Source: a virus
Lineage: Duplodnaviria > Caudoviricetes
DNA length: 64,000 nt
Direction: 5' to 3' (one strand)
IMG/VR virus record: IMGVR_UViG_3300030118_003411
Coordinates: 1,037 to 65,036 of that record
Part shown: one piece after another, positions 1 through 64,000 of the stretch
How the letters are laid out: each line of letters begins with the position of its first letter
How positions within the stretch are numbered: the stretch's first letter is position 1
Notes under the pieces: model-generated
What the model saw: only the letters and a program-made list of their open reading frames with translations
What the model was told of the DNA's origin: nothing
The model's database searches: none
Translations under genes and position numbers: made by a program

Positions 1-224
1 GCGGGAGCCTCGGGAGCCGGAGCGGGAGCCTCCGGAGCGGGAGCGGGAGCGGCGACCTTAGCCATGAGCTTCTCAAGGCGGGTGACCTTGTAGGCCTTGC
101 CCTTGATCTTAGCATTCTGGAGCCGACGAGCCAGCTCACCATGGGCCTTGACGTTACCGCCCTGAGCAGCGGTCACAAGGTCGGCACCAGAGAAAGAACG
201 GTAATCAATCTTAGCGTTAGTCAT
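1..224 (-). CDS. Early protein with Ala-Pro-Glu (APAPEAP) repeats, truncated at window edge
   Basis: Read manually: ATG at 224 after GGAGA RBS; MTNAKIDYRSFSGADLVTAAQGGNVKAHGELARRLQNAKIKGKAYKVTRLEKLMAKVAAPAPAPEAPAPAPEAP; GC-rich codons. Confidence 0.75.
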   Translation of the reverse strand, partial: MTNAKIDYRSFSGADLVTAAQGGNVKAHGELARRLQNAKIKGKAYKVTRLEKLMAKVAAPAPAPEAPAPAPEAP

Positions 225-283
225 ATTTGATCTCCAAATGACTGTTTCGATTATAGTACGTTTCAGAGTTGAAGCGCACTGTA

Positions 284-304
284 GGATATCGCAAGGCGAA
301 AAAA
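284..304 (-). promoter_or_regulatory. Early-region motif copy 1 (TTTTTTCGC-N4-CGATATCC)
   Basis: Same 17 fixed bases as the copies at 773-793 and 1017-1037; 60 nt upstream of ATG 224. Confidence 0.65.
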
Positions 305-770
305 CCCGGCGATACCCTACAGTACGCTCCAGTGATTCGGTATCGTACACTGGAGCGGGAATCGTCACTGTTACAGGGAACGTTCGAATCTGGAGATCGG
401 TCATATGAGCGGCTATCGTATGCCTTGCTCGACGTAGCTCCTCCTCTAAAACGCACTTCTGCCTACAGTAAAGATTCGGTAATCGGACAGTATATCGCTG
501 GGGCGACGGATCGCCCTTCCTGATGTACACCCCGCGCCGTTACCGGGCAGTGGCCCGTCATCGGTGACGTTCGGTTTCGATAGTCACTCGCTCCAGCCGA
601 TAGCCATGAGATAGGCATAACTAGAGCATCCATATAGCGTGGAGTGTCCTCAGTAGGGCCGCTTCTCGCCCACTACCCTTCTCGCGCCGCTATGGCTCGG
701 GCAGGCCCGTAACAGGCCAGTATACTAGGTTTTTCGGTCAATCCGTCAGGTCCGGTTTCCCGAGCCGTCA
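305..770 (-). ncRNA. Candidate large structured non-coding RNA
   Basis: No convincing ORF; many helices (694-701/759-766, 634-639/688-693, 411-418/598-605, 501-506/511-516 with UCCG loop, 325-334/348-357); begins just after motif copy 2. Confidence 0.5.
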
Positions 771-772
771 GG

Positions 773-793
773 GGATATCGCAGGGCGAAAAAA
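773..793 (-). promoter_or_regulatory. Early-region motif copy 2
   Basis: ggatatcgcagggcgaaaaaa on the + strand. Confidence 0.65.
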
Positions 794-798
794 GCAGG

Positions 799-981
799 TC
801 AGCAGGTCCGTGCGCCGCGCTGGAGCGCACCTTGTAGTTCCGTGATGCGGACCCACGTTTCGATTCCGTTCCACTCTACCTTGACCTTGCGGTCACGGGC
901 GACCTTGTGAAGCTTGCGATTCTCGCGGTCTAGACTTGACTTGGATGCGCTCAGGGTCGCGCCTTTACTTATGATTGCCAT
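799..981 (-). CDS. Early hypothetical protein (60 aa, basic)
   Basis: ORF with GGAGA RBS, preceded by motif copy 3. Confidence 0.7.
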   Translation of the reverse strand: MAIISKGATLSASKSSLDRENRKLHKVARDRKVKVEWNGIETWVRITELQGALQRGARTC

Positions 982-1016
982 TTGTTGTCTCCGTTTCGGT
1001 GTTTCGTTTCGACACT

Positions 1017-1037
1017 GGATATCGGGGAGCGAAAAAA
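1017..1037 (-). promoter_or_regulatory. Early-region motif copy 3
   Basis: ggatatcggggagcgaaaaaa on the + strand; 36 nt upstream of ATG 981. Confidence 0.65.
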
Positions 1038-1039
1038 AT

Positions 1040-1560
1040 GCCCTTCCCTGCGATTGAGACTCATTCGCAATTGAGGAGATTCTGGCTAGGGTAGAGCCTT
1101 GGGGGGTGACGGGGGGTTACGGAGGAACGGAGTGACGACGGGGCTATCTGTGTATTTGCGACCCCTAGTCGATTTTAACTTCTTGGTATACTCTTAACGA
1201 TTGAATACTGTTTATCATCTAATTTTTGTAATCTAGATGATATATCTCTAATTCTTCGATCATGTGCCTCAAGCATTTTTTCATGTAAACTAATTTTAGA
1301 ATATAGTCTAAGCATAAAACCCATGATTGCTAAAACAACAGGTCCAGCGATACTTATTAAAATAGTAATTAGATGTTCCATTTGATTCTCCCCATAGCAA
1401 ATTGTGATAAAACTCCGAAACCCCCCGCAATCCTTAGTCCATACCAACGATATCAACAGCAATAATCTATAGTTAATATACTATATTAACTATACTATAC
1501 AGATATCTATAGATACACCTTAGGTATCTCCCTCTTTTATACCCAATTATTTATTAGTGT
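1040..1560. other. Probable genome terminus / terminal-repeat junction region
   Basis: Lies between the last late gene and the first early units; abrupt GC-to-AT switch at ~1170; G-runs at 1101-1143; AT palindrome ATAGTTAATATA-C-TATATTAACTAT at 1469-1493. Confidence 0.45.
1175..1381 (-). CDS. Small membrane protein (N-terminal TM plus coiled coil)
   Basis: Start MEHLITIL after GGGGAGA RBS; one hydrophobic helix then a charged coiled coil. Confidence 0.65.
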   Translation of the reverse strand: MEHLITILISIAGPVVLAIMGFMLRLYSKISLHEKMLEAHDRRIRDISSRLQKLDDKQYSIVKSIPRS

Positions 1561-1562
1561 TA

Positions 1563-4500
1563 TCACTTCTTTTGCTTTTTCTGAAGTACATCTGCAAGCC
1601 TCTCAGAAGCCCTAGAAGGCCCGCTGCCGAGTTCTGTGGATTTAGGAGTCCCCTTGGGCCTCTGAGGTCTCTGAGGCCTCTCGAAGGATTCTCCTGACTC
1701 TCTTTGCATTTCTGCTACAGATTGTCTTATCCTATCTATCTGGGCGGGTTTTTCTGTTTTATTATATAAATCTATGTTTTCTAGCCTTTGTTCAGACATA
1801 CGTCTTTGTTCTAGAAGTCCTATACCATCTGTAGGAGCAGAGAAGTCATAGTTTTGTTTTCTATACCTTCCCCTCTTTCTTTGGTAGGGTTGAGCGTCTC
1901 TTTGGATAGAATCTAGGAATTCTTTAAGAGAAGATCCTTCGTCTATCGCCTCAAGCTCTTCAAAGATTCTTACTGGAATACCAAGGGGCGATTTATTAAC
2001 AGGACCATCTAAAAGTGCCAGTTTAGCATATTCAGCGGATATTTCTGCAAACTCTTTTTCAGAACGACCCGTAATAAGCTCTGCGGTTGTTTTAGAAGCT
2101 CTTGCTACTTTGTCTACATACTTTGGAAGTGCGCTTAAACCGGGCGCACCAAAGGGGTTAAAAGTATCTGTGGGGTCTACACCAAGAGCGGTTTGGATAG
2201 AATTGATTACTAATCCAAGGAATCCATTGAAACGACCAAGAAGGGGAACACCAGCAGCAGCTTTGCTAATATACCTGATTGGTTCCTTTTCAACTTCCTT
2301 CATAATATCTTCCGCATCTCTCCCTGCTAACCACTCTCGGAATGTACGGTTAACAAGATCAGCTACAGCGTATATTGTCAAGGTTCCGACTAGATACTTA
2401 AGGGTGGTTCTTCCACCAAAGTTTGCAATTGTTCCGTACTGGTATGACTGAACCCAGCTAAACAACTTGTTTAACAAACGACCAACAGTAGTCCTACCTA
2501 CAGTTCCTGTTTGAATAGATAGGCCCATAGGTTCAGAAACATCTCTAAGAGTAACCAGTTGCTCAGACATGTAAATAAATCTATCTACTGCATCTTCAAG
2601 AACATCAGGATCTACGTCTGTTTTAGATTTGTTTGTCCTAGCTTGTACATACAGATCTCTAAGTTTAGCAAAATCAATTCTTCCATTTTTAGCCTCAATG
2701 GCTTTCAGAGCAGAATTAAGAGAATCAATCATTTCTCTATTAAGAAGACCATACTGCATAAAAGGAACAACGTCTTGATAATTAAGTCCTTCTTTTCTAG
2801 CCAAGTCCTTAAGGAACTTAATTAGTTCTTTTTGTGCTTTTCTATCTGTAGAAGCCTTTTGTTCTAGATTTTTAATCTTATTAGCATTTTCTGGCTCTTC
2901 CATCTTGTCTAGTAGTTTAATTAATCTACCGCTCTCAAGATGTTTTTGAATCATTCTTGTGTATTTGGTAATTGCCATCATTCGGTTGGCATTAGTTACT
3001 TGATGTAGTGATCCTACTTGGTTTGCAAAATAAGCAAATCTGCCAGCCAGTTCTTGAGGTATTCTAGAATTTGAATCTAGAACAGATTTAGGCAATCCTG
3101 CTCCTTCGGGACCAAACCAGTTTTGGGCAGAAGAAAGCGAAGTTTCTACTGTTTGATCCATTTCCGACAAGAATCTGACAGTCATGTTTCTGTTTAGAAT
3201 ATCAAAAGCAAATATTGTATCTGCTACTTCCATTCTATCAGCAGCCCTATCATACCTTAAATCACCGAAAACATTTCTTAAAAGAGTTATGGTATTGCTT
3301 ATAATCTTTGCTGGATTAGCGGAAAGTATTCCAGAGTTAGCTGTAATTGCTAATGTTTCTGTTCCCGCAGCAATTCCGTACCCCCAAGCAGTTGATCCTT
3401 GAACAAGGTTACTAGCTACGGTATACAGTTGAGTATTTGTGGGATTATACTTATCATCAATTCTAGAAAGTTTTCCAGAATACATGCTATACATTTCTTC
3501 TATTTTATCCATTCCAGCATTAAGAGACGAAGTAAGCATTTCTTCTAGTTCAGGAGAATGTCTTGCTTTTGAAATCTCTTCCAATCCCAACTGCCTAGAT
3601 TGTCGTAAAAACTCATACATTCTAATGCCCTTGGTTCCAAGCATTCGATCTAGCTCCTGTTGAGCAAGAAGTTCAAACAAACGTCCATGTAAGAAATCTA
3701 TAGTACTTAGAGCAGAGTTAGTTTGTAATATCTCTTTTAGTTCAGGAAACTCCATAACTTCTTCGGGAGTAATGTTTTGAATACGGACTCCAACACTTCT
3801 TCCCTCTGGATCACCGAGTCCTAAAATAGGCTTATAGTTTTTTGCAGAAATAACACTATTACTGTATATTCCTTGCCCAAGTTTCCAACTTAATAATTCT
3901 GACATCTCTGCCATGATAATATCTTGATTTTTTGTTGACTTAAGAAAATCAATCATATTAGGAGTATAATTAGAAGCATCTCCATCAACGGCCTTCATGT
4001 ATTTAGCTCTATCAGAAACAGATAGCTCTTCTAGCTTTTTAGGCATTTTAACAATAACGTAATCATCGCCATCTTTAATCAAGAACCAATCTCTGCCAAT
4101 TCTGCCATGAAGTCTTTCATTTGCCTTTAGACTATCTAATGGATTTGTTCTGGTTCTAATTTTTTCATTCATAGCAATTGTTTCTGCATCAAAGTTAGTA
4201 TCGATAACTCTTTCAAGAGAAGATCTTAGGTTTGATACAGGATTGCCGGTTCTATCTGTTCCCTGTCCAAATAAAGACGAAGGAGCATCGCCTTCTTTAA
4301 TATCAACAGGAAGCCACCCTAAAGCGTAAGCAATACTCTTATGGATAGTTTCTCTATTTTTAATTGTGTTCCTTCTTGCTTTTGTCATCATTTCAATAGC
4401 ATCTGAATGACTTGCTACCTTGTTAGGATCTAAAGTAATTGGCACATAAGTCTCTGGATCAAGGGGAGCTTTCTTAGATCCAGAAATAAAGTCTTTCCAT

Positions 4501-7500
4501 CCTGTTTCTTCTTGTAGCTCAAATACCTTTTTAAACATAAGAGTAAGTGTTTTGTTATATTTTACAGACGCTTCAAATATTTCTTCAACAGCATCATTTA
4601 TCTTATTCGCAGGAACTCCTGATTCTGTGAGAAGTTCTTTGATTTCGTTTTTATCAATAGCTTTCTTAGAGGCTCTTGAATTAAAGATATAAGACATAAT
4701 TGAATTATATGAATTATATCTGTTAGATATTCTTAGAAGCCTAGCGTTTTCAGTCATTAAAATGCCAATAAATCTATCAGCTTTACTCTTAGAAGCCATC
4801 CAAGTTCTAATTGGTCTCTTACCCGCTCCCACAATATGTCCTGTGTGGAACCGAGTATCGTCTACAAAACGACTTAGCTTTTGCATAAGAGGAATATAAG
4901 AATACATAGTATCCTTTAATCCTGTACCATATTGTGCGAAAAGCATGACATTTCTCATGGTGTTTCTCCACCAATTTTGAGAATCAATATCAGAGGCACC
5001 AAATACAGTTCCTATCCATCCTTGCTCTCTAACAACTCTGTGATTGTTTCCGTCTTTTTTGTTAAACCATCTTCTAACAGCACCTTTGGCTTTTCCGTCA
5101 AACTTACCTGCTTGCTCTTCGGCCCTCTTCATTTTCTCTGCTTCTGATTCAAACTTACGTCCGCCAGTTAATGCATCGTATTCTTCTGGTTGAAGAGGTT
5201 CTTGGAATCTAGGCTTCTTATTGTCTTTATTAAACTTCTTGTTTGTTTTCTTTGCTGCTAGTTCGTAGATTTGCTTATCGGTTTTAACACTTAATAGATC
5301 TGCTATAGTTTTTGTTTCCATAGCTTCTATCTTTTGTCGTTGTTTGTCGTTCTTAAGTCTAATAGAATCAACTTGTTTCCAGAAATAAACAACAGCTTCA
5401 TCTCCATGATTTGCTGAGTTCTTTTTCATAATTTCTGAAGCCTGTAGTAGATATCCTCCTACAAGCTTAGAAACAGCTTGGAAACTATGCATAGATCTTG
5501 GGAACAAGGAAATTAACTTACTAACGAGTTGGATATCAGCACCTAAGCTGTTTAAAAATTCATTATCAGATAAAATAAAAGCATCTACTTGATCTTGAAC
5601 AGACATATCGTCGGTATCGTGAGCATGGGCTTCTCCCTCTTCTACTTCGGGACCATCTGCTGCATCTCGGCCATTATCAACAACCTGCTCATCTTCATCA
5701 TCAATAGGCTTGGTATTTCCTTCTTCATCAGGAACAGCAGCATCTTCATCTACCTTAACTCCGTCAGTTTCTACTTTCCCTGTAGCGGAGTGAGTTTCAT
5801 TTACGGTATTTCTTCTTGATACCTCAGCAGGCAAAACAATTGTAGCGTCTTCGCCATCGATATGAATTACAGCATCAATGCCATGCTGATCATTTAAATA
5901 ACTCATAATAAAATCATACTCATCTTGCAAGGTCTTAACAAAGCCAAGCTTTCGTAGTGTATCAAGTCCATTTTTAATAGTAACCTTGAGGATGAAAGTA
6001 TCGATTCCCTCTACTAGTAATAAATCATCAGGAATTTGATCAATAAGGTCTTCTGCTTTTGTTATAGGCTTTGTTGCAACAACAGGATTCTTTAGAATAA
6101 CCTCTGATGTTTTAATTACAGTTTCTTTGTTTTGGTCTGCTTCTTTTCGAACAGCTTCTGCTTTAGGCTTACTAGTAGTAGCGACTGTAGCTTTCTTGGT
6201 TGGTTTCTTGCTTGTAGAAGCCTCATGAACTGTAAAGGTTGTAGGCTCTCCCGTTCTAATTGTTTTAATAGATCTAGTATTAATAACGGTTGTTTTAGAA
6301 TCATTAGAGCTTACAGTAGTTTCTTTTGCTTTTTCTTCTCGTTGTTTATTAATCTTAGAAACACCAGTAGAAGCCTTGCTCTCTTCTAAGTCTGCTTTTG
6401 TTTGGCTTTCGTTTATGTCAATTTTCTCAACAGATGCTTGAAGACCGTCTTGTCTCATTTGAGCTTCTGCTTTTTCTAAATCGTATGGCTTAGATTCTGG
6501 AACAAGCTCCGCAACTGTTTCTCCATCAATATCAATTGTACCCTCTTCTACAAACTTTTGTTTACCTGATTCTCTAATTGAATCAATAGTACCTAATTTA
6601 TCTCCTTGAGTTTTCTTTAATGTTTTATACTGAGGGAATTTCTTTTTAAATGCTCTATTCAAAGCAGTTGGGGTAGCTGCGATTCTGTCTTTTAATTCAC
6701 TAACAATTTTTGTTTGCTCAACTAGAGATGCAGCATCTTCTTCAGATAGAACCTGTCCCTTTGCCTTTAACTTAGATCTTTTCTTTTGAATACGTTCTTT
6801 TTCTTTTTTAGCTCTGTTGTATATTTTTTCATTAATTACAAAATCCCACTCTTGTAGTAGAAGGAATTTTTCTTCGTCTGTTAACCTACCAGCTTTATGC
6901 ATAGAATCAATTCTGTTCTTAGCAGCGGTAGAAACCTCAAGACCTCTCATTGTTCCAGACTCAACGTCTGTCATTCTCATTGACATTGAACCCATTGCTT
7001 CTGCCGCCTCTCTAACACCAGCAGATTCAAATTCTAAAGATCTGTATTTAGTTTCGCCGCCCTCTGTAAATTGTCCTTTTTCTTCTCTAAATCTAGATCT
7101 AGCTAAAGATGCTCCTTTTCCTGCTAAGAAAGAAAGAAGCTGCTTTGGACCTTCTGTTTTATCTGATTTAGCGGTAATCTTTCCATCCATTACCTGAGCA
7201 ATAATCTCACCGGCAGCGTCTTCTGCATCTTGTAGATTTTTTACTACGCCATTAATTGATTTAATTAATGCATCATATACACTTGGATTTCCCTTGCTAT
7301 CAGTATGACTTACAAACGAAACAACATCAACATTTCCTGAATCATCAACAACAAGGCTTTCTGGCAGCTTCTTTGATTTAGACTGAGTACTGACTGTTCG
7401 TCTCATTGTAGATTTATCTGCTGCTTCTCCAATTTGATTTGTTACCGCTTCGGCTGTATTAGTAATGTTATTAGATACAGCTTCTACAGCGGCTTCTGGG

Positions 7501-10500
7501 GTAATGTTATCAAGGTTCTCAATAGTATTTAATGTTTTTTCTGTAACCAGTTCTTTTACTGCGCTTAGAATAGTCTTAGTTTTTGTTTGAAGTTTATTAT
7601 CAATAACAACTAAACTTCCATTTAATACCATTTCTTCTAACTTAGAAGCGGGAAGAGAAGCAATGTCTTCGTGTCCTTCTGCAAGTCTAAGAGAAGACTT
7701 AGGATCAAAGAGAACTTTTTCTTTGTTCCTGAGTTTATTGAATTTTTCAATTCTTGCAGCAGCTTCAGGATCCATTGCAGGAGGAACAATATTATCTCTG
7801 TTTTCTGGAGCAACAGCTTTTCTAATTACTTTTTCAGTTCTACTATAACTACCATCATTTGAAATAGCGGATTTAACTTGTGTAGACTCAAATACAATAT
7901 ATTCTCGTCCCTCTTCAATAATTAATCCATCATATCCTTGTTCTTTTAGAATATCTTGAACAGTCTTAGCAACTTTTTTTGCTTTTTCTATTCTCGATTC
8001 AGGAATATTTCCTTCTAATAACTCAAGAGTTAAAAGGTATTCTGATTCAGTAAAACTCATTTCTGGTTTATTTGGATCAAAAAATTGGCTTATTTCTTCA
8101 TAAAAAGCCTCATTTGATTTTAATATAAATGGTCGTTGCATACTAAGATATACAGGAATTACTCTTCCATACTTTCTTGCTCCACTACCAGCGTAAGTAT
8201 TGGCCTCGTTTGCTTGACTAGTAAAATAAATTCCCTTTCCATAAAATCCAACATCAGTTGTATTTATGTTTGTATCGAAGTAACTAAAGTCTTCTTTAGC
8301 GGTAGTTCCGTGAAATAGTAACATTGGCGTTCCATCTAAATGAGATGCTTTGGATTTTTGGAACCACTCTTTAAAGTTTTCGTTTTGTCTTAAATCGACA
8401 TCTCTTCCTTTTTCAATTCTTGCCAATCTATCTCTTAAATGTAGATATTGTCTAGCGGTCTCAATAGCACTTGCAGGAACATCTGACATAATTCCTTGGT
8501 TAATAGCTCCTTCTCCGCCTTTTTTATAGTTTAATAGTGTGGGATACTTCATTCTCTCCTGTAAGAAAAGAGCATTGGATAGTGTACCGTCTATAAAATC
8601 ACCATAGTCGAGCATATCGGTTAGGGGGTGTCCTCTAAGTTCTGATCCTAAATCAATAGAATTTTCAAAAGCTATTTGTAGACCTTTTGCTACACCTCGT
8701 CTTTCAAAGTTAACTTCTCGAAGAACATCCATATTAGCTTCTAATGAGTTTCCTTTTTGTGTTCTCGATGCTACAATAATCTCAGAATCTATTCTAAGAG
8801 GATCTATTACAGATCTAATCTGTGCAGCCTGTGAAATTAAATCTGAAAGTTTAGTTGGCTTTCCATTTTTATCTACATATAAAACATACTCAAACATTTC
8901 AAAGGGATCAAGATACCTTACGGTTAGATAAGTAGCAAGATCTTTTCCAGATTGAGTTCCTTGATCTAATTCATTAATATAAGATGTAATAGTATTTTGA
9001 AAAGTTTCTACATCTGTTTTGTTATCTAAAAATAGTTTCTTTTGAGAACCCGGCCCACTACTTAGAAAATCATTTATATAGAATATAAACTTAGTAAAAA
9101 CATCCCCTGTGGTATTTTCTAGTTGACGAAGTTTCTCCCTTTGTTTTATAGTAGGAGTTCCATCAGAATCTTCTCTAAAAATCTTTACTCTTTCTTCTGC
9201 TCCTCTGCTGTGAGATTCAATATCATCTCTAATAGCTTTTGATAAAGGATAGTCTGTTAATGCTCTTTTAAGTTTATTCTTAATAACAGTACCGCTTAGA
9301 GATTGATAAGTATCTAATTCTAGAGAAGCTAAATAATCTTCTTCGATGCTCTCTCTAAGCTTTTCCATAATCTCCATTTGTCTTTCTTGTCTTGCGTTAA
9401 GATCTCTATAACCACCATCAAGTTCTTCTTGGGTTGATCTAATAACGTCAAGTACATTTTGGACAAGTGTTCTTGCTTTTTCTACAACAAAGGAGTAGAT
9501 ACTATCAATTAATTCTAGTATTCTATATTGAGAACCCGCATCTAATCCCATTGTTATGTTATGGGCTTCATCAAAGACTCCAGCCCGATCATATCTATCA
9601 GTAAGTACTATCCTAGTGAGTTCAGCAAAAAACTCATATGGATCGCTCATAGCGTGTGCAACTTGTCGCTCATCGGCTCCTAATGCTCTAAGTATGTTTT
9701 TAAATACTTCGACTTCATCAGGAGTCATATTATTATATTCATCAAGAATTTTTTTCTGTAAATGAATAGGAAGATCTTCATGAAAAACGTGCCCAGCAAT
9801 TTCATGCAAGAATACACCAACTTGTTCAACACTTGATGCTTTTTTAATCTCATTAAGGTTTAAAATTAATTCTACAGATCCGTCTTCGCCTCTGGATTCT
9901 ACTTCCGCAAAAGTACCTAACAAATCTTCTTGTAGTTCTTGAGAGCTTCTAGAAAGACCAGATGTTTCGTCTGCTGGTCTTGTTACAATAAGATCTCCAG
10001 TTTCTTCTCGATACCTAATATTTCTAAGATATCTTGGATTTTGATTTGCTAATATTGATCGTAAAACTAAAGCAGCATCTGGTTTCAATACACCCATACC
10101 AACCAAAGTATTAAAAAGCTCTAATACTTTTGCATGTTCAGGACTAAGGCCAGCAAAGAATTTATCGTCTTGCATAGCTCTACTAGCTTTCTTTCTTTCT
10201 GCCTTAGACATCCTGCTTTTTCTTTTTGAGGCTTTATTATTTTTAACTTTAGCATCTATTCTTGCTTTTTCTTCAGTATTTAAAGGAGCGTATGCTTTTC
10301 GTGCGCCTTGTCTCTTATCTGTTGTTTTAACGGATTCAGTAGAAGGTACTTCTCTTTCTTTCATTCCTAATCTACGTCTAAACATATTTTCTTGTGCTAC
10401 TAGTTTATTAAGAAATGCTCTATCTTCTTCAGATAATTCTTTTCCACTTTTCTTAACTTTGTTTTCAATAGCTTTAATTACACGACCTAAAGATTCTGCA

Positions 10501-12302
10501 AGTTTTTTCATTTTAGCAGCGTCTTTTGTTCTCATGACTTCTCTAAATTGAATACCAGCTTCCATTTCAGCATCCATCATAGCAAAACGTCCGGTTTCAG
10601 GATCTTGTCTTGCTACGGCACTTTCTGTCATGCGGTCTAGTTTAACTTCTTTTTGATCTGGAGAAACTCTTGTTTTTGTTTCAGCATCAACTCTTGGATC
10701 ATCTTCGGTTTTAGTATTCCTAACCCTTTCTCTAGCCTCTGCATTATTAGCTGCTCGGTTAGCATTCATTTCTTCAAAAAGAGGTCTATTAGAAACAAAC
10801 CTAGATCCAACTCCTAGTCCAGCTTCATCAGTGATAGCAAGGGCAGAAGTAATTTGTTGGTTTGATTTATTATTTGATTTTTTCATTGCTTTTGCGATAG
10901 CTGGAATACTTCCCAATGCTCCACCTAAAACAAATCCTAAAGACGTTGCTAGGGCAAATCTAGCGTAGTCAAATTCTTTTTCTCTTTCGGTGGTAGCACC
11001 TAAAATTCTGGCCTCTTCAATCATTGCTTTTTGTGATAAGATATCTGACAATCCGCCTTGAAGTGCGCCCGCTGTTCCTAGTTTAAGGAATGAGTCAGCA
11101 ATTTGTTTGAACCCGGCTTTCTCTACTCTAAAGCCAGCAGCCGCATATCGAGCAAAAGCACTTCCTTTTCCTGCATTGTGAAATAACTTAGCTACTCTTG
11201 TTCCTAATGATTTTCTAAATGTTTCTCTTGCTGAGTTTCTAAGAGCTTGTTTTCCTACTCCCTTTAGTGTTTGTGTTACTAGACCCTTACCTACGCCTTT
11301 AATAAGCCCAGCCAATCCTCCAAGTCCTAAAGTAGCGGCCATATCTGGGTCGTTATAAATCATAGAAGGAAGAGAATAAATCATCATTCCTGTTTGACCT
11401 ACTGCACTATTTTCATAATACGACTCAAGTGTGCTTTCTAAAGACGATCTAGTAACTGCTCTTCCTACTAAATAGTCTGCTGTTCTTTTGTTTTTAGCTT
11501 TTGTTAGCTCTTCAATATTAAAACCATTTCGATTTAAGACACTTAATAACCTTGCATTGTCTCCATAATTATCTTCAAAATATTTAATTGAATCAAAAGA
11601 TCCGTCAATTTTTGATATATAATTAGGATCCGTTTCAGCATAGTTTAAAGAATCTTGAATATCTCTGTAAGGAGATCCTCCGTTAACAAAATTACCAATA
11701 GCTCCGGCGTTATCAAAAAGTTGTTTAAACTTAGAATAAATATCCCCTAAGTATAGAGTATTAAATCTTCCCTCCATATCTTTATCTACGGGTCTTTCTG
11801 TTCCTGTAGAGGGAATATTAGCATAAGGATCTCCAATCTCACCATCTACAAGAATTCCTCGTCTTAAAGCATATCCTGCTGTATCGTTTCCAACCCAACC
11901 AGACCATCCATCTAAAGCTCCTTGAAGCAAGAAATTGCTAGATGCTTCCATAAAACCTAGAATGTCTCCCATCCACTCAAAACCGTATTGTGCTGCTTCG
12001 CCATAACCAAGACCTTTTGCTACATTAGACATTGTTTGTCCATATAAATCAAGACGTTTGGGCTGTCGTTGATAACTAGCTTCATCTTTTAAAGCCTCAG
12101 GACTTACATCTGGCATCATTTCATTGGGAATAAGATTTGTACCAAAAATTGAATCATAAATTCCTGTAGCTCCTAGATAGCTTAAATTAAAGTTTCTTTC
12201 TTTTTCTTTTCTAAAGAAATAATCGATTTCGTGTTCTTTATGCCTATCGAAATCATGATTTAAAAAATATCGTCTAGGAATATCTTGGTTTGTAAAAGGC
12301 AT
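1563..12302 (-). CDS. Giant polyvalent internal virion (ejectosome, gp16-like) protein with zincin peptidase, ADP-ribosyltransferase and sigma-like domains
   Basis: 3579 aa; last of the internal virion genes; HEIAGH...EFFAE zincin motif; NFKEWF..FHGT..GIYFTS..GYDGLII..EYIVFESTQVKSA ART-PolyVal motifs; Gly/Ala hydrophobic helices. Confidence 0.8.
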   Translation of the reverse strand: MPFTNQDIPRRYFLNHDFDRHKEHEIDYFFRKEKERNFNLSYLGATGIYDSIFGTNLIPNEMMPDVSPEALKDEASYQRQPKRLDLYGQTMSNVAKGLGYGEAAQYGFEWMGDILGFMEASSNFLLQGALDGWSGWVGNDTAGYALRRGILVDGEIGDPYANIPSTGTERPVDKDMEGRFNTLYLGDIYSKFKQLFDNAGAIGNFVNGGSPYRDIQDSLNYAETDPNYISKIDGSFDSIKYFEDNYGDNARLLSVLNRNGFNIEELTKAKNKRTADYLVGRAVTRSSLESTLESYYENSAVGQTGMMIYSLPSMIYNDPDMAATLGLGGLAGLIKGVGKGLVTQTLKGVGKQALRNSARETFRKSLGTRVAKLFHNAGKGSAFARYAAAGFRVEKAGFKQIADSFLKLGTAGALQGGLSDILSQKAMIEEARILGATTEREKEFDYARFALATSLGFVLGGALGSIPAIAKAMKKSNNKSNQQITSALAITDEAGLGVGSRFVSNRPLFEEMNANRAANNAEARERVRNTKTEDDPRVDAETKTRVSPDQKEVKLDRMTESAVARQDPETGRFAMMDAEMEAGIQFREVMRTKDAAKMKKLAESLGRVIKAIENKVKKSGKELSEEDRAFLNKLVAQENMFRRRLGMKEREVPSTESVKTTDKRQGARKAYAPLNTEEKARIDAKVKNNKASKRKSRMSKAERKKASRAMQDDKFFAGLSPEHAKVLELFNTLVGMGVLKPDAALVLRSILANQNPRYLRNIRYREETGDLIVTRPADETSGLSRSSQELQEDLLGTFAEVESRGEDGSVELILNLNEIKKASSVEQVGVFLHEIAGHVFHEDLPIHLQKKILDEYNNMTPDEVEVFKNILRALGADERQVAHAMSDPYEFFAELTRIVLTDRYDRAGVFDEAHNITMGLDAGSQYRILELIDSIYSFVVEKARTLVQNVLDVIRSTQEELDGGYRDLNARQERQMEIMEKLRESIEEDYLASLELDTYQSLSGTVIKNKLKRALTDYPLSKAIRDDIESHSRGAEERVKIFREDSDGTPTIKQREKLRQLENTTGDVFTKFIFYINDFLSSGPGSQKKLFLDNKTDVETFQNTITSYINELDQGTQSGKDLATYLTVRYLDPFEMFEYVLYVDKNGKPTKLSDLISQAAQIRSVIDPLRIDSEIIVASRTQKGNSLEANMDVLREVNFERRGVAKGLQIAFENSIDLGSELRGHPLTDMLDYGDFIDGTLSNALFLQERMKYPTLLNYKKGGEGAINQGIMSDVPASAIETARQYLHLRDRLARIEKGRDVDLRQNENFKEWFQKSKASHLDGTPMLLFHGTTAKEDFSYFDTNINTTDVGFYGKGIYFTSQANEANTYAGSGARKYGRVIPVYLSMQRPFILKSNEAFYEEISQFFDPNKPEMSFTESEYLLTLELLEGNIPESRIEKAKKVAKTVQDILKEQGYDGLIIEEGREYIVFESTQVKSAISNDGSYSRTEKVIRKAVAPENRDNIVPPAMDPEAAARIEKFNKLRNKEKVLFDPKSSLRLAEGHEDIASLPASKLEEMVLNGSLVVIDNKLQTKTKTILSAVKELVTEKTLNTIENLDNITPEAAVEAVSNNITNTAEAVTNQIGEAADKSTMRRTVSTQSKSKKLPESLVVDDSGNVDVVSFVSHTDSKGNPSVYDALIKSINGVVKNLQDAEDAAGEIIAQVMDGKITAKSDKTEGPKQLLSFLAGKGASLARSRFREEKGQFTEGGETKYRSLEFESAGVREAAEAMGSMSMRMTDVESGTMRGLEVSTAAKNRIDSMHKAGRLTDEEKFLLLQEWDFVINEKIYNRAKKEKERIQKKRSKLKAKGQVLSEEDAASLVEQTKIVSELKDRIAATPTALNRAFKKKFPQYKTLKKTQGDKLGTIDSIRESGKQKFVEEGTIDIDGETVAELVPESKPYDLEKAEAQMRQDGLQASVEKIDINESQTKADLEESKASTGVSKINKQREEKAKETTVSSNDSKTTVINTRSIKTIRTGEPTTFTVHEASTSKKPTKKATVATTSKPKAEAVRKEADQNKETVIKTSEVILKNPVVATKPITKAEDLIDQIPDDLLLVEGIDTFILKVTIKNGLDTLRKLGFVKTLQDEYDFIMSYLNDQHGIDAVIHIDGEDATIVLPAEVSRRNTVNETHSATGKVETDGVKVDEDAAVPDEEGNTKPIDDEDEQVVDNGRDAADGPEVEEGEAHAHDTDDMSVQDQVDAFILSDNEFLNSLGADIQLVSKLISLFPRSMHSFQAVSKLVGGYLLQASEIMKKNSANHGDEAVVYFWKQVDSIRLKNDKQRQKIEAMETKTIADLLSVKTDKQIYELAAKKTNKKFNKDNKKPRFQEPLQPEEYDALTGGRKFESEAEKMKRAEEQAGKFDGKAKGAVRRWFNKKDGNNHRVVREQGWIGTVFGASDIDSQNWWRNTMRNVMLFAQYGTGLKDTMYSYIPLMQKLSRFVDDTRFHTGHIVGAGKRPIRTWMASKSKADRFIGILMTENARLLRISNRYNSYNSIMSYIFNSRASKKAIDKNEIKELLTESGVPANKINDAVEEIFEASVKYNKTLTLMFKKVFELQEETGWKDFISGSKKAPLDPETYVPITLDPNKVASHSDAIEMMTKARRNTIKNRETIHKSIAYALGWLPVDIKEGDAPSSLFGQGTDRTGNPVSNLRSSLERVIDTNFDAETIAMNEKIRTRTNPLDSLKANERLHGRIGRDWFLIKDGDDYVIVKMPKKLEELSVSDRAKYMKAVDGDASNYTPNMIDFLKSTKNQDIIMAEMSELLSWKLGQGIYSNSVISAKNYKPILGLGDPEGRSVGVRIQNITPEEVMEFPELKEILQTNSALSTIDFLHGRLFELLAQQELDRMLGTKGIRMYEFLRQSRQLGLEEISKARHSPELEEMLTSSLNAGMDKIEEMYSMYSGKLSRIDDKYNPTNTQLYTVASNLVQGSTAWGYGIAAGTETLAITANSGILSANPAKIISNTITLLRNVFGDLRYDRAADRMEVADTIFAFDILNRNMTVRFLSEMDQTVETSLSSAQNWFGPEGAGLPKSVLDSNSRIPQELAGRFAYFANQVGSLHQVTNANRMMAITKYTRMIQKHLESGRLIKLLDKMEEPENANKIKNLEQKASTDRKAQKELIKFLKDLARKEGLNYQDVVPFMQYGLLNREMIDSLNSALKAIEAKNGRIDFAKLRDLYVQARTNKSKTDVDPDVLEDAVDRFIYMSEQLVTLRDVSEPMGLSIQTGTVGRTTVGRLLNKLFSWVQSYQYGTIANFGGRTTLKYLVGTLTIYAVADLVNRTFREWLAGRDAEDIMKEVEKEPIRYISKAAAGVPLLGRFNGFLGLVINSIQTALGVDPTDTFNPFGAPGLSALPKYVDKVARASKTTAELITGRSEKEFAEISAEYAKLALLDGPVNKSPLGIPVRIFEELEAIDEGSSLKEFLDSIQRDAQPYQRKRGRYRKQNYDFSAPTDGIGLLEQRRMSEQRLENIDLYNKTEKPAQIDRIRQSVAEMQRESGESFERPQRPQRPKGTPKSTELGSGPSRASERLADVLQKKQKK

Positions 12303-15300
12303 TAATTATCTCCATCAAATTCTGGTCTTGTTTCTCTGGTGGGTCTCATTAGTCTTTGTTTACGTTGATTTGTACCGGGAATCAGTCGTTCGTTCTTTAG
12401 ATATCTAATCATAAATAAAGCAAGGTCTACTTGGGTTTGTCTATCTAAACGGTTCCATGCGGCTCCGCCAATAAATGCATTTTCTTCTTTCCAATCTTTA
12501 AGAGCAATTTGAGTTTCCATAGATCCATATCTTGATCCTTTTTGACCGGAACTTAATCTATAACTATATTCGGCACTTCTTTTCATTTCTGCTATAGTCA
12601 TTTCGGGAAGATTTTCCATATAGATATTTAAAAGCGTTTCTGCATTTTCTGTAGAACTTATAGTATCTATTCCCGTATTCATAAAAGTAGTTACTTCGTT
12701 TATACCAGAAAGAAGTGCAGGGTTTTCTTCAATAATAGCTCTATTTCTTAATTCATTTTCTTCGCCCTCGTACATAATTCCTCCATATGCTTTTTTAACT
12801 GCATCTTGAAGAAGAATAAATTGATGTTCGTCAGATAATTCAGAAACATTATCTACGATGCTCTGTGCTTGGGCATAATAATAAGGTTTTTCTTTTGATC
12901 TTTGATATTCTAATTTTTGCTCTGGAGTTATATCTTCTGATGATTCTTCGGTTGCAAAACCATAGTACATAGTTGCTGATAAAACACCTTCTAACAAATC
13001 ATTATAATTAGCTTCTCCTTTATTTCTATTATATACCCCACTATATGTAAGTTTAAAAATTTCATCGTTTTTAACAATATTCATAACATCTTTCTTAGGG
13101 AGATTAAATCCATATTTTTTTCTAATCTCTTCAACAGCAAAACCAACACGAGTCATTACAAACTCTCTTGCTTCCTTAAGAGCATTTTTTGAGATAACTC
13201 CATTTTCAGCAATTAATTGATTTTGTTCTTCTACGGAAAGAGATGACGTATCAGTTTCTACTATTTTTCTATCTAAATTAGTAAGAACAATAAAACCATC
13301 TTCGTCAGATTCGCTTAAAATAAAATTAGAATCTTCTAAAGAATCTGGTAATTGTAAAACAGAAGAAATTCTAAGAGGAGCTTCTCCCAAAAGAGTTTTT
13401 ACTATTCTTTCTTGTTTTTTATCATCCTGAGTTCTTTCTTTAGGATAATCCATAGTTATATTTCTATTTGGTAGATCATCAACAAATATTGGATCGGCCA
13501 TTTCTCCAATCTCATCGGAAGCTTGTTGACCCATAAAAAATCCCCATCCGCTTTGACGAAGACCAGTACCTTGTTTTTGATTCTCAATATGAGTAGCTAT
13601 AGTGTCTGGGGTTGTTGTTTGTTTCGTCCCCTCCCTTGCTACTGACGAAAAATCAGCCTCAAAAACTACATCACTTCCATTTACAGACGTAAAATATGGG
13701 TTAATATCTATTACCTTTCCGCCTATTTCAACAGTGCTTGCATTAAAAGCATATCCTCCTCTATCAGGACTAGCTTGAGATCTTGTTTTAATAGCTGTTC
13801 TATCAGCCATTTTGTAGTTTAGTCTTGCTGTTGAGTAGTTTTCTATTAAGTACTTGTAGTTTTCTTTAATATCATCAAGAGTATCAAACGATCTGTCTTC
13901 TATCTCTAATTGATTAAATATTTCTTCTTGAACTTCTGGAGACATGAAGACCATTGTTTGATAAATAGCACCGGGATCTAATCCTCTTCCAACGCCTCTT
14001 TGTACTTCTTTTGCTTTGGTTAAAACTTCTTCAGACCACTCTGGTTCTCGCATTAAAATATTATTATCAATATCTAAGTTAATGTTTGATAAAGCTGGTT
14101 TAATAAATTGATCAATAGCTGTATCTGAACTTGTCATATAATCTTTTGGAGGGTAAAGTGCGGCGTTAATAATTAAGTTTGGATCTCCTGACGTTGCTTC
14201 ATACATAGCGCGATCCCAAGAATTTCCCATAGATACATCAACTAGCCTTCCATTCTCATCTGTAATAGGAACAATGTGTGCATTTTCTATTAATCTTTGT
14301 TTTAAAGGCTCTTTAATTTTATCATCAAGACTACTCTTTTCGATGACGCTTAAAGTAGCCATTAAAGACATGAATTCAATATTTTGATTAGGAATAAATG
14401 TGTTTTCATCTATTGTTACAGGAACTGAAGAAAAGCTTTGCTGTATAGATTGTCCTTTTCCTGTTATAAACATTTCACTAGGAAGACCCTTAGAACCATA
14501 AGTAACAATTTCAGTTTCTCTAAATATTCCATTTAAAATATCTACGACACCCTGCCTGTTTTGGTAGGCACCTTCTTCGCCCATTTTTCTTCGTGCTGTA
14601 ATATCTTCCAAAGTTCTTTGGTGTGCTTCATCGTCAATTTTACGCGCTTGTTGTAAAGCTAAGTTAACATCAACGCCGCCCTCTTCTGATTTGTAATATT
14701 CATACATTGTTAAACCAAGAAGAATTCTTGATTTTTGATCAGCGTTTAGTCCTGCTCCTCCTAAGGATTGGTCATTATTAATTAAAGATCTTACAGTATC
14801 TTCTCCGCCTGCGCTAAGATACGGAAATAAAATATAAGCTGAGTTTAAATCTTCTGGATTATTTGCAAACCTATTAGCGGCTTCAATTACTGGTTCTGGA
14901 GCTTGTTGTACAAAACTTGGATCTCCTAGCCTAGCCAAAAATCCCTGAGTTAATGACGCACCAATTTGTTGTGCTTTTTGGGGATACTGTTCCATTAGTA
15001 GCATGGGATCTTGAGACCAACTAATAACTCCGGTTTCTTCATTCACACTAAACATAGGAATTTCTTGGCCGTCTTTTGTGAATATTGTAGTTTCTGGAGT
15101 AAGACCTGCTTTAGATAGAGCGACTGGATCAATTTGCATTTTGTTCCATTGACTGTCGTTATACTCTTTACTAGAAAACCCTTGAGATGCACTTTGTATT
15201 TCTTTTACTCTTTCTTTAACTGCCCCAAATTCTTTTAACATTTCTGGGGCATTAAGAGAAGAAAAAATACGCTCAAAACCTAAACGAGCTTCTTCTTTTC

Positions 15301-16012
15301 TTCCCATAGTTCTTTCTCCGTTTAGAGAAGGATCTAACTGACGATCAAATAAAGCATATTCCATAACCATGATTTTTTCTTGTGTGGTCAGTTCTTCAAA
15401 GGTATTAGGGAGAAATAGTCCTGTTGTTCCAGTACGAACAGTATCATTTGACATCCATTCAGAAATTATTTTTTGTTGGTCTTCTGAAGAATATTCAATA
15501 TTAGCAAGTCCTTGTAAAGCTTCTAATTTAAGATTAGAAAATGCATTAGAAAGCCAAGCTGACTCGTCAAACGGACCCGCTTGTTCTCCGGCTTCTACGG
15601 CCTCAACATGATCTAAATATGCTCTTTCCATTTCCGAAGACAAACCTGACATTCTGTCTTTAACATCTACCCCTAAAGTTTCTATTTTGTTTTGTTTTCT
15701 TTTTGCATTAAACTCAAAGACATCTTGAGTAACAGACATTATGCTTCCTGTAATGTTGTCTACTACATCTGCCCACATTCCAGCGGTTCCTGTATCAAAT
15801 GTCGCAGCGACTTCTTGGGATGAAGGCATACTTGGGGTAGCATATTCAAATACAGGCTCTTGTTCTACAACTTCAGGGGTTTCGATAAATTGTTCTTCTA
15901 CCATCTGCTCTTGCATAAGGGGTAGATCAGAAACTTGCTGTCTTCTTTTCTTTGAGTAGTAGTTTGCTCTTTCCCTTTGTTCGGGAGTCTGCATAAAATT
16001 ACGCTTCGCCAT
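12302..16012 (-). CDS. Internal virion protein (gp15-like)
   Basis: Large acidic helical protein upstream of the gp16-like gene; start MAKRNF chosen; assignment by synteny. Confidence 0.55.
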   Translation of the reverse strand: MAKRNFMQTPEQRERANYYSKKRRQQVSDLPLMQEQMVEEQFIETPEVVEQEPVFEYATPSMPSSQEVAATFDTGTAGMWADVVDNITGSIMSVTQDVFEFNAKRKQNKIETLGVDVKDRMSGLSSEMERAYLDHVEAVEAGEQAGPFDESAWLSNAFSNLKLEALQGLANIEYSSEDQQKIISEWMSNDTVRTGTTGLFLPNTFEELTTQEKIMVMEYALFDRQLDPSLNGERTMGRKEEARLGFERIFSSLNAPEMLKEFGAVKERVKEIQSASQGFSSKEYNDSQWNKMQIDPVALSKAGLTPETTIFTKDGQEIPMFSVNEETGVISWSQDPMLLMEQYPQKAQQIGASLTQGFLARLGDPSFVQQAPEPVIEAANRFANNPEDLNSAYILFPYLSAGGEDTVRSLINNDQSLGGAGLNADQKSRILLGLTMYEYYKSEEGGVDVNLALQQARKIDDEAHQRTLEDITARRKMGEEGAYQNRQGVVDILNGIFRETEIVTYGSKGLPSEMFITGKGQSIQQSFSSVPVTIDENTFIPNQNIEFMSLMATLSVIEKSSLDDKIKEPLKQRLIENAHIVPITDENGRLVDVSMGNSWDRAMYEATSGDPNLIINAALYPPKDYMTSSDTAIDQFIKPALSNINLDIDNNILMREPEWSEEVLTKAKEVQRGVGRGLDPGAIYQTMVFMSPEVQEEIFNQLEIEDRSFDTLDDIKENYKYLIENYSTARLNYKMADRTAIKTRSQASPDRGGYAFNASTVEIGGKVIDINPYFTSVNGSDVVFEADFSSVAREGTKQTTTPDTIATHIENQKQGTGLRQSGWGFFMGQQASDEIGEMADPIFVDDLPNRNITMDYPKERTQDDKKQERIVKTLLGEAPLRISSVLQLPDSLEDSNFILSESDEDGFIVLTNLDRKIVETDTSSLSVEEQNQLIAENGVISKNALKEAREFVMTRVGFAVEEIRKKYGFNLPKKDVMNIVKNDEIFKLTYSGVYNRNKGEANYNDLLEGVLSATMYYGFATEESSEDITPEQKLEYQRSKEKPYYYAQAQSIVDNVSELSDEHQFILLQDAVKKAYGGIMYEGEENELRNRAIIEENPALLSGINEVTTFMNTGIDTISSTENAETLLNIYMENLPEMTIAEMKRSAEYSYRLSSGQKGSRYGSMETQIALKDWKEENAFIGGAAWNRLDRQTQVDLALFMIRYLKNERLIPGTNQRKQRLMRPTRETRPEFDGDN

Positions 16013-17084
16013 TATATAGTTCTCCAAAAAGATTAGCATACTTAGTAAAAGCAAGCATAATCATATCATTAATTTCTGTTTCTTTTACGGGTTCATTAGT
16101 TTCTTCTTCGGCTTTTCTAATCATTCCTTTGATTCCTTCGCTAAATAGAAACATAAGAGAGCCAATGCTATCTTCTTGCGGTTCTTCAATCATTGAGGCT
16201 ACGTCTCCCCACTTATCCATTGAAATATTTCCTTGGCTTATTTCATTTAACATAATAAACTTAATTTCTTCGTTCTGTTCTTTAATCTTATTTCTTGAGT
16301 TATTTAAACTAACAGATACTAAGTCTTTTATTTCTGGAAGAACAGAATCTCTTAAAAAGGAAGCTTCGGCAGGTAGAGGTTGAGGAACTTCTTCTGATAT
16401 TTCTTTAGAACTTTTTATTGACCAAGCTGGTTGGAACTCATTTTTTTTATTTAGTACTCCAATTCTTCCATCATAAATAGTAGCTCCTTCTAGAAATCCC
16501 ATTGTTTCTAATTTTAATATATCTTGAACATGATCATCTTCATTGATATCTGAACCAAGATCAGAATTTTGTAAAAGGGTGTTTACTCTATCTAAAGTAT
16601 TTTCTTTATAAGACACCTCTCCCTTTAGCATGTCTTTTGTTTGATTCACCATCATTAAACCAGCAAGAGAAGCCTCGTACTGAGAAGAAAGCCAGTTAGG
16701 CCACTTGTTAAGATTGTCTCTGATATAAAATTCTTTTTCAGATGTAGTTTTTAGTTTTCTTAATTTATCTTTAACTTGAGTTGATAATCCTTCTTTATAA
16801 AGTGAAGGATCTGGACTTAGTTTTTCATAAGTCTTCCAATAATATTCTTTTGTTGCTGGGTTCAAATCAAAGTCTCTTGTACCTACATTCCATGTATCAA
16901 AAGCCTTTTGTCGATCTTCTGGATATAGACGTTGAACCTGTTGAGCTAGTTCTTCTGATTTTTTAATGCTAACATTGGAAGTGTGTTGTTTTATTTGTAG
17001 ATCCAGTGTATTATAATCTGCGTTTTGTTGCCCAGACTCACTAGCAATTTCTTCAAGTTTTTGTAAAGATTCTTCTTTAGTCAT
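15999..17084 (-). CDS. Putative internal virion protein
   Basis: 361 aa, translationally coupled between the gp14-like and gp15-like genes. Confidence 0.5.
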   Translation of the reverse strand: MTKEESLQKLEEIASESGQQNADYNTLDLQIKQHTSNVSIKKSEELAQQVQRLYPEDRQKAFDTWNVGTRDFDLNPATKEYYWKTYEKLSPDPSLYKEGLSTQVKDKLRKLKTTSEKEFYIRDNLNKWPNWLSSQYEASLAGLMMVNQTKDMLKGEVSYKENTLDRVNTLLQNSDLGSDINEDDHVQDILKLETMGFLEGATIYDGRIGVLNKKNEFQPAWSIKSSKEISEEVPQPLPAEASFLRDSVLPEIKDLVSVSLNNSRNKIKEQNEEIKFIMLNEISQGNISMDKWGDVASMIEEPQEDSIGSLMFLFSEGIKGMIRKAEEETNEPVKETEINDMIMLAFTKYANLFGELYNGEA

Positions 17085-17722
17085 TATGGTCCTTCTACCT
17101 GTAGTTTTGTACTAAGTCCGGTACTAACGCCGCCTACAATACCATTTACAATACCAGCAGCTAATACTGATCCACTATTATCTGGAATATCTTCAGAGGC
17201 AGCAAAAAATTCTTGTAATGCGGGCTGTAAAAATTGAGCAGAACTAATAGAACCAGCAAGCTCAGAGTCTATATTTTTTATCTGCTTTTTATAATTAGAA
17301 ATAATAGCTGCATTTGACTCAGATGATTTTAACATATTTTGTCTCATAATAGCTTTTACAGTTCCACTAGAAGAACTAAGGCCTTTTCCGTTTGCCTTAC
17401 TAATTAAAGATGCATTAATAGAAGATGTTTGATTTCCTACTTGTTTAAATTGATTTCCTAAAGCCTGTCTAAGATATTCTTTTTTTTGTCCAGATCTAGC
17501 TCCTGCTGCTAAGGCTTGTAGTTTTGCTTGCTTAAACTGTGCGCCCCATTTTTCTAATGTTTGAATGTTATTTAAATCTGTTTGAATTCCACGAACAGTA
17601 TTTTGATATCTAATTTGTGCAATTTGAGCAGCTCTATTTGCTTTTTCTTGTTGAGAACCTAAGATGCCACTAAAGACACCACCGGCAACTCCAATTGCTC
17701 CCAATGCAATAAACGCTGGCAT
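17084..17722 (-). CDS. Internal virion protein (gp14-like)
   Basis: Gly/Ala hydrophobic termini flanking a Gln/Ala coiled coil, GLSSSSGT motif; typical gp14 architecture. Confidence 0.65.
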   Translation of the reverse strand: MPAFIALGAIGVAGGVFSGILGSQQEKANRAAQIAQIRYQNTVRGIQTDLNNIQTLEKWGAQFKQAKLQALAAGARSGQKKEYLRQALGNQFKQVGNQTSSINASLISKANGKGLSSSSGTVKAIMRQNMLKSSESNAAIISNYKKQIKNIDSELAGSISSAQFLQPALQEFFAASEDIPDNSGSVLAAGIVNGIVGGVSTGLSTKLQVEGP

Positions 17723-17724
17723 TT

Positions 17725-18225
17725 TTATGGCTCCTTTAAAAAGTTTCTTATTAAAACAAGAGAATCATTTAAATCTTCTGTATATACATTTATAAAAGAA
17801 GAATTATAGTATCTAAGATATTCTTCGATAATATCTGTAGATTTATTTATTAGTTCTAGAGCAGATGGAGAGTTTTCTGGTAGATCCCATCCTAGTTTTT
17901 TTAATTCTTTAGGAAGAACTCTTTCTATGCTTTTAATTTGTTTATCTTGATCTTTTCGCTCTAAAATAATAAGTTTGCTTATATTATCAACTGGAGTATT
18001 TTCTAAAACGGGAGGCCAAAGCTTTACTGCTTTTCCTTTCCAGTCTTGATGATGAATTCCATATAAATTTGTCCAAGGATTTATTTCGTAGTAACCGTTT
18101 TCGTTTTCTTCTTTAACAGCCCAATATGGAAACCTTTTACCCACAACGGGTATTCCCATTTTTTTAATTTCATGCATTAAAAAAGAAGTTCCAACTCTTG
18201 GTCCCGCTCCGGTAACTACAAACAT
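17725..18225 (-). CDS. Sulfotransferase-like P-loop protein
   Basis: N-terminal VVTGAGPRVGTSFLM resembles the 5'-PAPS-binding GxPRSGTS motif; NENGYYE and ILERK..QIKS segments. Confidence 0.55.
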   Translation of the reverse strand: MFVVTGAGPRVGTSFLMHEIKKMGIPVVGKRFPYWAVKEENENGYYEINPWTNLYGIHHQDWKGKAVKLWPPVLENTPVDNISKLIILERKDQDKQIKSIERVLPKELKKLGWDLPENSPSALELINKSTDIIEEYLRYYNSSFINVYTEDLNDSLVLIRNFLKEP

Positions 18226-19904
18226 TATCTATTCCTTCGGCCCCTAAGAATAGGTCTATGTCTTAGGTCGGCCCGTTTTCTATCAACATAACGATAACCC
18301 CCTGAGATTTTGTCTCCAAATAAATTACCAACTCTATCTTCGGACATCCATCCTTCAACAATTTTCATAGATTCTTTTTCTTGGTTCTTTTCAATCAATG
18401 CGTCAACATCATATGTGAGGTGATCTTTCCATTGATTAACGGCCAAGGACAAAACATCAACCCGGTCATCATGTGCCAAAGCTCCTCTTCGTTCTGTTAA
18501 GCGAGTAATTTGAATTTGTGTTTCTTTTTCCTTAATAGCCTTTGTATTAAAACAAAGACGATGTTGAGACATTACTGGTTCTAAAATTCTAACAATTCTT
18601 GCTTCTTTTGCTCCTGTAACCTTTTCTTCCATAAGACCGATATCAGGACAAATCTTTTGCATTACAGGAATTAGAAGTTTATTAAACATGGCATCGCCAT
18701 AGTTAGATTCTACTATAATTGCTTGAACATCGTTTTCTAGAGCTATTTTACAGATCTTCTTTAAAACAGCCTCTTCATATCCACCCTCCATGCCGCTTAG
18801 TTCATGGATAAATATGTATCCACAGGATGTAGAGGCCACACAATAGGCCGTCTCGTCTTTGCCGCGTCCCGAAGGGTCTACGAACATAAACTTCTGCTGT
18901 GGCTCTATGAAGCTCTCAGAGATCCACATAGGCTCGTATACCTTATCTCCCGACATTCCAAATGAGGGTACTTTTTTATTTTCAGTAGAAGCGGCCCATA
19001 CTACTTTTTCTGGAACTAGTTCATGATTAAAATCTAATACTACCAAATCCTCTAGTTTAAGGGGGTACTTTCCAGCATCTGCTAGACTTGTATCTAACTT
19101 ATAATGAAGTCCAAAAAGAGTTGGTCCTACTTTAGCTTGTCTTTCCATTAAGACCTCTTTGCTAAATCTTTCTGGTTGAGTAGGCTCTCCCGGCTCGATT
19201 TGCAAAGACTTAATCCATTCTGATACATCTTCAATTTCAGATGGGATACTTGGATCAGGCATAATAGCAGGGAATTTGACAACAGGGTATCCTTCCTTCA
19301 GGATATTATAAATTGAATCTTTAGTTTGAGGGGTTCCTAGAAGGATAACCCTGCCGCCAACATTCCTAATCTGCTCTGCTTCAAGGGCTTTGTTAAGTAG
19401 CTTATGTCTAGCTTGAGTTGTTTCACAATTCCCCTCTATTTCAATATCATCAAAAATTAAATAATCAGCATGAGATCCTGTAATTTGTCCAGTAATACCT
19501 CTAGCATAGCAAGATCTATCTTGTCCAATTTTTGTTCTATTTTGTATATTAAAAGAAAAAGCATTATCAATAGTTCCTTCTCCCGGCTTCATGTTAAAAC
19601 AATAAGGAACTAAGTCAATAATTCGTCTGGTCATAGAAATAAACTCTACTGCTTTTTGTCCAGTAGCAGAAACAACCATAATAGTACTATTTGGATCTTT
19701 AAGAAGAAACCAAGATGCTAAACAAGAAGTGATGACTGATTTACCAAAACCACGGCCCGCTTGAAGCTGCATATCTTTAGCTCCACTCTGTAGAGCATCT
19801 GCCATTGCGTACTGCGCTGGTGTGGGTTCGCCCAATCCTAAATACTTAAAACAAGCCCACATATGATTTCTAAAATCATCTAACATTTCTTGGGGAACAT
19901 TCAT
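18225..19904 (-). CDS. terL: Terminase large subunit (T7 gp19-like)
   Basis: QAGRGFGKS Walker A, GITGQITGSHAD, LIFDDIE Walker B, VDPSGRGKDET and HDDRVD nuclease motifs. Confidence 0.97.
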   Translation of the reverse strand: MNVPQEMLDDFRNHMWACFKYLGLGEPTPAQYAMADALQSGAKDMQLQAGRGFGKSVITSCLASWFLLKDPNSTIMVVSATGQKAVEFISMTRRIIDLVPYCFNMKPGEGTIDNAFSFNIQNRTKIGQDRSCYARGITGQITGSHADYLIFDDIEIEGNCETTQARHKLLNKALEAEQIRNVGGRVILLGTPQTKDSIYNILKEGYPVVKFPAIMPDPSIPSEIEDVSEWIKSLQIEPGEPTQPERFSKEVLMERQAKVGPTLFGLHYKLDTSLADAGKYPLKLEDLVVLDFNHELVPEKVVWAASTENKKVPSFGMSGDKVYEPMWISESFIEPQQKFMFVDPSGRGKDETAYCVASTSCGYIFIHELSGMEGGYEEAVLKKICKIALENDVQAIIVESNYGDAMFNKLLIPVMQKICPDIGLMEEKVTGAKEARIVRILEPVMSQHRLCFNTKAIKEKETQIQITRLTERRGALAHDDRVDVLSLAVNQWKDHLTYDVDALIEKNQEKESMKIVEGWMSEDRVGNLFGDKISGGYRYVDRKRADLRHRPILRGRRNR

Positions 19905-19905
19905 A

Positions 19906-20241
19906 TTATTTCCTTCTCGGTCTGACCATTAACGGAGTACATGCTAGTACACACAACGCACCCGGACCCGGTATATCTGCGGCAGTTAAATCATCTACTT
20001 GGGATTTTACAGAGTTTATTGTTTCTAACCAAGCAACGATACTGTCTAATGCTTCTTTTCCAAACACTGCTCCAATGCCAATAACAATACATAATAAAAT
20101 AAAAATCTTTTTATCTAGTTTTTGTATTTTTTGATCCTTAGCTTTATTTGCTTTTTGGCACTGAGTTAATTCGTACTGTAAATGATCGGCTTCTTTTTTA
20201 TTACAATATTCACAAATATGTTTTTCTTTAGAATTACTCAT
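19906..20241 (-). CDS. Membrane protein with C-terminal PEP-CTERM-like (IPGPGA...RPRRK) sorting signal
   Basis: CxxC, coiled coil, internal TM, then IPGPGALCVLACTPLMVRPRRK. Confidence 0.6.
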   Translation of the reverse strand: MSNSKEKHICEYCNKKEADHLQYELTQCQKANKAKDQKIQKLDKKIFILLCIVIGIGAVFGKEALDSIVAWLETINSVKSQVDDLTAADIPGPGALCVLACTPLMVRPRRK

Positions 20242-20480
20242 GCCTTGCCTTTTCTAGCGCGATTTTTTTTTGGCGACTCTAAGAATACACTTCCATCCTT
20301 TCGGTGGCTAATGTCTTTTCCGCCTTTTCCGTAGATGCCTCTTTTTCTACGCTCTTTGTTTAAACTGGCTCTTCTCTTTTTTTCTTCTGGTCTTCTATTA
20401 ATCTTAGCTTGAGCTTTAACCCTTTTCTTTCGGGACGCTGGATTTTTTTTATAGTTTTTAGAAGACTTAGAAGTTCCCAT
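20238..20480 (-). CDS. Small basic protein, degenerate HNH-like (GKDISH...NRAR)
   Basis: Lys/Arg rich; D-x-x-H...N-R pattern. Confidence 0.6.
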   Translation of the reverse strand: MGTSKSSKNYKKNPASRKKRVKAQAKINRRPEEKKRRASLNKERRKRGIYGKGGKDISHRKDGSVFLESPKKNRARKGKA

Positions 20481-20590
20481 TATTTTTTAGCTTTCTTTTT
20501 CTTAAGTGCTTTAAAATCAGCACCGGTAATTTTGTTTTTAGGGGCTGCCTTAGAAGCAATTTTCTTTTGTTTTGCTGATAGTTTTTTCAT
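20480..20590 (-). CDS. Tiny Lys-rich protein (36 aa)
   Basis: Read manually: MKKLSAKQKKIASKAAPKNKITGADFKALKKKKAKK; coupled to both neighbours. Confidence 0.65.
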   Translation of the reverse strand: MKKLSAKQKKIASKAAPKNKITGADFKALKKKKAKK

Positions 20591-20814
20591 TTCTTTTTAG
20601 CTTTCTTTTTTTTCTTTTGCCAAGAAATACGGGCTGGACCTTTTTTACGATTCTTAGCAGAAGTACATTGTGCCTTTGTTGGCCGACATGCTGGATATGG
20701 TCGTTTACTTCCGCCTTTAGCAGATTTTCTTCCACACGGTTTTCCTGTTTTACAGTCTACCCAGCCTTTGCCTTTATTTCTGCCGAACCACTTTCTGAGT
20801 CCTTCTTTAGCCAT
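20587..20814 (-). CDS. Small basic Cys-containing protein (GLRKWF..WVD..CGR..YPACRP; DUF5872-like)
   Basis: Motif recurrent in aquatic phages. Confidence 0.7.
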   Translation of the reverse strand: MAKEGLRKWFGRNKGKGWVDCKTGKPCGRKSAKGGSKRPYPACRPTKAQCTSAKNRKKGPARISWQKKKKKAKKK

Positions 20815-20981
20815 TATTTCTTTCCTTTAGATTTATTTCCCCAGTTAGCTGCACCAACTTTCCGGCACTTAACAAGTGCGCCAGAAGCGTAGGCAGAGGG
20901 CCATTTTGTATATCTACTTTTTACTTTATGGTAGCAAGCATCCTTTTTGCCTCCACCAGATTTCTTTTTTCTTTTAGCCAC
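20814..20981 (-). CDS. Small basic protein (DACYHKVK..WPSAYASGALVKCRK)
   Basis: Read manually, GTG start, 55 aa; motif recurrent in aquatic phages; coupled to neighbours. Confidence 0.7.
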   Translation of the reverse strand: MAKRKKKSGGGKKDACYHKVKSRYTKWPSAYASGALVKCRKVGAANWGNKSKGKK

Positions 20982-21278
20982 TTAGCACCTCCACCTTCTA
21001 CGGGCTTGGCATAATCTTTTGTCTGGTGTTTTTTTACAATTAACACCGTGTTGTTTCATTTGACCCTTAGATCTAGCGCAATAGCTTTTTCTTCTCTTTG
21101 CTCTTTTTCCTGTGGGCTTCTTTTCTGTTACTGCTGTTTGAAGCTTAGATCCGGGGTTTTGCCTTCTATACTTAGCAACACCTTTGGCTGTCATTCCTGC
21201 ACCTTTTTTGGTAGGACGTTTATCACCACTTTTGATAGACATTCCTTTCATGCCTTTACCTTTTCTTTTTTTTGCCAT
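20982..21278 (-). CDS. Basic protein (GMTAKGVAKYRRQNPGSKL..RRKSYCARS; DUF6321-like)
   Basis: Characteristic motif; Lys/Arg rich. Confidence 0.7.
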   Translation of the reverse strand: MAKKRKGKGMKGMSIKSGDKRPTKKGAGMTAKGVAKYRRQNPGSKLQTAVTEKKPTGKRAKRRKSYCARSKGQMKQHGVNCKKTPDKRLCQARRRWRC

Positions 21279-21381
21279 TGGTGGTTACTCCCTTTTGTTT
21301 TTTAAATAAAGCCTTTGTGGCCGAAGCTCCTGTTTTTCTAGTGGTCACTCCACAAGCACACTTAAACTTATTTGTTGGCAT
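21256..21381 (-). CDS. Tiny basic protein (41 aa, CAC)
   Basis: Read manually: MPTNKFKCACGVTTRKTGASATKALFKKQKGVTTNGKKKKR, after GGAGA RBS. Confidence 0.5.
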   Translation of the reverse strand: MPTNKFKCACGVTTRKTGASATKALFKKQKGVTTNGKKKKR

Positions 21382-21550
21382 GATTTTTCTCCATATCTCT
21401 TAGCCTTTCTTCGTGGTCTTCTACAATTCCTTTAAGACCAGATAGAGTAACAGCAAGTTCTCCTAACTCGCGTTGAATCTTCCACAGATTTGCTACAATA
21501 CCTAATCCAATTAGAATTTGCAAAAATCCCCCGAAGTCAGCCATTTCCAT
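21368..21550 (-). CDS. Small membrane protein (TM plus coiled coil)
   Basis: Hydrophobic N-terminus; DHEERL coiled coil. Confidence 0.6.
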   Translation of the reverse strand: MEMADFGGFLQILIGLGIVANLWKIQRELGELAVTLSGLKGIVEDHEERLRDMEKNHANK

Positions 21551-21552
21551 TT

Positions 21553-21765
21553 TTAGCTCCCGAATTTAAACGGAACTGCTTCGGAAATTTTTTCTTCTAC
21601 AGCCTTAAGATGTTCTTTTGAGATAGATCCCGCTTCTTCTCGATTATCATTCACTACGCCGCGAACAACCTGATAAAGACCGGGGGTGCATTTTTGAGGA
21701 TCTTCTAAATCTCTGATAAGAGCTTCAAAAAGCATATCCTGAAGTTTTGATGGTTTATTATCCAT
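21553..21765 (-). CDS. Putative terminase small subunit (gp18-like)
   Basis: Short helical protein ending VPFKFG, upstream of TerL; pattern L..L...LI..L....TP......R..V.DN. Confidence 0.55.
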   Translation of the reverse strand: MDNKPSKLQDMLFEALIRDLEDPQKCTPGLYQVVRGVVNDNREEAGSISKEHLKAVEEKISEAVPFKFGS

Positions 21766-22048
21766 TTACCTTCTCCTTTGTTGTAAGCCTATTTAACAAG
21801 GCTTGTCTTTGTTTGCATACATTGCATGGTTTTACTTGTTTATACGTTAAAAAGTCAATTGTCTTTTTAACCCAATCACCCAGTTTTATTTGTTTTTTGG
21901 GCTTTTTAGAAACATAAACATTTGTATTAACTGAAACTGGGTCATCATAAAAAGCATGAATTGAGTAATCATCATTTACTTGAGTTTTAACTTTTCTCTT
22001 TTCTCCTGTTTCAGGATCAAAAAAAACAAATACTCCTACTGCCTTCAT
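21758..22048 (-). CDS. Hypothetical protein with LGD..PCxxCxxRQxxLN motif
   Basis: Follows the Cys-rich tail protein. Confidence 0.65.
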   Translation of the reverse strand: MKAVGVFVFFDPETGEKRKVKTQVNDDYSIHAFYDDPVSVNTNVYVSKKPKKQIKLGDWVKKTIDFLTYKQVKPCNVCKQRQALLNRLTTKEKVNG

Positions 22049-22059
22049 TTTATTCTCCT

Positions 22060-25000
22060 TTATGGTCCTTGAATTGATAAACTAGGATTATCTTTTATTT
22101 CTTTAAAATCAATTTGGCTAAAAGATCCTCTCCAAACCAATTCTCCATTTCCTTTGGATGTATAGTCTCTATCAGAACATCCCATATCAACCAACGAAGA
22201 AACATGTATTAATCCATGAGTAGTAGAAAAGTTATGAGTTTGTGGTGCATTTGGTCCTGTCAATTGTTCTTTTTTGCCAAAGAATGTTTGTGTGTATAAT
22301 TTTGTTAGGTCTACTGTTCTATTTCCGCTGGGGGCTTCTGTAACACTTTGACAAAAAGCACATTCTCCTGCTGTGCCAGAACCAAGTCCGTTATCTGGAT
22401 CATACATAAGCTGAGTATATAAGTATGGATTTGGATTTTTAATAAATCTCATATCACAGTTAAAGCTAAGATTACTGTCTTGGCTATCATGTTGGCTTGG
22501 GAAAAACAATCTTCCTATTCTTGTTGTTTCTTTATCATTGCCCTTAAATCCAGATCCCCCAATTGGTTGGGCCACTCCATTTAATCTGGGTATCTGTTCC
22601 CAAGCTTCTTGAGAAGTTATACCAGACAATCCTTGAGTAAAAGTAGAAGCAACAGTTGGAGGACATACTCCAGATCTAATTTCCCATCTATCTAGCGTTT
22701 CTGCAACGCTTGTAGTTGGATATATTTCTGGTCCCCAATATCTTGCTCCTATTGAGCAACCAGCTAAATTACCACAACATTGATTTACACTAACACATCC
22801 AGCACCGCCCCCTGAAGGATCGTCAAAGCCTCTTCCGTTGGGATCAGTACAAGATAACCAATCTTCGCTAGTATCATCTCCCTCATCGAAACATAAACAA
22901 CATAAAAAGGGTGATTCATTACCAAAGCCATCTTCTATAAAATCTTCAGACTCCCATGCTTCTTGTGCCATTACTGTATCACCGTCTTCTACAAAAAATA
23001 TTGCTACAGCTTCTTTACAACTGATTTCCTCTGGTGGACTAACATTTTTTGTTCCGCTTATTTGACCATTACCATTAAATGTAAGTCTAAGATCACTAAA
23101 ACCACCAAAAGCAAAATCTGGATCATCCGCACACTCTCCGCCTCCAGTCGAACAACAAAAATCAAAACCTTCTCCTAAGTTTCCTTGTCCTTCTACACAT
23201 TGTCCGCCACCCGGAGAACAATTAAACTCTCCACAAAGACAGGGTTCATCTTGCTGATCTTGTGTGCAAATTTTGTTTATTGTTTTTCCTGACCTATCTA
23301 GATTCTCTATAATATTATTTAATTTCGCAGCCGCACACGCTCCTATGTTTGACAATGTAGCACCATGAAAACTTTCTGATTGCAAATCACTGCCATCTCT
23401 ACAATCTCTCCATTGCATAGCACCATGGAATATACTGGTCTTATCGCCCAAAGCAGCGGGTGGTTTTCTTCCTTCTCCGCCTCCGTTTTCAAATGTAGTT
23501 GCAAAGGTTTTCTTTCCCGGTTGTGCATAGCTTCTATAAAATCCTTCCCACCACTGTAAATATCTGGGATGAATTCTATTATTTGTATTTGCAAAGTGTG
23601 CATCATGAACACTAGAAGGAATAGGCATTGATAAACCAAATACACATCTGTTATTTGCTGAATCTGTATTTAGGTTTCCTGCACCGCTATCATCTGAACA
23701 CATGTCTGCTTCTTCTATTCTAAATACATAAAGTCCAGCAGGAATTACATATGTTGAGCATTCATACCTAAATCTTTTAAAGTTTTCTCCATTTATTTCG
23801 TCTCTTTCTCCGGGCAGAAGATCATAGTTTGCTACAATATCTGTTTTTTTAACTAACTTGTCTTTTTTTGTATCTAAACAAGTGTGAGCTAATCCAATAG
23901 TAAACGTAGGCATGAATGTATGTCCGCCTGCGTTTTTACCTCTTCCGCCATTATCTGCTACTTTGTTATAGTTATATTTACCATCAGAAGGATAAATATC
24001 AAAAGAGTCTCTAATTATTCCTTTAAAATCTGACTGACTATTGTAATGATCGGGAGCATAACTAGGAATTCCTAATCCAGTATAAGCTGTTCTTCCATAA
24101 AATTTACCGCCAGCATCAATAGGGTCTTTTATTGAAGGTCTTTGGCTTGCGCCATTTGCCTCGGCTTGATCACAATAAACACCCTCTGGATTTTGTGTAA
24201 TTACAGTTGTATTAGCATCATCATTTGCATCTGATAACTCGCAGAAACTCATTCCTCCAAATGAGGCTTGTTTATAGTCTCCGGTAAGATTTCTTGTTCC
24301 CGATTTTACACCGGGAAGATCATCACAAAGATCAACAGGATTGCTGCCTAATGCATAAGATCCTCCTAATCCAAAGAAGTATCCTCCATAAGAATAATAG
24401 CTTCCATTTTCATTAAGACAGGCAGATGGAATGTAAGGATTGTTTACACTATTTAAACGAGGGGTTATCATACATGCACTAGTTTTTGAGTTATTTTGAC
24501 GCCTACACTCTTCTACAGTATATTTTGGTCCTCCGGAGTCCTTCATTAAACTATTAATAAATAGTTTTTGTATAGTAGAGTCTCCTGTATTAAAAATATC
24601 TCCAGTTCCGTCTGGTGCAGAAGCTAAAGCTTCATTAGAGTCTACTAAATATCTTCTGTCTAATAAAACACCAGCACCTCCAATAGATTCTTGAGTATCT
24701 TCTAAATATATTGCTGGATCTGTACTCCAGTGTACAATTCCACCTTGATTATCAGAAATGCTATGAAGAAAATAATGGCACATGTAGTTTTCTACGTCAT
24801 CAGGATCAATGCTTCCTCTTGTTCCAACTCCATTATTTTCTTTTGGACATTCAAATGCATATTCTTTTGTAGGATCTACAGTTGTAAAAGGAAGAGGTTG
24901 TGCTGATACTAAATTGCAGGTGGTTTGTGCGTTTCTTCTATATTTAAATACTAATCTCAAATGAGTTTCATTGTCATCTTCTGCATCGAAACCATGATCT

Positions 25001-27081
25001 CTTGCTCTTCCCCAAGGTGGTCCACTAATTCCGTTAGTAAGATCCGTATTTGAAATTTTATCTTCTGTTTCATTATAATTAGAATATACATTCTCTGCTT
25101 CTAAGCAAGCTTCAAATCTTTTGTCGGATACAGCGGCGTTTGCCCATGGATTTTCTTCGTCATCTAATTTAAATTCTCTTACAACTGTAATAAACTCAGG
25201 AAGATACTCGCTATTTTTACAAAAATCTCCATAATCTCTTACTGTCATTTCTGCGCCCTGACTATCTGCGGCATTATCTGAGCTTCTAGTGCAAGGGTTT
25301 CCACCCTGCCATTTATTTCCGCCACTGGCTGCTCCTGTATTTAGTCCACTTAGAATAGTTCCAGTTCCTAATTGGGCTGTATTAGAGTTAGAGGCAGCTT
25401 GATTAAAACAAAAAGAAGAGTTTGCTTCTGCAATAGCAGATTCTGCTCCATAATAAACACTAGAATCAATTGGATTCATTCTAAAATGAATTTCGTCTAT
25501 ATGTCCCAGCGGTATTTCTTTTATTGAATCTGCTTCATTACTATGATCAGCCCGAATAGATGGTTTATACTGAGAAAAACCAACAACTTTAAAAGCTCTG
25601 TATACTGCTCTGTTTGTATCATATGTTTCATTAAGAGCAGGGTCTATTTTCATAACAACAAAAGTTCCTTTATTATCTCCAGCAGTAGTCATATTATCTG
25701 ACTTATCTGTTCCGCCGGTGAAATTAGTAACATTTTTTGAAGTGGTACTATCAAAAGAAGAACCTGTTGTTACTGTTGTGTTTCCGGCTTCCCCCGGAGT
25801 AGTTTGGGTAATATAAACTTCTTCGCCATGTAATTCAACCATTAATTTATCTAATCCGTGTCCGTTTGATCCTTCAACTACAGTTTTAAAATTAATAGCT
25901 GTTTGAGAAGCACTTCCTGTAGCAAGAAACTCTGTTCCGCTGGGAGATCCTGTATTAATTATTGTATAGGTTTTTGTTACTCCTCCAGCAATTAATTGAA
26001 TAGTTCCATTATTTATTGAATTATAGGCACTAGAATCAAATTTAAAATATGTGCTTGCTCTTTGTTCTCCGCTGCAAAAGTTAATTGGTATTCTACTTTC
26101 GCTTCCAGTAAATCTTTGAGTTAAGTTTGTTTTTGAGGTTGTATCCGAAGCAAAGGTTATTTTGCCTGCTGTTTTTAGTGTACTATTTGGTATAGATCTG
26201 GTAGAACTATCACCGGGATTTGCTAAAGTATGATTAGGTGTATTATAAGTAACTCCCGTTTGGCCTTGATTTTGTGGTAGAAAATTAGGGTGTGTGGAGT
26301 CTCTTACTTCTTCTAGCATTGGGGTATAGTCTACATAGAAGTAAGTATGCCCCATGTCATCAGGAACGCCATCTTGTACTGTTGTCGATGATTCGTTATA
26401 CTGTTTGTGATCAAAATTTTCTTGGTCTTTTTTTGTTCTTCCGGTAGGACAAAAATCTTTAGTTACTGCATATGGACTGTTATCAGGAGCTGTTTCTTCA
26501 ATTCTACAAGTAGGCCATGCAAATCTTTGAAAAGCAGCAGCACCTGATACTCCTCCTCCAGAGCCATCTGATGCTGCATCATCGTTTTGATTAAACTGAA
26601 AGTAATCATTGCAATCGCATTGTACAAGAACAGCATATAGTCTACCGTATGATCCGGTAAACTGTACTCCATCAGAATCAGTATGACTTGACGTATCTCC
26701 ATCTAATGTATTAACATGAGTTAAATGATATCGTAAACAATCTTCACAGTTAGCAAAGTTTACCGTACCTGATTTAGAATCATTTCTAAAATTAAGGCTG
26801 GTAATATTTGATTCATAACTCAATCCACCTACTGGAGTTTCATCAGCCGTTCTAGCATCTGCTCCATTTACCATTTGATCAGTAATAACGGGACCAAAAC
26901 AAAGATTTTGGTTATCTTTAAAGTAATGACCGGTGGTATATGTTCCCGCCACTCCATAAAGACTTTCATTTGCCCAAAGACCATAATTATTTTCGTATGA
27001 CTTTCCAATTCTAGAAAGACTTTCAACAACCTCTGCTTTGTTCTTTTTTGTACAACAACAAGTTCTATTATTACTGCTCAT
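22060..27081 (-). CDS. Large Cys-rich putative tail / receptor-binding protein
   Basis: 1673 aa, N-terminal CCC, many Cys, Gly/Ser/Thr/Asp rich; tail-region position. Confidence 0.6.
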   Translation of the reverse strand: MSSNNRTCCCTKKNKAEVVESLSRIGKSYENNYGLWANESLYGVAGTYTTGHYFKDNQNLCFGPVITDQMVNGADARTADETPVGGLSYESNITSLNFRNDSKSGTVNFANCEDCLRYHLTHVNTLDGDTSSHTDSDGVQFTGSYGRLYAVLVQCDCNDYFQFNQNDDAASDGSGGGVSGAAAFQRFAWPTCRIEETAPDNSPYAVTKDFCPTGRTKKDQENFDHKQYNESSTTVQDGVPDDMGHTYFYVDYTPMLEEVRDSTHPNFLPQNQGQTGVTYNTPNHTLANPGDSSTRSIPNSTLKTAGKITFASDTTSKTNLTQRFTGSESRIPINFCSGEQRASTYFKFDSSAYNSINNGTIQLIAGGVTKTYTIINTGSPSGTEFLATGSASQTAINFKTVVEGSNGHGLDKLMVELHGEEVYITQTTPGEAGNTTVTTGSSFDSTTSKNVTNFTGGTDKSDNMTTAGDNKGTFVVMKIDPALNETYDTNRAVYRAFKVVGFSQYKPSIRADHSNEADSIKEIPLGHIDEIHFRMNPIDSSVYYGAESAIAEANSSFCFNQAASNSNTAQLGTGTILSGLNTGAASGGNKWQGGNPCTRSSDNAADSQGAEMTVRDYGDFCKNSEYLPEFITVVREFKLDDEENPWANAAVSDKRFEACLEAENVYSNYNETEDKISNTDLTNGISGPPWGRARDHGFDAEDDNETHLRLVFKYRRNAQTTCNLVSAQPLPFTTVDPTKEYAFECPKENNGVGTRGSIDPDDVENYMCHYFLHSISDNQGGIVHWSTDPAIYLEDTQESIGGAGVLLDRRYLVDSNEALASAPDGTGDIFNTGDSTIQKLFINSLMKDSGGPKYTVEECRRQNNSKTSACMITPRLNSVNNPYIPSACLNENGSYYSYGGYFFGLGGSYALGSNPVDLCDDLPGVKSGTRNLTGDYKQASFGGMSFCELSDANDDANTTVITQNPEGVYCDQAEANGASQRPSIKDPIDAGGKFYGRTAYTGLGIPSYAPDHYNSQSDFKGIIRDSFDIYPSDGKYNYNKVADNGGRGKNAGGHTFMPTFTIGLAHTCLDTKKDKLVKKTDIVANYDLLPGERDEINGENFKRFRYECSTYVIPAGLYVFRIEEADMCSDDSGAGNLNTDSANNRCVFGLSMPIPSSVHDAHFANTNNRIHPRYLQWWEGFYRSYAQPGKKTFATTFENGGGEGRKPPAALGDKTSIFHGAMQWRDCRDGSDLQSESFHGATLSNIGACAAAKLNNIIENLDRSGKTINKICTQDQQDEPCLCGEFNCSPGGGQCVEGQGNLGEGFDFCCSTGGGECADDPDFAFGGFSDLRLTFNGNGQISGTKNVSPPEEISCKEAVAIFFVEDGDTVMAQEAWESEDFIEDGFGNESPFLCCLCFDEGDDTSEDWLSCTDPNGRGFDDPSGGGAGCVSVNQCCGNLAGCSIGARYWGPEIYPTTSVAETLDRWEIRSGVCPPTVASTFTQGLSGITSQEAWEQIPRLNGVAQPIGGSGFKGNDKETTRIGRLFFPSQHDSQDSNLSFNCDMRFIKNPNPYLYTQLMYDPDNGLGSGTAGECAFCQSVTEAPSGNRTVDLTKLYTQTFFGKKEQLTGPNAPQTHNFSTTHGLIHVSSLVDMGCSDRDYTSKGNGELVWRGSFSQIDFKEIKDNPSLSIQGP

Positions 27082-27090
27082 TTAATTTCC

Positions 27091-28602
27091 TTATCCACAT
27101 GATCCTTGTGTTACATTCGGCATACTAAAGTAGTAGTATGGAGGAGATGGAGTATACATTGTTCCATTAAGTTGATCTCCAATAGAAGGAGAACCTACAG
27201 CGGTTCCTTGATTTTTTTCTGCAACGCTTCTGCCTCCGGGTGGGAATAGACCAGAGTAATTTGCTTCTCCAGAAGAACTTGCAGACCATCGTTCGTGCAT
27301 TACAACAATAGTTCCTATTGCAATTGGTTCAACTGTGTAGTTTTGCGGAAAAGTCCTTTTTGCAGCCAATCTACTTGTAGAAGTACTTGTTGTATCTGGT
27401 TTTTGAGAAGTAAGTGTTCTAATAACAGCAGTATCTAAACCACTAACGGTATTATTAGCATCTGTAATAGACATACCTGCTCCCATTACACCATAACCAA
27501 GAGTTGCTGCTCCTCCTTCTGATTGAACATAAAAGTTTGACATTTCTGCTGTATTAAGAGCGTAGAAATAACCATCTCCGGTTCCTCCGCTTGTTGGATC
27601 AACTGATGTCCAGTTTCTGTTGGGAGTTGAGTTAATTGCTGGTGTTGATGAGGTGGCTCCATATTGCATGAACAAACCGTCTAAAGTAGGAACTCCTGAA
27701 GTATATTCGCCTGATACATTCATTTTCCTATCAAAGTGTCCACTAACAATATCCATACTAATGTTTGTTACATCGCTATTGGTAGCTATAGATAATCCTG
27801 CTGATTGATATTCAGCATGTTCATGCATTACATTTTCTGGTACAGTTCTTGTTAAAATAATTTTATTTGTACTAGTTTCTCTAGTAGCTGTGTGGAATCT
27901 AACTGTTGAAGTACCACTACTAATCTCTCCTCTTCCGTCATTTGCAGCAGATGCTGTAGAAGAACTAGAGGATGGAATAGCATTCCATGCAGAAACCCAG
28001 TTATCTAAATATGTACCAATACTAGCATCATTAATTTCTCCTGTTAAACCGTGAGTAAGTTTTAAACTAAAATCAACTAAATGAGAATTGTAAGCTGGCG
28101 AAGAACTAATAGAAGAAGCTTGATTTGATCCGGGTTGGAATGAACCATACTGAATAATAGGCAGTTTAAAAGTTGTTGTAATATCCGTAGTAGACCATGA
28201 ACCACCTGTATTAAAAGTAAACTCTAATTTTACTTGATGAGCAATGGGTGTATGGATTGCTACTTCTTCCCACTCGTAAAGCCATCTATTTTCTTCTGTT
28301 CCTGAATCAGCAGAAAAATCAGTGTCTCCTGTGTTAATTGCTGTTCTGCCTGTAATTCTAGCTAAAAATACTTGTCTATCTAGTTGTTCTCTAATTAGAT
28401 CAATAGTAGCCGCTCTAGAGATAAACCTTTCTCCTACTGCACTATCTCCATAGTGTACATAAAGTTCTGCGGGATTAGAGGTTTTATCAGCAGACGATAC
28501 AGGATCATCTGGTAAAGAAACGGTTACTTCTCCATGTGCGCCTGTAGTAAACACGGCGTGTTCTGCTGCCGTTCCTCTTCGACGCTTAACTTGTTTTGCC
28601 AT
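27091..28602 (-). CDS. Tail fibre-like protein with Mtd-N-type N-terminus
   Basis: QVKRRRGTAAEHAVFT-GAHGEVTV...LYVHYG resembles the major tropism determinant N-terminal domain. Confidence 0.65.
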   Translation of the reverse strand: MAKQVKRRRGTAAEHAVFTTGAHGEVTVSLPDDPVSSADKTSNPAELYVHYGDSAVGERFISRAATIDLIREQLDRQVFLARITGRTAINTGDTDFSADSGTEENRWLYEWEEVAIHTPIAHQVKLEFTFNTGGSWSTTDITTTFKLPIIQYGSFQPGSNQASSISSSPAYNSHLVDFSLKLTHGLTGEINDASIGTYLDNWVSAWNAIPSSSSSTASAANDGRGEISSGTSTVRFHTATRETSTNKIILTRTVPENVMHEHAEYQSAGLSIATNSDVTNISMDIVSGHFDRKMNVSGEYTSGVPTLDGLFMQYGATSSTPAINSTPNRNWTSVDPTSGGTGDGYFYALNTAEMSNFYVQSEGGAATLGYGVMGAGMSITDANNTVSGLDTAVIRTLTSQKPDTTSTSTSRLAAKRTFPQNYTVEPIAIGTIVVMHERWSASSSGEANYSGLFPPGGRSVAEKNQGTAVGSPSIGDQLNGTMYTPSPPYYYFSMPNVTQGSCG

Positions 28603-28612
28603 GTCTTACTCC

Positions 28613-31600
28613 TTAGTTTCTAATAGATGACATTCGTGGAGAGAATATTCCACGGAATTCTATGTTAGCAATGTTTACGGGTTGATGATAATCGCTGACA
28701 AATGATATTTCAGCATTTGGCGCAAAGCTCATTACTTTAGCCATAAACTCTCCGTTTTCTTGAACAGAGAGTTGAGAGGAATCAAAAGATTCTGAGTTTA
28801 TTCTTTCTTTATAAAAAGGATCTGTTATAACAATATCTGTATTATTATTAAACTGTTTTCTTTTTACTTGGAAATTAAATTTACCGGTTCTATAAAACTT
28901 CATAGATACATTTTTAATATTTAAAACACCGTCTAGTGCATTATTGTTTTGATCTCTGAATACTATTTCGGATAAAGTAGCAGTCATTGTAAATGACGTT
29001 CCAAACCAATTTTCTGTTTTACTTTGTTCATCTGACAAGAAATTAAATAGTATTCCATACTCTAGCTTTTCTTGTATAAATTTATCTGAATTTCTTCCAT
29101 AGTCTTCAAAAGAACTTGCTGTTGTATCTATCTGTCCATAATCTTCAGAAGAAGTTACATTAGATGATCTTTGATCTCCTTGTACTACTACTCTTGTTTT
29201 TTTGCCGTTGTCAGAAGTGCTTGATACTATAGTTAGTTCTTCTCCAATATCAGGCTGATTTAGTCCTACTATAGCTTGATTTATTTCGTCATTTTGTACT
29301 GGTAGTTTGAAAGTTGTTGTATCTGAAGAAGAATCATATATTGTATTTAAACTTTCGCTTGTGATAAGAGATTTAACCTTAAACTGCGGTAAGTTGTTTT
29401 GTACTCCTTGTCCACCCGGACCTCTTGCTCCTGTATCAGTACCAGAAAGAGGCAGCATTGTAACCTCTTCCCCTACAGTAAATCCTTTTCCGTGGTTTAC
29501 TACTTCCCAACTAGAAGGAATACCAAATGTTCCAAACTTAGCATCAGCATCTGCTAAAATAAGGCCGTCTCCAAATCCTATTCCTACATTTATAATAGAA
29601 AGTATTTTTATAGATAATCCAGATCCTGTTGTTGCTATTTTTTGAGTAATTACATCTCCAACATTATAGCCAAAAGGAACTTTGTATTTAACAGCGGTAG
29701 GTCTTATCGAGAAAACTCCGTTTTTTACTTGAAATTCTGTGGGACTAGAAGAAGGTTGTGTTTGTCTTATTGCATCAGTTATCGCCTCTACGCCTACGCT
29801 TACAGAAGCATTAGATCCTTGTTTTGCATATGCGGTCATTCCGGCAGAAGTATCTGCTATTAGATTTCCAAAAGTGGAAGTGGCAGATATACCAACGTCA
29901 TCTGGTACAAGATACCCAGATCCTCCGTTTAATAAAGATACTTTAGTTATTTTACCATTAGAATCTGTTTCGGTTACTTTTAATTCTAAACCAGATCCGG
30001 GGTTTTCATTTATTGTTCCATTTTTTACATTTTTATTATTAAAAGTAAGAGAGTCTCCCGCTTGATACCCTGTTGTATTATTAAAGTTTATTTCAAAAGA
30101 AGTAATTTCTCCCCAATCACTATCAACCTCAGAAACTCTACCCATATCTTCAGTTAGGGGCATAGAAATTCTTCTATCAATTCTTGGATATGTTTCAGGT
30201 TCTGTTATAACAGATGCTTTTTGAACAAAGAACTGACCTGATTCTTCTCCGTTTGGTCTTTTATAAGGTCTTAAAACAACAGAATATAAAATGTCATCAA
30301 TAAAGTTAATACTTTTAATTTTATCTTTTGTTGAAGTAATCCACTTGTGAAGCGAGTTTTGAATAATTTTATCGCCAGAAAATCTACTAGTATAGAAATA
30401 TAAAATATTCTGATTGTCTGCATCAATTAAAGATATCATACTTTTTATAGCAGATGTAGCTATATCTTTAAAGCTTTTTGGCAAATATCCCTCTGCTTGG
30501 AAAGTAACTTCAGCGGCATTAGATACATTTGTAGATCCAGATCCATAGTAAAGATATATTTTCTGTGGAGCAAAGAAGTATATTTGAGACCCTAATAGTT
30601 GGGGTTCACTAACTGGATCTGTTGAATAAAATGCAGTAGCTTGTAGTTCTGCTGTTAGAGGAGTAATTTGGTTTTCTGATCCTAACAACTCAAACTGCAT
30701 ATCATTCAAAGTAGAAACAAACATATAACTCTCGAAAGGAACAAGGTGACTAATTGTAACCAAATCTCCTCGTCCAGTTCTAACATCAATTGGATCTGTA
30801 TCTACTATATTATCCGGATCATCTAGCCATAGATTAAAGAAGTCTCCAACTTTAGAACAAAATACATTATCTTCTGCACACATCCAAAATCTGTCTCTCC
30901 AGAAAGTAATGTCATTTATTTTCTTTCTTACTCTTTCATTATTAGCTCCAACAAAGGCAGATGGACCGGGGTTTGTAGCTAATGTTCCAGTAAGTCTATC
31001 TTTATATGGAGTTTTAATAAATCGCCATGTGTTTTCGGAGGTAACAAAATCAAATAAAAGGGGCATTGTTTTAGTATCAAAAGAACCATAAGGATCTTCT
31101 GCTCTTACTTGCTCATAAAAAGGAGATCCTTTATCTTCAAATGATACCGTTCTAAAGAATCCTGCTGGTTTAGTTAAGTAAGACTCTCTTGTAACAAATA
31201 CTTTTCCTTTACCACTAAGATCTCCTACTGTATTTTCTGAATATAAGAAAGCTAAACTTTCTTCTGCTCCGTTTAAATCTGTAAAGTCATCATCATTTAT
31301 AGGAGGTATTGGAAGCAAAGAAAAATTCTCTACGGATTGCCCAATATCTAATCCTGTGGAAGTAGATAAAATAACATTATCACCAATTGGTTGGTGTTTA
31401 CTTCTGTTATATTTTATTTTTAGTTCATCTGTAAAATTTAAATTCATTTCTTTATTAGCATACAAACTGCTTGAGTCTGTTGTAACAAAGAAATCAACGT
31501 CTGTAATAAAAGGAGACTTTGGAATTTCTAGTAAAGAGCCTGTGCTTCCTTTTATTTTTTTTACCACAACAGAATTGCTGTCATTATTTAAAGTAAGAGC

Positions 31601-34360
31601 ATGGGTAGAGTTTTCTAGATTAATTACGTTATCTTTTACAGGAGAAGTAGCTATTCTAATAAAATGATTAAGGGTTGTTAAGGTGTCTGAAGGACGCAAA
31701 ACAACACCTTTGTCGTTGCTTGTAATAGGAGCATATCTAGTATTGGTTGGTTTATCATCAGTGCCGGGAACTGTTGCATTAGAATTTGTAAGATTTACTT
31801 TAAAATCAATTGGCTCAGATACATCATTAGTAATTCCCTCTTTAATAATACCTACGTTGTTAATAGCTTTTTGGCTTAAGATTCCTACTTCTCTCAAAAG
31901 AGTATGTGGGTTAAATAAAAATGTATCGTTTTCTTTTTGAGAACGATGATTAAATACATATTCAACTCTTTCGCCATTAAGCCACTCGTTAATATCTGGT
32001 CTGCAATCTCTATTATCCGGAGTAATAGTTTTAAATTTAGGCATATCTTTAAAAGTAACTTTTATGTCTTTTATTCCACCTTCCGATGGAGGATTTCCCT
32101 GAGTATCAAATCTACCATTAGAATATCCTTCTCCCTCTTCATCAATTGTAATGGTTAACTTTCCAATATTCCAAGTAATAGGAGCGGTTGCATCGGGAAC
32201 AGCAGTAGTATCTGTTTGAGTTCCAAAAGTTCTTGTATCAGAAGGATATCTAAATGACCAAGATCCACTAAATCTAGTTCCTTCTGTATTTAATCCACTA
32301 AACTTACTTGAATCAACTGAACCAGAAAAAGTAGACTCTATTTCAATTGTTCCGTTTAATACAACGGGTTCGTTTGTTAAGTTTTTATCATCAGTAGTTG
32401 GAGCTATTCCATTAGCCTTGCTAACTAATGCATGAAACGGAAACATTAAATTTACAAAAGAGTTTCTTTTATCTCCTTGTTTCATTATAAAGTGAGCTGG
32501 TCGAACAACTCTATCAATATCATCTTCTGTAATACCAGCGCCTGTTTTTTGTATTCCGTATTGATTAGCCCCTCTTGATACAACTGGATTATTTAAAAAG
32601 GAATTATACCATGCACTAAGATTATCTGGTAAGAAGTCATCTGATCCAACAGAATGACCGGGATACCAATTAGGATCTATTTCAGATATATCTGTACCAG
32701 TTCCTAGTGGTGCTGCTCCCCTAGCAAAAACAAACTCTAATTCATTTTGAAATATTTCTTTGATTTGACCTACGCCAAGCGGATTAATATTTTTTTCTCC
32801 GTATGATGTTAATCCAAGTCTATCGGCAGTGTTATCAAACTTAACGCATCCTTCTCCGCCAACATCAATAAACTTTGTTATAATGGGAACAGGCTCTTCT
32901 GTTATTCTGTCACAGATTACTAATCCATTGTTATCTTCGTCTATCTTTAATTTTACGTTTCCGCCGCTTCTAGATACAATATCAATTAAAGTCTGTATGG
33001 TAGCATCAGCATCTGATTTTACAATATTTAAATCTACTTGAGTTGTGCTTGCTCCATTTTGATACCAAAAAGTTCCTAATGCAAAGTTGTGATTTAATTC
33101 TCCAAAGTTCCAACCACAACCAGCGGCGGATTGAAAATCTGAACCATCTGGATTAAATCTTGAACAAATAGAGTTCATATCAATGCCATTAAGGTTTATT
33201 AGTTTGGTTGTTTCTGTAATAACAGGAGCTTGAAAACCTAGAGATCTTGGGAACGCTGAAGTTCTATATCTAATTCTTTCTCCGCCTAGCTGTTTTTGTG
33301 TTTTTATTAATCTTATTCTATAGTTTGTTCCGTCTTGTGTTTCAGGAATAACTCCTATTTCTCTTCCTATATCTTCTTTTGTGAAATTAATTTTAGAAAA
33401 TCTAGACTTATCTTTTAATAAAACAAACTGAGCTATAAAAACACTATTTGAGCTATCATATATTTTTATGATATCTCCCTTTCTAAATGAAGGGCTGTTA
33501 GTGTTAAAATCATTAAATGTTTTTTGATTTAATATACTGCCTTGAGTGTCTACTTTATATCCATCAAAAAATCCAGCATCATTAAATGCTGGTTTTATTA
33601 GTATAGCGGTAGAATCAGAAAATTCTTCAGTATTAATTGGATTTTCATTAAAATCTGTTTGATATAACTCTTTGTATCCGGCTTTTACTTCTTTGTTTAG
33701 AAGCATTGCAGATGTTCCAAAAGATTTCAACTTAATTAAATTGTTAGCTTCCCCTGTTTTGTATCCTTCTTGAATATAATTTATTACATCTTTTGTAACG
33801 CTATCATAATCAACAGATTGAATAGATAGATTTTTCTCTTCTACTTTCCAAACAGTAATAAACTTCTTTTTAAAATTTAAAGAAAATCCTGTTTTGTATT
33901 CGTTAGTAAAATCATTCCATTCAAAGTCTTGAGTAGATCCTTGTAATTCAGATTGAAAAACAGTTCCGTCTTCTCGTATTTGTTCTGTAATTGTTGGTTG
34001 TTTTTGAACTAAAGATACATTTATTGCAATTAAAAACTCATTATTTTCATCAATTGTAATCCATTTAAAAAAGAAATCATCTTCATCATCTGGAATATAT
34101 GTTTCAGATCCTGTGCCACCACCGATAGATAAATCTAAGGTGTTGAATATAAGAGAGCTGGGGGCAAGATTTAGATCTTCGCTATACTCTTCTGCTTTAC
34201 CGGGAATGTATTCAAAACCATTTCTTTTCTCAAAAGAGTTTTCAATTGTTAAAAATACGTTATTAAGTTCTTGTGCTTCTGAAGGAAGACGTTTAGTTAC
34301 GGGTTGTCTGCCTACTCCACCGGCAAGAGAATAAATAGGAAGTCTAATTTGTTGTGCCAT
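28613..34360 (-). CDS. Tail tubular protein B / nozzle (T7 gp12-like), greatly expanded
   Basis: IYSLAGGVGRQP..R...AQELNN N-terminus, INDITFWRDRFW..DNVFCSKVGDFFN, DTDPIDV, C-terminal IEFRG. Confidence 0.88.
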   Translation of the reverse strand: MAQQIRLPIYSLAGGVGRQPVTKRLPSEAQELNNVFLTIENSFEKRNGFEYIPGKAEEYSEDLNLAPSSLIFNTLDLSIGGGTGSETYIPDDEDDFFFKWITIDENNEFLIAINVSLVQKQPTITEQIREDGTVFQSELQGSTQDFEWNDFTNEYKTGFSLNFKKKFITVWKVEEKNLSIQSVDYDSVTKDVINYIQEGYKTGEANNLIKLKSFGTSAMLLNKEVKAGYKELYQTDFNENPINTEEFSDSTAILIKPAFNDAGFFDGYKVDTQGSILNQKTFNDFNTNSPSFRKGDIIKIYDSSNSVFIAQFVLLKDKSRFSKINFTKEDIGREIGVIPETQDGTNYRIRLIKTQKQLGGERIRYRTSAFPRSLGFQAPVITETTKLINLNGIDMNSICSRFNPDGSDFQSAAGCGWNFGELNHNFALGTFWYQNGASTTQVDLNIVKSDADATIQTLIDIVSRSGGNVKLKIDEDNNGLVICDRITEEPVPIITKFIDVGGEGCVKFDNTADRLGLTSYGEKNINPLGVGQIKEIFQNELEFVFARGAAPLGTGTDISEIDPNWYPGHSVGSDDFLPDNLSAWYNSFLNNPVVSRGANQYGIQKTGAGITEDDIDRVVRPAHFIMKQGDKRNSFVNLMFPFHALVSKANGIAPTTDDKNLTNEPVVLNGTIEIESTFSGSVDSSKFSGLNTEGTRFSGSWSFRYPSDTRTFGTQTDTTAVPDATAPITWNIGKLTITIDEEGEGYSNGRFDTQGNPPSEGGIKDIKVTFKDMPKFKTITPDNRDCRPDINEWLNGERVEYVFNHRSQKENDTFLFNPHTLLREVGILSQKAINNVGIIKEGITNDVSEPIDFKVNLTNSNATVPGTDDKPTNTRYAPITSNDKGVVLRPSDTLTTLNHFIRIATSPVKDNVINLENSTHALTLNNDSNSVVVKKIKGSTGSLLEIPKSPFITDVDFFVTTDSSSLYANKEMNLNFTDELKIKYNRSKHQPIGDNVILSTSTGLDIGQSVENFSLLPIPPINDDDFTDLNGAEESLAFLYSENTVGDLSGKGKVFVTRESYLTKPAGFFRTVSFEDKGSPFYEQVRAEDPYGSFDTKTMPLLFDFVTSENTWRFIKTPYKDRLTGTLATNPGPSAFVGANNERVRKKINDITFWRDRFWMCAEDNVFCSKVGDFFNLWLDDPDNIVDTDPIDVRTGRGDLVTISHLVPFESYMFVSTLNDMQFELLGSENQITPLTAELQATAFYSTDPVSEPQLLGSQIYFFAPQKIYLYYGSGSTNVSNAAEVTFQAEGYLPKSFKDIATSAIKSMISLIDADNQNILYFYTSRFSGDKIIQNSLHKWITSTKDKIKSINFIDDILYSVVLRPYKRPNGEESGQFFVQKASVITEPETYPRIDRRISMPLTEDMGRVSEVDSDWGEITSFEINFNNTTGYQAGDSLTFNNKNVKNGTINENPGSGLELKVTETDSNGKITKVSLLNGGSGYLVPDDVGISATSTFGNLIADTSAGMTAYAKQGSNASVSVGVEAITDAIRQTQPSSSPTEFQVKNGVFSIRPTAVKYKVPFGYNVGDVITQKIATTGSGLSIKILSIINVGIGFGDGLILADADAKFGTFGIPSSWEVVNHGKGFTVGEEVTMLPLSGTDTGARGPGGQGVQNNLPQFKVKSLITSESLNTIYDSSSDTTTFKLPVQNDEINQAIVGLNQPDIGEELTIVSSTSDNGKKTRVVVQGDQRSSNVTSSEDYGQIDTTASSFEDYGRNSDKFIQEKLEYGILFNFLSDEQSKTENWFGTSFTMTATLSEIVFRDQNNNALDGVLNIKNVSMKFYRTGKFNFQVKRKQFNNNTDIVITDPFYKERINSESFDSSQLSVQENGEFMAKVMSFAPNAEISFVSDYHQPVNIANIEFRGIFSPRMSSIRN

Positions 34361-34362
34361 GT

Positions 34363-35115
34363 TTAACCTCTTGCTCTCCAGTGTCTAGTGTTTCGTTGTC
34401 TGCCAAATTCTCTTCTAGTAGCCCTCATTATAGCATTATCTCCGGATGTAAGTATATTTCTTTTTCTATCATTAATATCGGCTGCTTTGGCTTTAGCCAT
34501 AAACATCTGCTCACGGCCTCCTAGAAGCTTGTCTGCGCCTCTATCTCCTTGGGTAGCCATCTGATACATTCTTTCAGCGGTGGCCGTGATAGCCCTCTGA
34601 GTGGCTGTGTCGATGTTCTCAAAAGATACAAAAAGATCCATAAGAACTGTATATTCTGTACCAAGATCAAACTCTGCGGTTTGGTTTGTGGTATTATACA
34701 GTAGGTTCTTATTAGAATCATCTGCATGAATAGTTCCTAGCCCAGTAAAAGTGCTAGCAATTCTGTCAAATCCATAAATGAGTTTTCCATCTGTATCATA
34801 GTGAAGAGAGATAAGTTCTGCTGATATTAAAGATCCATCTGTAGGAGTATCTGAAAAGTTAAATCCTAGATCAATATATCCCTTTCCTGATGAAGGAGTA
34901 ATACCACTTGCGCTTAAAGCTGTAGCCGAAGGATTACATTTTTTTTCATATTGATTATTGGTTAGACCCCTGATTTGATAATCCATCACTACTTGATTAA
35001 AAATTTGATTTGCAACACCAGTTTCAACTGACGTATCAGTAATTGAAGTAATAATAGATTCACCGGAGGCTAAAAGCATCTGGTTAAGACAATCAAGCTT
35101 ACTCATTAAGCCCAT
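34363..35115 (-). CDS. Tail tubular protein A (T7 gp11-like)
   Basis: SKLDCLNQMLLASGE N-terminus and FENID..QRAI..TA; start after AAGGAG RBS; follows the capsid gene. Confidence 0.85.
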   Translation of the reverse strand: MGLMSKLDCLNQMLLASGESIITSITDTSVETGVANQIFNQVVMDYQIRGLTNNQYEKKCNPSATALSASGITPSSGKGYIDLGFNFSDTPTDGSLISAELISLHYDTDGKLIYGFDRIASTFTGLGTIHADDSNKNLLYNTTNQTAEFDLGTEYTVLMDLFVSFENIDTATQRAITATAERMYQMATQGDRGADKLLGGREQMFMAKAKAADINDRKRNILTSGDNAIMRATRREFGRQRNTRHWRARG

Positions 35116-35136
35116 AGGGATCTCCTTATAAAAGTT

Positions 35137-35172
35137 AAAAAATCCGACCCGTCCCCTTTCGGGGACGAGCCG
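35137..35172 (-). terminator. Rho-independent terminator after the capsid gene (T-phi equivalent)
   Basis: CGGCTCGTCCCC-GAAA-GGGGACGGGTCG hairpin followed by GATTTTTT. Confidence 0.85.
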
Positions 35173-35212
35173 TTTGAAATGTATGCATGTATATAAAAAT
35201 ATACAGAAAGAA

Positions 35213-36556
35213 TTAACTGAATGGGTAGTTAGTAGTACCGTTGGTGCTGACGTACTCAGGAACAATGTCAAGACCAGCAGCTCCACAAAGGCTGGCAGTA
35301 GCACTTGCAGCACCGCGTTGAGTAAGATCTGCGTTGTCATAAACAAGAGCAGCACACTCAGGACGAATAACACCAGTACCAGCCATCATCGATGCAACGG
35401 TAAAGTTGGTGTTACGGCGGACATCCTCAACGGTGTCAACCTTCATGCCTTGAAGCGATAGCGAGGCAACGCATTCTGGCTTCCAAAGGATAGCCTTGCA
35501 ACCAACACGGGCATAACCAGCAGAGTACTTATCATCACCGATTGCGGCAATACCTGCCTGACCTGAGCCATCAGGAAGACCGTCTGAGTTATATCCAGAA
35601 CCAGCACCACCAGCTTGACCCTTTTGTGTACCATCAAGGGTGTTGATGTTGTTACTAAAGAGAGTCTTAAGGTGGTTGCTCTTGACAATGGTGCATCCCA
35701 TGTACTCAAGAGTATCTGCAAGACTGTTCATACCGTCTTCTAGGCCATTACCAAGACCACCAGCTTCTGCAACACCGCCGAATAGGGGGCGACCAGCACC
35801 ACCAACAAGGGCGGAGTTGTCTCTGGCTACACCAAGAGCGCGAATGTCAGCGAAAGCCTGTGGGGTAACAGCGCAGTAAGTGCCTTCTGCCATGATATCA
35901 GATTCCTGTAAGAATACATGGAATTCTTCAATCTTCTGAAGAAGTAGAAGGGCAGCATCAGTTCTGTTAGCGGCACTTGAAGCAGTGTTTCCGAGGTGAG
36001 AGAAGGTAGTGCTGTTGTAAAGCTCGCCATCAATCTTACCGGGTACATTGGTGCCGTTAACAGCAGCGGTAAAGCTACTATCCTCACAAGCAGCACGGAC
36101 TAGGGTAGCAAGAATCTGCTTGTCTCTGGCGTTTGCAAGAGCAAGGCCAGCCTGACGAGCGAGTTCGCTACGATATTCCCACATTGAAATCATCATATCA
36201 ATGTTGTCTACTTCGAAGTGAGCAGCAATTGGACGGTTGTCCAAACGAACTGCAATGGTATCTGAGCCATAAGCGGTAGTGTTACCAATTAGCTCTTCAC
36301 CAGCACCCCAAGCAGCCTTAAGATCAACAGTACCGGTAATTGGGAATTCCATTACTCGGCCACTGGGAATAACCTTAGAGGTTACAAGAGGTTCAAAAAT
36401 ACGAAATGCATCGTATGCAGCAAGTACTTCACCCGACCATACGGGAAGCCATAGCTTGTTTGGTCCTAATGGACCACCTTCGGTTCCTTGACGCCTAAGA
36501 GCGTCAGATCCTGACGCACCGCGTCCAAATCCTAAATTTCCTACATTGTCAGCCAT
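35213..36556 (-). CDS. Major capsid protein (T7 gp10-like)
   Basis: LWLPVWSGEVL, IPSGRVMEFP, RSELARQAGLALA..D, GTGVIRPECA. Confidence 0.95.
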   Translation of the reverse strand: MADNVGNLGFGRGASGSDALRRQGTEGGPLGPNKLWLPVWSGEVLAAYDAFRIFEPLVTSKVIPSGRVMEFPITGTVDLKAAWGAGEELIGNTTAYGSDTIAVRLDNRPIAAHFEVDNIDMMISMWEYRSELARQAGLALANARDKQILATLVRAACEDSSFTAAVNGTNVPGKIDGELYNSTTFSHLGNTASSAANRTDAALLLLQKIEEFHVFLQESDIMAEGTYCAVTPQAFADIRALGVARDNSALVGGAGRPLFGGVAEAGGLGNGLEDGMNSLADTLEYMGCTIVKSNHLKTLFSNNINTLDGTQKGQAGGAGSGYNSDGLPDGSGQAGIAAIGDDKYSAGYARVGCKAILWKPECVASLSLQGMKVDTVEDVRRNTNFTVASMMAGTGVIRPECAALVYDNADLTQRGAASATASLCGAAGLDIVPEYVSTNGTTNYPFS

Positions 36557-36722
36557 TGTTATTTCCTTTCAAAGAATTAGGCTATCAATAAAATAATAGA
36601 AGGTGATTATCACACGCTTTGATTATTCCTTGAAAGGAGTCTTAGCGAGGTGTCTTACGGCGAAAAGCCATCCATTGCCCGAAGGGGGATTTGCTATCCG
36701 ATTTCGACGCAATCAACCTAAC

Positions 36723-37664
36723 TTATAACATGCCGCCTTGAGCTTCGAAGGTGATACGCATCTTCTCTTCAATAGCGGCGCGATATTTTGGATCTCTAGT
36801 ATATCTTCTATCTCGCATAGCAGCAAGCATTAGTTCTCTAGAAGCAAAAGGTTCTTCAACAGAACCAACATTAGCGGTTGGTTGTGCCTGATCTACCATG
36901 CTGGTAGGTTCTTTTGCTTTCTGAGAAGAGACAGAAGATTCATATCTAGTTTTTAACCCAAGCATTACGGTTTCCCATGCAGGTGTTCGCAATCCTTCGT
37001 TAATTTTATCTCGTTCATCAGCAGGAAGATTCTTAGAAGCCCAGTCCATAAGAGTATTAAGCTCTTTTTCAGAACCAACAACATTAGCTGCTTGGTTAAC
37101 AGCCTGCTTCATCATTGCTTTTCTTCCTGCGACAATTTCATCGATAATAGCATCTTGTACACCGAACTCAGATTTAATAGATTCTCTAGTTTCATCTGAT
37201 AGGTTTCCATTATTATTATCAATTTCTAATCCCCACTCAGCCCAGTTCTCTGGTTGAATAACCTTACCAGATGGGGCTGTGACCTCAGAAGTTTCCTCTA
37301 CAGGAGCTTCTGGAATCTCTAGTCGATCCATGTCAAGGTCAGGTGCAGCCTCTTCTACAGGAGCCTTTGGCTCTTCTGGGGCTACATAGTTAGGGTTTTC
37401 GGTGTTTCCTTCTGCAAAATTTTTCTTAAGCTCGGCCACTTCTTGACGAGCCTTAGTATACTCTGCTTGTGCGCCCTTAAGAGAGTCAAACCAAGCACCA
37501 GCATCCTTAAAGTTTTCAGGAATTGCCTCTCCATTAGCTTGTACATGCCTCTCAAAGGCTTGTTTTTCGTTATTATATTGAGTTTGTTCTGGAGTTGTCC
37601 CTTGAGATTGTTCCGTGGTTGTTGCTTCTGGAGCAGCCTGTGGAGTCTCGTTATTATTATCCAT
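36723..37664 (-). CDS. Capsid scaffolding protein (gp9-like)
   Basis: Acidic; L..WA..NL and AMRDRRY..DPKYR motifs; upstream of the MCP. Confidence 0.9.
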   Translation of the reverse strand: MDNNNETPQAAPEATTTEQSQGTTPEQTQYNNEKQAFERHVQANGEAIPENFKDAGAWFDSLKGAQAEYTKARQEVAELKKNFAEGNTENPNYVAPEEPKAPVEEAAPDLDMDRLEIPEAPVEETSEVTAPSGKVIQPENWAEWGLEIDNNNGNLSDETRESIKSEFGVQDAIIDEIVAGRKAMMKQAVNQAANVVGSEKELNTLMDWASKNLPADERDKINEGLRTPAWETVMLGLKTRYESSVSSQKAKEPTSMVDQAQPTANVGSVEEPFASRELMLAAMRDRRYTRDPKYRAAIEEKMRITFEAQGGML

Positions 37665-37946
37665 TTAAATCTCCTGTGTTGTCCCTTTTGGGGACATAAA
37701 AAGTATTTTTACTGTTAAGTGTGTAACCCATAAAAAGAGCAAAGCATACAGTAGGCCAAGTGGAGAGGTGTAAAAGCCCCTGCTTGCTTCTAGGGTTGTT
37801 TCGTGTAATGCCATAATAGCATTGGTATTTTCTCTTGCTTGTTCGGATATACTTTGCTGCATTTTCACAGCGTCACAAGCAGAAAAAATACAAGATATTC
37901 CTAAAAGGAATAATAAGAATGATTTTTTACTTATAAAATCAATCAT
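37665..37946 (-). CDS. Putative lipoprotein with C-terminal TM helix
   Basis: KK-hydrophobic-FSAC lipobox-like signal; second hydrophobic segment near the C-terminus. Confidence 0.5.
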   Translation of the reverse strand: MIDFISKKSFLLFLLGISCIFSACDAVKMQQSISEQARENTNAIMALHETTLEASRGFYTSPLGLLYALLFLWVTHLTVKILFMSPKGTTQEI

Positions 37947-38398
37947 GTCTTTCTACCTCCAGCAGCATTGCCAAAGTAGAAACCGACAATAGCAAGAAGA
38001 ACTTGTCTATTCTCGGATGTGAAAAGATATCCATTAATAGCTTCAAAGGATGTATCTTCCCATTCGCCAAATAGTCCCCAGAAAGGACCAACTACATTTT
38101 CCTTAAGTTCTACAACTGTAGAAATATTAAAAAAAGGAAGAACAAAGGGAGCAATCATGGTGGCAAACAAGATGGCAAGTACAATAATTCTTCTTGTTAC
38201 TTTGCCAGCATCATGAGGAACCCTTTGAATGGCCGCATTTCTAGATTCGGTATTAGCACTAATCATTTTTAGAGTGTTATCAAATCTCTGTTGCTCCATT
38301 GCACGGCGTTCGGCCATAGATCTAAACAAAAATCCGGTAATCGAGCCACCAATCATGGTAATAAATTCTGGCGCAAGTAAAGCTGAAATGGGGTCCAT
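37943..38398 (-). CDS. Membrane protein (holin-like)
   Basis: Three hydrophobic segments; TRRII.. and IVGFYFG motifs as in 3TM holin-like proteins. Confidence 0.55.
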   Translation of the reverse strand: MDPISALLAPEFITMIGGSITGFLFRSMAERRAMEQQRFDNTLKMISANTESRNAAIQRVPHDAGKVTRRIIVLAILFATMIAPFVLPFFNISTVVELKENVVGPFWGLFGEWEDTSFEAINGYLFTSENRQVLLAIVGFYFGNAAGGRKT

Positions 38399-38410
38399 TT
38401 TATTCTCCTA

Positions 38411-38866
38411 TTAAGTTGATGCTACAAATACTTCTAAATCAACAGTAGCAGTATCTGCTTTTGCTTTAATATTAACAATATCTCCAAAAGCTATTGAACC
38501 GTGAGCAATTACAGCATTATTTGCATCTAGATCATCGCTATAAATAACAAAAGTTTCTCCTGCTTTAATCTTAAAGTAAGCAGCATCACCTGATGCTTCT
38601 AAACCAAGGGTTACAAAATTGGTGTCATCTTTATTAGTAATTCTAATATATTTTACACCTGAGTTAATAAAAGTTCCCGCTGCTGCGGCAGCACCCATTG
38701 ATACTACTGTGCTTAGAGATCCCGTTGGAATTGTCATAATTCTGTGATCTACCTCGTTTACCGAAGCAATTGTTAATGTATTAGTTACGCCTCTATCTAC
38801 CCCGTTGAGAGTCAGTGCCTCGGTGTGAGTAACAGTAAGCGTAGCTGCTGAAATTGTACTTGCCAT
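38411..38866 (-). CDS. Putative structural (decoration) protein
   Basis: Beta-rich; VKYIRITNKDDTNFV..ADTATVDLEVFVAS. Confidence 0.6.
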   Translation of the reverse strand: MASTISAATLTVTHTEALTLNGVDRGVTNTLTIASVNEVDHRIMTIPTGSLSTVVSMGAAAAAGTFINSGVKYIRITNKDDTNFVTLGLEASGDAAYFKIKAGETFVIYSDDLDANNAVIAHGSIAFGDIVNIKAKADTATVDLEVFVAST

Positions 38867-38877
38867 TTTCTATTTCC

Positions 38878-39099
38878 TTACCTTCCTCGATTTCTTAGAC
38901 CTTGGAATCTGCTAAAGTTTCTGGTCGATCCAGAACCCGCCTTTGATCCTCTGCGACCAGCGCGAGTATCGGTATTCTCCCTATCCGATACTACTGATCT
39001 TCGTCCGGGCTTTACGCCGCCCGCTCTAGCCATACTAGCTTTAGCTGCGGCTTTTTTAGTTGTCTTTTTCTTAGTTTTTTTCTTAGTTTTTTTAGCCAT
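38878..39099 (-). CDS. Histone-like Lys/Arg-rich protein
   Basis: MAKKTKKKTKKKTTKKAAAK...; start after AAGGA RBS. Confidence 0.65.
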   Translation of the reverse strand: MAKKTKKKTKKKTTKKAAAKASMARAGGVKPGRRSVVSDRENTDTRAGRRGSKAGSGSTRNFSRFQGLRNRGR

Positions 39100-39109
39100 T
39101 TTTAATTCC

Positions 39110-40603
39110 TTAAAGGGATAATGTAGCTCTAGGAGCTTCGTTTTTATACGGATGTGAAGTATGAAGATCATTAACAAGGTTGTATTTATACGCTAAATAT
39201 CCCTCTATTTTTTGATAGTCATTTTTAACTTGGTTTGAACCAGTTTCAGCCAAGAAAATAAATTCAAGAAAATCTCCTGAGAAGTGATTAGAAGAACTTC
39301 CTCCAGAGTAAGTTTCACCTATAACTGAGTCCGTTCCTCCGGGTGCAATGTCTTGCCAAGTAACAGTAGAAAATGCGGTCTTACCGTTTCCATTTACCCT
39401 AACTGTTTGCGCTCCATCTACACGCCCAATGAAAAATATTTGAACGTTTCTGTGATCAAAGGCATTTAAATATGTTTCTGTTGTATTAGATCCCCCCGTC
39501 CTAGTTATTACGTTAAGAGTAGTAGCAGAACCAGTAGTATCCAAGGATATTCCTAAAGATCCGTTTTGTCCGCTGCTTCCCATTTGCAATGGAAATTGAA
39601 CATTGTTAGCATCATTAGACGTTCTTAAAACTAAAAATACCCCAAAATCATCTGAAGCACTTGCATCGTAATCGCTTCCATAACCATTATTGTATAAACA
39701 ATCACTTGATCCATCAAATACTATTCCATTAAAGTTATTATGATTAACTAAAGGATCGTTTACTAATGGCTGGTGTGAAGTTGTAACTTGTACATAGTCA
39801 TTACTTTCGCTGCTTAAATCTGTAAGTTCATTAACTTGTTGAAAATCCGCGCCATTAGTTTGGAAGTTTTGAGACGTTAACCAAGTTTTTAAAGATCCCG
39901 TGCAAGATTCTGGTGTCCAAATAGGACCAAGCCTGTGATGCCAACTAAGATCCCAATCATCTGGAGTTCTAAATTTTAACGGAGTTGCACTGGATCCCAT
40001 TCCGGTTCTAGATTCTAAAATCGACCTTCTAGTAGAAGCTATATATGAAAAAGATCCTCTACCCACTAATTGTGTTTGGTTAATTTTTAAAGAAGCGATT
40101 CCTTCTTTACCTCCAGAAAAATTTGATACTGTAAAACCTGTTCCTGAACCAGAGCTACCATCAGTAGCCCGATTGGCATTTAATCCTGTTCCTGCCGCTT
40201 CTCCAGCTAGTGTGGTATTTCCAAAGTTTCTTCCCCATGTAACGTCATGAGTTACTAGAACTTCTTCTGCGGCTGAGTTAGCTTTGCTTGCCGTAAGAGG
40301 TGCTGCGGAAGCGTTTATACTATCACGAATTTGATTTGCGACAGCATATCCACTCTGAGCAAGACGAGCAGTTTGAATTCCTATAGTAGAGCTAGAGATA
40401 CTATTACTAGATGTATCAAAAGTATAAGTAAATAAGTTATTATACCCATCTCTTAATTCAATTTGATGACCATTACCTATTGATAAAGGTGCTGTAACAG
40501 TAATCGTAGATGTTGCTGGAACGTGTTGTGGATTAACAGAACCATCTATCGTTAATGTTTTAACGTCCCTATAGTTTTGTATTCCTGCACCAATTCCAGA
40601 CAT
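39110..40603 (-). CDS. Virion protein with repeat module and LamG/ConA-like domain
   Basis: GIVFDGSSD...FSGDFLEFI...KIEGYLAYKY is typical of LamG-like virion domains. Confidence 0.65.
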   Translation of the reverse strand: MSGIGAGIQNYRDVKTLTIDGSVNPQHVPATSTITVTAPLSIGNGHQIELRDGYNNLFTYTFDTSSNSISSSTIGIQTARLAQSGYAVANQIRDSINASAAPLTASKANSAAEEVLVTHDVTWGRNFGNTTLAGEAAGTGLNANRATDGSSGSGTGFTVSNFSGGKEGIASLKINQTQLVGRGSFSYIASTRRSILESRTGMGSSATPLKFRTPDDWDLSWHHRLGPIWTPESCTGSLKTWLTSQNFQTNGADFQQVNELTDLSSESNDYVQVTTSHQPLVNDPLVNHNNFNGIVFDGSSDCLYNNGYGSDYDASASDDFGVFLVLRTSNDANNVQFPLQMGSSGQNGSLGISLDTTGSATTLNVITRTGGSNTTETYLNAFDHRNVQIFFIGRVDGAQTVRVNGNGKTAFSTVTWQDIAPGGTDSVIGETYSGGSSSNHFSGDFLEFIFLAETGSNQVKNDYQKIEGYLAYKYNLVNDLHTSHPYKNEAPRATLSL

Positions 40604-40614
40604 TTAGAACTCCT

Positions 40615-41748
40615 TTACTTCTTAATCTTAGTAAATCTCTTCCATACTGATTTAATAGCAGCCTGAAGAATAGGATGGTTATTAGTACCGTGATCAGTAA
40701 AAGTCATTTCTGAACTTCCGGGAAGAATAGCACCCGGACCAGTTAGAGCATACTCTCCACCAGTAAAGCTAGTGATTGTAGCTTCTCCACCACCGATTGC
40801 ATGAGCAATGGTTGTGTTACCTAAAGCTCCTGCTCTCTTTTGCTTAAGAGTTAGGACACCTGCGTTTTGAGAAACAACAATTTTATTATTACCTTCTCCA
40901 GCCACGCCATGTCCGGTTCCTGTATCAAGAATACAGTCGTGGATTGAAGTAGCAATCCCAGAAACTCCGCCAGTGTCTCTATCAAATTCAATAGGATCTG
41001 CGGTAAGGTCTTCATCATCTTTTGCTTTGTAAACTATACTTGTTCCTAAACCACCAGCGGCATCTGTGCCATCTTCTGAAATAATAGTAATTGTCTTATC
41101 TGCTGTAATGCTTCCAAGAACTGTAATGGTTGCAGTAGCAGCAACGCCAGTGCCGCCTGAAAAGCCCTTGTAACCGGACTGGTTGATTCCATTCATTTCT
41201 CCATTAAGACCCGAAACCCTAACAACATCCTGACTAAAGCCAGTAATATCAATCTTTGTGTTGCCGTCAGTTCCTTCAACGTCTTGAGTAAGAGTTACAA
41301 TAGACCCAGAAGCCGATGCTGTAATAGTACCACCATGACATCCTGCTGCTGCTCTATCTGTAGCGTTTGCATCGTTAATACAAGCGGCAAGAGAAGTGGC
41401 AATGTTTGAGTTACCTGTAAGACCAGCAAATTGTTGGTCATTTAGTGCTTGAGATCCTTTAACTGTATAAGTAATCTCAGTACCAAAGGCATCGGTGATT
41501 TTGATGGTTTGGTCATTAGTGATTGGGAACGAGGTTGCTGTAAACTCAATCTTTGCTGTCGCAGCCGTTCCGTTTCTCTCAAAGGGATAGTGATCTTCAA
41601 ACCAATCCCCAAAGTCAATTTGTGTTCCCGTTCTAGGGAGAGCTAGGTCAATTTGTGCATTAGCTAATGCTTCTGTGTCTGGTTTTGCAGTGTCCCCCAA
41701 TGAGGAGCCATAAGCACCAATTGTTTCGACGTAATCTGAATCTGCCAT
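40615..41748 (-). CDS. Virion protein with two tandem ATATITV...GNT.I...FTGG modules
   Basis: Internal duplication visible in the translation. Confidence 0.65.
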   Translation of the reverse strand: MADSDYVETIGAYGSSLGDTAKPDTEALANAQIDLALPRTGTQIDFGDWFEDHYPFERNGTAATAKIEFTATSFPITNDQTIKITDAFGTEITYTVKGSQALNDQQFAGLTGNSNIATSLAACINDANATDRAAAGCHGGTITASASGSIVTLTQDVEGTDGNTKIDITGFSQDVVRVSGLNGEMNGINQSGYKGFSGGTGVAATATITVLGSITADKTITIISEDGTDAAGGLGTSIVYKAKDDEDLTADPIEFDRDTGGVSGIATSIHDCILDTGTGHGVAGEGNNKIVVSQNAGVLTLKQKRAGALGNTTIAHAIGGGEATITSFTGGEYALTGPGAILPGSSEMTFTDHGTNNHPILQAAIKSVWKRFTKIKK

Positions 41749-41785
41749 GATTATGGCTCCTTTCAAGTAGTAAATTTAAATTAAG

Positions 41786-41917
41786 TTAACGCTTCATTGC
41801 GCCTTGTTTGCCAGCAACTTTCTTAGTGGTCTTCTTTCTCATTTGACCGCTACGCATAGTAGTACCGTTTCCATTCTTTTTAGGCTTATTTTTAGTCTTT
41901 TTTCTCATTCCTGCCAT
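41786..41917 (-). CDS. Tiny basic protein (43 aa)
   Basis: Read manually: MAGMRKKTKNKPKKNGNGTTMRSGQMRKKTTKKVAGKQGAMKR; AGGAG RBS. Confidence 0.55.
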   Translation of the reverse strand: MAGMRKKTKNKPKKNGNGTTMRSGQMRKKTTKKVAGKQGAMKR

Positions 41918-42413
41918 CGGACATTCTCCTTTTTTCTATGTAGGACTTAAATTCTTTTGAACACATATCATAGTATCCAAGTTTATCTAAAAACTCTGAG
42001 TGGTTATTTAGATTTTTTAATCTTTGAACGAAAATCATACCGTAATCTTCGTCTGTTACAGATCCCCAAAGATCTTCATCTAGTTCAGGATCGCACTCGT
42101 AATCTCCGCTTGGGTCAAAAACCATGATATACAAATCGTTTTTAGAGTGTATCTCATTCATCTTTTCTTCCCAAGTATCTATATCTTGCCAAAGAGCATT
42201 GCAAGCAATTATTACTAATTCATATTCATCAGACCATTGCTCTATTTCTTCTCTAGCTTCTTTTCTACCACCTAAAACAAGCTTTACCTTATTATTAAAC
42301 CAAGCTTTTGAAGCAAAAGGACAAGCCTTTAGATTGTTGTAATGTTTACTGGGTTTATCTAAATAGTTTACTATCCAGTTTTCAATGTCTTTTTTAATTA
42401 CCTCATATTCCAT
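41892..42413 (-). CDS. Hypothetical protein (W...ACPFA motif, DUF1415-like)
   Basis: NWIVNYL..ACPFASKAW..FVQRL..LN..S..L...GYY. Confidence 0.6.
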   Translation of the reverse strand: MEYEVIKKDIENWIVNYLDKPSKHYNNLKACPFASKAWFNNKVKLVLGGRKEAREEIEQWSDEYELVIIACNALWQDIDTWEEKMNEIHSKNDLYIMVFDPSGDYECDPELDEDLWGSVTDEDYGMIFVQRLKNLNNHSEFLDKLGYYDMCSKEFKSYIEKRRMSDGRNEKKD

Positions 42414-42414
42414 T

Positions 42415-44043
42415 TTACTGTCCCGTCATGGTTTGATTAAGTGCCTCAAGTGCTTGTGGATCCATTCCTTCTAACATGGCTCCTATATCTTGGCCTTGTA
42501 ATGCTCCTGCTGCTTGTTGTCCCAAAGCTCCTGCTACTTGTTGTCCAGCAGTGCTTACCGCCTGTTGTTGCATTTGTTGAGCCGCCATTGCCTGTTGTTG
42601 TTTAAGCATTTGTTCTTGCACTTCTGCTTCATCCTTAACCCAGTTATTTGCATCAAAACCAAGTGCTGTTACAAGAGCCTTGCCATACTCGTCCCACTTA
42701 AACATCATAGCAATTTGTTCTGGTAAGTTTCTAACCATTTCTCCAAGTTGCATAAGTTTATTCAAATCAGTATCTCTGCTGAGTGCTTGTAGTCCAGTTA
42801 CAATATCTACACTAAGTATTCCGTCTTCTAAGAACTCTTCATATAATCTTTCATCAATAACATTATCGGATATCATTACAAAGACTGCTCTATTCACTAG
42901 AGGGACAAACAAATCTCTTGAGATTGATCCAAAGGCTCCGCCTAGAACCGTTTCTAGCTCTGTTCCAACCATTCTTACTGCTGTAGCTGTAACCCTATCT
43001 CCGGTGGGAATTGAAGCTGATTCTAGTAAGAAAGATCTACCAATTTCTCTTCTCATTATTTCTACAGCTTGATTTGTAGATTGAATCTGTGCATTCATTG
43101 TTCCTGATGGCGTAAGAGTGAAAACATCTTGTTGACGGGCAGCAACATATGTTCCATTAGGTGCCGCTGCAATATCATCAATGTCTGTAATTCCAGCAGG
43201 ATCTACAGCAATCCAGAATGCGGATCCTGCTGCCATGCTTTCTACTAGGGCTTCTGAATAGGCTTCTAGTGCGGTTATGTCTCCAAGAATATCTTCGCAG
43301 TGTGATCTACCGTAGTTGTCTCCTGCGGCATACCCCCATCTTAGTGGGATATAAGGAAGAATGTTAAACTCTCCTTCTTCAAAGATCTCTTCGTCTTTTT
43401 CTTTTTTGACGTTCCAAATACCGGACTCGTCGTTAAATAGACACTGAACATAAATAGCCTCATAGCCGTCTTTATTTTCTGCATAAGACCCGGCCTTGTA
43501 TGTACTATACATATCTAAATTTTTATCGTCTTCTTCTTTTAACTCATGTTCTACAAAGATAATTTCTTTTACATTTCCAATTACATCTCTTCTTACTACA
43601 TAATTATCTAATCTAATAAGCCTACAAGACATATCATCTTCAATAATGAATAGAACATCACCAACAATAACAAGGTGTTGTAAAGCAAGAAATACAACTT
43701 CTCTTAAGTTTTTAGATTTAATTTTGTTGTATACCTGATCTGCCATGCTTTCTAGATAGTTATTTACTTCTACACTTGGAGTAACTCCGTCTTTAACAGC
43801 AAACTTAAAGAATGGTTCTTCATTTAAGGGAATGAGGGCTGACAGCATTTTACTAGACATAGCCGTAACACCTCTTGCTGGAACTGAAGAATAGGGGGTG
43901 TAAAGCTGGTCTTCTTCTCCTCTAGATTCTGGAGGTAGAATGGTTGGTATTGTTAATCTAGATGCTTCTCTAGCATGTTCTAGTTTTCGTTGTCTTTGAG
44001 AGTTTAGAATCCTAAATCTATCTGCTAGAGTTTCTTGTGACAT
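42415..44043 (-). CDS. Portal / head-tail connector (T7 gp8-like)
   Basis: LTIP, SVPARGV..MSSKML.AL.P...PFFK, YGRS, RVTATAV, ELE..LGG.F. Confidence 0.96.
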   Translation of the reverse strand: MSQETLADRFRILNSQRQRKLEHAREASRLTIPTILPPESRGEEDQLYTPYSSVPARGVTAMSSKMLSALIPLNEEPFFKFAVKDGVTPSVEVNNYLESMADQVYNKIKSKNLREVVFLALQHLVIVGDVLFIIEDDMSCRLIRLDNYVVRRDVIGNVKEIIFVEHELKEEDDKNLDMYSTYKAGSYAENKDGYEAIYVQCLFNDESGIWNVKKEKDEEIFEEGEFNILPYIPLRWGYAAGDNYGRSHCEDILGDITALEAYSEALVESMAAGSAFWIAVDPAGITDIDDIAAAPNGTYVAARQQDVFTLTPSGTMNAQIQSTNQAVEIMRREIGRSFLLESASIPTGDRVTATAVRMVGTELETVLGGAFGSISRDLFVPLVNRAVFVMISDNVIDERLYEEFLEDGILSVDIVTGLQALSRDTDLNKLMQLGEMVRNLPEQIAMMFKWDEYGKALVTALGFDANNWVKDEAEVQEQMLKQQQAMAAQQMQQQAVSTAGQQVAGALGQQAAGALQGQDIGAMLEGMDPQALEALNQTMTGQ

Positions 44044-44044
44044 A

Positions 44045-44413
44045 TTACATTCCTCTTATTTGAGTGCCCTGTTGGTTTTTGTCCTCATCGTCCTCTTCTG
44101 GAATTTGAAGATAAGACATAGCTTCAACTGATGGTCTATCTGAAACAATAGAGCCGACATCAACTTGACCAGCTACCTCTGTTTTTTCTACTTCTGTAGA
44201 AGCGGCTGCCTCTGCGGCTTGAATAGCATCTCTTTGCGCTCTTTCTTTTGCCATCTCTTCTTGTTCTCTGGCCTTTGCCTGAGCCATTGATGCTGCCGCT
44301 TCTGCTTCAGCTTGTTGCTTTTGAGCTTGAGATAGTGCCATATTTGCTCTTCTTTCGGCAGTTCTATCAATTTGAACATTTCCGGGTCCGCCAGTTCCTC
44401 CTCCAAATCCCAT
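44045..44413 (-). CDS. Small virion protein upstream of portal (gp7.3-like position)
   Basis: MGFGGG start; Ala/Gln/Glu helix. Confidence 0.55.
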   Translation of the reverse strand: MGFGGGTGGPGNVQIDRTAERRANMALSQAQKQQAEAEAAASMAQAKAREQEEMAKERAQRDAIQAAEAAASTEVEKTEVAGQVDVGSIVSDRPSVEAMSYLQIPEEDDEDKNQQGTQIRGM

Positions 44414-44428
44414 AATAATTTCCTTTCT

Positions 44429-44878
44429 TTATATAGGCCTTTTCTCATTTTGAGATCGTTTTCTTTTAAACGTACCTTCTGTAACGGCCTTGGACTCCAG
44501 TCCAGCTATTTGAACAGATGGTGATAATCTTTGTTTAATCTTTTTTGCTTTTGGTAGTTTAACAGTAGGTGTATCGGCTTTAAACTCTCCAGCCATCCTG
44601 CCAGTTGCCCCGGTTTGAGATCTAGCAATCTGAGTCCACCGTTCGTTTGTTTCTTTAGCCAGCTTGGTAATCTTATCTTGAGCTAGCTTTGTTGATATGC
44701 TAGCTCTTTGTGTTGCTTCTTGTCCTTGTCTTCTAAACTGACTAGCTAATCTACTTGCATTAAATTTTTGTATTCTTACAGAAGCAGTATATCTTGGTTC
44801 CCAATATCTTCTCCAGCACTCGTAGCTATCATACTCGTGAGGAGGCCTACATTTGGGTCCACCTCCAAATATACCCAT
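44429..44878 (-). CDS. Hypothetical virion-associated protein
   Basis: MGIFGGG start; coupled ORF in the pre-portal cluster. Confidence 0.55.
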   Translation of the reverse strand: MGIFGGGPKCRPPHEYDSYECWRRYWEPRYTASVRIQKFNASRLASQFRRQGQEATQRASISTKLAQDKITKLAKETNERWTQIARSQTGATGRMAGEFKADTPTVKLPKAKKIKQRLSPSVQIAGLESKAVTEGTFKRKRSQNEKRPI

Positions 44879-45072
44879 TAGAAGCCTCCTCTACTTTTTT
44901 CTTGGATTTTGAGAATTTGTTTTAGTTTTTCAATTACAGATATCTGACCAGAGTTTTGGGCAAGCATCTTTATAAATTGATCAGTAGGAACATCTGGATC
45001 AAACTGAATCGGAGGATACATTTTTTCTAGTTCTTCTACTAGTTTCGGATCTATTCTTGGAAAGTTCTTCAA
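44878..45072 (-). CDS. Conserved podovirus protein (gp6.5-like)
   Basis: P.ID..LVEELE..YP...GQ.SVIE.LK pattern. Confidence 0.6.
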   Translation of the reverse strand: MKNFPRIDPKLVEELEKMYPPIQFDPDVPTDQFIKMLAQNSGQISVIEKLKQILKIQEKSRGGF

Positions 45073-45190
45073 TATTCTTCTCCATTTGTTCGATACGAGA
45101 AGTCCATGACTTAATAATCATAGACATCTCCGCCTGATTAAGAGGCTGTCCTCTGTCCAGTTTAAATTGAATATTAGGGTTAATGTTCAT
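44999..45190 (-). CDS. Hypothetical protein
   Basis: ORF directly after RNR. Confidence 0.5.
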   Translation of the reverse strand: MNINPNIQFKLDRGQPLNQAEMSMIIKSWTSRIEQMEKNIEELSKNRSETSRRTRKNVSSDSV

Positions 45191-45191
45191 A

Positions 45192-47132
45192 TTAATCTCC
45201 AGTTATATCCACAACTTCACAAGAACCTCCTTGGCAAGCAAGGGTGTGCGAATTTGTTGTTGTGTCGTTTATTTCGTATAGAGTAAGATCACGCCAATCA
45301 ATATGAGATGGCATTTTACTTAGCAGGTCATTATAAGTTTCCTCATCACAAGCTTCAAAGGGAGCTTGTTCATATACATGATCATCTGCTGGTAGGAAGG
45401 AGATGCCTGATACATACTTCCAGTTATCCCAAACCCACTGACCGATTGAGAGAAACTCATCATCATTATAAGAGACGGTAATGCTTGGCTTATGATGACA
45501 CCAGTAACGCTGATACAAAAGCCAAAGATCAAGATGGTCTAGAGCCTTGATGTTTTTCTGTGTAACAGTATTACAGGGTGCCTTGATTGGGAATGAGAAG
45601 ACCGTGGTCGTATTTGGTCTTTGCATACACGACTCTGAAGGTATTCCCATTTCTGTCATAAATGTGCATAGTGGATCGTTCTTGTCTGCACGAACTCTTC
45701 TAATGTAATACTCACTATAACGTGGATGCATACCTGAAGACGTTCCCGCTACACAAGAAGTGGTTCCACTTGGCTTGCAGCAAGTAATTGACTTACTTGG
45801 ATTAATACCAAGCTTACCCGCCCATCGTAGATTGGTTTTTACGGCTTCTTCTCGAAGCTCCTCTAGGACATATGAAAGCTTTCCTTTACCTAGCTGTCCG
45901 CTCATCAGCTTGCTATCATAAATCCCCGTAAAGGATACACCAAGCAGTCTTTCTTCTTCGCAGTTCTGCTTAAACTCTTCTCGTAGGTAGGGAAATCCTG
46001 TGAATGAAGATTGAATTGTTCCCAAGATGGTAGCCATCTGTACTTTCTTACGAAGACTTTCTAGATCATCCTCGGGCCTTACAACTACTTCTGTTAGGTT
46101 GCAGAACTGATAGGGACGTAAAATAATTTCGGAGCATGGGTTTGTACCAAACTTAATACCCTCCGTCTTACGTCCAGCCTTAGCTGCGATTCTAGACATG
46201 GCCTCTTGGTTACAGATTCCTCGTTCTCCAGAGCGAGAGTCATATAGGTGACTCCACTCCTGAAGAAACTGTCCCAGATCAGGCTTGTGATCGTATACCG
46301 CAGAGTTATTTGCAAGGCTTCTATGTCCTGAGCTTTCCCACCAAGGTCCGGCTTTTGCCTTAGCCATTTCATGATCTGAGACATCGCTAAGAGAGATAAG
46401 CGCGGATCTACGAACAGCACCTGCAATTACAATCTCTCCGATAAGACAGACAATATCATGAACTTCAATTGGCTTTAGCTTTCTGCCAGCACAATTATAG
46501 AATAGCTTAACAATATAACGGAACAGTCGTTCAAGAGGTTCGGGGCCGCTTGCACGGCCACCAAAGGTCTTAAGCCTTGCTCCAGCAGGACGGACTAAGG
46601 AAGTATCCCATGTTGGATGCTTTCCTTCATACAAATAATCGAGAAGCTCTCTAAGAGCTTCGGCCCACCCTACTCGGGAGTCTTGAACCATAATCATATC
46701 ATCTGTTTTAGTAATTTCATTAGGAACCTTTGGTAGCTGTTCCGTGTATTCTCTTTCACAAGAGAAACCAACTCCAGTCCCACAACAAAGAATATACAAA
46801 ACTTCAGAAAAAGATCTAGTATCTTTAATAGGAAGATACGAGCAATTGTAGAAAACGGTATTGTCTACATCAGCAGCCGGACCCGCGCTCATCAATGCTC
46901 TCATGGAGGGAAACACCTCCAAGTTTTCTGTAGCTTCTTTGCACTCATTTAGTAAACTAGCATAGTCATCATAGTTTTCTGATCCCACCATTAACATGGT
47001 GTTGTCACGAATATAATTGTAATATCTTTCAACACATTCATCCCAAGTCTCTCTTCTGTTTCTGGAGTCAACCCACTTACAGTAACGAGACGTTACGATG
47101 AATTCTTGGAATAGGTCCATTTCGTTTTGCAT
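45192..47132 (-). CDS. nrdJ: Class II (B12-dependent) ribonucleotide reductase, monomeric RTPR type
   Basis: RRETW, PSMRAL, GGRASGPEPL, NPCSEI, KPSGT, C-terminal ACQGGSC. Confidence 0.93.
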   Translation of the reverse strand: MQNEMDLFQEFIVTSRYCKWVDSRNRRETWDECVERYYNYIRDNTMLMVGSENYDDYASLLNECKEATENLEVFPSMRALMSAGPAADVDNTVFYNCSYLPIKDTRSFSEVLYILCCGTGVGFSCEREYTEQLPKVPNEITKTDDMIMVQDSRVGWAEALRELLDYLYEGKHPTWDTSLVRPAGARLKTFGGRASGPEPLERLFRYIVKLFYNCAGRKLKPIEVHDIVCLIGEIVIAGAVRRSALISLSDVSDHEMAKAKAGPWWESSGHRSLANNSAVYDHKPDLGQFLQEWSHLYDSRSGERGICNQEAMSRIAAKAGRKTEGIKFGTNPCSEIILRPYQFCNLTEVVVRPEDDLESLRKKVQMATILGTIQSSFTGFPYLREEFKQNCEEERLLGVSFTGIYDSKLMSGQLGKGKLSYVLEELREEAVKTNLRWAGKLGINPSKSITCCKPSGTTSCVAGTSSGMHPRYSEYYIRRVRADKNDPLCTFMTEMGIPSESCMQRPNTTTVFSFPIKAPCNTVTQKNIKALDHLDLWLLYQRYWCHHKPSITVSYNDDEFLSIGQWVWDNWKYVSGISFLPADDHVYEQAPFEACDEETYNDLLSKMPSHIDWRDLTLYEINDTTTNSHTLACQGGSCEVVDITGD

Positions 47133-47737
47133 ACATTTTCTTTCTTTAATAAACTATCGTAAAATGATTTCGGAGTCCATGCATATTTACTAACTTTAAT
47201 TCCAAACAAAGAAAGTAGGTGCGCGGCCACACTCACGCAATCATTGGTTATTCTGGGGTATCCTAATATTCGGATAGGCATAAACATAAATGCAACAGCG
47301 AATGCCATGTCTTTGGGAGATTTTGTTCCCATATGTACAGGAAGATTTCTTGTGTATCCAAACAGTTCATCTTCTGTAGGAATTTTATTGCATTCTAAGT
47401 TTACTGTTTCTACCAGTTTAAATCTTTTATTTTCAAACTCTTCATCTCTCCAAAAATTATTGCCTTCTCTTACTTCGTAATAAGATCCATTAATAGAAAC
47501 GGCAACATGAGAATACGGGATAAAGTATCTCCAAAAGCACAAAAGAAAAAACCAAGTATAAAATATACACAATATATTTGTAGCAATCGTTGGGGAAGAA
47601 CCCCCTAAATATATTCTTTTTGCAATTTTTTGATTATTTTTACAGAACGGTTGTTTGTAATTTATATTACGGTAGGTAAACTTGTAAAAGTTAACTTGAA
47701 TAGTTTGTTTATTGTTTACCCAATTATCGGGTTCCAT
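47093..47737 (-). CDS. Permuted papain-like (NlpC/P60-fold) enzyme candidate
   Basis: YSHVAV...YYE precedes NDCVSVA...WTP: His-before-Cys order of YiiX/PPPDE/LRAT-like proteins. Confidence 0.55.
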   Translation of the reverse strand: MEPDNWVNNKQTIQVNFYKFTYRNINYKQPFCKNNQKIAKRIYLGGSSPTIATNILCIFYTWFFLLCFWRYFIPYSHVAVSINGSYYEVREGNNFWRDEEFENKRFKLVETVNLECNKIPTEDELFGYTRNLPVHMGTKSPKDMAFAVAFMFMPIRILGYPRITNDCVSVAAHLLSLFGIKVSKYAWTPKSFYDSLLKKENVCKTKWTYSKNSS

Positions 47738-48459
47738 AGAAAAATGTCTCCCTTGTCTTTATCATATTCATCGTTTCTGAGGATCCTTACACACCTAGCC
47801 ATAGCTAGAGCAAAAGACTCTGGATCCATATCTACTTGTTTATTTTCTGGTCTTTTCTCTTCTTTGTACATATTCAAAATAGATGCGTCCCAATCACACC
47901 TTTCGGTATTACTTAGTAATTTCTCGGCTTTCTTTGGTCCAACTCTCCATAGTCCGGGGATATTGTCAGTAGAATCCCCAGTCATCCACTGGGTGTAGAA
48001 AAATCTATCTGCCTCTTCTTCTGATACATAGACAGGCTTTTCTTCTTTGTCTGGATTCCAATGCCATCCCGGCACTGATCTAAGATCTTTATCTATAGTC
48101 ACAGACACCCCTGTTTCTGAGGACGATATCATACCCATGAGGTCATCTGCCTCTAGCCTATCTACACATCTTACTGACGAGTCTGATGAGTAAACAATCT
48201 CAAGAGCGTAATCTAATGCATCGGGGGTATGTAACTTGTCGCGGTGAGCTTTGTACTTAGGCCAAAAATCTCTTCTGTAGTTTTTATGACGGGGACACGA
48301 AAAACAAATAATTACATTTGATACTCCTTCTGGAGTCCATTCTTTTATATCATGATTCAGCCTATCTTCTAGCTCATCAATGCCTTCAACATCAGCCCAG
48401 TGTGCTGCTCTGTAGGCAAGGATATCTCCGTCGAGAGCAGCTAGATTAGGATACTCCAT
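47716..48459 (-). CDS. 5'-3' exonuclease (T7 gp6-like)
   Basis: DGDILAY, YKAHR, LEADD, DKDL, GDSTDNIPG..VGPKKA. Confidence 0.93.
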   Translation of the reverse strand: MEYPNLAALDGDILAYRAAHWADVEGIDELEDRLNHDIKEWTPEGVSNVIICFSCPRHKNYRRDFWPKYKAHRDKLHTPDALDYALEIVYSSDSSVRCVDRLEADDLMGMISSSETGVSVTIDKDLRSVPGWHWNPDKEEKPVYVSEEEADRFFYTQWMTGDSTDNIPGLWRVGPKKAEKLLSNTERCDWDASILNMYKEEKRPENKQVDMDPESFALAMARCVRILRNDEYDKDKGDIFLWNPIIG

Positions 48460-49235
48460 TAATCTGCTCCTTCGCTAAAGTCATCATCATCATCTACATC
48501 ATCACCGTCATCTAGATCAATGTAGTCATCTGGATCAATTCCAAACTTATCAAATATCTCATCTAGTATTTGGGACACATATTCAATTTTTAGCTGAGAT
48601 TGACTAGCCTTAGTAATAGTTTCTCTGTCTTCTTCATTGAGCATTCTTGTGCCCAGCCAAACCTCGGAATAAATTTCTACCACAGACTTAAGGTCATTTA
48701 GGTCTCCATCATTAATAAGAATAGTAGAAAAGATGCCCTTGTAGTTTGGGTCTTTTGCTTCAATGTTATTTGCCATCATTTCGGATTCGTGGTATCTCCA
48801 GTCTGCGTCTTGATCATCAATGTTTCTGTCTCCGTTAGAGACAAAAATCTGTATAGCATCATAGTCTCTACCTTTGGCTACCTCATTAATATATCTGCAA
48901 TCGTCAACCAAGATAACTCGTTCCCAATACTTTTCTCCACGTTCAATATCTTCTGCCTCAAGATTAATTACATTTTGAATTTGATCCGACCACTTGTTAA
49001 CCCAGTAGTCAGAGTCTTTGCTTCGTTCGGAAGCACCAATACCTTGGCAGTAGTTTCTGTATTCTACAGAATTCTTTTCTTTTGAGTATCCTTTTCGTTC
49101 TGCTTCATCCTTAATAGGACCAGCAAAAGGCATGAAGATTGGCTTAAAACCTAAGTGATAAGCAAACTCCGCGATCATCTTAGCTATGGTTGTCTTTCCA
49201 ACTCTAGCCCTACCTCCGAGCATTACCATCCGCAT
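48459..49235 (-). CDS. Deoxynucleoside-monophosphate kinase-like P-loop protein
   Basis: GRARVGKT, FAGPIK, DDCRYINE, HESE. Confidence 0.8.
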   Translation of the reverse strand: MRMVMLGGRARVGKTTIAKMIAEFAYHLGFKPIFMPFAGPIKDEAERKGYSKEKNSVEYRNYCQGIGASERSKDSDYWVNKWSDQIQNVINLEAEDIERGEKYWERVILVDDCRYINEVAKGRDYDAIQIFVSNGDRNIDDQDADWRYHESEMMANNIEAKDPNYKGIFSTILINDGDLNDLKSVVEIYSEVWLGTRMLNEEDRETITKASQSQLKIEYVSQILDEIFDKFGIDPDDYIDLDDGDDVDDDDDFSEGAD

Positions 49236-49378
49236 TTTTCTATATCCTCTTTAAATTGTTCTGGTGGGTTTGAAACAAGAAATACTAAGTAAGCCAGCGA
49301 ATAGATTCCATAAACCGCCGGGTTAAGTTCTCTTAGCTTTTTAGCTTTTAACAATAAAAAGTAATTACAATTGTACAT
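49223..49378 (-). CDS. Small hypothetical protein (51 aa)
   Basis: Read manually; fills the gap between Pol and kinase with TAATG coupling. Confidence 0.4.
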   Translation of the reverse strand: MYNCNYFLLLKAKKLRELNPAVYGIYSLAYLVFLVSNPPEQFKEDIEKCGW

Positions 49379-51060
49379 TAGTGTGTCTCCGACCAGTTTG
49401 ATCCAATTTTGTACTCACCATCAAGTGGCATGTTAACACCAAGTTTCTCACCGGCAAGGACAATGCTTTCGACACCAGCCTTGCCAATATCTTCGGCAAT
49501 ATCTGGATGACATTCCAGTTGCCATTCATCATGAACTGTCGCCATAAACTTGACTCCCTTTGTTTTATTTATCTTAGTATACAAGATAGCTTGAGCAAGC
49601 TTCATCACAATGGCCCCGTCTCCTTGAAGCTGAACATTCAAAGCGGCATGTTCACTACGACAAGGAACCTCTCTACCATCAAGTAGTGTAATTGTTTTCT
49701 TCTTGGCTACTTGAAACTTCACTTCATCGATTAGCTTCTTGAGTGCTGGCATGTTCCGAAGAAACCGCTGCTTCAGTGTACGTCCGTTCTGTCCGGTGAT
49801 CTTGGAGATCTTTTCGTCACCAGCACCATAGATGAATCCATAGAAGAAAGTCTTGCATACAGTACGGCTGTCGATACCAGCCTGAACCATATTGTAATCG
49901 TGAATGTCAGAACTAAGGATGACATCAGCATACTTGCCCTGATCATACTTAGCCATTCTACTGGCAAGCATACGAGCCTCAAGACCAGATGCATCAATAC
50001 CAACCATTACATTGCCATTACTGGGAATGAATAGAGATCGCATTCTAGGATCGGAGTGAACCTGCTGTAGGTTTGGTTGTGATGCAGTCATGCGTCCTGT
50101 AACCGTACCCTGAGGATTTACATTACCATGAATACGTCCATCTCTGGAGTTAGCTGATCGAGTACACCAATCTGTTACCTGTCCCTGCATTTTGGTAAGA
50201 TCAAAGTAACGAGCAAGCTTAGATGCCTCAGGAAAAGACAAAGACTTAAGAACTTCTGAGTCAACCTTTGGGTTTCCCTTGTCTGTGGTGGGAGCCTTCC
50301 AGTTGTATTTCTCACCAAGTCTCTCTGCAATTTGCTGACGAGAACCGGGGTTGAAAATAGTAATCTTATCTTTAAGTCTTTTACCTGTCTTGTCTGAGTA
50401 ACGCACCTCAACCTTAGCAGGAAACACACACCTAAGATGGTCCTCAATCTCTGCTTTCTCAAGAGATAGAAGAGAATCCAAGCGTGTAGCTTCATCTAAA
50501 TTAAAGCCAATACCGTTTTCAATCTGCTTAGATATTACATCAGTTACAATGTGTTCGAGAGCAACAGACTTGTTGTACTTATTAATAAAATTTTGCTGAG
50601 ACTTCCAGATGCGCTCTGATACTTCAACGTCACGAATACAGTATTCGATCATTTCATCTGAGCATTCTTCCCAGCCCCCTTGATAGTCCATCTTTTCAAA
50701 TCCAAGATGCTTACCCCAACAGGCAAGAGAGTTTCCTCCTAGCGGATTCTGACTCTTCTCTGGATACATCATTCTAGAGACAATGAGAGTATCCAGTTTC
50801 CTAGTCTGAATAGGGCCATAGAGCCGTGCAAGAACGGGTACATCATAGAGCGTAATATTGTGGCCGATAAGAAGATCGGCATTACGCAAAGCATTAACGC
50901 CAGATTGCATATTAGTTTCAGTGTAAACATTAACTTCTCCTGTGTCTATATCTTTAGTTACAAGACAGTGTACTCTGGTTACTTCTTTCTGTGGCTCACC
51001 CTTCTTGTTAAGGATAAGCTCATTGAGGCCATTTGCCTCGATGTCAAATACTAGTTTCAT
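49378..51060 (-). CDS. DNA polymerase family A (T7 gp5-like)
   Basis: FDIEANGL exo I, GTVTGR, DASGLEAR motif A, KTFFYGFIYG motif B, VHDEWQ motif C. Confidence 0.97.
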   Translation of the reverse strand: MKLVFDIEANGLNELILNKKGEPQKEVTRVHCLVTKDIDTGEVNVYTETNMQSGVNALRNADLLIGHNITLYDVPVLARLYGPIQTRKLDTLIVSRMMYPEKSQNPLGGNSLACWGKHLGFEKMDYQGGWEECSDEMIEYCIRDVEVSERIWKSQQNFINKYNKSVALEHIVTDVISKQIENGIGFNLDEATRLDSLLSLEKAEIEDHLRCVFPAKVEVRYSDKTGKRLKDKITIFNPGSRQQIAERLGEKYNWKAPTTDKGNPKVDSEVLKSLSFPEASKLARYFDLTKMQGQVTDWCTRSANSRDGRIHGNVNPQGTVTGRMTASQPNLQQVHSDPRMRSLFIPSNGNVMVGIDASGLEARMLASRMAKYDQGKYADVILSSDIHDYNMVQAGIDSRTVCKTFFYGFIYGAGDEKISKITGQNGRTLKQRFLRNMPALKKLIDEVKFQVAKKKTITLLDGREVPCRSEHAALNVQLQGDGAIVMKLAQAILYTKINKTKGVKFMATVHDEWQLECHPDIAEDIGKAGVESIVLAGEKLGVNMPLDGEYKIGSNWSETH

Positions 51061-51083
51061 TATTTCATCCTGATTGTTAGGGA

Positions 51084-52811
51084 TTACTCAACGGGTTCAA
51101 AGTGAATCTGTCCGTCTTCCGAGACGGCGAAATCAATCTCCTTTGTCCTACCAGTAATTCGGTCATAGAACAGGCATGCTGCCACACCAGCTCGACCAGT
51201 AAGTCGATTCTTAAGAACTCGAATAGTAGTAGTATTAGCAACTACAGGGTTCTCGTTCTGACGATCACGCTCAAGAGCAATCACAGTGTTAGGTACACTG
51301 GCAAGTGAGCCGGATCCTCGAAGATCCTGAAGGGTGATGCGATCACCTTCTTCATAAGCCTTCTGGGTTTTCTTAAGCTGAGAGACAACATCGATGCGGA
51401 CCCCAGTACGAGAGACAAGAGCGCGTAGTTCCTTCATAAGGTTGTCGATGATAAGACGCTCGGATGCACCACCATCGATATCCTTCTCATTTGCTCCAGC
51501 CATACCAACAGCAGCGGCGGTGATGTGATCAAGTACAATAACATCTACACCAAGAGATACAGCCATGAACTCCATACGAGCAGCAAGGTTCTGTAGAGCG
51601 TTGTTGCCAAGGTGATCGTAGATATAGAAGTTGGTTCCAGTAAGCCGCTCTCTGGCTTCTGCATACTCCTCATCAGTGAGGTCATCAATGATCTCCATTT
51701 CTACAGGATCCTTGCCCATACGCTGTCGAAGCTCGTTCATAGTACGAGCAGCACGAATAGCACGAACGGGCTTGTTGATAAGCAAGCTGATCATATCATC
51801 AATAGTCTCCTGAGGCGACTCCTCCAGCATGATAGCACCAACGGAGCGGCCCTCTTCAAGATGGTGACACATGATCTCACGGAGGATGGTGGACTTGCCG
51901 GAGCCAGTACCTGAGGTCCACAGGGTGATCTCTCCTGATCGCTGGCCGATAAGGAAGTCAGTGAGCCTATCATAAGGGAAAGGGTACACCTTGCTCTCAA
52001 GCTGATCAGCCGTAGACAATACGTTAGATACATGCAGGATCTCGTCGGGAGAGTATAGCGGGGCTTGCCAAGTAGCATTGACAACAGCCTTGCCCTCGCC
52101 CTTGACAAGGCACTCGTTAGCATCCTTGTAAGGAAGCGATGCAATGCGACACTTGCCGGGAGGCAGGATCTCTGCAACTTCCTTAGCTGCCTCACGACCG
52201 GGATCGTCTTGATCAAACATGATAACAATCTCGTCGTAGCTAGTAACAAACTCAAGGTTATCCTTGATAGCTCTAGCTGCGCCGTTGGCACCAGCAGGAA
52301 CAGACACTACAGGCCAGCTATTGTTTAGAAGCTGGTTGACAGTCATTGCATCTATCTCACCTTCGGTGATAACAAGACGCTTTGCATTACCAGACTTGTT
52401 AGTCCAAACATTCTGACCAAACAAAGGAGCGTTCTTAGCAGAACCCTTCCAGAAGAAAGTCTTATCGGGACCGCGCAGCTTTTGACCAACAATAGCATTG
52501 TCTCGATAATAATTTGCAATGTGAACATCCTTGCCGTTGATACGAGCAACTTGATATCCATAAATCCTTGCGGTCTTCTCGGTAATACCTCGGTCAGATA
52601 GACCAGTGAAGGTGCCGGTATGAGGCTTGAAGTTTACGGTAGAAGAGTGAGTAGTGGTCATTCGAGTAGAGTTTCCTTTGCTATTTTCATAGTGACCGCA
52701 GCTAAAACAATAACCGCTACCATCGTCATATACGGCCATATTGTCTTCTGAGTTATCTCGCCCATTTGCTGCACAAGAGGGGCATTGCTTACGTTCAGTC
52801 ATAGTTCCCAT
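51084..52811 (-). CDS. Primase-helicase (T7 gp4-like)
   Basis: Zn finger CPSC/CFSC, TEGEIDA TOPRIM, SGTGSGKS, LDHIT, LRGSGS, LKNRLTG. Confidence 0.97.
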   Translation of the reverse strand: MGTMTERKQCPSCAANGRDNSEDNMAVYDDGSGYCFSCGHYENSKGNSTRMTTTHSSTVNFKPHTGTFTGLSDRGITEKTARIYGYQVARINGKDVHIANYYRDNAIVGQKLRGPDKTFFWKGSAKNAPLFGQNVWTNKSGNAKRLVITEGEIDAMTVNQLLNNSWPVVSVPAGANGAARAIKDNLEFVTSYDEIVIMFDQDDPGREAAKEVAEILPPGKCRIASLPYKDANECLVKGEGKAVVNATWQAPLYSPDEILHVSNVLSTADQLESKVYPFPYDRLTDFLIGQRSGEITLWTSGTGSGKSTILREIMCHHLEEGRSVGAIMLEESPQETIDDMISLLINKPVRAIRAARTMNELRQRMGKDPVEMEIIDDLTDEEYAEARERLTGTNFYIYDHLGNNALQNLAARMEFMAVSLGVDVIVLDHITAAAVGMAGANEKDIDGGASERLIIDNLMKELRALVSRTGVRIDVVSQLKKTQKAYEEGDRITLQDLRGSGSLASVPNTVIALERDRQNENPVVANTTTIRVLKNRLTGRAGVAACLFYDRITGRTKEIDFAVSEDGQIHFEPVE

Positions 52812-53280
52812 GAGTATTCTCCAATATATTTTTAATCTTCTTTAGTTCTCCACACACCCAAGATCTGGACTTGCCGATCTTTCTTCCAATCACATCTTGA
52901 GTATCTTTGTTTAATCTCATTTCTACAATTAGCTTTTGTCTATCTGAAAGTACTTCCAAAAGCTCCCAAGAAAAATCATTGACAACTTCTTTATCTAAGT
53001 GAATAGGTTCAAGATTTGTTTTAAGATTATATCTTCTTAGCCACTTTCTATTAGCTTGTTTTCTATATCCCTGATCATGCATGTAATCATAGATAACATC
53101 TTTCTTAACTGTAAAATTAAGATATATTTCTACCTTTGTTTTTGTGTCATCAAACTTTTGAAGTCTTTTCCAAGCATGAATCAAAGCGCACGAATAAATT
53201 TCTTCATTCGTCCACCTTGGGCACTTGGAAGCAAGTGAATAAGATATCTTATTAATTAAATCTAGGTTTTCTTCAAGCAT
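52795..53280 (-). CDS. Sigma70/ECF-like RNA polymerase sigma factor
   Basis: Region 2 (EEIYSCALIHAWKRLQKFD..YL) and region 4 HTH (LSDRQKLIV..TQDVIGRKIGKSRSWV). Confidence 0.75.
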   Translation of the reverse strand: MLEENLDLINKISYSLASKCPRWTNEEIYSCALIHAWKRLQKFDDTKTKVEIYLNFTVKKDVIYDYMHDQGYRKQANRKWLRRYNLKTNLEPIHLDKEVVNDFSWELLEVLSDRQKLIVEMRLNKDTQDVIGRKIGKSRSWVCGELKKIKNILENTHGNYD

Positions 53281-53296
53281 AAATCTCCCTTTCTAA

Positions 53297-53369
53297 TACC
53301 CCCGGTAGGACTCGAACCTACGACCAACCGGTTAAAAGCCGGTTGCTCTACCAACTGAGCTACGGAGGC
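53297..53369 (-). tRNA. tRNA-Lys(UUU)
   Basis: Canonical cloverleaf; anticodon loop CTTTTAA; TTCGAGT T-loop; no encoded CCA. Confidence 0.95.
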
Positions 53370-53375
53370 ATATAA

Positions 53376-53615
53376 TTATTCGTATCTTCCAATCAACCAG
53401 CAAAAGAAACTAGAACATTTAGACTTCTTGCCACAGGGACAAGACTGAATATCTTCTGGATTTTTCTTTGCTCTACCAAGACCCCTTTCAACCTCTGAAT
53501 CGGTCAAAAGAATCTGGTAATTCTTTCCTTTGTAATCAACAGAACACTGCCAATAGTTTTTGGCTTCACGTTTACTTTTTCTATTTTTGTTTTCTTTTCT
53601 GCTGCAACTTGCCAT
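53376..53615 (-). CDS. Hypothetical protein (LLTDSEV.RG..RA.KNPED)
   Basis: ORF with RBS inside the tRNA cluster. Confidence 0.6.
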   Translation of the reverse strand: MASCSRKENKNRKSKREAKNYWQCSVDYKGKNYQILLTDSEVERGLGRAKKNPEDIQSCPCGKKSKCSSFFCWLIGRYE

Positions 53616-53766
53616 TCTTTAATTCCTTTTCTCCAAAAATTTTATCGTAGTTATCTCTATACTTTTCTTCATCCGTTTTACGGCGGACGCTTCCTTTTCC
53701 TCCTGTAGAGGAAATATATTTTTGTTTGGATTCCCAAGCTTTTTCGCTTGCATAATCTCTAGCCAT
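53581..53766 (-). CDS. Hypothetical protein (GKGS.RR...Y.DNYD.IF family)
   Basis: Motif common in small phage proteins. Confidence 0.65.
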   Translation of the reverse strand: MARDYASEKAWESKQKYISSTGGKGSVRRKTDEEKYRDNYDKIFGEKELKNGKLQQKRKQK

Positions 53767-53770
53767 AAAG

Positions 53771-53844
53771 CACTCCCGGCAGGACTTGAACCTGCAACCT
53801 GCGGATTAGAAGTCCGCTGCTCTATCCAATTGAGCTACGAGAGC
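53771..53844 (-). tRNA. tRNA-Arg(UCU)
   Basis: Cloverleaf; anticodon loop CTTCTAA. Confidence 0.95.
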
Positions 53845-54191
53845 AATACGATTCCTTCTCTCGTAGTATAATATATGTTGTCAAATATCTCTAAACACCA
53901 AGGCAAACACTTGACACAAGGTTTGGACATTCTCATCTGCCCATACCTATTATATCGAAAGTTGATCAGAGTAAGTTTACTTCTTTCGTCTGTTTTTCTA
54001 AAAGCATCTAACTCTGAATGTAGCTCATTATACCTGTAACCGTATTTAGCTGCTAGTGGATGAGTCTTATGTTTATTAATACCTACAGATATTATTTTAT
54101 TTCCTCTGCAAATAATAGAGCAATGCTTTTTAGACAGAGGATTTTCAACACACGTTTTTAATCCTAATGGTATAAATTGATCTATCTTCAT
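53835..54191 (-). CDS. Zn-dependent cytidine/dCMP deaminase-like protein
   Basis: HSELDA and SKPCVKC zinc motifs; start MKIDQ just 3' of tRNA-Ile. Confidence 0.8.
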   Translation of the reverse strand: MKIDQFIPLGLKTCVENPLSKKHCSIICRGNKIISVGINKHKTHPLAAKYGYRYNELHSELDAFRKTDERSKLTLINFRYNRYGQMRMSKPCVKCLPWCLEIFDNIYYTTREGIVLLS

Positions 54192-54193
54192 AA

Positions 54194-54273
54194 TCCTCAG
54201 GGCAGGATTCGAACCTGCGACGTGACGGCGATTATAAGTCACCCGCTACAACGCCAACGCAGCTTGCCTGAGG
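54194..54273 (-). tRNA. Atypical tRNA-Ile(UAU)
   Basis: Acceptor CCTCAGG/CCTGAGG-A; anticodon arm GGTGA-CTTATAA-TCGCC; T arm GCAGG-TTCGAAT-CCTGC; unusual D arm. Confidence 0.8.
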
Positions 54274-54394
54274 TAAACCCCCCTGTCTCCAACATCGAAG
54301 ACAGGAGGGCGGATTGACGGTCCTGTTGGTAAGTTCAACAGAACCAAGGTAGCGTTCTTTAATCTTAAAGATTTTTAGATTCTACCCAACCCAA

Positions 54395-54468
54395 TAGCTC
54401 CGGTGGGATTCGAACCCACACTGTATGGATTTTAAGTCCACTGCCTCTGCCGATTGGGCTACGGAGCC
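54395..54468 (-). tRNA. tRNA-Leu(UAA), short variable loop
   Basis: Cloverleaf; anticodon loop CTTAAAA; 5-nt variable region. Confidence 0.9.
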
Positions 54469-54490
54469 AAGAGAACAGCGAACCTTAGTC

Positions 54491-54904
54491 CTACTGTTCC
54501 GTAACACTTATAATAAAGTGTCCCTCTTCACCATCTTCCGCCCATCTTTTAGAAGCATCGATAGAAATAATCTGTGAATCATCTACCCATAGCTTTTTAT
54601 TTAAACAATCTAAACAAGCTTTGATTCCGTTGTCAACGTCCCACTTTGGATAATCAAACTTAGTTGTTTTTGGTTTTTTAACATTCATCTGTAAAGACAC
54701 ATGAAGTGGTCCTTCTATTAAAGGATATCCTTCGCTAAACACCTCATCTACTACGTTAGCTGCTTCAGAGATAAATCTCTTGTAGGGACCAGCGTAGTAA
54801 GCGTGAGGCCTCCCGCCCCGACCCTTAGAGAGCCGGGGCCGGGAAGCCGCTACGGGGTTTAGGGGGAAAACCCACTCAAGGGAGTCTTTAGAACGGGAGG
54901 TCAC
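54491..54904 (-). CDS. rusA: RusA-family Holliday junction resolvase
   Basis: PVAASRPR, DVDNGIKACLDCLN..LWVDDSQI. Confidence 0.88.
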   Translation of the reverse strand: MTSRSKDSLEWVFPLNPVAASRPRLSKGRGGRPHAYYAGPYKRFISEAANVVDEVFSEGYPLIEGPLHVSLQMNVKKPKTTKFDYPKWDVDNGIKACLDCLNKKLWVDDSQIISIDASKRWAEDGEEGHFIISVTEQ

Positions 54905-55439
54905 TATCCGTGATCTCCTCGGTATCTGTTACTTCTTCAACAACAGCAGTTGACTCAGTAACGGGAGCCTTGTAGTCTGAGCCATCAAAGCCTTCAGTCT
55001 TTGAGAATCCGCCAGTATCTTCATATGGCTTCTTTTCAATAATCTGAACACCACTAAGGAATAGACTCATTGAAGAGTCTCGGTCGATAATCATAGGTGT
55101 AAGCTTGAGCTTAACCTTATCTCCACCAAAAGCAACTGCCTCAGTCTTCTGAGCATTTGCATCATAGCAAGGATAGATCTCCTGACCCTTCTTGCTAAAC
55201 GAAGAAGACTTAGCCTTGATAACAGTAACACCGTCATCAGTTGTCCTCATTCCATTAATCTTAGTAGCATTGTGTTCAGTCTTGAGCTTATCAAGCTGAG
55301 ATTGAAGCTCTTCATCAACAACAACAGTAATGTTGTGATTACCGGGCTTACCAAACTTGTCATCGACCTTGTGGAGGAATGCCCACTGAACATCAAGAGT
55401 TCCCGTAATAAAAGTAGCTGGCTTATTCTTCGTCATCAT
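54888..55439 (-). CDS. Single-stranded DNA-binding protein (gp2.5-like)
   Basis: WAFL..D.KF, L.GVQII, acidic tail ending DLPF. Confidence 0.85.
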   Translation of the reverse strand: MMTKNKPATFITGTLDVQWAFLHKVDDKFGKPGNHNITVVVDEELQSQLDKLKTEHNATKINGMRTTDDGVTVIKAKSSSFSKKGQEIYPCYDANAQKTEAVAFGGDKVKLKLTPMIIDRDSSMSLFLSGVQIIEKKPYEDTGGFSKTEGFDGSDYKAPVTESTAVVEEVTDTEEITDSDLPF

Positions 55440-55653
55440 TAGTATCTCCTTCATGAATTTCTTCTGGGTTATTCTTATTAGCTTGTACAATCAAGCCATT
55501 TACATCATCCTTAATTCTTCGTGAAATCTGTTCTAGCGAATCAGCAAGACTAGCTAGATATCCCAATACAATCTCAAGAGAGATGGCAGGAACTTGGGAT
55601 TCGTTAGTATCTTCGGATACTGGTTCCAAAACTTCTTCAGTTAAATTGTCCAT
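55423..55653 (-). CDS. Acidic hypothetical protein
   Basis: ORF with AAGGAG RBS. Confidence 0.6.
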   Translation of the reverse strand: MDNLTEEVLEPVSEDTNESQVPAISLEIVLGYLASLADSLEQISRRIKDDVNGLIVQANKNNPEEIHEGDTNDDEE

Positions 55654-55700
55654 ATTTACTCCTTCCTTACTTACTAAATCGGATAAGGGGTCATAAGTTT

Positions 55701-55811
55701 TTAATTCTTTCTTCCTCTTTTCCTAAGTCCATATTTATTCTTTTTAGAACGACGAGGCTTTCCTGCTGTACGTCCTCTAAATTCTTTAAAGTTAAGTTTC
55801 TTATTGCTCAT
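55701..55811 (-). CDS. Tiny basic protein (36 aa)
   Basis: Read manually: MSNKKLNFKEFRGRTAGKPRRSKKNKYGLRKRGRKN; ATGA overlap with the upstream gene. Confidence 0.45.
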   Translation of the reverse strand: MSNKKLNFKEFRGRTAGKPRRSKKNKYGLRKRGRKN

Positions 55812-56467
55812 AGATCCATTAGCTCCAAGTAAGGATGTCCATCAATTACAACCCCACAAGATACAATTGGCTTTTTCATGCAATTACTTCCATAATCCAT
55901 AGCAATATGTTTTGCGTCTACTCCGCAGCCTACATTCATGCCAAACAACCTTGTATTAGGGCCAGCAAGCCAATTAATACTGCTAATAGAATGACAGTGA
56001 CCGCTGACTGTTGACATTGCCCTAGACCTTGCTGCATTAAAGGCAGGATACTGTCCGCCAGCTCCTGTCCCATGATGATAGAATACTCCATCGATCTCAA
56101 AAGAATACTCCCAGCTCCACTTAGGGGTTTGATAAATGTCAGAATAACTCCTCAGATACATTTGAGGAATACCAACGTCACTACTAAGTTTCATGACTCG
56201 TTCATCATGGTTTCCAATACAAACTTTAGCTCTAGGAAACATACGCTTCCATTTAGCCATGCTTTCAAAAGCTTCTTTAAACTCTTGAACTGGACCACCG
56301 GACTCCACATGCTTTTTATGAAATGAAATACTGTGATGATCTAAAACATCACCAATAAATACTGTCGTATCTGTTTTATACTTTCTTTTGATTTTCTTTA
56401 CAAAATCAAAGTATCCTTGCTTTTCAGCAGGAAGGTGCAAATCACCAATAACCAAAACTCTACTCAT
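55808..56467 (-). CDS. Calcineurin-like metallophosphoesterase
   Basis: GDLH, GDVLD, GNHD, HG, GHCH motifs. Confidence 0.9.
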   Translation of the reverse strand: MSRVLVIGDLHLPAEKQGYFDFVKKIKRKYKTDTTVFIGDVLDHHSISFHKKHVESGGPVQEFKEAFESMAKWKRMFPRAKVCIGNHDERVMKLSSDVGIPQMYLRSYSDIYQTPKWSWEYSFEIDGVFYHHGTGAGGQYPAFNAARSRAMSTVSGHCHSISSINWLAGPNTRLFGMNVGCGVDAKHIAMDYGSNCMKKPIVSCGVVIDGHPYLELMDL

Positions 56468-56469
56468 TG

Positions 56470-56709
56470 TTATACCTCACTGAGTCCCTCGTCTTCTTCT
56501 GCCGGTACAATCAAATGTAGATTGAATCCGTTAGACGGTGACACTTGTTGTTTAAGAAAAGAATCAAAAAGGTTTGTTGTAAAAATATTCATCATAGCTT
56601 TGCAATTAAACTCAATGCACATATGAGTATCTTTAAGTTTCGCTAACTTAACCGCCTGATCTAAAGCTAATTCCATTTCCCCTTCGTTTTCAACATGAAG
56701 ACATCCCAT
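56470..56709 (-). CDS. Hypothetical protein
   Basis: ORF with RBS in operon. Confidence 0.55.
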   Translation of the reverse strand: MGCLHVENEGEMELALDQAVKLAKLKDTHMCIEFNCKAMMNIFTTNLFDSFLKQQVSPSNGFNLHLIVPAEEDEGLSEV

Positions 56710-57082
56710 CTTTTTCTCCCTTAAGAGTTGTAAAATTAATTATCATTCCTTTTGGAATAACATTTACGCTACCTGTTTCTTCCGGTCCTATTGTATCTGT
56801 TACGGCAATATACTCATCTGTTTCGTTCATAACAAAACCAATAGTATTCATAATTGGAGGAGAAGACTGACAATACTTCATAGCATCCTCTGCATAGACC
56901 CATTCAGGTCCACCGTGAGTAGCCGCATCTTTCCACCTAATCCAAACACATTTAGGAAAAGAGATAATCTGATTTAAGAACTCTTGATATTTTGAATCCT
57001 CCTCGCTCTGGGACAGAGGGGAGTGTAAGGTCCGTGTTTCTCTCGATCTCTTCTTTGAGTGTCTGTAGTTGATTTTCTTCAT
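56690..57082 (-). CDS. Hypothetical protein (V.I.W.DA...TIGF..IPKGMI family)
   Basis: Common phage motif; the nearest in-frame ATG lies inside the RNAP 3' end, so the start is uncertain. Confidence 0.6.
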   Translation of the reverse strand: MKKINYRHSKKRSRETRTLHSPLSQSEEDSKYQEFLNQIISFPKCVWIRWKDAATHGGPEWVYAEDAMKYCQSSPPIMNTIGFVMNETDEYIAVTDTIGPEETGSVNVIPKGMIINFTTLKGEKDGMSSC

Positions 57083-59393
57083 GGATTTTAACAAATTCCT
57101 CTCTTGTTATATCCCTCATGGTTTCAACGTAAGGTGCGTGAACTCCATAAGAATCGTGGATAAAAGAAAGTTTTATTATACCTTCTTTTAAAAGTCTGTA
57201 AATTACTAAAAACATATGAGCCGCATCTAGCGAATGGATGTAGTTTGGGGATATACTAAGAACTGCTTTACGAATATCTACATCTTCAGTATAGGTATAA
57301 AAGGTCAGTTCTTTGTGGTTGAATAGAGAAGCCAAGCTTCGTCTGTTCTTTTTCATATTGTATGAATGAACTACTTTGAATCCGCTTGGAGTAGTATACT
57401 CTACATGCTTGTTTGCGTTTCCTAGTATGGTTGTAACTTCTTTCAAGAAGTCTTTACCCTTATTAGGCATTTCTAATGTTTGAGATAAAGATTCTTGGAT
57501 TGCTCTAGCCAATTCAACCACAGCACCTCCAACCATATCCTTGTCTACCCAATCAAGATGGCCTTCCGATTTAATATACTTTTGTATTCCATAGAAAGTA
57601 AGTCCATATGAATCACACATGGTGGGACGTTTTGTTACTTCTCTTTTAATTCCGTCTGACCAATAATCTAAGAATACACTATACCAGTCTACAGTATCTT
57701 TATGTTCATAGCAAACTTCTGTAGTTTTATCTGATACAAATCCATACAAATCCTCTGGGTTGTCGTTGTCGTTCAGGTTCGTGAGTGTGGCCGTCAACTC
57801 ATCGCGCATGATGCCGGACCAGTGTTGCGTACCATTGCATTTCCCGTCTATATGAACATCAATTTGAGTAAGGCCGTCTTTTCTACAAAGATCAAAGATT
57901 ACCTTTAGTCTTGTAAAAGAAGGATTCTTTTTCTTCTTATCCGATAACCACTCTTTGTTAGCATAGGGATCTTTATTGATTGCTTCAAACATTTTCATGT
58001 TATCATCAACCCACTTAACCCTGTCATCTAAAGATAACTTTTCTTTATCGAATAGATTAGCCAAATAAATCTTTAGCCACTTTTTTCCTACATCAGTCTG
58101 CTCAACCGGCTCTGCAAATTGTATTAGAGAAAGATCAAAATCTGAACCCTGACAACAAAGTAGTTCGCATGTACCGTAGCACCTTCCCCTAAAATCAAGG
58201 GTGTAAGGCATGTAGAAAAATTGTTCTTTAACAAGCTGTTGTGCTAGGTCTAATCTAACCAGCATCCTAGCTCTTTTTTGTTCTTCTTTAAACCAATTAC
58301 CCCAAGCTTCTTCTTTTCTTTGGCACCATTTAGCTTGGTCTTCTTTAGTTCCTTCTTTTGGATATTCTTCTTGGAATTCAAAACCAGAAAAATCATAAGC
58401 AGGTAAATTACCCAGTCTAGTATTAGCTTTGAATAGATTAGTAAGAACTTCGAGAACCCGATCATTTATAGTCCACTCAGTATTACCCATTGCATTAAGT
58501 CCCTCAAGAACTAACGCAGATGGCTCAGAAAACTTTTGTTCTCTTCGTTCTTCTCCATAGTAGTTAGATAAGAACCTATGAACTACTTCTTTTCTTAAGT
58601 AATGTGTAAGATATCCTCCGCTCCGCTCCATAGTATGGGGAACAGGAGGAACAATCATTGGCCTAAAGATTAATTCTGTAGTTTCTAAAGACTTATGTCT
58701 TCTATATAATTCTTTAATAATCTTTTGATCTAAAGATACATAAAGCTTTCTTGACCACTTCTTACCATTCTTTTCGACAACCTTTGATGTTTGTATTACA
58801 CTACTCTTTTCAGCTATCCTCAACATATGATGACCAAAGTCTTCTTGTTGCTTCAAAGACATCTTAGGTATTTCAGATACTTTTTTAACAAAAGCCATGC
58901 ATCTCTTAGGAGACCAGTTCTTAACAAACTTAGATTGTCTTTCCCAGTCCTCTTTAAAGTTTTTCTTTGCTTGTTGATAAGCTATAATAGCTACAGCATC
59001 TTTAGCTATGGATCTGCATACAGTTTGAGCTAAAGGAGGAGAGTGAGGGAAAGTATCGTTCTTAAATCCAAAGTATCCTGTAGAAAGCCAACATCGAATT
59101 ACACATCTAATTGTTAAGTCTGCCATTTTTCTAGCACCTAAAACAATTAGCGGGTGAACCCAAGCTGGTGTCTTCTTACAGGATGTAGTCTTATCAATCC
59201 AGTCTTGATAAAAAGGTTCTAGATATTCTATTGCGGAGTCTAGGAGTTGCTGCTCTGGGATACCCTCATCAGGAGCGCGAGTATACTCTCTCCAGTATTT
59301 ATCCTTACCGCCCAACAGCATCGCCTGTTCAGCTTCTCGCTGTCGTTCGGTACGAATTTCTTGCTCTTCTGATGAAAGGGTATCCCAAAGCAT
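56952..59393 (-). CDS. Single-subunit (T7-like) DNA-dependent RNA polymerase
   Basis: PMIVPP, DFRGRCY, DGKCNGTQH (motif A), REVTKRPTMCDSYG (B), PNYIHSLDAAH, IHDSY (C). Confidence 0.97.
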   Translation of the reverse strand: MLWDTLSSEEQEIRTERQREAEQAMLLGGKDKYWREYTRAPDEGIPEQQLLDSAIEYLEPFYQDWIDKTTSCKKTPAWVHPLIVLGARKMADLTIRCVIRCWLSTGYFGFKNDTFPHSPPLAQTVCRSIAKDAVAIIAYQQAKKNFKEDWERQSKFVKNWSPKRCMAFVKKVSEIPKMSLKQQEDFGHHMLRIAEKSSVIQTSKVVEKNGKKWSRKLYVSLDQKIIKELYRRHKSLETTELIFRPMIVPPVPHTMERSGGYLTHYLRKEVVHRFLSNYYGEERREQKFSEPSALVLEGLNAMGNTEWTINDRVLEVLTNLFKANTRLGNLPAYDFSGFEFQEEYPKEGTKEDQAKWCQRKEEAWGNWFKEEQKRARMLVRLDLAQQLVKEQFFYMPYTLDFRGRCYGTCELLCCQGSDFDLSLIQFAEPVEQTDVGKKWLKIYLANLFDKEKLSLDDRVKWVDDNMKMFEAINKDPYANKEWLSDKKKKNPSFTRLKVIFDLCRKDGLTQIDVHIDGKCNGTQHWSGIMRDELTATLTNLNDNDNPEDLYGFVSDKTTEVCYEHKDTVDWYSVFLDYWSDGIKREVTKRPTMCDSYGLTFYGIQKYIKSEGHLDWVDKDMVGGAVVELARAIQESLSQTLEMPNKGKDFLKEVTTILGNANKHVEYTTPSGFKVVHSYNMKKNRRSLASLFNHKELTFYTYTEDVDIRKAVLSISPNYIHSLDAAHMFLVIYRLLKEGIIKLSFIHDSYGVHAPYVETMRDITREEFVKIHEENQLQTLKEEIERNTDLTLPSVPERGGFKISRVLKSDYLFS

Positions 59394-59445
59394 TGCAACA
59401 TTCTCCACTACTCACCCAATTATTCGGGTGTAGTAGACCAATATG

Positions 59446-60453
59446 TCAGACAGCCATAGCCATTTTCATGACTTGGCTAGAAGAATCAGCAGCCTTACCA
59501 ATAAGGTTGTTATGGATTCGACTATTATCCGACATCTTACGACCACGGCTACCCTCTCGGTGCTGTAGCCAGTTAGTAACAGAGTTACCAGCAACCCAAG
59601 CAGTTGGCCTAAGTCCATGCTCTGAACGCTCATTATCAAAGATATTGGACCATTCTGCAATAGTCTGAGCAGCCTTGATAGTAGCGCGTTCTTCCTTCTC
59701 TGTAGTGGGATTGGCAACGAAAGGCTCCTGAAGCTCAGTGTATACCCTAACCCAGAAGTTCTGGATGTCAGTGGTATTCATGAACTTGCTATTAAGAGTC
59801 ATAACCTTATCTCTAAACATGTTACCGGTTTCTCGGAATCTCTTGAGGGCAGCACGAAGATCAGCAATCTTCTCTGTCATCTCTCCGGTATGCTTGATAC
59901 GATAGAGATTACGACCACCCCGTGACAGAGCCATGTTCAAAGTGTTAGCACAAACAACCCGGATGCTAGTCGGAAGACCACTGAGCGAGAGGGTTCCGTT
60001 GTGGCTGTTAAAAAGTCCCAGATATTGAGTAACACTATCATTTTCATTACCAACATCAAACGTATCTCCTCGAAGCATGATGTAAATCTTCTTGTTGTTA
60101 TCGAGACTGCCTGCTGTCTCAACTCGAACATCAGCACCAAGCTCGTAAGCAATATCAAACAGTTCTTCATTCTGAACAACCTGATAACTTGGAGAAACAA
60201 GACCAAGGATGCCACCAGTATCCTGACGGATAGTAGCTACATTCTTAGTACTGATAGCGTCCACGATCTCCCCGTCATCGTCCTCGTACTCAGCGATAAT
60301 ACTAGGAGACTTCACGACCTTCCAGTCAAGTCCAGAGAGACGAAGAGCCTCAGCCGGGGAGGGAGAGTGTTCGACCACAGTACCAAGACCGTGCCAAGCA
60401 GCCTCTCCATTAGCATACATAGCGGTATCGTTTTCATACATTTCGTGTGACAT
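59446..60453 (-). CDS. DUF932-family protein
   Basis: AWHGLG, ALRLSGLDWKV, YQVVQN, ETAGSL, NSHNGT, IRVVCANTL, IKHT. Confidence 0.88.
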   Translation of the reverse strand: MSHEMYENDTAMYANGEAAWHGLGTVVEHSPSPAEALRLSGLDWKVVKSPSIIAEYEDDDGEIVDAISTKNVATIRQDTGGILGLVSPSYQVVQNEELFDIAYELGADVRVETAGSLDNNKKIYIMLRGDTFDVGNENDSVTQYLGLFNSHNGTLSLSGLPTSIRVVCANTLNMALSRGGRNLYRIKHTGEMTEKIADLRAALKRFRETGNMFRDKVMTLNSKFMNTTDIQNFWVRVYTELQEPFVANPTTEKEERATIKAAQTIAEWSNIFDNERSEHGLRPTAWVAGNSVTNWLQHREGSRGRKMSDNSRIHNNLIGKAADSSSQVMKMAMAV

Positions 60454-60634
60454 ACTTTATTTTCCTTCTGTAATTTTTTTAAGATAGTAATTAAGAGGAT
60501 ACCAATCAGATCCTTTTCTGATCCATCCACTATTATATTCATTAATAAGTTTTTTATTTTCCAATTCTTTTAACAACAATTCTGTTGTTGTGGGAGCGGG
60601 GCAGTTTAAACAATCTCGTTTAGGCCACCCACAT

Positions 60635-61345
60635 TTACATAGTGATGCATTCCCAAGACACGGGGAAGAGAGGCTTGATGATTTCTCCAATTGTGTTAGC
60701 GTAATTTTGAATTTCTGATTGGGCATGAGAGTCCGTCCTAAGTTTATAAAATCTAGCGTAAGCCGCAAGGCTACCTGTCCAATACCATGTTGTCATCATG
60801 CCCTGAGGAAGTACAAACCTAGCTTGCTCGGGACATACACCCTTAATAATCATGGTATTGTATGCAGCCAATCCAAGCTGACACGCTTCTTCATATTCTT
60901 TACTAAGGGTTATTGAATCGTTTAAATCAAAGTATTCTCCACTTCCTTGTTTAATATTTCCTTCTGGCTTTTTCTTCCACTTAGGACTAAAGAACTTAGG
61001 AGTTGTCTTAACATATCGTCTTGATATTTCATTTTCTACAAAACCCTGCTTATGTTTAAAGAACTGGGTTCTAATAGGAACGGGAGCAGTTATACGAAGA
61101 GTAATAGAAGTATGAGCAAAAGGAGTCCAGTGATTATGTTTAGCAAGATATCTAATAAGGTTCTCGTCTTTTTCACTTAACTTTTGAAACTCACGATCAC
61201 TAGGAACTTGACCAACTACGCAATCAAATCTACTCTTTGCTATTGTATCTACTTCCCATGAAGATTCTTTGTCATGAGACACCCTAGCAGCATTAACGAC
61301 AGAGAGGTCTGTTCCCATATGATCTATATACTCAATCGTATTCAC
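60635..61345 (-). CDS. thyX: FAD-dependent thymidylate synthase
   Basis: DLSVVNAARVS, HWTPFAH, KH...NEISRRY, PEQARFVLPQ, LR.DSHAQ.EI. Confidence 0.95.
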   Translation of the reverse strand: MNTIEYIDHMGTDLSVVNAARVSHDKESSWEVDTIAKSRFDCVVGQVPSDREFQKLSEKDENLIRYLAKHNHWTPFAHTSITLRITAPVPIRTQFFKHKQGFVENEISRRYVKTTPKFFSPKWKKKPEGNIKQGSGEYFDLNDSITLSKEYEEACQLGLAAYNTMIIKGVCPEQARFVLPQGMMTTWYWTGSLAAYARFYKLRTDSHAQSEIQNYANTIGEIIKPLFPVSWECITM

Positions 61346-61700
61346 GTTCAGGTTGCTCCAATTCATCAATTAGGTTAGGGACAATATCCAAGAGGTACTT
61401 ACTATACGTCTTCCAAACAACAGAGAGACCTTTAAGAACGTCATGATCATACGTTTCGTAATCATCAAGATTAAAATCACCCATTACCTCACCGTCTTCG
61501 TCATACACAGTAAAGTGAAGAATGGTATAATCTTCCCACTCAAGATCCCAAACAACTTCTCTGCCAAATGCATGATCAAAGCTATTATCAACGGGAAGCC
61601 AATCTACAGACACTTGAACATCTGCCCACCTTTGGTATCCGTTGTGAGTAAAACCTATGTCATCAAAAAGCTCAATTGTTTCTTGCATTTTCATACCCAA
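61332..61700 (-). CDS. Acidic early hypothetical protein
   Basis: ORF; DNSFDHAFG motif. Confidence 0.6.
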   Translation of the reverse strand: MGMKMQETIELFDDIGFTHNGYQRWADVQVSVDWLPVDNSFDHAFGREVVWDLEWEDYTILHFTVYDEDGEVMGDFNLDDYETYDHDVLKGLSVVWKTYSKYLLDIVPNLIDELEQPEREYD

Positions 61701-61909
61701 TCAATATCAATGTTATCCTTCTTTGAAGAAGGAGTAGAATTAGAAAGCTTTTTACTGATAAACAAATCTCTAAATGTCTTCTTGCAAAACATCTTACAAA
61801 CAGGATCATTGTTAATGTCAATCTTATTTTGCTTACAGTAAACAAGCCACTCTTCATACAAAGCTTCGGTTACAGATTCAATAATAATCTTTTTAGTCGA
61901 TCTTCCCAT
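61691..61909 (-). CDS. Hypothetical protein
   Basis: ORF in the tightly packed early operon. Confidence 0.5.
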   Translation of the reverse strand: MGRSTKKIIIESVTEALYEEWLVYCKQNKIDINNDPVCKMFCKKTFRDLFISKKLSNSTPSSKKDNIDIDWV

Positions 61910-62117
61910 GCTGATACTTCATGCCTTCCTTTATCTTGTTTTTAATAGACTCAATCTCATCATACATATTTTCAAACGCACCGGATGCTGAAATTTGAGT
62001 GTGCCGTCTTCCTGTCCAAACATAGTAGTACCACTTGTTAGCACCACGACAAACTTGTATAACATCTTCTGGCTGGTTCTTTAGAGGAAAATAATTATCA
62101 GTAAAAAGAATATTCAT
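61893..62117 (-). CDS. Hypothetical protein
   Basis: ORF with AAGGAG RBS. Confidence 0.55.
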   Translation of the reverse strand: MNILFTDNYFPLKNQPEDVIQVCRGANKWYYYVWTGRRHTQISASGAFENMYDEIESIKNKIKEGMKYQHGKID

Positions 62118-62335
62118 TCTGTCTCCTTTTTAATAAGAGGAAAGAGTTCGCATTGATGCCCATACTCTAGTGCAGGAATATCCGCAATATAATCTAGAGC
62201 TTCTTTATTAGTATCAAAGGGACCGTGCAAAGCAATCCCCTTCTGCATATTACCCGTTACTATTACCCAACTCTTGATCTTCACACCATTGAAGCCACTC
62301 AAGGTAGTGTTCTGATCGTACATCAAAGTATTCAT
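62114..62335 (-). CDS. Hypothetical protein (HGPF...EA motif)
   Basis: ORF with RBS. Confidence 0.55.
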   Translation of the reverse strand: MNTLMYDQNTTLSGFNGVKIKSWVIVTGNMQKGIALHGPFDTNKEALDYIADIPALEYGHQCELFPLIKKETE

Positions 62336-62409
62336 ACTTCAGTTCCTTATCAAGATAATAGGGGTCAGTGTTACGCTCAAGCCAAAGCTGGTGATCAAGG
62401 TGGTCTATA

Positions 62410-62670
62410 TCATTCGACATCTTCGTCATCCTCTTCTTCGGGTTCATGGTTACTTACAAACTGGTTAACTCTTTCCTTGGTAAGATTAGGAATACTAAAT
62501 CTAAAGTAATTTTCTGCAATACTAAGAAGATCCACATGAAAATCAGAAAGTACTTCTTCAAGAAGCTCGTCAATTTCTTCAATACCCTCAAGTTCTTCAT
62601 AATCTTCTCGAAGAAGGGCTTCAATTTCACTACCAAGTTCGTATTCAAGATCAATATTCATAGTAGTCAA
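62410..62670 (-). CDS. Highly acidic early protein
   Basis: 29 D/E in 86 aa. Confidence 0.6.
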   Translation of the reverse strand: MTTMNIDLEYELGSEIEALLREDYEELEGIEEIDELLEEVLSDFHVDLLSIAENYFRFSIPNLTKERVNQFVSNHEPEEEDDEDVE

Positions 62671-63101
62671 TCCTTAATAAGTTGGTTCATTGCTTCCATA
62701 AAGTTACGACCATTAGCATCTGTAATCTTAGGGGAATAATTCTTACAGACATCAAACTCAAGTTCAGGACACCGCTGATGTAGAACAGCAAACCTATCGT
62801 GAATATCCTGAACATCTCCAAGAAACTTAATATTTTCCTTGTTAGGCTCCATATAAATGTATCGGAAAATCTCTCTGCCAATGACAGACACAGACTGGTA
62901 ATCTGAATTATCATTGTTCTTTTCAAAGAACTTGTCAGAGTTCCTAGACTTACTGGCAAGGAAGCCAATGGCACAATAACGACAGTCATTGCCGTCTGTC
63001 CTATACCTACATTCACCAGTGTTCTCGATACCGAACTGGTTCTTCTGACGAACATAATAATCCAGCACCAAGTTAACAACACGCTCTTTAGTCATCTTCA
63101 T
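62667..63101 (-). CDS. Hypothetical protein (C.YR....CAIG...Q.IHD family)
   Basis: Motif recurrent in phage early genes. Confidence 0.65.
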   Translation of the reverse strand: MKMTKERVVNLVLDYYVRQKNQFGIENTGECRYRTDGNDCRYCAIGFLASKSRNSDKFFEKNNDNSDYQSVSVIGREIFRYIYMEPNKENIKFLGDVQDIHDRFAVLHQRCPELEFDVCKNYSPKITDANGRNFMEAMNQLIKD

Positions 63102-63271
63102 GAGTTTTCTCCTTCGGGAGTACAGGCTTCAGTGAACTTGTTAGAATCGAAACGGATATTAACCCGTTCACAAAACTTACAAAAACGCTTAACAATATAA
63201 GCGCGGTCTTCAGGGTGAAGATCTGCGCTCTTAATAACTTCGGCAATGCCCTCGAAATGTTTTCTAGTCAT
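63098..63271 (-). CDS. Small hypothetical protein (MTRKHF..IA...RFD..KF..AC family)
   Basis: Read manually; 57 aa. Confidence 0.6.
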   Translation of the reverse strand: MTRKHFEGIAEVIKSADLHPEDRAYIVKRFCKFCERVNIRFDSNKFTEACTPEGENS

Positions 63272-63479
63272 CGTCATTATTTTGTTCCCTACGAATTCTT
63301 TCTTCTACCCAATCGGGTAGCTCACCATACTCTTCCCAAAACTCAGCCCAATCTCTGATAGCCTCATCATCGAGACCACAGAGATCTGGGTTATCATCAT
63401 CATAATTATCTTCGTTGTCTGGATCTAGGTATTCTACCATCATTTTTGTACTCCACAATTTCATAGTTTTGTGATACAA
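63264..63479 (-). CDS. Acidic hypothetical protein
   Basis: ORF; real start probably internal (MMVEY). Confidence 0.5.
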   Translation of the reverse strand: MYHKTMKLWSTKMMVEYLDPDNEDNYDDDNPDLCGLDDEAIRDWAEFWEEYGELPDWVEERIRREQNNDDD

Positions 63480-63609
63480 AATTTTTCTTTAGGTCTCGCT
63501 GCGCCTCAGCAACAGACGAGTACAACATAACACTTCTATCACTATCTAGAACCCAGCTAGGTTCTGTCAGTGATTTGTCATCAACACACAAAAGAGCATA
63601 CTTAGGCAT
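63406..63609 (-). CDS. Hypothetical protein
   Basis: ORF with GAGG RBS. Confidence 0.5.
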   Translation of the reverse strand: MPKYALLCVDDKSLTEPSWVLDSDRSVMLYSSVAEAQRDLKKNFVSQNYEIVEYKNDGRIPRSRQRR

Positions 63610-63621
63610 GTCTCTATCCTC

Positions 63622-63957
63622 TTAATAACCTAATTCATATCTTTGTTCTGTATCTGTAAGTATCAGGAAGGATTTGTTTTTTTCTAAGTTTATTACAATA
63701 TCTACGGTCTTTTCTGGTTCATCTTTTGATTTCTGAGTTACACCTATCATTGGTAAGCTATAGGCTGAATACACGGAGGAGTCTCCAGTTACAACTCTAC
63801 TATGTACTTCCACATGAAAAGTAGCGGATTTAGATGTAAACCAATTCATAAAATCTTCTAACCCAGCATACAATATGCCAACATATGTATTTCCGCTTGC
63901 ATCTACAATTTCTACATTTATATCGTTTTTTTCAGATTCATTACAATCGCACGGCAT
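63622..63957 (-). CDS. Hypothetical protein
   Basis: ORF with AAGGAGG RBS. Confidence 0.55.
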   Translation of the reverse strand: MPCDCNESEKNDINVEIVDASGNTYVGILYAGLEDFMNWFTSKSATFHVEVHSRVVTGDSSVYSAYSLPMIGVTQKSKDEPEKTVDIVINLEKNKSFLILTDTEQRYELGY

Positions 63958-64000
63958 ACCACGCCTCCTTCAGTAAATATATCGGATATACTATAGCCGC

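Follow-up and report, generated by a model that had tools for sequence, protein, structure and literature searches.

A candidate structured noncoding RNA of about 500 nt at the putative head of the early region of a marine T7-like phage

Results

Layout and setting of the locus

The window analysed here comprises 64,000 nt of IMGVR_UViG_3300030118_003411 (positions 1,037 to 65,036 of that record; Caudoviricetes), and its source genome is that of an uncultured marine T7-like podophage, belonging to a lineage known only from marine metagenomes. The minus strand carries all ORFs of at least 150 aa and all four tRNA genes, and PHROGs matches across the genome include a T7-type RNA polymerase (E 2e-146), a primase/helicase, a DNA polymerase and a head-tail adaptor (connector protein). 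Related loci are grouped in what follows as clade 1, which consists of two distinct sequences (the window and L007, about 75-77% identical), and clade 2 (L009, L012 and L008). Read in the gene sense, the features of the locus, including the predicted parts of the RNA, are as follows:

1017..1037, minus strand: motif copy 3, upstream of the 60-aa ORF; conserved in L007
799..981, minus strand: basic ORF of 60 aa, restricted to clade 1 and lying outside the RNA
773..798, minus strand: motif copy 2, CCTGC-T6-CGCCCTG-CGATATCC, directly after the stop of the 60-aa ORF; 5' border of the fold
749..766, minus strand: 5' GNRA hairpin (helix 2; six pairs, three changed on both sides, 100% paired)
704..744, minus strand: small hairpin (744-728), AAAAACCUAGUAUACUGG (734-717) and a further hairpin (718-704)
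485..703, minus strand: central multi-branched domain (helices 5-10 and 13-16; all cells paired)
598..605, minus strand: long-range partner GGCUAUCG, which pairs with CGAUAGCC (418-411)
359..477, minus strand: 3' long-stem domain of ~120 nt (helices 17-22)
326..356, minus strand: perfect hairpin of 9-10 bp (CGCUCCAGUG ... CACUGGAGCG)
276..325, minus strand: hairpin of ~22 bp, interrupted by a 2x2 internal loop and capped by a U6 apical loop; gene A starts ~50 nt further on
284-304, minus strand: motif copy 1, inside the 22-bp hairpin
1..224, minus strand: start of the GC-rich gene A (179 aa), the first early gene of sizeable length

The folded region sits inside an island of 56-62% GC in a genome of 36% GC; the GC content of window positions 1-1000 is 0.56, as against 0.30-0.48 elsewhere. 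This island is found at the same position in L006, L007, L009/L011 and L012, and its junction with AT-rich sequence is spanned by contigs from other metagenome runs (X2 record 4 and X3 record 7); since related metagenomic phages carry it in the same place, it is no assembly chimera. A conserved C-rich block and an AT-rich palindrome adjoin the island. None of the sequencing runs listed for the region is on record as RNA, and the contigs matched to it derive from DNA.

The two ends of the contig do not overlap, and its gene order fits a T7-type early leader position; in clade 2, nothing coding lies upstream of the folded element. The initial annotation had placed the RNA among the first transcripts, and a position at the head of the early region, read from gene order only, agrees with this; by gene order and by analogy with T7, we infer that the ORF-free element at the head of the early gene block would be the first part to be transcribed. 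The adjoining 3579-aa protein matches ART-PolyVal (E 2e-22), PARP weakly and one PHROG of unknown function. We considered N4-type hairpin promoters served by a giant virion RNA polymerase and set them aside, as no polymerase family matched the 3579-aa protein in a profile search that a very divergent polymerase could escape.

The motif that flanks the element in three copies gives three matches against 0.16 expected. The 13-nt core of copy 2, CCTGCTTTTTTCG, is identical in the window, L009 and L012, with 14 nt in common with L008, and ACCTGCTTTTTTC is kept in L007.

Coding potential of the region and of its neighbours

The region had been described as GC-rich and devoid of a credible ORF, and this description stands. 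The longest minus-strand ORF inside it has 56 aa (633..463), the plus-strand ORFs that overlap it have 84 and 56 aa, and none of these is conserved, because L007 differs from the region by indels of 1, 1, 3, 1, 2, 1 and 1 nt. Substitutions sorted by position modulo 3 number 34/39/38 in the region, compared with 29/19/61 by codon position in gene A; frame-breaking indels together with flat codon-position statistics thus exclude a protein, and no conserved small ORF is available to account for the region.

The 60-aa ORF has the same length in L007, with 37 of 61 positions identical (stop included) and substitutions of 18/16/23 by codon position. Gene A, the remainder of which lies to the left of the window (L001:721-1260), matched nothing in Pfam or PHROG; inspection of the alignment suggests that its C-terminal stretch reads like a helix-turn-helix. 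An alignment search with gene A across viral contigs and genome contigs gave no match, and a pattern built on its start recovered two already-known contigs among the viral contigs and none among the genome contigs. An apparent gene A match in L005, from the viral contigs, proved to be a proline/alanine-rich low-complexity stretch of a giant protein.

Database and signal searches

Searches with Rfam 15, whose families include RNase P RNA, tmRNA, 6S, group I/II introns, GOLLD and ROOL, as well as HEARO, OLE, raiA, pRNA and the small ribozymes, returned only chance-level matches for window positions 1-3000 at E up to 10, four tRNAs outside the region for the whole window at gathering thresholds, and no match for the corresponding regions of L007, L008, L009 and L012 (E up to 1) or for L001 1-2200. 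A mir-3718 match on the motif-1 hairpin was discarded (23 bits, against a gathering score of 78). In the islands of all loci ARAGORN reported neither tRNA nor tmRNA, blastn of window positions 1-1200 against 50,697 phage records gave no match, and a limited search of the literature returned no description of such an RNA. A manA-like RNA is present in L009 and was not found in this genome.

Pattern searches of viral contigs yielded candidates that we attribute to chance: three loci that matched the motif and nothing else, and 17 loci that matched a T-run followed by GATAGCC, of which two were known contigs and the other 15 were missed by covariance model R1 (described below). Relatives recognised through their RNA polymerase (L015-L018) are contigs without a gene A homologue, the motif words or a comparable GC island upstream of the polymerase gene.

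A scan of positions 1-1700 for sigma-70 promoters and terminators gave three promoter-like and two terminator-like sites, with 1.4 and 1.5 expected; none of the promoter-like sites falls within the island, and of the two terminator-like sites, both weak, only that at 817-800 is on the minus strand. No convincing early promoter or terminator was recognised in the island, and the motif is unlike a sigma-70 promoter. Exact and one-mismatch k-mers drawn from 21 intergenic stretches comprised A-rich and ribosome-site words only, with no phage-polymerase promoter among them; TACTATAATCGAAACAG has a single occurrence. Two further words recur: TCGAAAC is enriched in the island, which holds four of the genome's eight minus-strand sites, and four of the genome's 14 minus-strand GATAT[CA]C sites lie at window positions 290-1023.

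Thermodynamic folding

On the minus strand, positions 305-770 have a predicted minimum free energy of -185.7, against -161.5 +/- 5.8 in shuffles (z -4.16), and none of 100 dinucleotide shuffles folds as well; for the plus strand z is -1.82, with 4 of 100 shuffles as good. The homologous sequences behave alike, with gene-sense and antisense z of -6.09 and -4.15 in L007 and of -5.98 and -4.47 in L009, again with no shuffle in 100 as good on the sense strand of either. The three folds of single sequences and the two of alignments all favour the gene sense, by 15-28 kcal/mol.

Taken with the comparative data below, these folds predict an RNA of about 25 helices, and the initial proposal of a large structured noncoding element is upheld, in that folding goes beyond chance and Rfam holds no match. 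Its extent has been revised: the ~450 nt first delimited at 305..770 become ~766 to ~273, so as to take in the hairpin that carries motif copy 1. The individual helices of the initial annotation are all present in the window sequence at the coordinates given: its local helices form 8/8, 6/6, 5/5, 6/6 and 10/10 pairs, and its long-range and alternative helices 6/6, 8/8, 5/5 and 8/8; a helix suggested at 653-659 forms five of seven pairs in the register 653-659/670-676.

Covariation within clade 1

The initial annotation had also called for a covariation test on homologues, which turns out positive in both clades. In clade 1, RNAalifold predicts 145 pairs, of which 21 are compensated on both sides and none is broken, the last figure being inflated here as in clade 2, since the structures were fitted to the very sequences tested, only two and three distinct ones respectively. 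The consensus energy is -181.4, compared with -106.3 +/- 7.0 in 200 column shuffles (z -10.7), and the 21 compensated pairs compare with 6.1 +/- 2.2 (maximum 12) in the same number of shuffles. With two long-range helices included, 152 of 152 pairs are kept in L007 and 23 are changed on both sides, a count that none of 500 shuffles reaches and that falls to 0-2 when partners are slid by 1-3 columns. Control alignments of the window and L007 behave differently: gene A, at a GC content of 0.61, gives z +0.5 with 4 compensated pairs against 6.6 expected, the region of the 60-aa ORF gives z -1.4 with 3 against 3.1 expected, and the C-terminus of the giant gene gives z -1.4. Runs of 18, 19, 21 and 27 nt are identical between the window and L007 on a background of 77%.

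Compensatory changes are spread along the predicted molecule. The loop of the 5' hairpin is GAAA in the window and GGAA in L007; this local GNRA hairpin takes the place of the helix first proposed at 694-701/759-766, which retains only 4/8 pairs in L007 and has been dropped. In the adjacent segment, helix 4 shows one compensatory and one one-sided change, and AAAAACCUAGUAUACUGG is an 18-nt run identical to L007 that contains the 8-nt palindrome AGUAUACU (728-721). The central domain includes a hairpin at 587-564 (GTGAC/GTCAC), another at 516-501 (GGGCGA-UCCG-UCGCCC) and a 27-nt block (648-622) identical in L007; its compensatory changes number two in helix 13, three in helix 16 and one each in helices 5, 7, 8, 10 and 15. 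As regards the minus-strand tetraloops to which attention had been drawn, UCCG and GAAA are both present, with the UNCG loop not conserved.

In the 3' domain, 477-459 pairs with 376-359 as the outer stem; the domain also has a GGAG/CUCC helix and, at its apex, the hairpin GGC-AUACGAUA-GCC (424-411), whose loop, ACGAUAGCC, can pair with GGCUAUCG ~180 nt upstream. Beside GGCUAUCG, AUGCC (618-614) can pair with GGCAU (424-420) and so crosses the 598-605/418-411 helix. Both of these long-range helices, which had been picked out by the initial annotation, are complete (8/8 and 5/5 pairs) in the window and in L007, with one compensatory change each, whilst a third that it listed, 390-395/591-596, is not kept (4/6 pairs), nor is the switch that it envisaged through 350-357/589-596 (6/8 pairs in L007). 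The crossing helices may be alternatives instead of a pseudoknot, because a trivial GCC/GGC core is common to both and a linker of 1 nt separates them on one side. The 326..356 hairpin neither supports nor opposes the structure, because it is invariant in L007.

The 22-bp hairpin (helix 25) has 20 pairs, five changed on both sides and three on one side, and is 100% paired. All three differences in X2 record 1 (at 277, 280 and 321) fall within it and keep its pairing, those at 280 and 321 together replacing a U-A pair by C-G. A further metagenome contig, X8, differs from the window within 366-375. With about two helical turns, an internal loop and a place upstream of a gene, helix 25 has the hairpin features of a T7-type processing site, and by that analogy we propose the 276..325 hairpin as a candidate site of double-strand RNA processing.

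As Watson-Crick covariation is strand-symmetric, the antisense strand too scores far beyond shuffles (z -7.8 in clade 1 and -8.0 in clade 2). Within conserved helices, G-U exceed A-C cells by 31 to 18, in a weak test made up of eight non-independent comparisons; over all predicted pairs the figures are 53 and 51, with no bias.

Clade 2 and comparison between clades

In clade 2, 142 pairs are predicted, with 94% of cells paired and 28 pairs changed on both sides; slid partners give 3-5 compensated pairs, and none of 500 shuffles reaches 28. The alignment fold has z -12.2 in the sense orientation, compared with the antisense value of -8.0 given above. Fourteen pairs with changes on both sides fall in helices 11-16, which make up the clade 2 match of the 3' domain (A5 columns 277-400).

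Both clades have in common the words CCTGCTTTTTTCG, TACGATAGCCG and the complement of the latter, GGCTATCG, together with a GGAG(G)/C(C)UCC helix round the apical hairpin. The 11-nt word TACGATAGCCG, from the 3' domain, is found in the window and in L009, with 10 nt of it in L012, and the words GGCTATCG / CGATAGCC are present in L009 and L012 too. Alignment of the 3' domain between clades is poor; moreover, the covariance model R1, built on the 3' domain of clade 2, finds its own three sequences and neither the window nor L007, and the 8-mers common to both clades are not collinear, so that the overall architecture is not strictly conserved. A generic need for structure explains this turnover no less well than does a precise three-dimensional fold.

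Discussion

The comparative data show a conserved fold, a conserved position and an absence both of coding and of any Rfam match, and we read the minus strand from ~766 to ~273 as a real noncoding RNA element of ~500 nt whose fold is kept by selection, very likely a new structured RNA in what would be the earliest transcript. Its strand, transcription, ends, processing and function are here deduced from sequence, and the data neither favour nor disfavour the decoy, anti-defence and ribozyme roles suggested by the initial annotation. To the explanation as a whole, with the release of the RNA described next, we give a probability of roughly 0.6. In the model that we favour, the 22-bp hairpin, standing directly before the ribosome site of gene A, would most likely be cut by a double-strand-specific RNase, in a manner analogous to the cuts at RNase III sites between the early genes of T7, and such a cut would release the folded RNA as a discrete, stable early RNA able to work without translation. 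That it works in trans, upon some host or phage factor, is a guess to which we give somewhat less than even odds; that it matters only in cis, while being made, seems to us a less likely prospect. More speculatively, and with appreciably lower odds again, the RNA could be a ‘first-strike’ effector that does without translation, transcribed from the kilobase of DNA that enters first, when there is as yet no phage protein: it would fold into a defined particle, perhaps a multimer formed through its conserved palindromic loops in the manner of the ornate phage RNAs, and would disarm a host defence or RNA-binding factor or reprogramme the host RNA polymerase that has to pull in the rest of the genome.

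The most serious rival, doubtful in our estimation and still deserving real weight, is a purely cis-acting leader, the fold of which would matter during synthesis, or whilst attached to the gene A message, by shielding the transcript from Rho or nucleases, blocking backtracking of the polymerase during genome pull-in, or controlling the translation of gene A. The place of the element, after the head of the early region and ahead of the first sizeable gene, would suit such a leader, as would an architecture that turns over fast between clades with helices kept within each, which is what might be expected if selection sees ‘foldedness’; the runs of 18 to 27 nt identical in L007, and a loop and distant complement conserved across clades, exceed what generic foldedness would need. 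As to entry, T7 gp16 is believed, according to a review, to clamp the incoming genome at around 850 bp (PMC8954989). In our element G at least equals C almost throughout, the excess of C over G being at most 10-12% (78-nt windows) as against up to 24% in gene A, which makes it a poor Rho loading site and so is in keeping with a shielding role, although no Rho or antitermination signal was identified. The remainder of the T7 genome, past the clamped portion, is pulled in by transcription. For translational control, the conserved GAUCUCCA (window 397-390) is complementary to the gene A ribosome site, UGGAGAUC, in the window, but in L007 this complementarity shrinks to a trivial GGAGA:UCUCC.

An element acting at the level of DNA, in which inverted repeats would work in single-stranded or extruded form (to stop ejection, to signal packaging or replication, or as palindromes bound by protein), is in our view highly improbable. 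The strand symmetry of covariation, the good antisense scores, the weakness of the G-U versus A-C test and the recurrent GATATC-like palindromic words would all be compatible with it, and the adjoining C-rich block and AT-rich palindrome could mark a genome end; set against this are irregular helices with bulges, G-U pairs and multi-branch loops, helices 8, 11 and 12 that span 160-190 nt, which is not a cruciform geometry, the energetic preference for the gene-sense strand, and the fact that T7-like DNA enters the cell double-stranded. Still smaller is the weight that we allow a functionless GC-rich spacer whose structure is a by-product of composition or of a small sample. There are only five distinct sequences, GC-rich DNA folds readily and fitted structures lean towards pairing, but the equally GC-rich gene A has fewer compensated pairs than its shuffles, slid partners give 0-2 and 3-5 compensated pairs where the true registers give 23 and 28, and not one dinucleotide shuffle folds as well in any of the three sequences. 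A missed protein gene, be it a small ORF, a recoded gene or gene A itself extended N-terminally from the in-frame ATG at 405-403, is scarcely credible: the gene A frame is indeed open upstream to 530 (ORF 3..530), and one frame of the minus strand is interrupted by just two stops, each of them TAG, yet indels of 1 nt and 2 nt interrupt every candidate frame in L007, substitutions have no codon periodicity, and on inspection the translations resemble off-frame GC-rich sequence.

The structured RNA that we favour bears comparison with several known systems, among them the early leader of T7, in which promoters A1-A3 lie about 500-750 bp from the left end and site R0.3 just before gene 0.3. In both cases, here as judged from gene order, several hundred untranslated nt separate the head of the early region from the first early gene; here a ~22-bp hairpin with an internal loop stands directly before the first gene's ribosome site, and three upstream motif copies find a counterpart in the three tandem early promoters of T7. 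The T7 leader is not, to our knowledge, a covariation-supported, globally folded RNA, whereas some 25 helices and long-range pairings are predicted here, within a GC island of a genome otherwise rich in AT; our motif, moreover, does not resemble a sigma-70 promoter, and processing is proposed by analogy.

Large ornate RNAs of the GOLLD/ROOL type were reportedly treated by Weinberg et al. in 2017 (PMC5737381). They resemble our candidate in their hundreds of nt, many helices, carriage by phages and a function unknown at discovery, and also in conserved palindromic or self-complementary single-stranded segments, here AGUAUACU, which could mediate RNA-RNA contacts. Where GOLLD and ROOL are found next to tRNAs in prophages, our element would open the early region of a lytic T7-like phage, and Rfam gave no match to either family at E up to 10. 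That such RNAs are often found in phages and prophages is set out in a recent study (10.1101/2024.12.08.627333 / PMC12286853).

Its length, its high GC content and its lack of ORFs, in a genome rich in AT, give our element the signature on which structured-RNA surveys rely when they look through AT-rich genomes for long intergenic regions of high GC content (PMC6429828, PMC8723152, PMC11109978). It differs in that gene A, which codes for a protein, belongs to the island too, so that GC richness alone does not mark an RNA; none of the survey classes, as far as they are in Rfam 15, matches here.

The put RNAs of phage HK022 are cis-acting RNAs of about 70 nt with two stem-loops, which lie just downstream of early promoters and make the host RNA polymerase resistant to termination. 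Like them, our candidate would be a structured RNA, independent of protein, at the very start of early transcripts, and an action on the host polymerase would be conceivable by analogy; it is much longer, at about 500 nt, with no downstream terminators identified, and we know of no similarity in sequence or structure between the two. The pRNA of phi29, of about 170 nt, belongs to the protein-primed phi29-like phages and assembles through loop-loop pairing. It too is a structured RNA of a podophage, encoded near a genome end, made early and working as RNA, as ours may be, with the difference that our Rfam search found no pRNA match; nor do we know of any need for RNA in T7-like packaging.

Few large structured RNAs have strong comparative support, and several of those borne by phages are still unexplained. 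The present candidate has an unusually informative address, in a GC island, presumably first in a T7-like order of transcription and flanked by a repeated motif and a processing-like hairpin, and it offers, whichever way it acts, a defined target of 500 nt for probing, cryo-EM and metatranscriptome mapping. Should it act in trans, it would provide an early phage function that needs no translation; should it act in cis, it would bear on how transcription-driven genome entry is protected. And if the notion of a first-strike effector were to prove true, it would add a functional class to those known among phage RNAs, with the GC island serving this marine T7-like lineage as a dedicated ‘RNA-first’ module for entry.

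Phage lineage and GC-rich island

The ORF-free stretch near the left end of the window is a ~500-nt noncoding element, whose base-pairing is under selection and whose position is conserved within a small marine lineage of T7-like phages. The virus record that carries it (L001; a single record of 65,036 bp, of which the window is bases 1037-65036) has all ORFs of at least 150 aa and all four tRNA genes on the minus strand; a T7-type RNA polymerase is accompanied by PHROG profile matches to primase/helicase, DNA polymerase, ribonucleotide reductase, head-tail adaptor (connector protein) and tail protein. The polymerase has no match above 28% identity among 50,697 deposited phage records, and on this sequence comparison we regard the phage as a deep-branching, uncultured T7-like podophage. 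One tRNA call, tRNA-Ile(tat) (54194-54273, minus; 80 nt), reaches 30.9 bits in Rfam (gathering score 29), well under its three neighbours.

Features referred to in the text (window coordinates; the L001 prefix denotes record coordinates, A5 the clade 2 alignment)
59408-56952, minus: T7-type single-subunit RNA polymerase (PHROG profile, E 2e-146)
12302..1563, minus: giant protein, 3579 aa, last large gene on the coding strand
1090-1133, minus: C-rich block, first in the island as read on the minus strand
1017-1037: motif copy 3
981..799, minus: 60-aa ORF
773-798: motif copy 2
305-770: ORF-free stretch (conserved fold ~766-273, minus)
284-304: motif copy 1, the U6-loop hairpin module in our phage (A5 columns 105-147 in clade 2)
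1-224 plus L001:721-1260, minus: gene A, 179 aa, GC 0.61, as GC-rich as the RNA
Left of the window, after gene A: hairpin-plus-T8 terminator (read by eye from the sequence), then small genes

The single recognised domain of the giant protein is ART-PolyVal, the ADP-ribosyltransferase of 'polyvalent' proteins (residues 1323-1485, E 2e-22); profile searches detected no RNA polymerase domain in it. It closes the structural block and is probably a 'polyvalent' protein of the virion interior that is ejected. An unrelated GC-rich viral contig (L005) encodes a protein of comparable giant size that carries PAPE-type repeats.

By 1-kb windows, GC is 30-48% across the genome and 56% in window 1-1000; in 100-nt steps, the rise covers genome positions ~600-2200, with peaks up to 0.72. 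The repeated motif (T6-7 CG-N6-CGATATCC on the minus strand) has exactly three copies genome-wide, against 0.16 expected. Promoter and terminator scans and word searches, covering window 1-1700 and the intergenic stretches, returned nothing assignable to the element.

Several smaller signals lie in and around the island. The C-rich, G-poor block at the AT/GC junction (GCCCCG..GTCAC..CGTTCC...CACCCCC..TACCCCCC; C minus G up to +32% in 78-nt windows) is near-invariant in four relatives (ours, L007, L009 and L012), and could be a genome terminus mark, a packaging signal or a Rho loading site. The same four keep a hairpin (UUGAGA-N5-UCUCAA, with UUGCGA in the window; 1040-1075, minus) ~20 nt upstream of motif copy 3, which could be an operator or promoter element. 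Directly after the giant gene, an AT-rich spacer (1440-1560, 24% GC) holds many TATAG words and a perfect 13-nt palindrome (1468-1480/1482-1494) that recurs in L006 and L012. The word TCGAAAC, possibly an element of a promoter or of an initiation signal, has four minus-strand copies in the 1-kb island (at 250, 580, 863 and 1012) and only four in the other 64 kb; a related word, GCGTCGAAATCGGATAGC, sits in a spacer (36722-36557) upstream of a 447-aa ORF. Downstream of the gene A terminator, CACACTCATCAAACCAC-like words are directly repeated at L001:560-660, and at L001 ~470-480 a small ORF contains 10 consecutive N.

The island in related loci

Related loci were found by a metagenome search with an alignment of gene A homologues and a viral-contig search with the C-terminus of the giant protein, the collections searched yielding five distinct sequences of the element. 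L006 is 99.8% identical to our phage over 3180 nt, and L007, which with ours forms clade 1, spans the entire island at ~75% identity over 1952 nt; clade 2 comprises L009 and L011 (99.6% identical to each other), L012 and the short contigs L008 and L010. All of the longer loci run from an AT-rich giant gene through a block of 55-65% GC to gene A, and L009 continues for six further kilobases of small early-type ORFs. Moreover, contigs from four other sequencing runs (four studies) match window 200-1200, two of them spanning the GC/AT junction. Given this shared layout and the junction-spanning contigs, we reject an assembly artefact as the origin of the island. Among the small early genes of L009 there is also a weak match to the manA RNA motif (7516-7718, plus; 37.3 bits, E 2e-6, under the gathering score of 55.2), of which no counterpart was found in our genome.

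Folding and covariation

On the minus strand, 305-770 folds at -185.7 kcal/mol, against -161.5 +/- 5.8 for dinucleotide shuffles (z -4.16; 0/100 as good). In clade 1 (alignment A4: window 800-262, minus, with L007:5433-5965; 77% identical columns), RNAalifold gives 145 pairs, with 21 two-sided changes that keep pairing, 12-13 one-sided changes through G-U and none broken. Because this structure is fitted to the same data, we ran 200 column shuffles within conservation classes: consensus energy was -181.4 against -106.3 +/- 7.0 (z -10.7), and compensated pairs numbered 21 against 6.1 +/- 2.2 (maximum 12). With two long-range helices added, every cell is paired across 152 pairs, 23 of them with two-sided changes; sliding the partners by 1-3 columns leaves 0-2, and 0/500 shuffles reach 23. 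Clade 2 (L009, L012 and L008; A5) gives 142 pairs with 94% of cells paired and 28 two-sided changes, compared with 3-5 when slid and 0/500 shuffles reaching 28. The covariation that the initial annotation had proposed to look for among homologues is thus present in both clades (23/152 and 28/142). Best supported in clade 2 is a long-stem domain of ~120 nt (A5 columns 277-400; helices 11-16, 14 compensated pairs); the two or three long helices immediately ahead of gene A have support as well.

The same procedure, applied to our phage and L007, was negative for the neighbours: gene A (555 columns, GC 0.61, 76% identical) gave z +0.5 with 4 compensated pairs against 6.6 expected, motif 3 plus the 60-aa ORF z -1.4 with 3 against 3.1, and the end of the giant gene z -1.4 with 7 against 8.7. 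GC content thus does not account for the signal, which is confined to the ORF-free stretch.

All of the helices initially listed are found in the window sequence, and comparison with L007 separates them. Those at 564-568/583-587 (two compensatory changes) and 325-334/348-357 (invariant) are kept, as are long-range 411-418/598-605 (8/8 pairs) and 420-424/614-618 (5/5), with one compensatory change each. At 501-506/511-516 the helix survives with three compensatory changes and its UCCG loop is lost; 634-639/688-693 is weak (5/6 pairs), as is the 653-659 helix in the register examined. The pairings 694-701/759-766 (4/8) and 390-395/591-596 (4/6) and the proposed switch 350-357/589-596 (6/8) do not hold up, the 5' arm of the first forming in both phages a local GNRA-loop hairpin (helix 2; three compensatory changes). 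The two kept long-range helices cross each other. Since each partner also forms a local hairpin, the GCC/GGC core that they have in common is trivial; what is non-trivial is the pairing of UAUCG, 3' of the first hairpin, with the 3'-domain apical loop CGAUA. Both L009 and L012 also contain the words GGCTATCG and CGATAGCC. Just upstream of gene A in clade 2, segments GGGUAUAUCUAA, UUAGAUAUACCC, GGGUGUAUCUAA and UAGAUAUGC allow two mutually exclusive pairings (two hairpins or a three-way junction; L009:5609-5727, L012:6167-6295, L008:300-422), a possible switch.

Relation between the clades

The element takes the same position in both clades, and both have the GC island, the 13-nt word CCTGCTTTTTTCG, a hairpin module with a U6-rich loop closed by GUAUCG/CGAUAC-type arms, and the apical-loop word TACGATAGCCG beside a GGAG(G)/C(C)UCC helix. 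The shared words are not collinear, and a covariance model built on the 3' domain of clade 2 did not detect clade 1; the clades are related in core and remodelled in overall architecture. In line with the first suggestion of a novel RNA, Rfam 15 contains no family that matches, and we found no description of such an RNA in open-access literature.

Coding potential and neighbouring genes

The initial reading that the stretch lacks a credible ORF is borne out by indels between our phage and L007 (1, 1, 3, 1, 2, 1 and 1 nt) and by substitutions spread evenly over position mod 3 (34/39/38, against 29/19/61 by codon position in gene A), which together rule out a protein gene. The gene A frame is open upstream to 530 in the window, with an ATG at 405-403, and is broken in L007. 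The 60-aa ORF, absent from clade 2 loci, is equally long in L007 (37/61 positions identical; weak periodicity, 18/16/23), and is probably a real, loosely constrained gene. Gene A itself encodes a linker of PAPE/APAPE repeats and a C-terminal stretch resembling a helix-turn-helix motif; no Pfam or PHROG family matches it, and a search of 5.8 billion database proteins gave only five relatives (E <= 0.001, with its own cluster counted). A-ending codons are the ones read by the phage tRNAs, so that the host may exceed the phage in GC, with the first genes perhaps adapted to host composition.

Strand and mode of action

Placement on the minus strand is suggestive, not decisive: the long ORFs and tRNA genes lie there, folding energies are lower both in single sequences and in alignments (z of -1.82 for the plus strand of 305-770; sense against antisense, -6.09 and -4.15 in L007, -5.98 and -4.47 in L009, and -12.2 and -8.0 in clade 2 column shuffles), and G-U exceeds A-C in conserved helices (31 against 18 cells; 53 against 51 over all predicted pairs). 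Since early genes follow the entering genome end in T7-like phages, we infer that the element is an RNA of the gene strand and part of the first transcript. In T7, transcription pulls in the genome beyond the part that enters first. According to a review, gp16 of T7 is believed to hold the incoming genome at ~850 bp (PMC8954989).

Just before the gene A ribosome site lies a 22-bp hairpin (325-276) with five compensatory changes, whose pairs are kept by three population variants in close relatives. RNase III sites lie between the early genes of T7, and the hairpin is similarly placed; from this likeness and its conservation, we suggest that the folded RNA is probably cut free there. Invariant stretches of 18-27 nt and the pairing of distant loops favour a specific partner, and action in trans; fast remodelling between clades and a G-rich, Rho-unfriendly composition favour a role in cis, as a protected leader.

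Follow-up and report, generated by a model that had tools for sequence, protein, structure and literature searches.

A diverged ECF-type sigma-like module within a giant, putatively injected protein of an uncultured T7-like podovirus

Phages take over transcription at entry by using the host holoenzyme on strong early promoters, by injecting a polymerase or by injecting enzymes that modify the polymerase. In sigma factors, the sigma2 domain docks on the polymerase and reads the -10 element. Among the closest described systems are the polyvalent proteins of phages and conjugative elements (Iyer, Burroughs, Anand, de Souza and Aravind 2017, PMC5512222), which in phages are injected multi-domain proteins with ADP-ribosyltransferase (ART) and peptidase domains. 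Free-standing ECF-like sigma factors are also known from phages, for example those of the phiEco32 type (PMC7881722). In T7, transcription of the leading end by the host RNA polymerase draws the genome in, and gp16-C is located in the cytoplasm (PMC8954989). Neither the word 'sigma' nor the Greek letter appears anywhere in the main text of PMC5512222 (0 occurrences), so a sigma-like domain is not mentioned there, and its supplementary list of 131 domains may differ; the available portions of PMC7824862 and PMC13282480 contain no mention of such a domain either. Our literature search found no published description of a sigma-like module within an injected giant protein, a statement on which the domain-architecture supplements of PMC5512222 may bear.

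The window analysed here is a stretch of 64,000 nucleotides. Our best reading, to which we give a probability of roughly 40%, is that an ECF-derived module lies within an injected polyvalent giant protein and would dock on the core RNA polymerase of the host. Judging by its genes, the source is an uncultured T7-like podovirus of 65 kb, in agreement with the first-pass annotation: the phage encodes a portal, a nozzle, a terminase of T7 type and a T7-type RNA polymerase, which is 27.7% identical to its best match among phage isolates. It also has a separate small gene for a 161-aa sigma-like protein, which matches Pfam Sigma70_r4 with E 3.7e-5 and 23.6 bits (cut-off 24.1) and Sigma70_r2 with E 0.0024; in a six-frame scan of the whole phage with PF04542, this ORF (52795..53280) was the single match. 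Four proteins of the late block become successively larger, like gp14-16 (212 aa, its N-terminus being hydrophobic, then 361, 1250 and 3579 aa), and the giant genes are positioned after the terminase gene, so that the order is unlike that of T7. Neither Pfam nor PHROGs assigned the giant protein to an ejection-protein family (gp15, gp16 or other), and outside its ART domain there was no family or tblastn match; the gp15/gp16-type identity first given to it stays putative. The coordinates of the features discussed here are given in Table 1.

Table 1. Features of the giant gene and of two transcription genes of the phage (window positions; all residue numbers are those of the giant protein).
Feature	Residues (aa)	Position	Strand	Basis or remark
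Giant ORF P0001, 3579 aa		1563..12302	minus	Polyvalent-type protein, final gene of late (structural) block
Hydrophobic membrane-span-like segment	451-469	10896..10952	minus	Kyte-Doolittle, 19-residue window, mean 1.64
HEIAGH (HExxH) motif	833-838	9789..9806	minus	Candidate zincin active site
ART-PolyVal ADP-ribosyltransferase domain	1323-1485	7848..8336	minus	Pfam PF18760, E 2.2e-22, 80.8 bits (cut-off 31.2)
Sigma2-like domain	1655-1745	7068..7340	minus	AF2 helices aa 1674-1687, 1690-1705, 1719-1741
Variable linker	1746-1795	6918..7067	minus	Occupies sigma2-sigma4 linker position
Sigma4-like first helix, with RLTDEEKFLLLQEW	1796-1819	6846..6917	minus	Aligned to ILTEKDAWLITTEF of P0005
Basic helical-hairpin insert, 58 aa	1820-1877	6672..6845	minus	AF2 model
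Sigma4-like helix-turn-helix (HTH), TALNRAFKKKF ... GTIDSIRESGKQKFVEEG	1878-1925	6528..6671	minus	BLASTP, colinear with P0005
Separate small sigma-like gene, 161 aa		52795..53280	minus	phrog_351, E 8e-8; Sigma70_r4, Sigma70_r2
T7-type single-subunit RNA polymerase, 818 aa		56952..59408	minus	phrog_414, E 2.1e-146

Relatives of the giant protein (P0001) were found in 3 lineages only: P0003 shows 61% identity (2215/3579 residues over the whole length), and the fragments P0004 and P0005 show 84% and 26-31%, respectively. Word-index searches returned P0002, P0003 and P0005 only, an exhaustive phmmer search of 1.84 billion representatives found 2 relatives, and two scans of viral_contigs found zero. 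A metagenome scan matched the window's own sequence (L002) and the P0003 locus (L003) only. In the phage collection, neither megablast nor a tblastn search with the sigma-like module gave a match, and tblastn of the C-terminal 1330 aa of the giant against 50,697 phage records gave none.

Three effector-type parts, spaced by low-complexity linkers, were recognized in the giant: the ART-PolyVal domain, the sigma-like module and the HExxH block. It thus carries several unrelated effector-type domains on one very large phage polypeptide, as is characteristic of polyvalent proteins. The ART-PolyVal domain has the motifs LLFHGT (aa 1328), GIYFTS (aa 1357) and EYIVFES (aa 1467), and lies on the upstream side of the sigma-like module, 170 aa separating the end of the one from the start of the other. 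The HEIAGH motif falls in aa 801-900, the best-conserved block of the protein (81% identical to P0003); the zincin domain proposed earlier is a candidate by this motif, which no Pfam family matches. Segment-wise Pfam searches of the nine remaining segments of the giant gave nothing below E 0.004 and no peptidase or LPD family, the protein as a whole matched no LPD or MPTase family, a regex look along it for a repeated linker or cleavage motif found none, and family scans found no polymerase domain. Residues 451-469 are the sole membrane-span-like segment in a Kyte-Doolittle scan. The giant is the product of the last and largest late gene, after the terminase and the 212-, 361- and 1250-aa proteins, and has an ART-PolyVal domain. 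On these grounds it probably travels in the phage head and enters the cell together with the DNA, and we regard delivery by the virion as likely.

Residues ~1655-1925 of the giant very probably represent a diverged ECF-type sigma cassette, judging from sequence comparison and modelling. The cassette consists of a sigma2-like helical domain, a variable linker of ~50 aa and a sigma4-like HTH that is interrupted by a basic helical hairpin. The peptides quoted in the first-pass annotation were located where it had placed them: VYDALIKSING at aa 1675 (7280-7248), RSRFREEK at aa 1735, RLTDEEKFLLL at aa 1806 and LGTIDSIRESGKQKF at aa 1903 (window 6596-6552). Its coordinates, 6541-7290, mark the right region but are one or two bases off the codon register, 6540-7295 being in frame. 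The two-domain, ECF-sigma-like architecture with an insert that it had proposed agrees with the HMM matches of P0005, the alignment of the window protein with P0005, the predicted folds and the language-model neighbours. The basic insert, foreseen at ~60 aa, has 58 aa with 15 K/R versus 10 D/E and is modelled as a helical hairpin (helices at model residues 168-206 and 213-233; block pLDDT 79-92 for 191-230); it is absent in P0005.

Conservation differs along the cassette. Against P0003, the sigma2-like domain has 57/91 identical residues, equal to the mean of the whole protein, and the linker has 14/50, with pLDDT <50 at model residues 100-145. The first sigma4-like helix has 10/24 identical residues, the hairpin insert 11/58 and the HTH 16/48, and by these alignments the sigma4-like part is the least conserved and fastest-diverging stretch of the giant. 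The HTH aligns colinearly to FRAVFPD...NTIATRLNRAKKKLKESG of P0005 in BLASTP (segment blastp E 0.041), and the order sigma2, linker, sigma4 is common to all three lineages. Of the DAED and GT motifs expected in homologues, E-D-A is invariant (4/4 sequences) and T is retained (3/3), but the first D-A is Y-G in P0004 and R-A in P0005, and G is not conserved.

Direct searches with the window sequence detected no sigma family. Four segments of it matched none in Pfam at E<=10, NCBIfam gave no match whatever, phmmer against PDB found no sigma with either the window or the P0005 segment, the A1 profile found nothing among PDB sequences at E<=10, and PHROGs gave three insignificant matches. None of the sigma HMMs matched the window protein, P0003 or P0004 at E<=10, and Sigma70_r4 and r4_2 matched no family member at that threshold. 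The sequence evidence for kinship comes from P0005, whose aa 302-366 match positions 5-67/71 of Pfam Sigma70_r2 (E 1.7e-4, 21.8 bits, under the cut-off of 24). Against NCBIfam, P0005 gave three matches only, all to sigma-factor models and colinear: aa 311-380 to 38-104/180 (E 0.014), aa 304-388 to 14-98/175 (E 0.056) and the 20 residues of aa 471-490 to 154-173/179, at the end of the sigma C model (E 0.0081). The window protein is linked to this module by blastp, aa 1656-1741 aligning with P0005 289-367 (E 1.5e-6) and overlapping its Sigma70_r2 stretch; the E value is 1e-19 over the wider region and 6.5e-9 in the exhaustive library search.

The embedded module has no kinship to the phage's own 161-aa sigma detectable by profile comparison: hhalign gave E 0.92 against that protein alone and E 0.055 over 31 columns, not significant, against its 11-member family. 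The 31-column alignment sits in the expected region 2.2-2.4 register.

The AlphaFold models of the window and P0005 modules have pLDDT 67.1 and 63.3, each from a 4-sequence alignment. In the VIA top-50 of the window model, 8/9 rows covering the N-domain (residues 1-107) are ECF-sigma or transcription-complex entries: 5zx2_F and 5wuq_A (Z 6.4), 9m98_F (6.3), 5uxx_C (6.2), 9n9q_C (6.1), and 4nqw_A, 2o7g_B and 7qh5_B (6.0), with 77-90 residues aligned and rmsd 3.1-5.6. A second VIA comparison placed 17/18 N-domain rows in the same categories (Z 5.5-7.0, best 9m9d_F with 7.0). Alignments through both domains were obtained with sigmaE 6jbq_F (model 5..283 to chain 5..189) and sigmaL 6tye_F. For the P0005 model, the first nine VIA ranks are all taken by ECF sigma2 domains or by the PhyR sigma-like domain (Z 6.1-6.7), the sigma2 superpositions covering 73-91 residues with rmsd 2.6-3.7. 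Both of its domains align in order with, for example, 5zx2_F (model 9..215 to chain 22..196) and 6dxo_A, and its C-domain matches the HTHs of SigR region 4 (5fgm_A, Z 5.2, 64 aligned of a 65-residue chain), the SigL -35 domain and sigma28. A sigma2-then-sigma4 fold on one chain is thus seen, in predicted structures alone and at pLDDT 63-67.

Foldseek ranked ECF sigma chains 1-6 and 8 for the P0005 model, with 190-220 alignment columns. No row reached E<=0.001 against PDB or BFVD, and in BFVD six sigma entries of phages (E 0.37-0.73) are interspersed with helical proteins that resemble tape measures. In the fold check proposed in the first-pass annotation, ECF sigma chains predominate for the N-domain, at middling scores: all VIA Z values are <=7.0, where Z <8 can mean a common helical arrangement, and the Foldseek E values stay above 0.001. 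In the language-model comparison, the listed matches of the 30 nearest named clusters of P0005 279-497 are all sigma70/ECF-type (162-196 aa, score 0.94-0.95), and the nearest named cluster of the window module has Sigma70_r2 in 36% of its members (score 0.93).

An alternative reading is that there is no sigma homology, a three-helix bundle and an HTH being alike by chance and AlphaFold and the language model echoing one short motif. No search attains a curated threshold, the Z values carry the helical-fold warning, and the alignments are shallow, with 4 sequences. We regard this reading as the least probable of those weighed here: the HMMs of Pfam and NCBIfam, the language model and two structural aligners, run on two models, agree on the family and on the chain order, and no competing family for the N-domain appears in the HMM, fold or language-model comparisons.

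We also modelled window aa 1651-1749 together with E. coli beta' 240-340, the clamp helices, E. coli serving as a stand-in host. The co-fold score was 0.32 (runs 0.32, 0.32 and 0.34), the best of 3 controls reaching 0.01; at least 75% of contacts are common to the runs, and the partner pLDDT is at least 61. The mark was passed, as it was by 58/80 solved complexes and 2/110 mismatched pairs, counts that are only rough because our own alignment had 4 rows. At scores <=0.60, the range of the present result, the mark was reached by only 7/80 solved complexes and by both mismatches that passed. Since sigma2-clamp-helix complexes are already solved, the pass may also reflect likeness only. Overall, the co-fold lends weak support to a predicted docking of the sigma2-like domain on the beta' clamp helices of E. 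coli.

The same co-fold, with the same caveats, would fit equally well a blocker, that is, an inhibitory sigma mimic that occupies the host core polymerase or titrates an anti-sigma or other sigma partner, in the manner of the PhyR sigma-like domain, and shuts off or rewires host transcription instead of starting that of the phage. The top VIA row of the P0005 model is the PhyR sigma-like domain with NepR (3t0y_C, Z 6.7, rmsd 2.6, 73 aligned), and the window lineage keeps its sigma2 core while the DNA-reading half drifts. However, eight true ECF sigma rows lie within Z 0.6 of 3t0y_C, in effect a tie, and a few copies per virion would seem insufficient to titrate the polymerase of a cell. We consider such a mimic quite improbable.

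It is also rather improbable, if a little less so, that the module is sigma-derived but repurposed without polymerase contact, serving the core stack or ejectosome as a structural or DNA-binding element. Two points speak against repurposing: conservation between lineages is highest in the sigma2-like core and not in the HTH, and the adjoining ART is in keeping with a role aimed at the polymerase, T4 Alt being the analogue (PMC5512222). An HTH with a lysine-rich hairpin would, on the other hand, suit non-specific DNA binding, as gp16-C of T7 binds DNA (PMC8954989), and the helical part of the giant has a weak match to the PHROG 'pilot protein for DNA ejection', which at E 0.16 is not significant.

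The conservation of the sigma2-linker-sigma4 order in three lineages would also be expected of a complete promoter-specific sigma, cut from the giant (perhaps by the HExxH domain) and steering the core polymerase of the host to early promoters of the phage ahead of all phage gene expression. In P0005, the last helix, NTIATRLNRAKKKLKE, is the one that falls at the end of the NCBIfam sigma C model and is modelled as the final helix of the HTH that matches SigR region 4; the HEIAGH block is the best conserved of the giant, and autoproteolytic domain release has been proposed for polyvalent proteins (PMC5512222). We consider this reading unlikely. In the window lineage, the sigma4-like part is split by the 58-aa insert and poorly conserved, the protease family and cleavage motif looked for in the giant were not found, and a small sigma and a T7-type polymerase are already encoded by separate genes of the phage. 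Comparing k-mers across 16 intergenic regions revealed no promoter-like motif in common, and the 3-copy motif at 284/773/1017 sits past the 3' end of the late block. The related proposal, that a ready-made sigma in the virion, either released or still attached where the ejection channel opens into the cytoplasm, loads the host core polymerase onto the first-entering DNA, is likewise doubtful.

In the reading that we prefer, a diverged ECF-type sigma factor would have been captured within a giant polyvalent protein. In the cytoplasm, its sigma2-like domain would most likely dock on the beta' clamp helices of the host core polymerase; given sigma derivation and virion delivery, we place such binding slightly above even. 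Docking would keep the polymerase at the site of phage DNA entry and would put it within range of the ADP-ribosyltransferase domain 170 residues upstream. Because a basic hairpin interrupts the sigma4-like half, which also evolves rapidly, a fixed -35 reading by it is less likely, so that true promoter-specific sigma activity would be the less likely variant. Points counted against the preferred reading are the mid-chain position of the module in 3579 aa with neither cleavage site nor protease family, the middling fold scores, the HMM matches below cut-off, the lack of ejection-protein homology and the non-T7 gene order.

If the preferred reading is true, a sigma-like polymerase-docking module in an ejected giant would be a further route of takeover at entry, the adjoining ADP-ribosyltransferase would gain a plausible means of finding its target, and a class of transcription factors would join the domain repertoire of polyvalent proteins. 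If instead the module acted as a ready-made sigma, early transcription and transcription-driven genome entry would be independent of the host sigma, a third way beside the host holoenzyme (T7) and a whole injected polymerase (N4, phiKZ).

The comparison with known systems places the module nearest to ECF (group 4) sigma factors, which have the same two domains in the same order with a poorly conserved linker between them. The ECF entries matched include SigH of M. tuberculosis (5zx2_F), SigW of B. subtilis (5wuq_A), region 2 of E. coli sigmaE (2mao), SigK (4nqw_A) and SigR region 4 (5fgm_A). ECF sigmas, however, stand alone at about 160-200 aa, or roughly 150-250 aa taken broadly, whereas the phage module is embedded mid-way in 3579 aa, falls under curated HMM thresholds, has a 58-aa insert in its sigma4-like domain and, ahead of its first sigma2 helix, has a stretch that is not the usual N-terminal helix. 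The degenerate ECF decoy of PhyR (3t0y_C) is likewise a sigma2/sigma4-like fold joined to another domain and no longer a free sigma; PhyR acts in bacteria as a response regulator and sequesters an anti-sigma, and the phage module shows no sign of phosphorylation control. Free-standing phage sigmas, and the phage's own 161-aa protein, are like the embedded module in being sigma70-family modules for the host core polymerase, but they are made after infection from their own genes, while the embedded module would come ready-made.

Among injected proteins, T4 Alt is a head-packaged ADP-ribosyltransferase that modifies host RNA polymerase (PMC5512222). The giant resembles it in having a putatively virion-carried ART that could be aimed at transcription, here 170 aa from a candidate polymerase-docking domain. 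Unlike Alt, its ART belongs to the ART-PolyVal family, and we know of no sigma-like domain in Alt. In T7, gp14-gp15-gp16 lie between the nozzle and fibre genes; the giant genes come instead after the terminase, with a similar rise in size. The virion RNA polymerase of N4-type phages, gp50, the third ejection protein of Schitoviridae, has ~3500 residues and is thought to exit with the DNA; like the giant, it has a transcription module in mid-protein, so that transcription can begin at the ejectosome (PMC13434306, PMC11445570). N4 supplies a complete single-subunit polymerase (PMC13434306, PMC11445570), whereas the giant, which has no polymerase domain, would borrow the host core enzyme, and the phage's own T7-type polymerase is, unlike the N4 arrangement, a separate 818-aa gene. 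With the polyvalent proteins (PMC5512222) the giant shares a multi-domain polypeptide of great size, a late-gene context, an ART-PolyVal domain, an HExxH motif where a processing peptidase is expected and a role predicted for the very first stage that follows injection.

We put at about four in five the probability that the sigma-like module of the giant protein P0001 (aa ~1655-1925) was derived from a sigma factor; judged from its context, the giant protein itself is probably virion cargo. The module joins two known kinds, polyvalent proteins and phage-borne sigma factors. By its sequence it is not a strict member of the ECF family, to which the first-pass annotation had likened it, because it stays under the curated sequence thresholds.

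The window is nearly all of a linear virus record of 65,036 bases, rated 96% complete, and almost every gene in it lies on the minus strand. Because it has genes for a T7-type RNA polymerase and for replication, head, tail and terminase proteins, the phage is a T7-like podovirus, and its first-pass description as T7-like was borne out by the T7-type RNA polymerase, portal, nozzle domain and T7-type large terminase. It is remote from every isolate, the best match to its RNA polymerase among 50,697 phage records being 27.7% identical. The proteins that follow the terminase have, in order, 166, 212, 361, 1250 and 3579 aa. The 212-aa protein (with a hydrophobic N-terminus), the 361-aa and the 1250-aa proteins lie upstream of the giant gene (window 12302-17722, minus strand) and gave no family match; their growing sizes resemble those of T7 gp14-gp15-gp16, but here they are placed after the terminase gene. 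In a 1915-aa protein (window 28613-34360, minus strand), only aa 1092-1443 correspond to the T7-type nozzle domain (PF25675; E 3.2e-58). This protein is followed by one of 503 aa whose N-terminus is fibre-like and by one of 1673 aa that is unannotated.

Past the giant gene's 3' end, GGATATCG-N4-GCGAAAAAA occurs in three copies (window 284-309, 773-798 and 1017-1042, plus strand), with no fourth copy in the window and a chance expectation of 0. The repeat may act as a promoter, terminator or packaging signal, on either strand. The end region (window 1-1560 and the record's preceding 1036 bases) has a G+C content of 48%, whereas most of the genome lies at about 33-41%, and holds a run of N and, at window 1-42, a G+C-rich tandem GCGGGAGCCTC...; the region could represent a separate module or a join made in assembly.

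ART-PolyVal is the sole Pfam family above threshold in the giant protein. A PARP match scoring under the Pfam cut-off overlaps the same stretch, and PHROGs gave one further family across it, of unknown function. No peptidase family matched the HEIAGH motif, either with the whole protein or with nine pieces scanned separately. The sigma-like module is bordered by S/T/K/E-rich stretches of low hydrophobicity, which gives the giant protein the appearance of domains strung along a chain. The peptides quoted in the first-pass annotation are found at aa 1675, 1735, 1806 and 1903, and the module's placement at 6541..7290 proved accurate to within one codon, 6540-7295 being in frame. A strongly acidic stretch (aa 2181-2260; window 5523-5760, minus strand), with 26 D/E versus 3 K/R in 80 residues, divides the middle of the protein from its C-terminal 1300 aa; immediately ahead of it, a conserved block (IPDDLL...HGIDAVIHIDGEDATIVLPAE...VKVDEDA) is also present in the homologue P0005.

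Features of the giant protein and of the T7-like gene set (residue numbers refer to the giant protein; identities are to its homologue P0003)
Feature	Position	Description	Evidence	Identity to P0003
Giant protein P0001	window 1563..12302 (-)	3579 aa; last of post-terminase series; carries sigma-like module		2215/3579
Membrane-span-like segment	aa 451-469	only one present
HEIAGH (HExxH) motif	aa 833	in best conserved block		81% (block)
ART-PolyVal	aa 1323-1485		Pfam, E 2.2e-22
Sigma2-like domain	aa 1655-1745	three main helices	model and alignments	57/91
Linker	aa 1746-1795	low model confidence		14/50
First sigma4-like helix	aa 1796-1819	with RLTDEEKFLLLQEW		10/24
Insert	aa 1820-1877	basic helical hairpin, 15 K/R		11/58
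HTH	aa 1878-1925			16/48
Single-subunit RNA polymerase, T7-type		818 aa	phrog_414, E 2.1e-146
Family-A DNA polymerase and primase-helicase		T7-like gene set
Portal and major head protein		T7-like gene set
Tail tubular and nozzle domains		T7-like gene set
Large terminase, T7-type		T7-like gene set

The family of the giant protein is tiny. When aa 1540-2040 were searched exhaustively by phmmer against 1.84 billion representatives, only two matches came up, P0004 (a 291-aa fragment, 84% identical to the window protein) and P0005 (a 783-aa fragment, 26-31% identical). P0003 (3583 aa, 61% identity overall) came from word-index searches, and scans of viral and metagenome contigs gave no extra relatives, L003 being the locus of P0003 itself.

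Direct searches with the window segment were negative for sigma factors: four cuts of it matched no sigma family in Pfam at E<=10, NCBIfam gave no match, PHROGs gave three matches, all insignificant, and phmmer against PDB sequences found no sigma. In a six-frame genome scan the Sigma70_r2 model was silent at the giant gene, its sole match being a separate 161-aa ORF (52795..53280). The homologous stretch of P0005, which is without the insert, aligns with positions 5-67 of the 71-position Pfam model Sigma70_r2 (E 1.7e-4; its 21.8 bits fall just short of the cut-off of 24). NCBIfam gave three matches in all to P0005, every one a sigma-factor model (E 0.0081-0.056), and they are colinear, two falling on the sigma2 part and one on the last 20 residues, which correspond to the model's end. 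Compared by themselves, aa 1656-1741 of the window protein align to P0005 289-367, which holds the Sigma70_r2 match (E 1.5e-6); the sigma4-like part gives a colinear, weak alignment (E 0.041). For the DAED and GT motifs first recognised in regions 2 and 4, the homologues give a mixed picture: E-D-A is invariant in 4/4 sequences, but conservation extends neither to the D-A ahead of it nor to the G in GT. As a lead only, language-model neighbours point to sigma kinship: for the P0005 module, those listed among the 30 nearest named clusters all have the sigma70/ECF type (162-196 aa, score 0.94-0.95). Around the window module, none of the 30 nearest clusters has a name; of the named ones, the nearest (score 0.93) carries Sigma70_r2 in 36% of members.

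Fold models of the window segment (aa 1642-1927) and of the P0005 module were both built from one 4-sequence alignment, and their confidence is moderate because only four sequences were aligned (mean pLDDT 67.1 and 63.3, respectively). When the window model was compared with 48,161 representative chains, eight of the nine rows in the top 50 that cover model residues 1-107 were ECF-sigma or transcription-complex entries (Z 6.0-6.4, 77-90 residues aligned), the ninth being a designed helical protein; a second comparison, on Foldseek candidates, gave 17 sigma-type rows among 18 for the N-domain (highest Z, 7.0). In three rows the alignment extends over both domains, as with sigmaE 6jbq_F (model 5..283 to chain 5..189), and the remaining rows are generic long-helix matches over the insert region. 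Within the limits of the predicted model, each hit list points to ECF sigma2 for the N-domain. For the P0005 model, ranks 1-9 are ECF sigma2 domains or the sigma-like domain of PhyR (Z 6.1-6.7); a PhyR-like inhibitory decoy is one possible reading of the module. Several rows cover both domains of this model in order, and its C-domain matches HTH domains, among them SigR region 4 (Z 5.2; the alignment takes in 64 residues of a 65-residue chain) as well as those of SigL (-35 domain) and sigma28. With either model, Foldseek placed ECF sigma chains at the top, none with E <=0.001, and a BFVD structure search gave no significant match. These scores are moderate, and by the tool's own warning a Z below 8 may reflect a common helical arrangement; a chance resemblance to sigma is possible. 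The weight of the fold evidence lies in the correct domain order and in the finding of no rival family for the N-domain.

Part-by-part identity counts to P0003 indicate that the sigma2-like (polymerase-docking) half is conserved at the protein's average and that no stretch of the giant protein is less conserved than the sigma4-like (DNA-reading) half. The module could possibly be a complete promoter-specific sigma, but its sigma4-like half drifts and is interrupted, and the same phage already encodes a separate small sigma and a T7-type polymerase. This sigma-like gene (161 aa; window 52795-53280, minus strand) has the primase-helicase gene on one side and the early genes on the other. Its product matches Sigma70_r4 (E 3.7e-5; 23.6 bits, cut-off 24.1) and Sigma70_r2 (E 0.0024) in Pfam and the 'sigma factor' family phrog_351 (E 8e-8), and has 13 relatives, mostly of 161 aa, one of which carries the name of a sigma-70 family factor in its source. 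Its own single-subunit polymerase together with a sigma for the host polymerase is unusual in one T7-like phage.

Co-folding of aa 1651-1749 with E. coli beta' 240-340 (clamp helices), with E. coli standing in for the phage's own host, scored 0.32 (runs 0.32, 0.32 and 0.34), whereas the best of three controls reached 0.01. Contacts agree among the runs to at least 75%, with a pLDDT of at least 61 for the beta' partner. That mark is reached by 58/80 solved complexes and 2/110 mismatched pairs, and at 0.60 or under by only 7 of those 80 and both passing mismatches, counts that are only rough here as a thin custom alignment was used. Since sigma2/clamp-helix complexes are already solved, the pass may reflect likeness and not binding. 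A use of the module unrelated to polymerase is possible. The co-fold weakly suggests that the sigma2-like domain may bind the beta' clamp helices. The mechanism judged likeliest is one in which the conserved sigma2-like domain would dock host core polymerase after entry of the giant protein into the cytoplasm.

A sigma-like module inside a giant polyvalent protein was not found in print by keyword and phrase search and in the main text of PMC5512222. The keyword search returned no relevant title, 'injected sigma factor' and other exact phrases of the sort turned up in no paper, and 'sigma' has 0 occurrences in that main text; an injected sigma is also absent from the sigma-factor passages of two jumbo-phage overviews (PMC7824862, PMC13282480).

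The giant protein shares its domain-string architecture with the polyvalent proteins as presented in the main text of Iyer et al. 2017 (PMC5512222), where these are argued to enter with the DNA and possibly to be processed by their own peptidase. Passages of PMC8954989 describe the cytoplasmic part of T7 gp16 as a hub at the DNA exit, and the T7 genome as pulled in by host polymerase transcribing its leading end. A polymerase handle on a gp16-equivalent protein would speed such pull-in by transcription. The ART domain, 170 residues upstream of the module, would likewise be carried to the docked RNA polymerase; T4 Alt, in the main text of PMC5512222, is injected and described as modifying polymerase.
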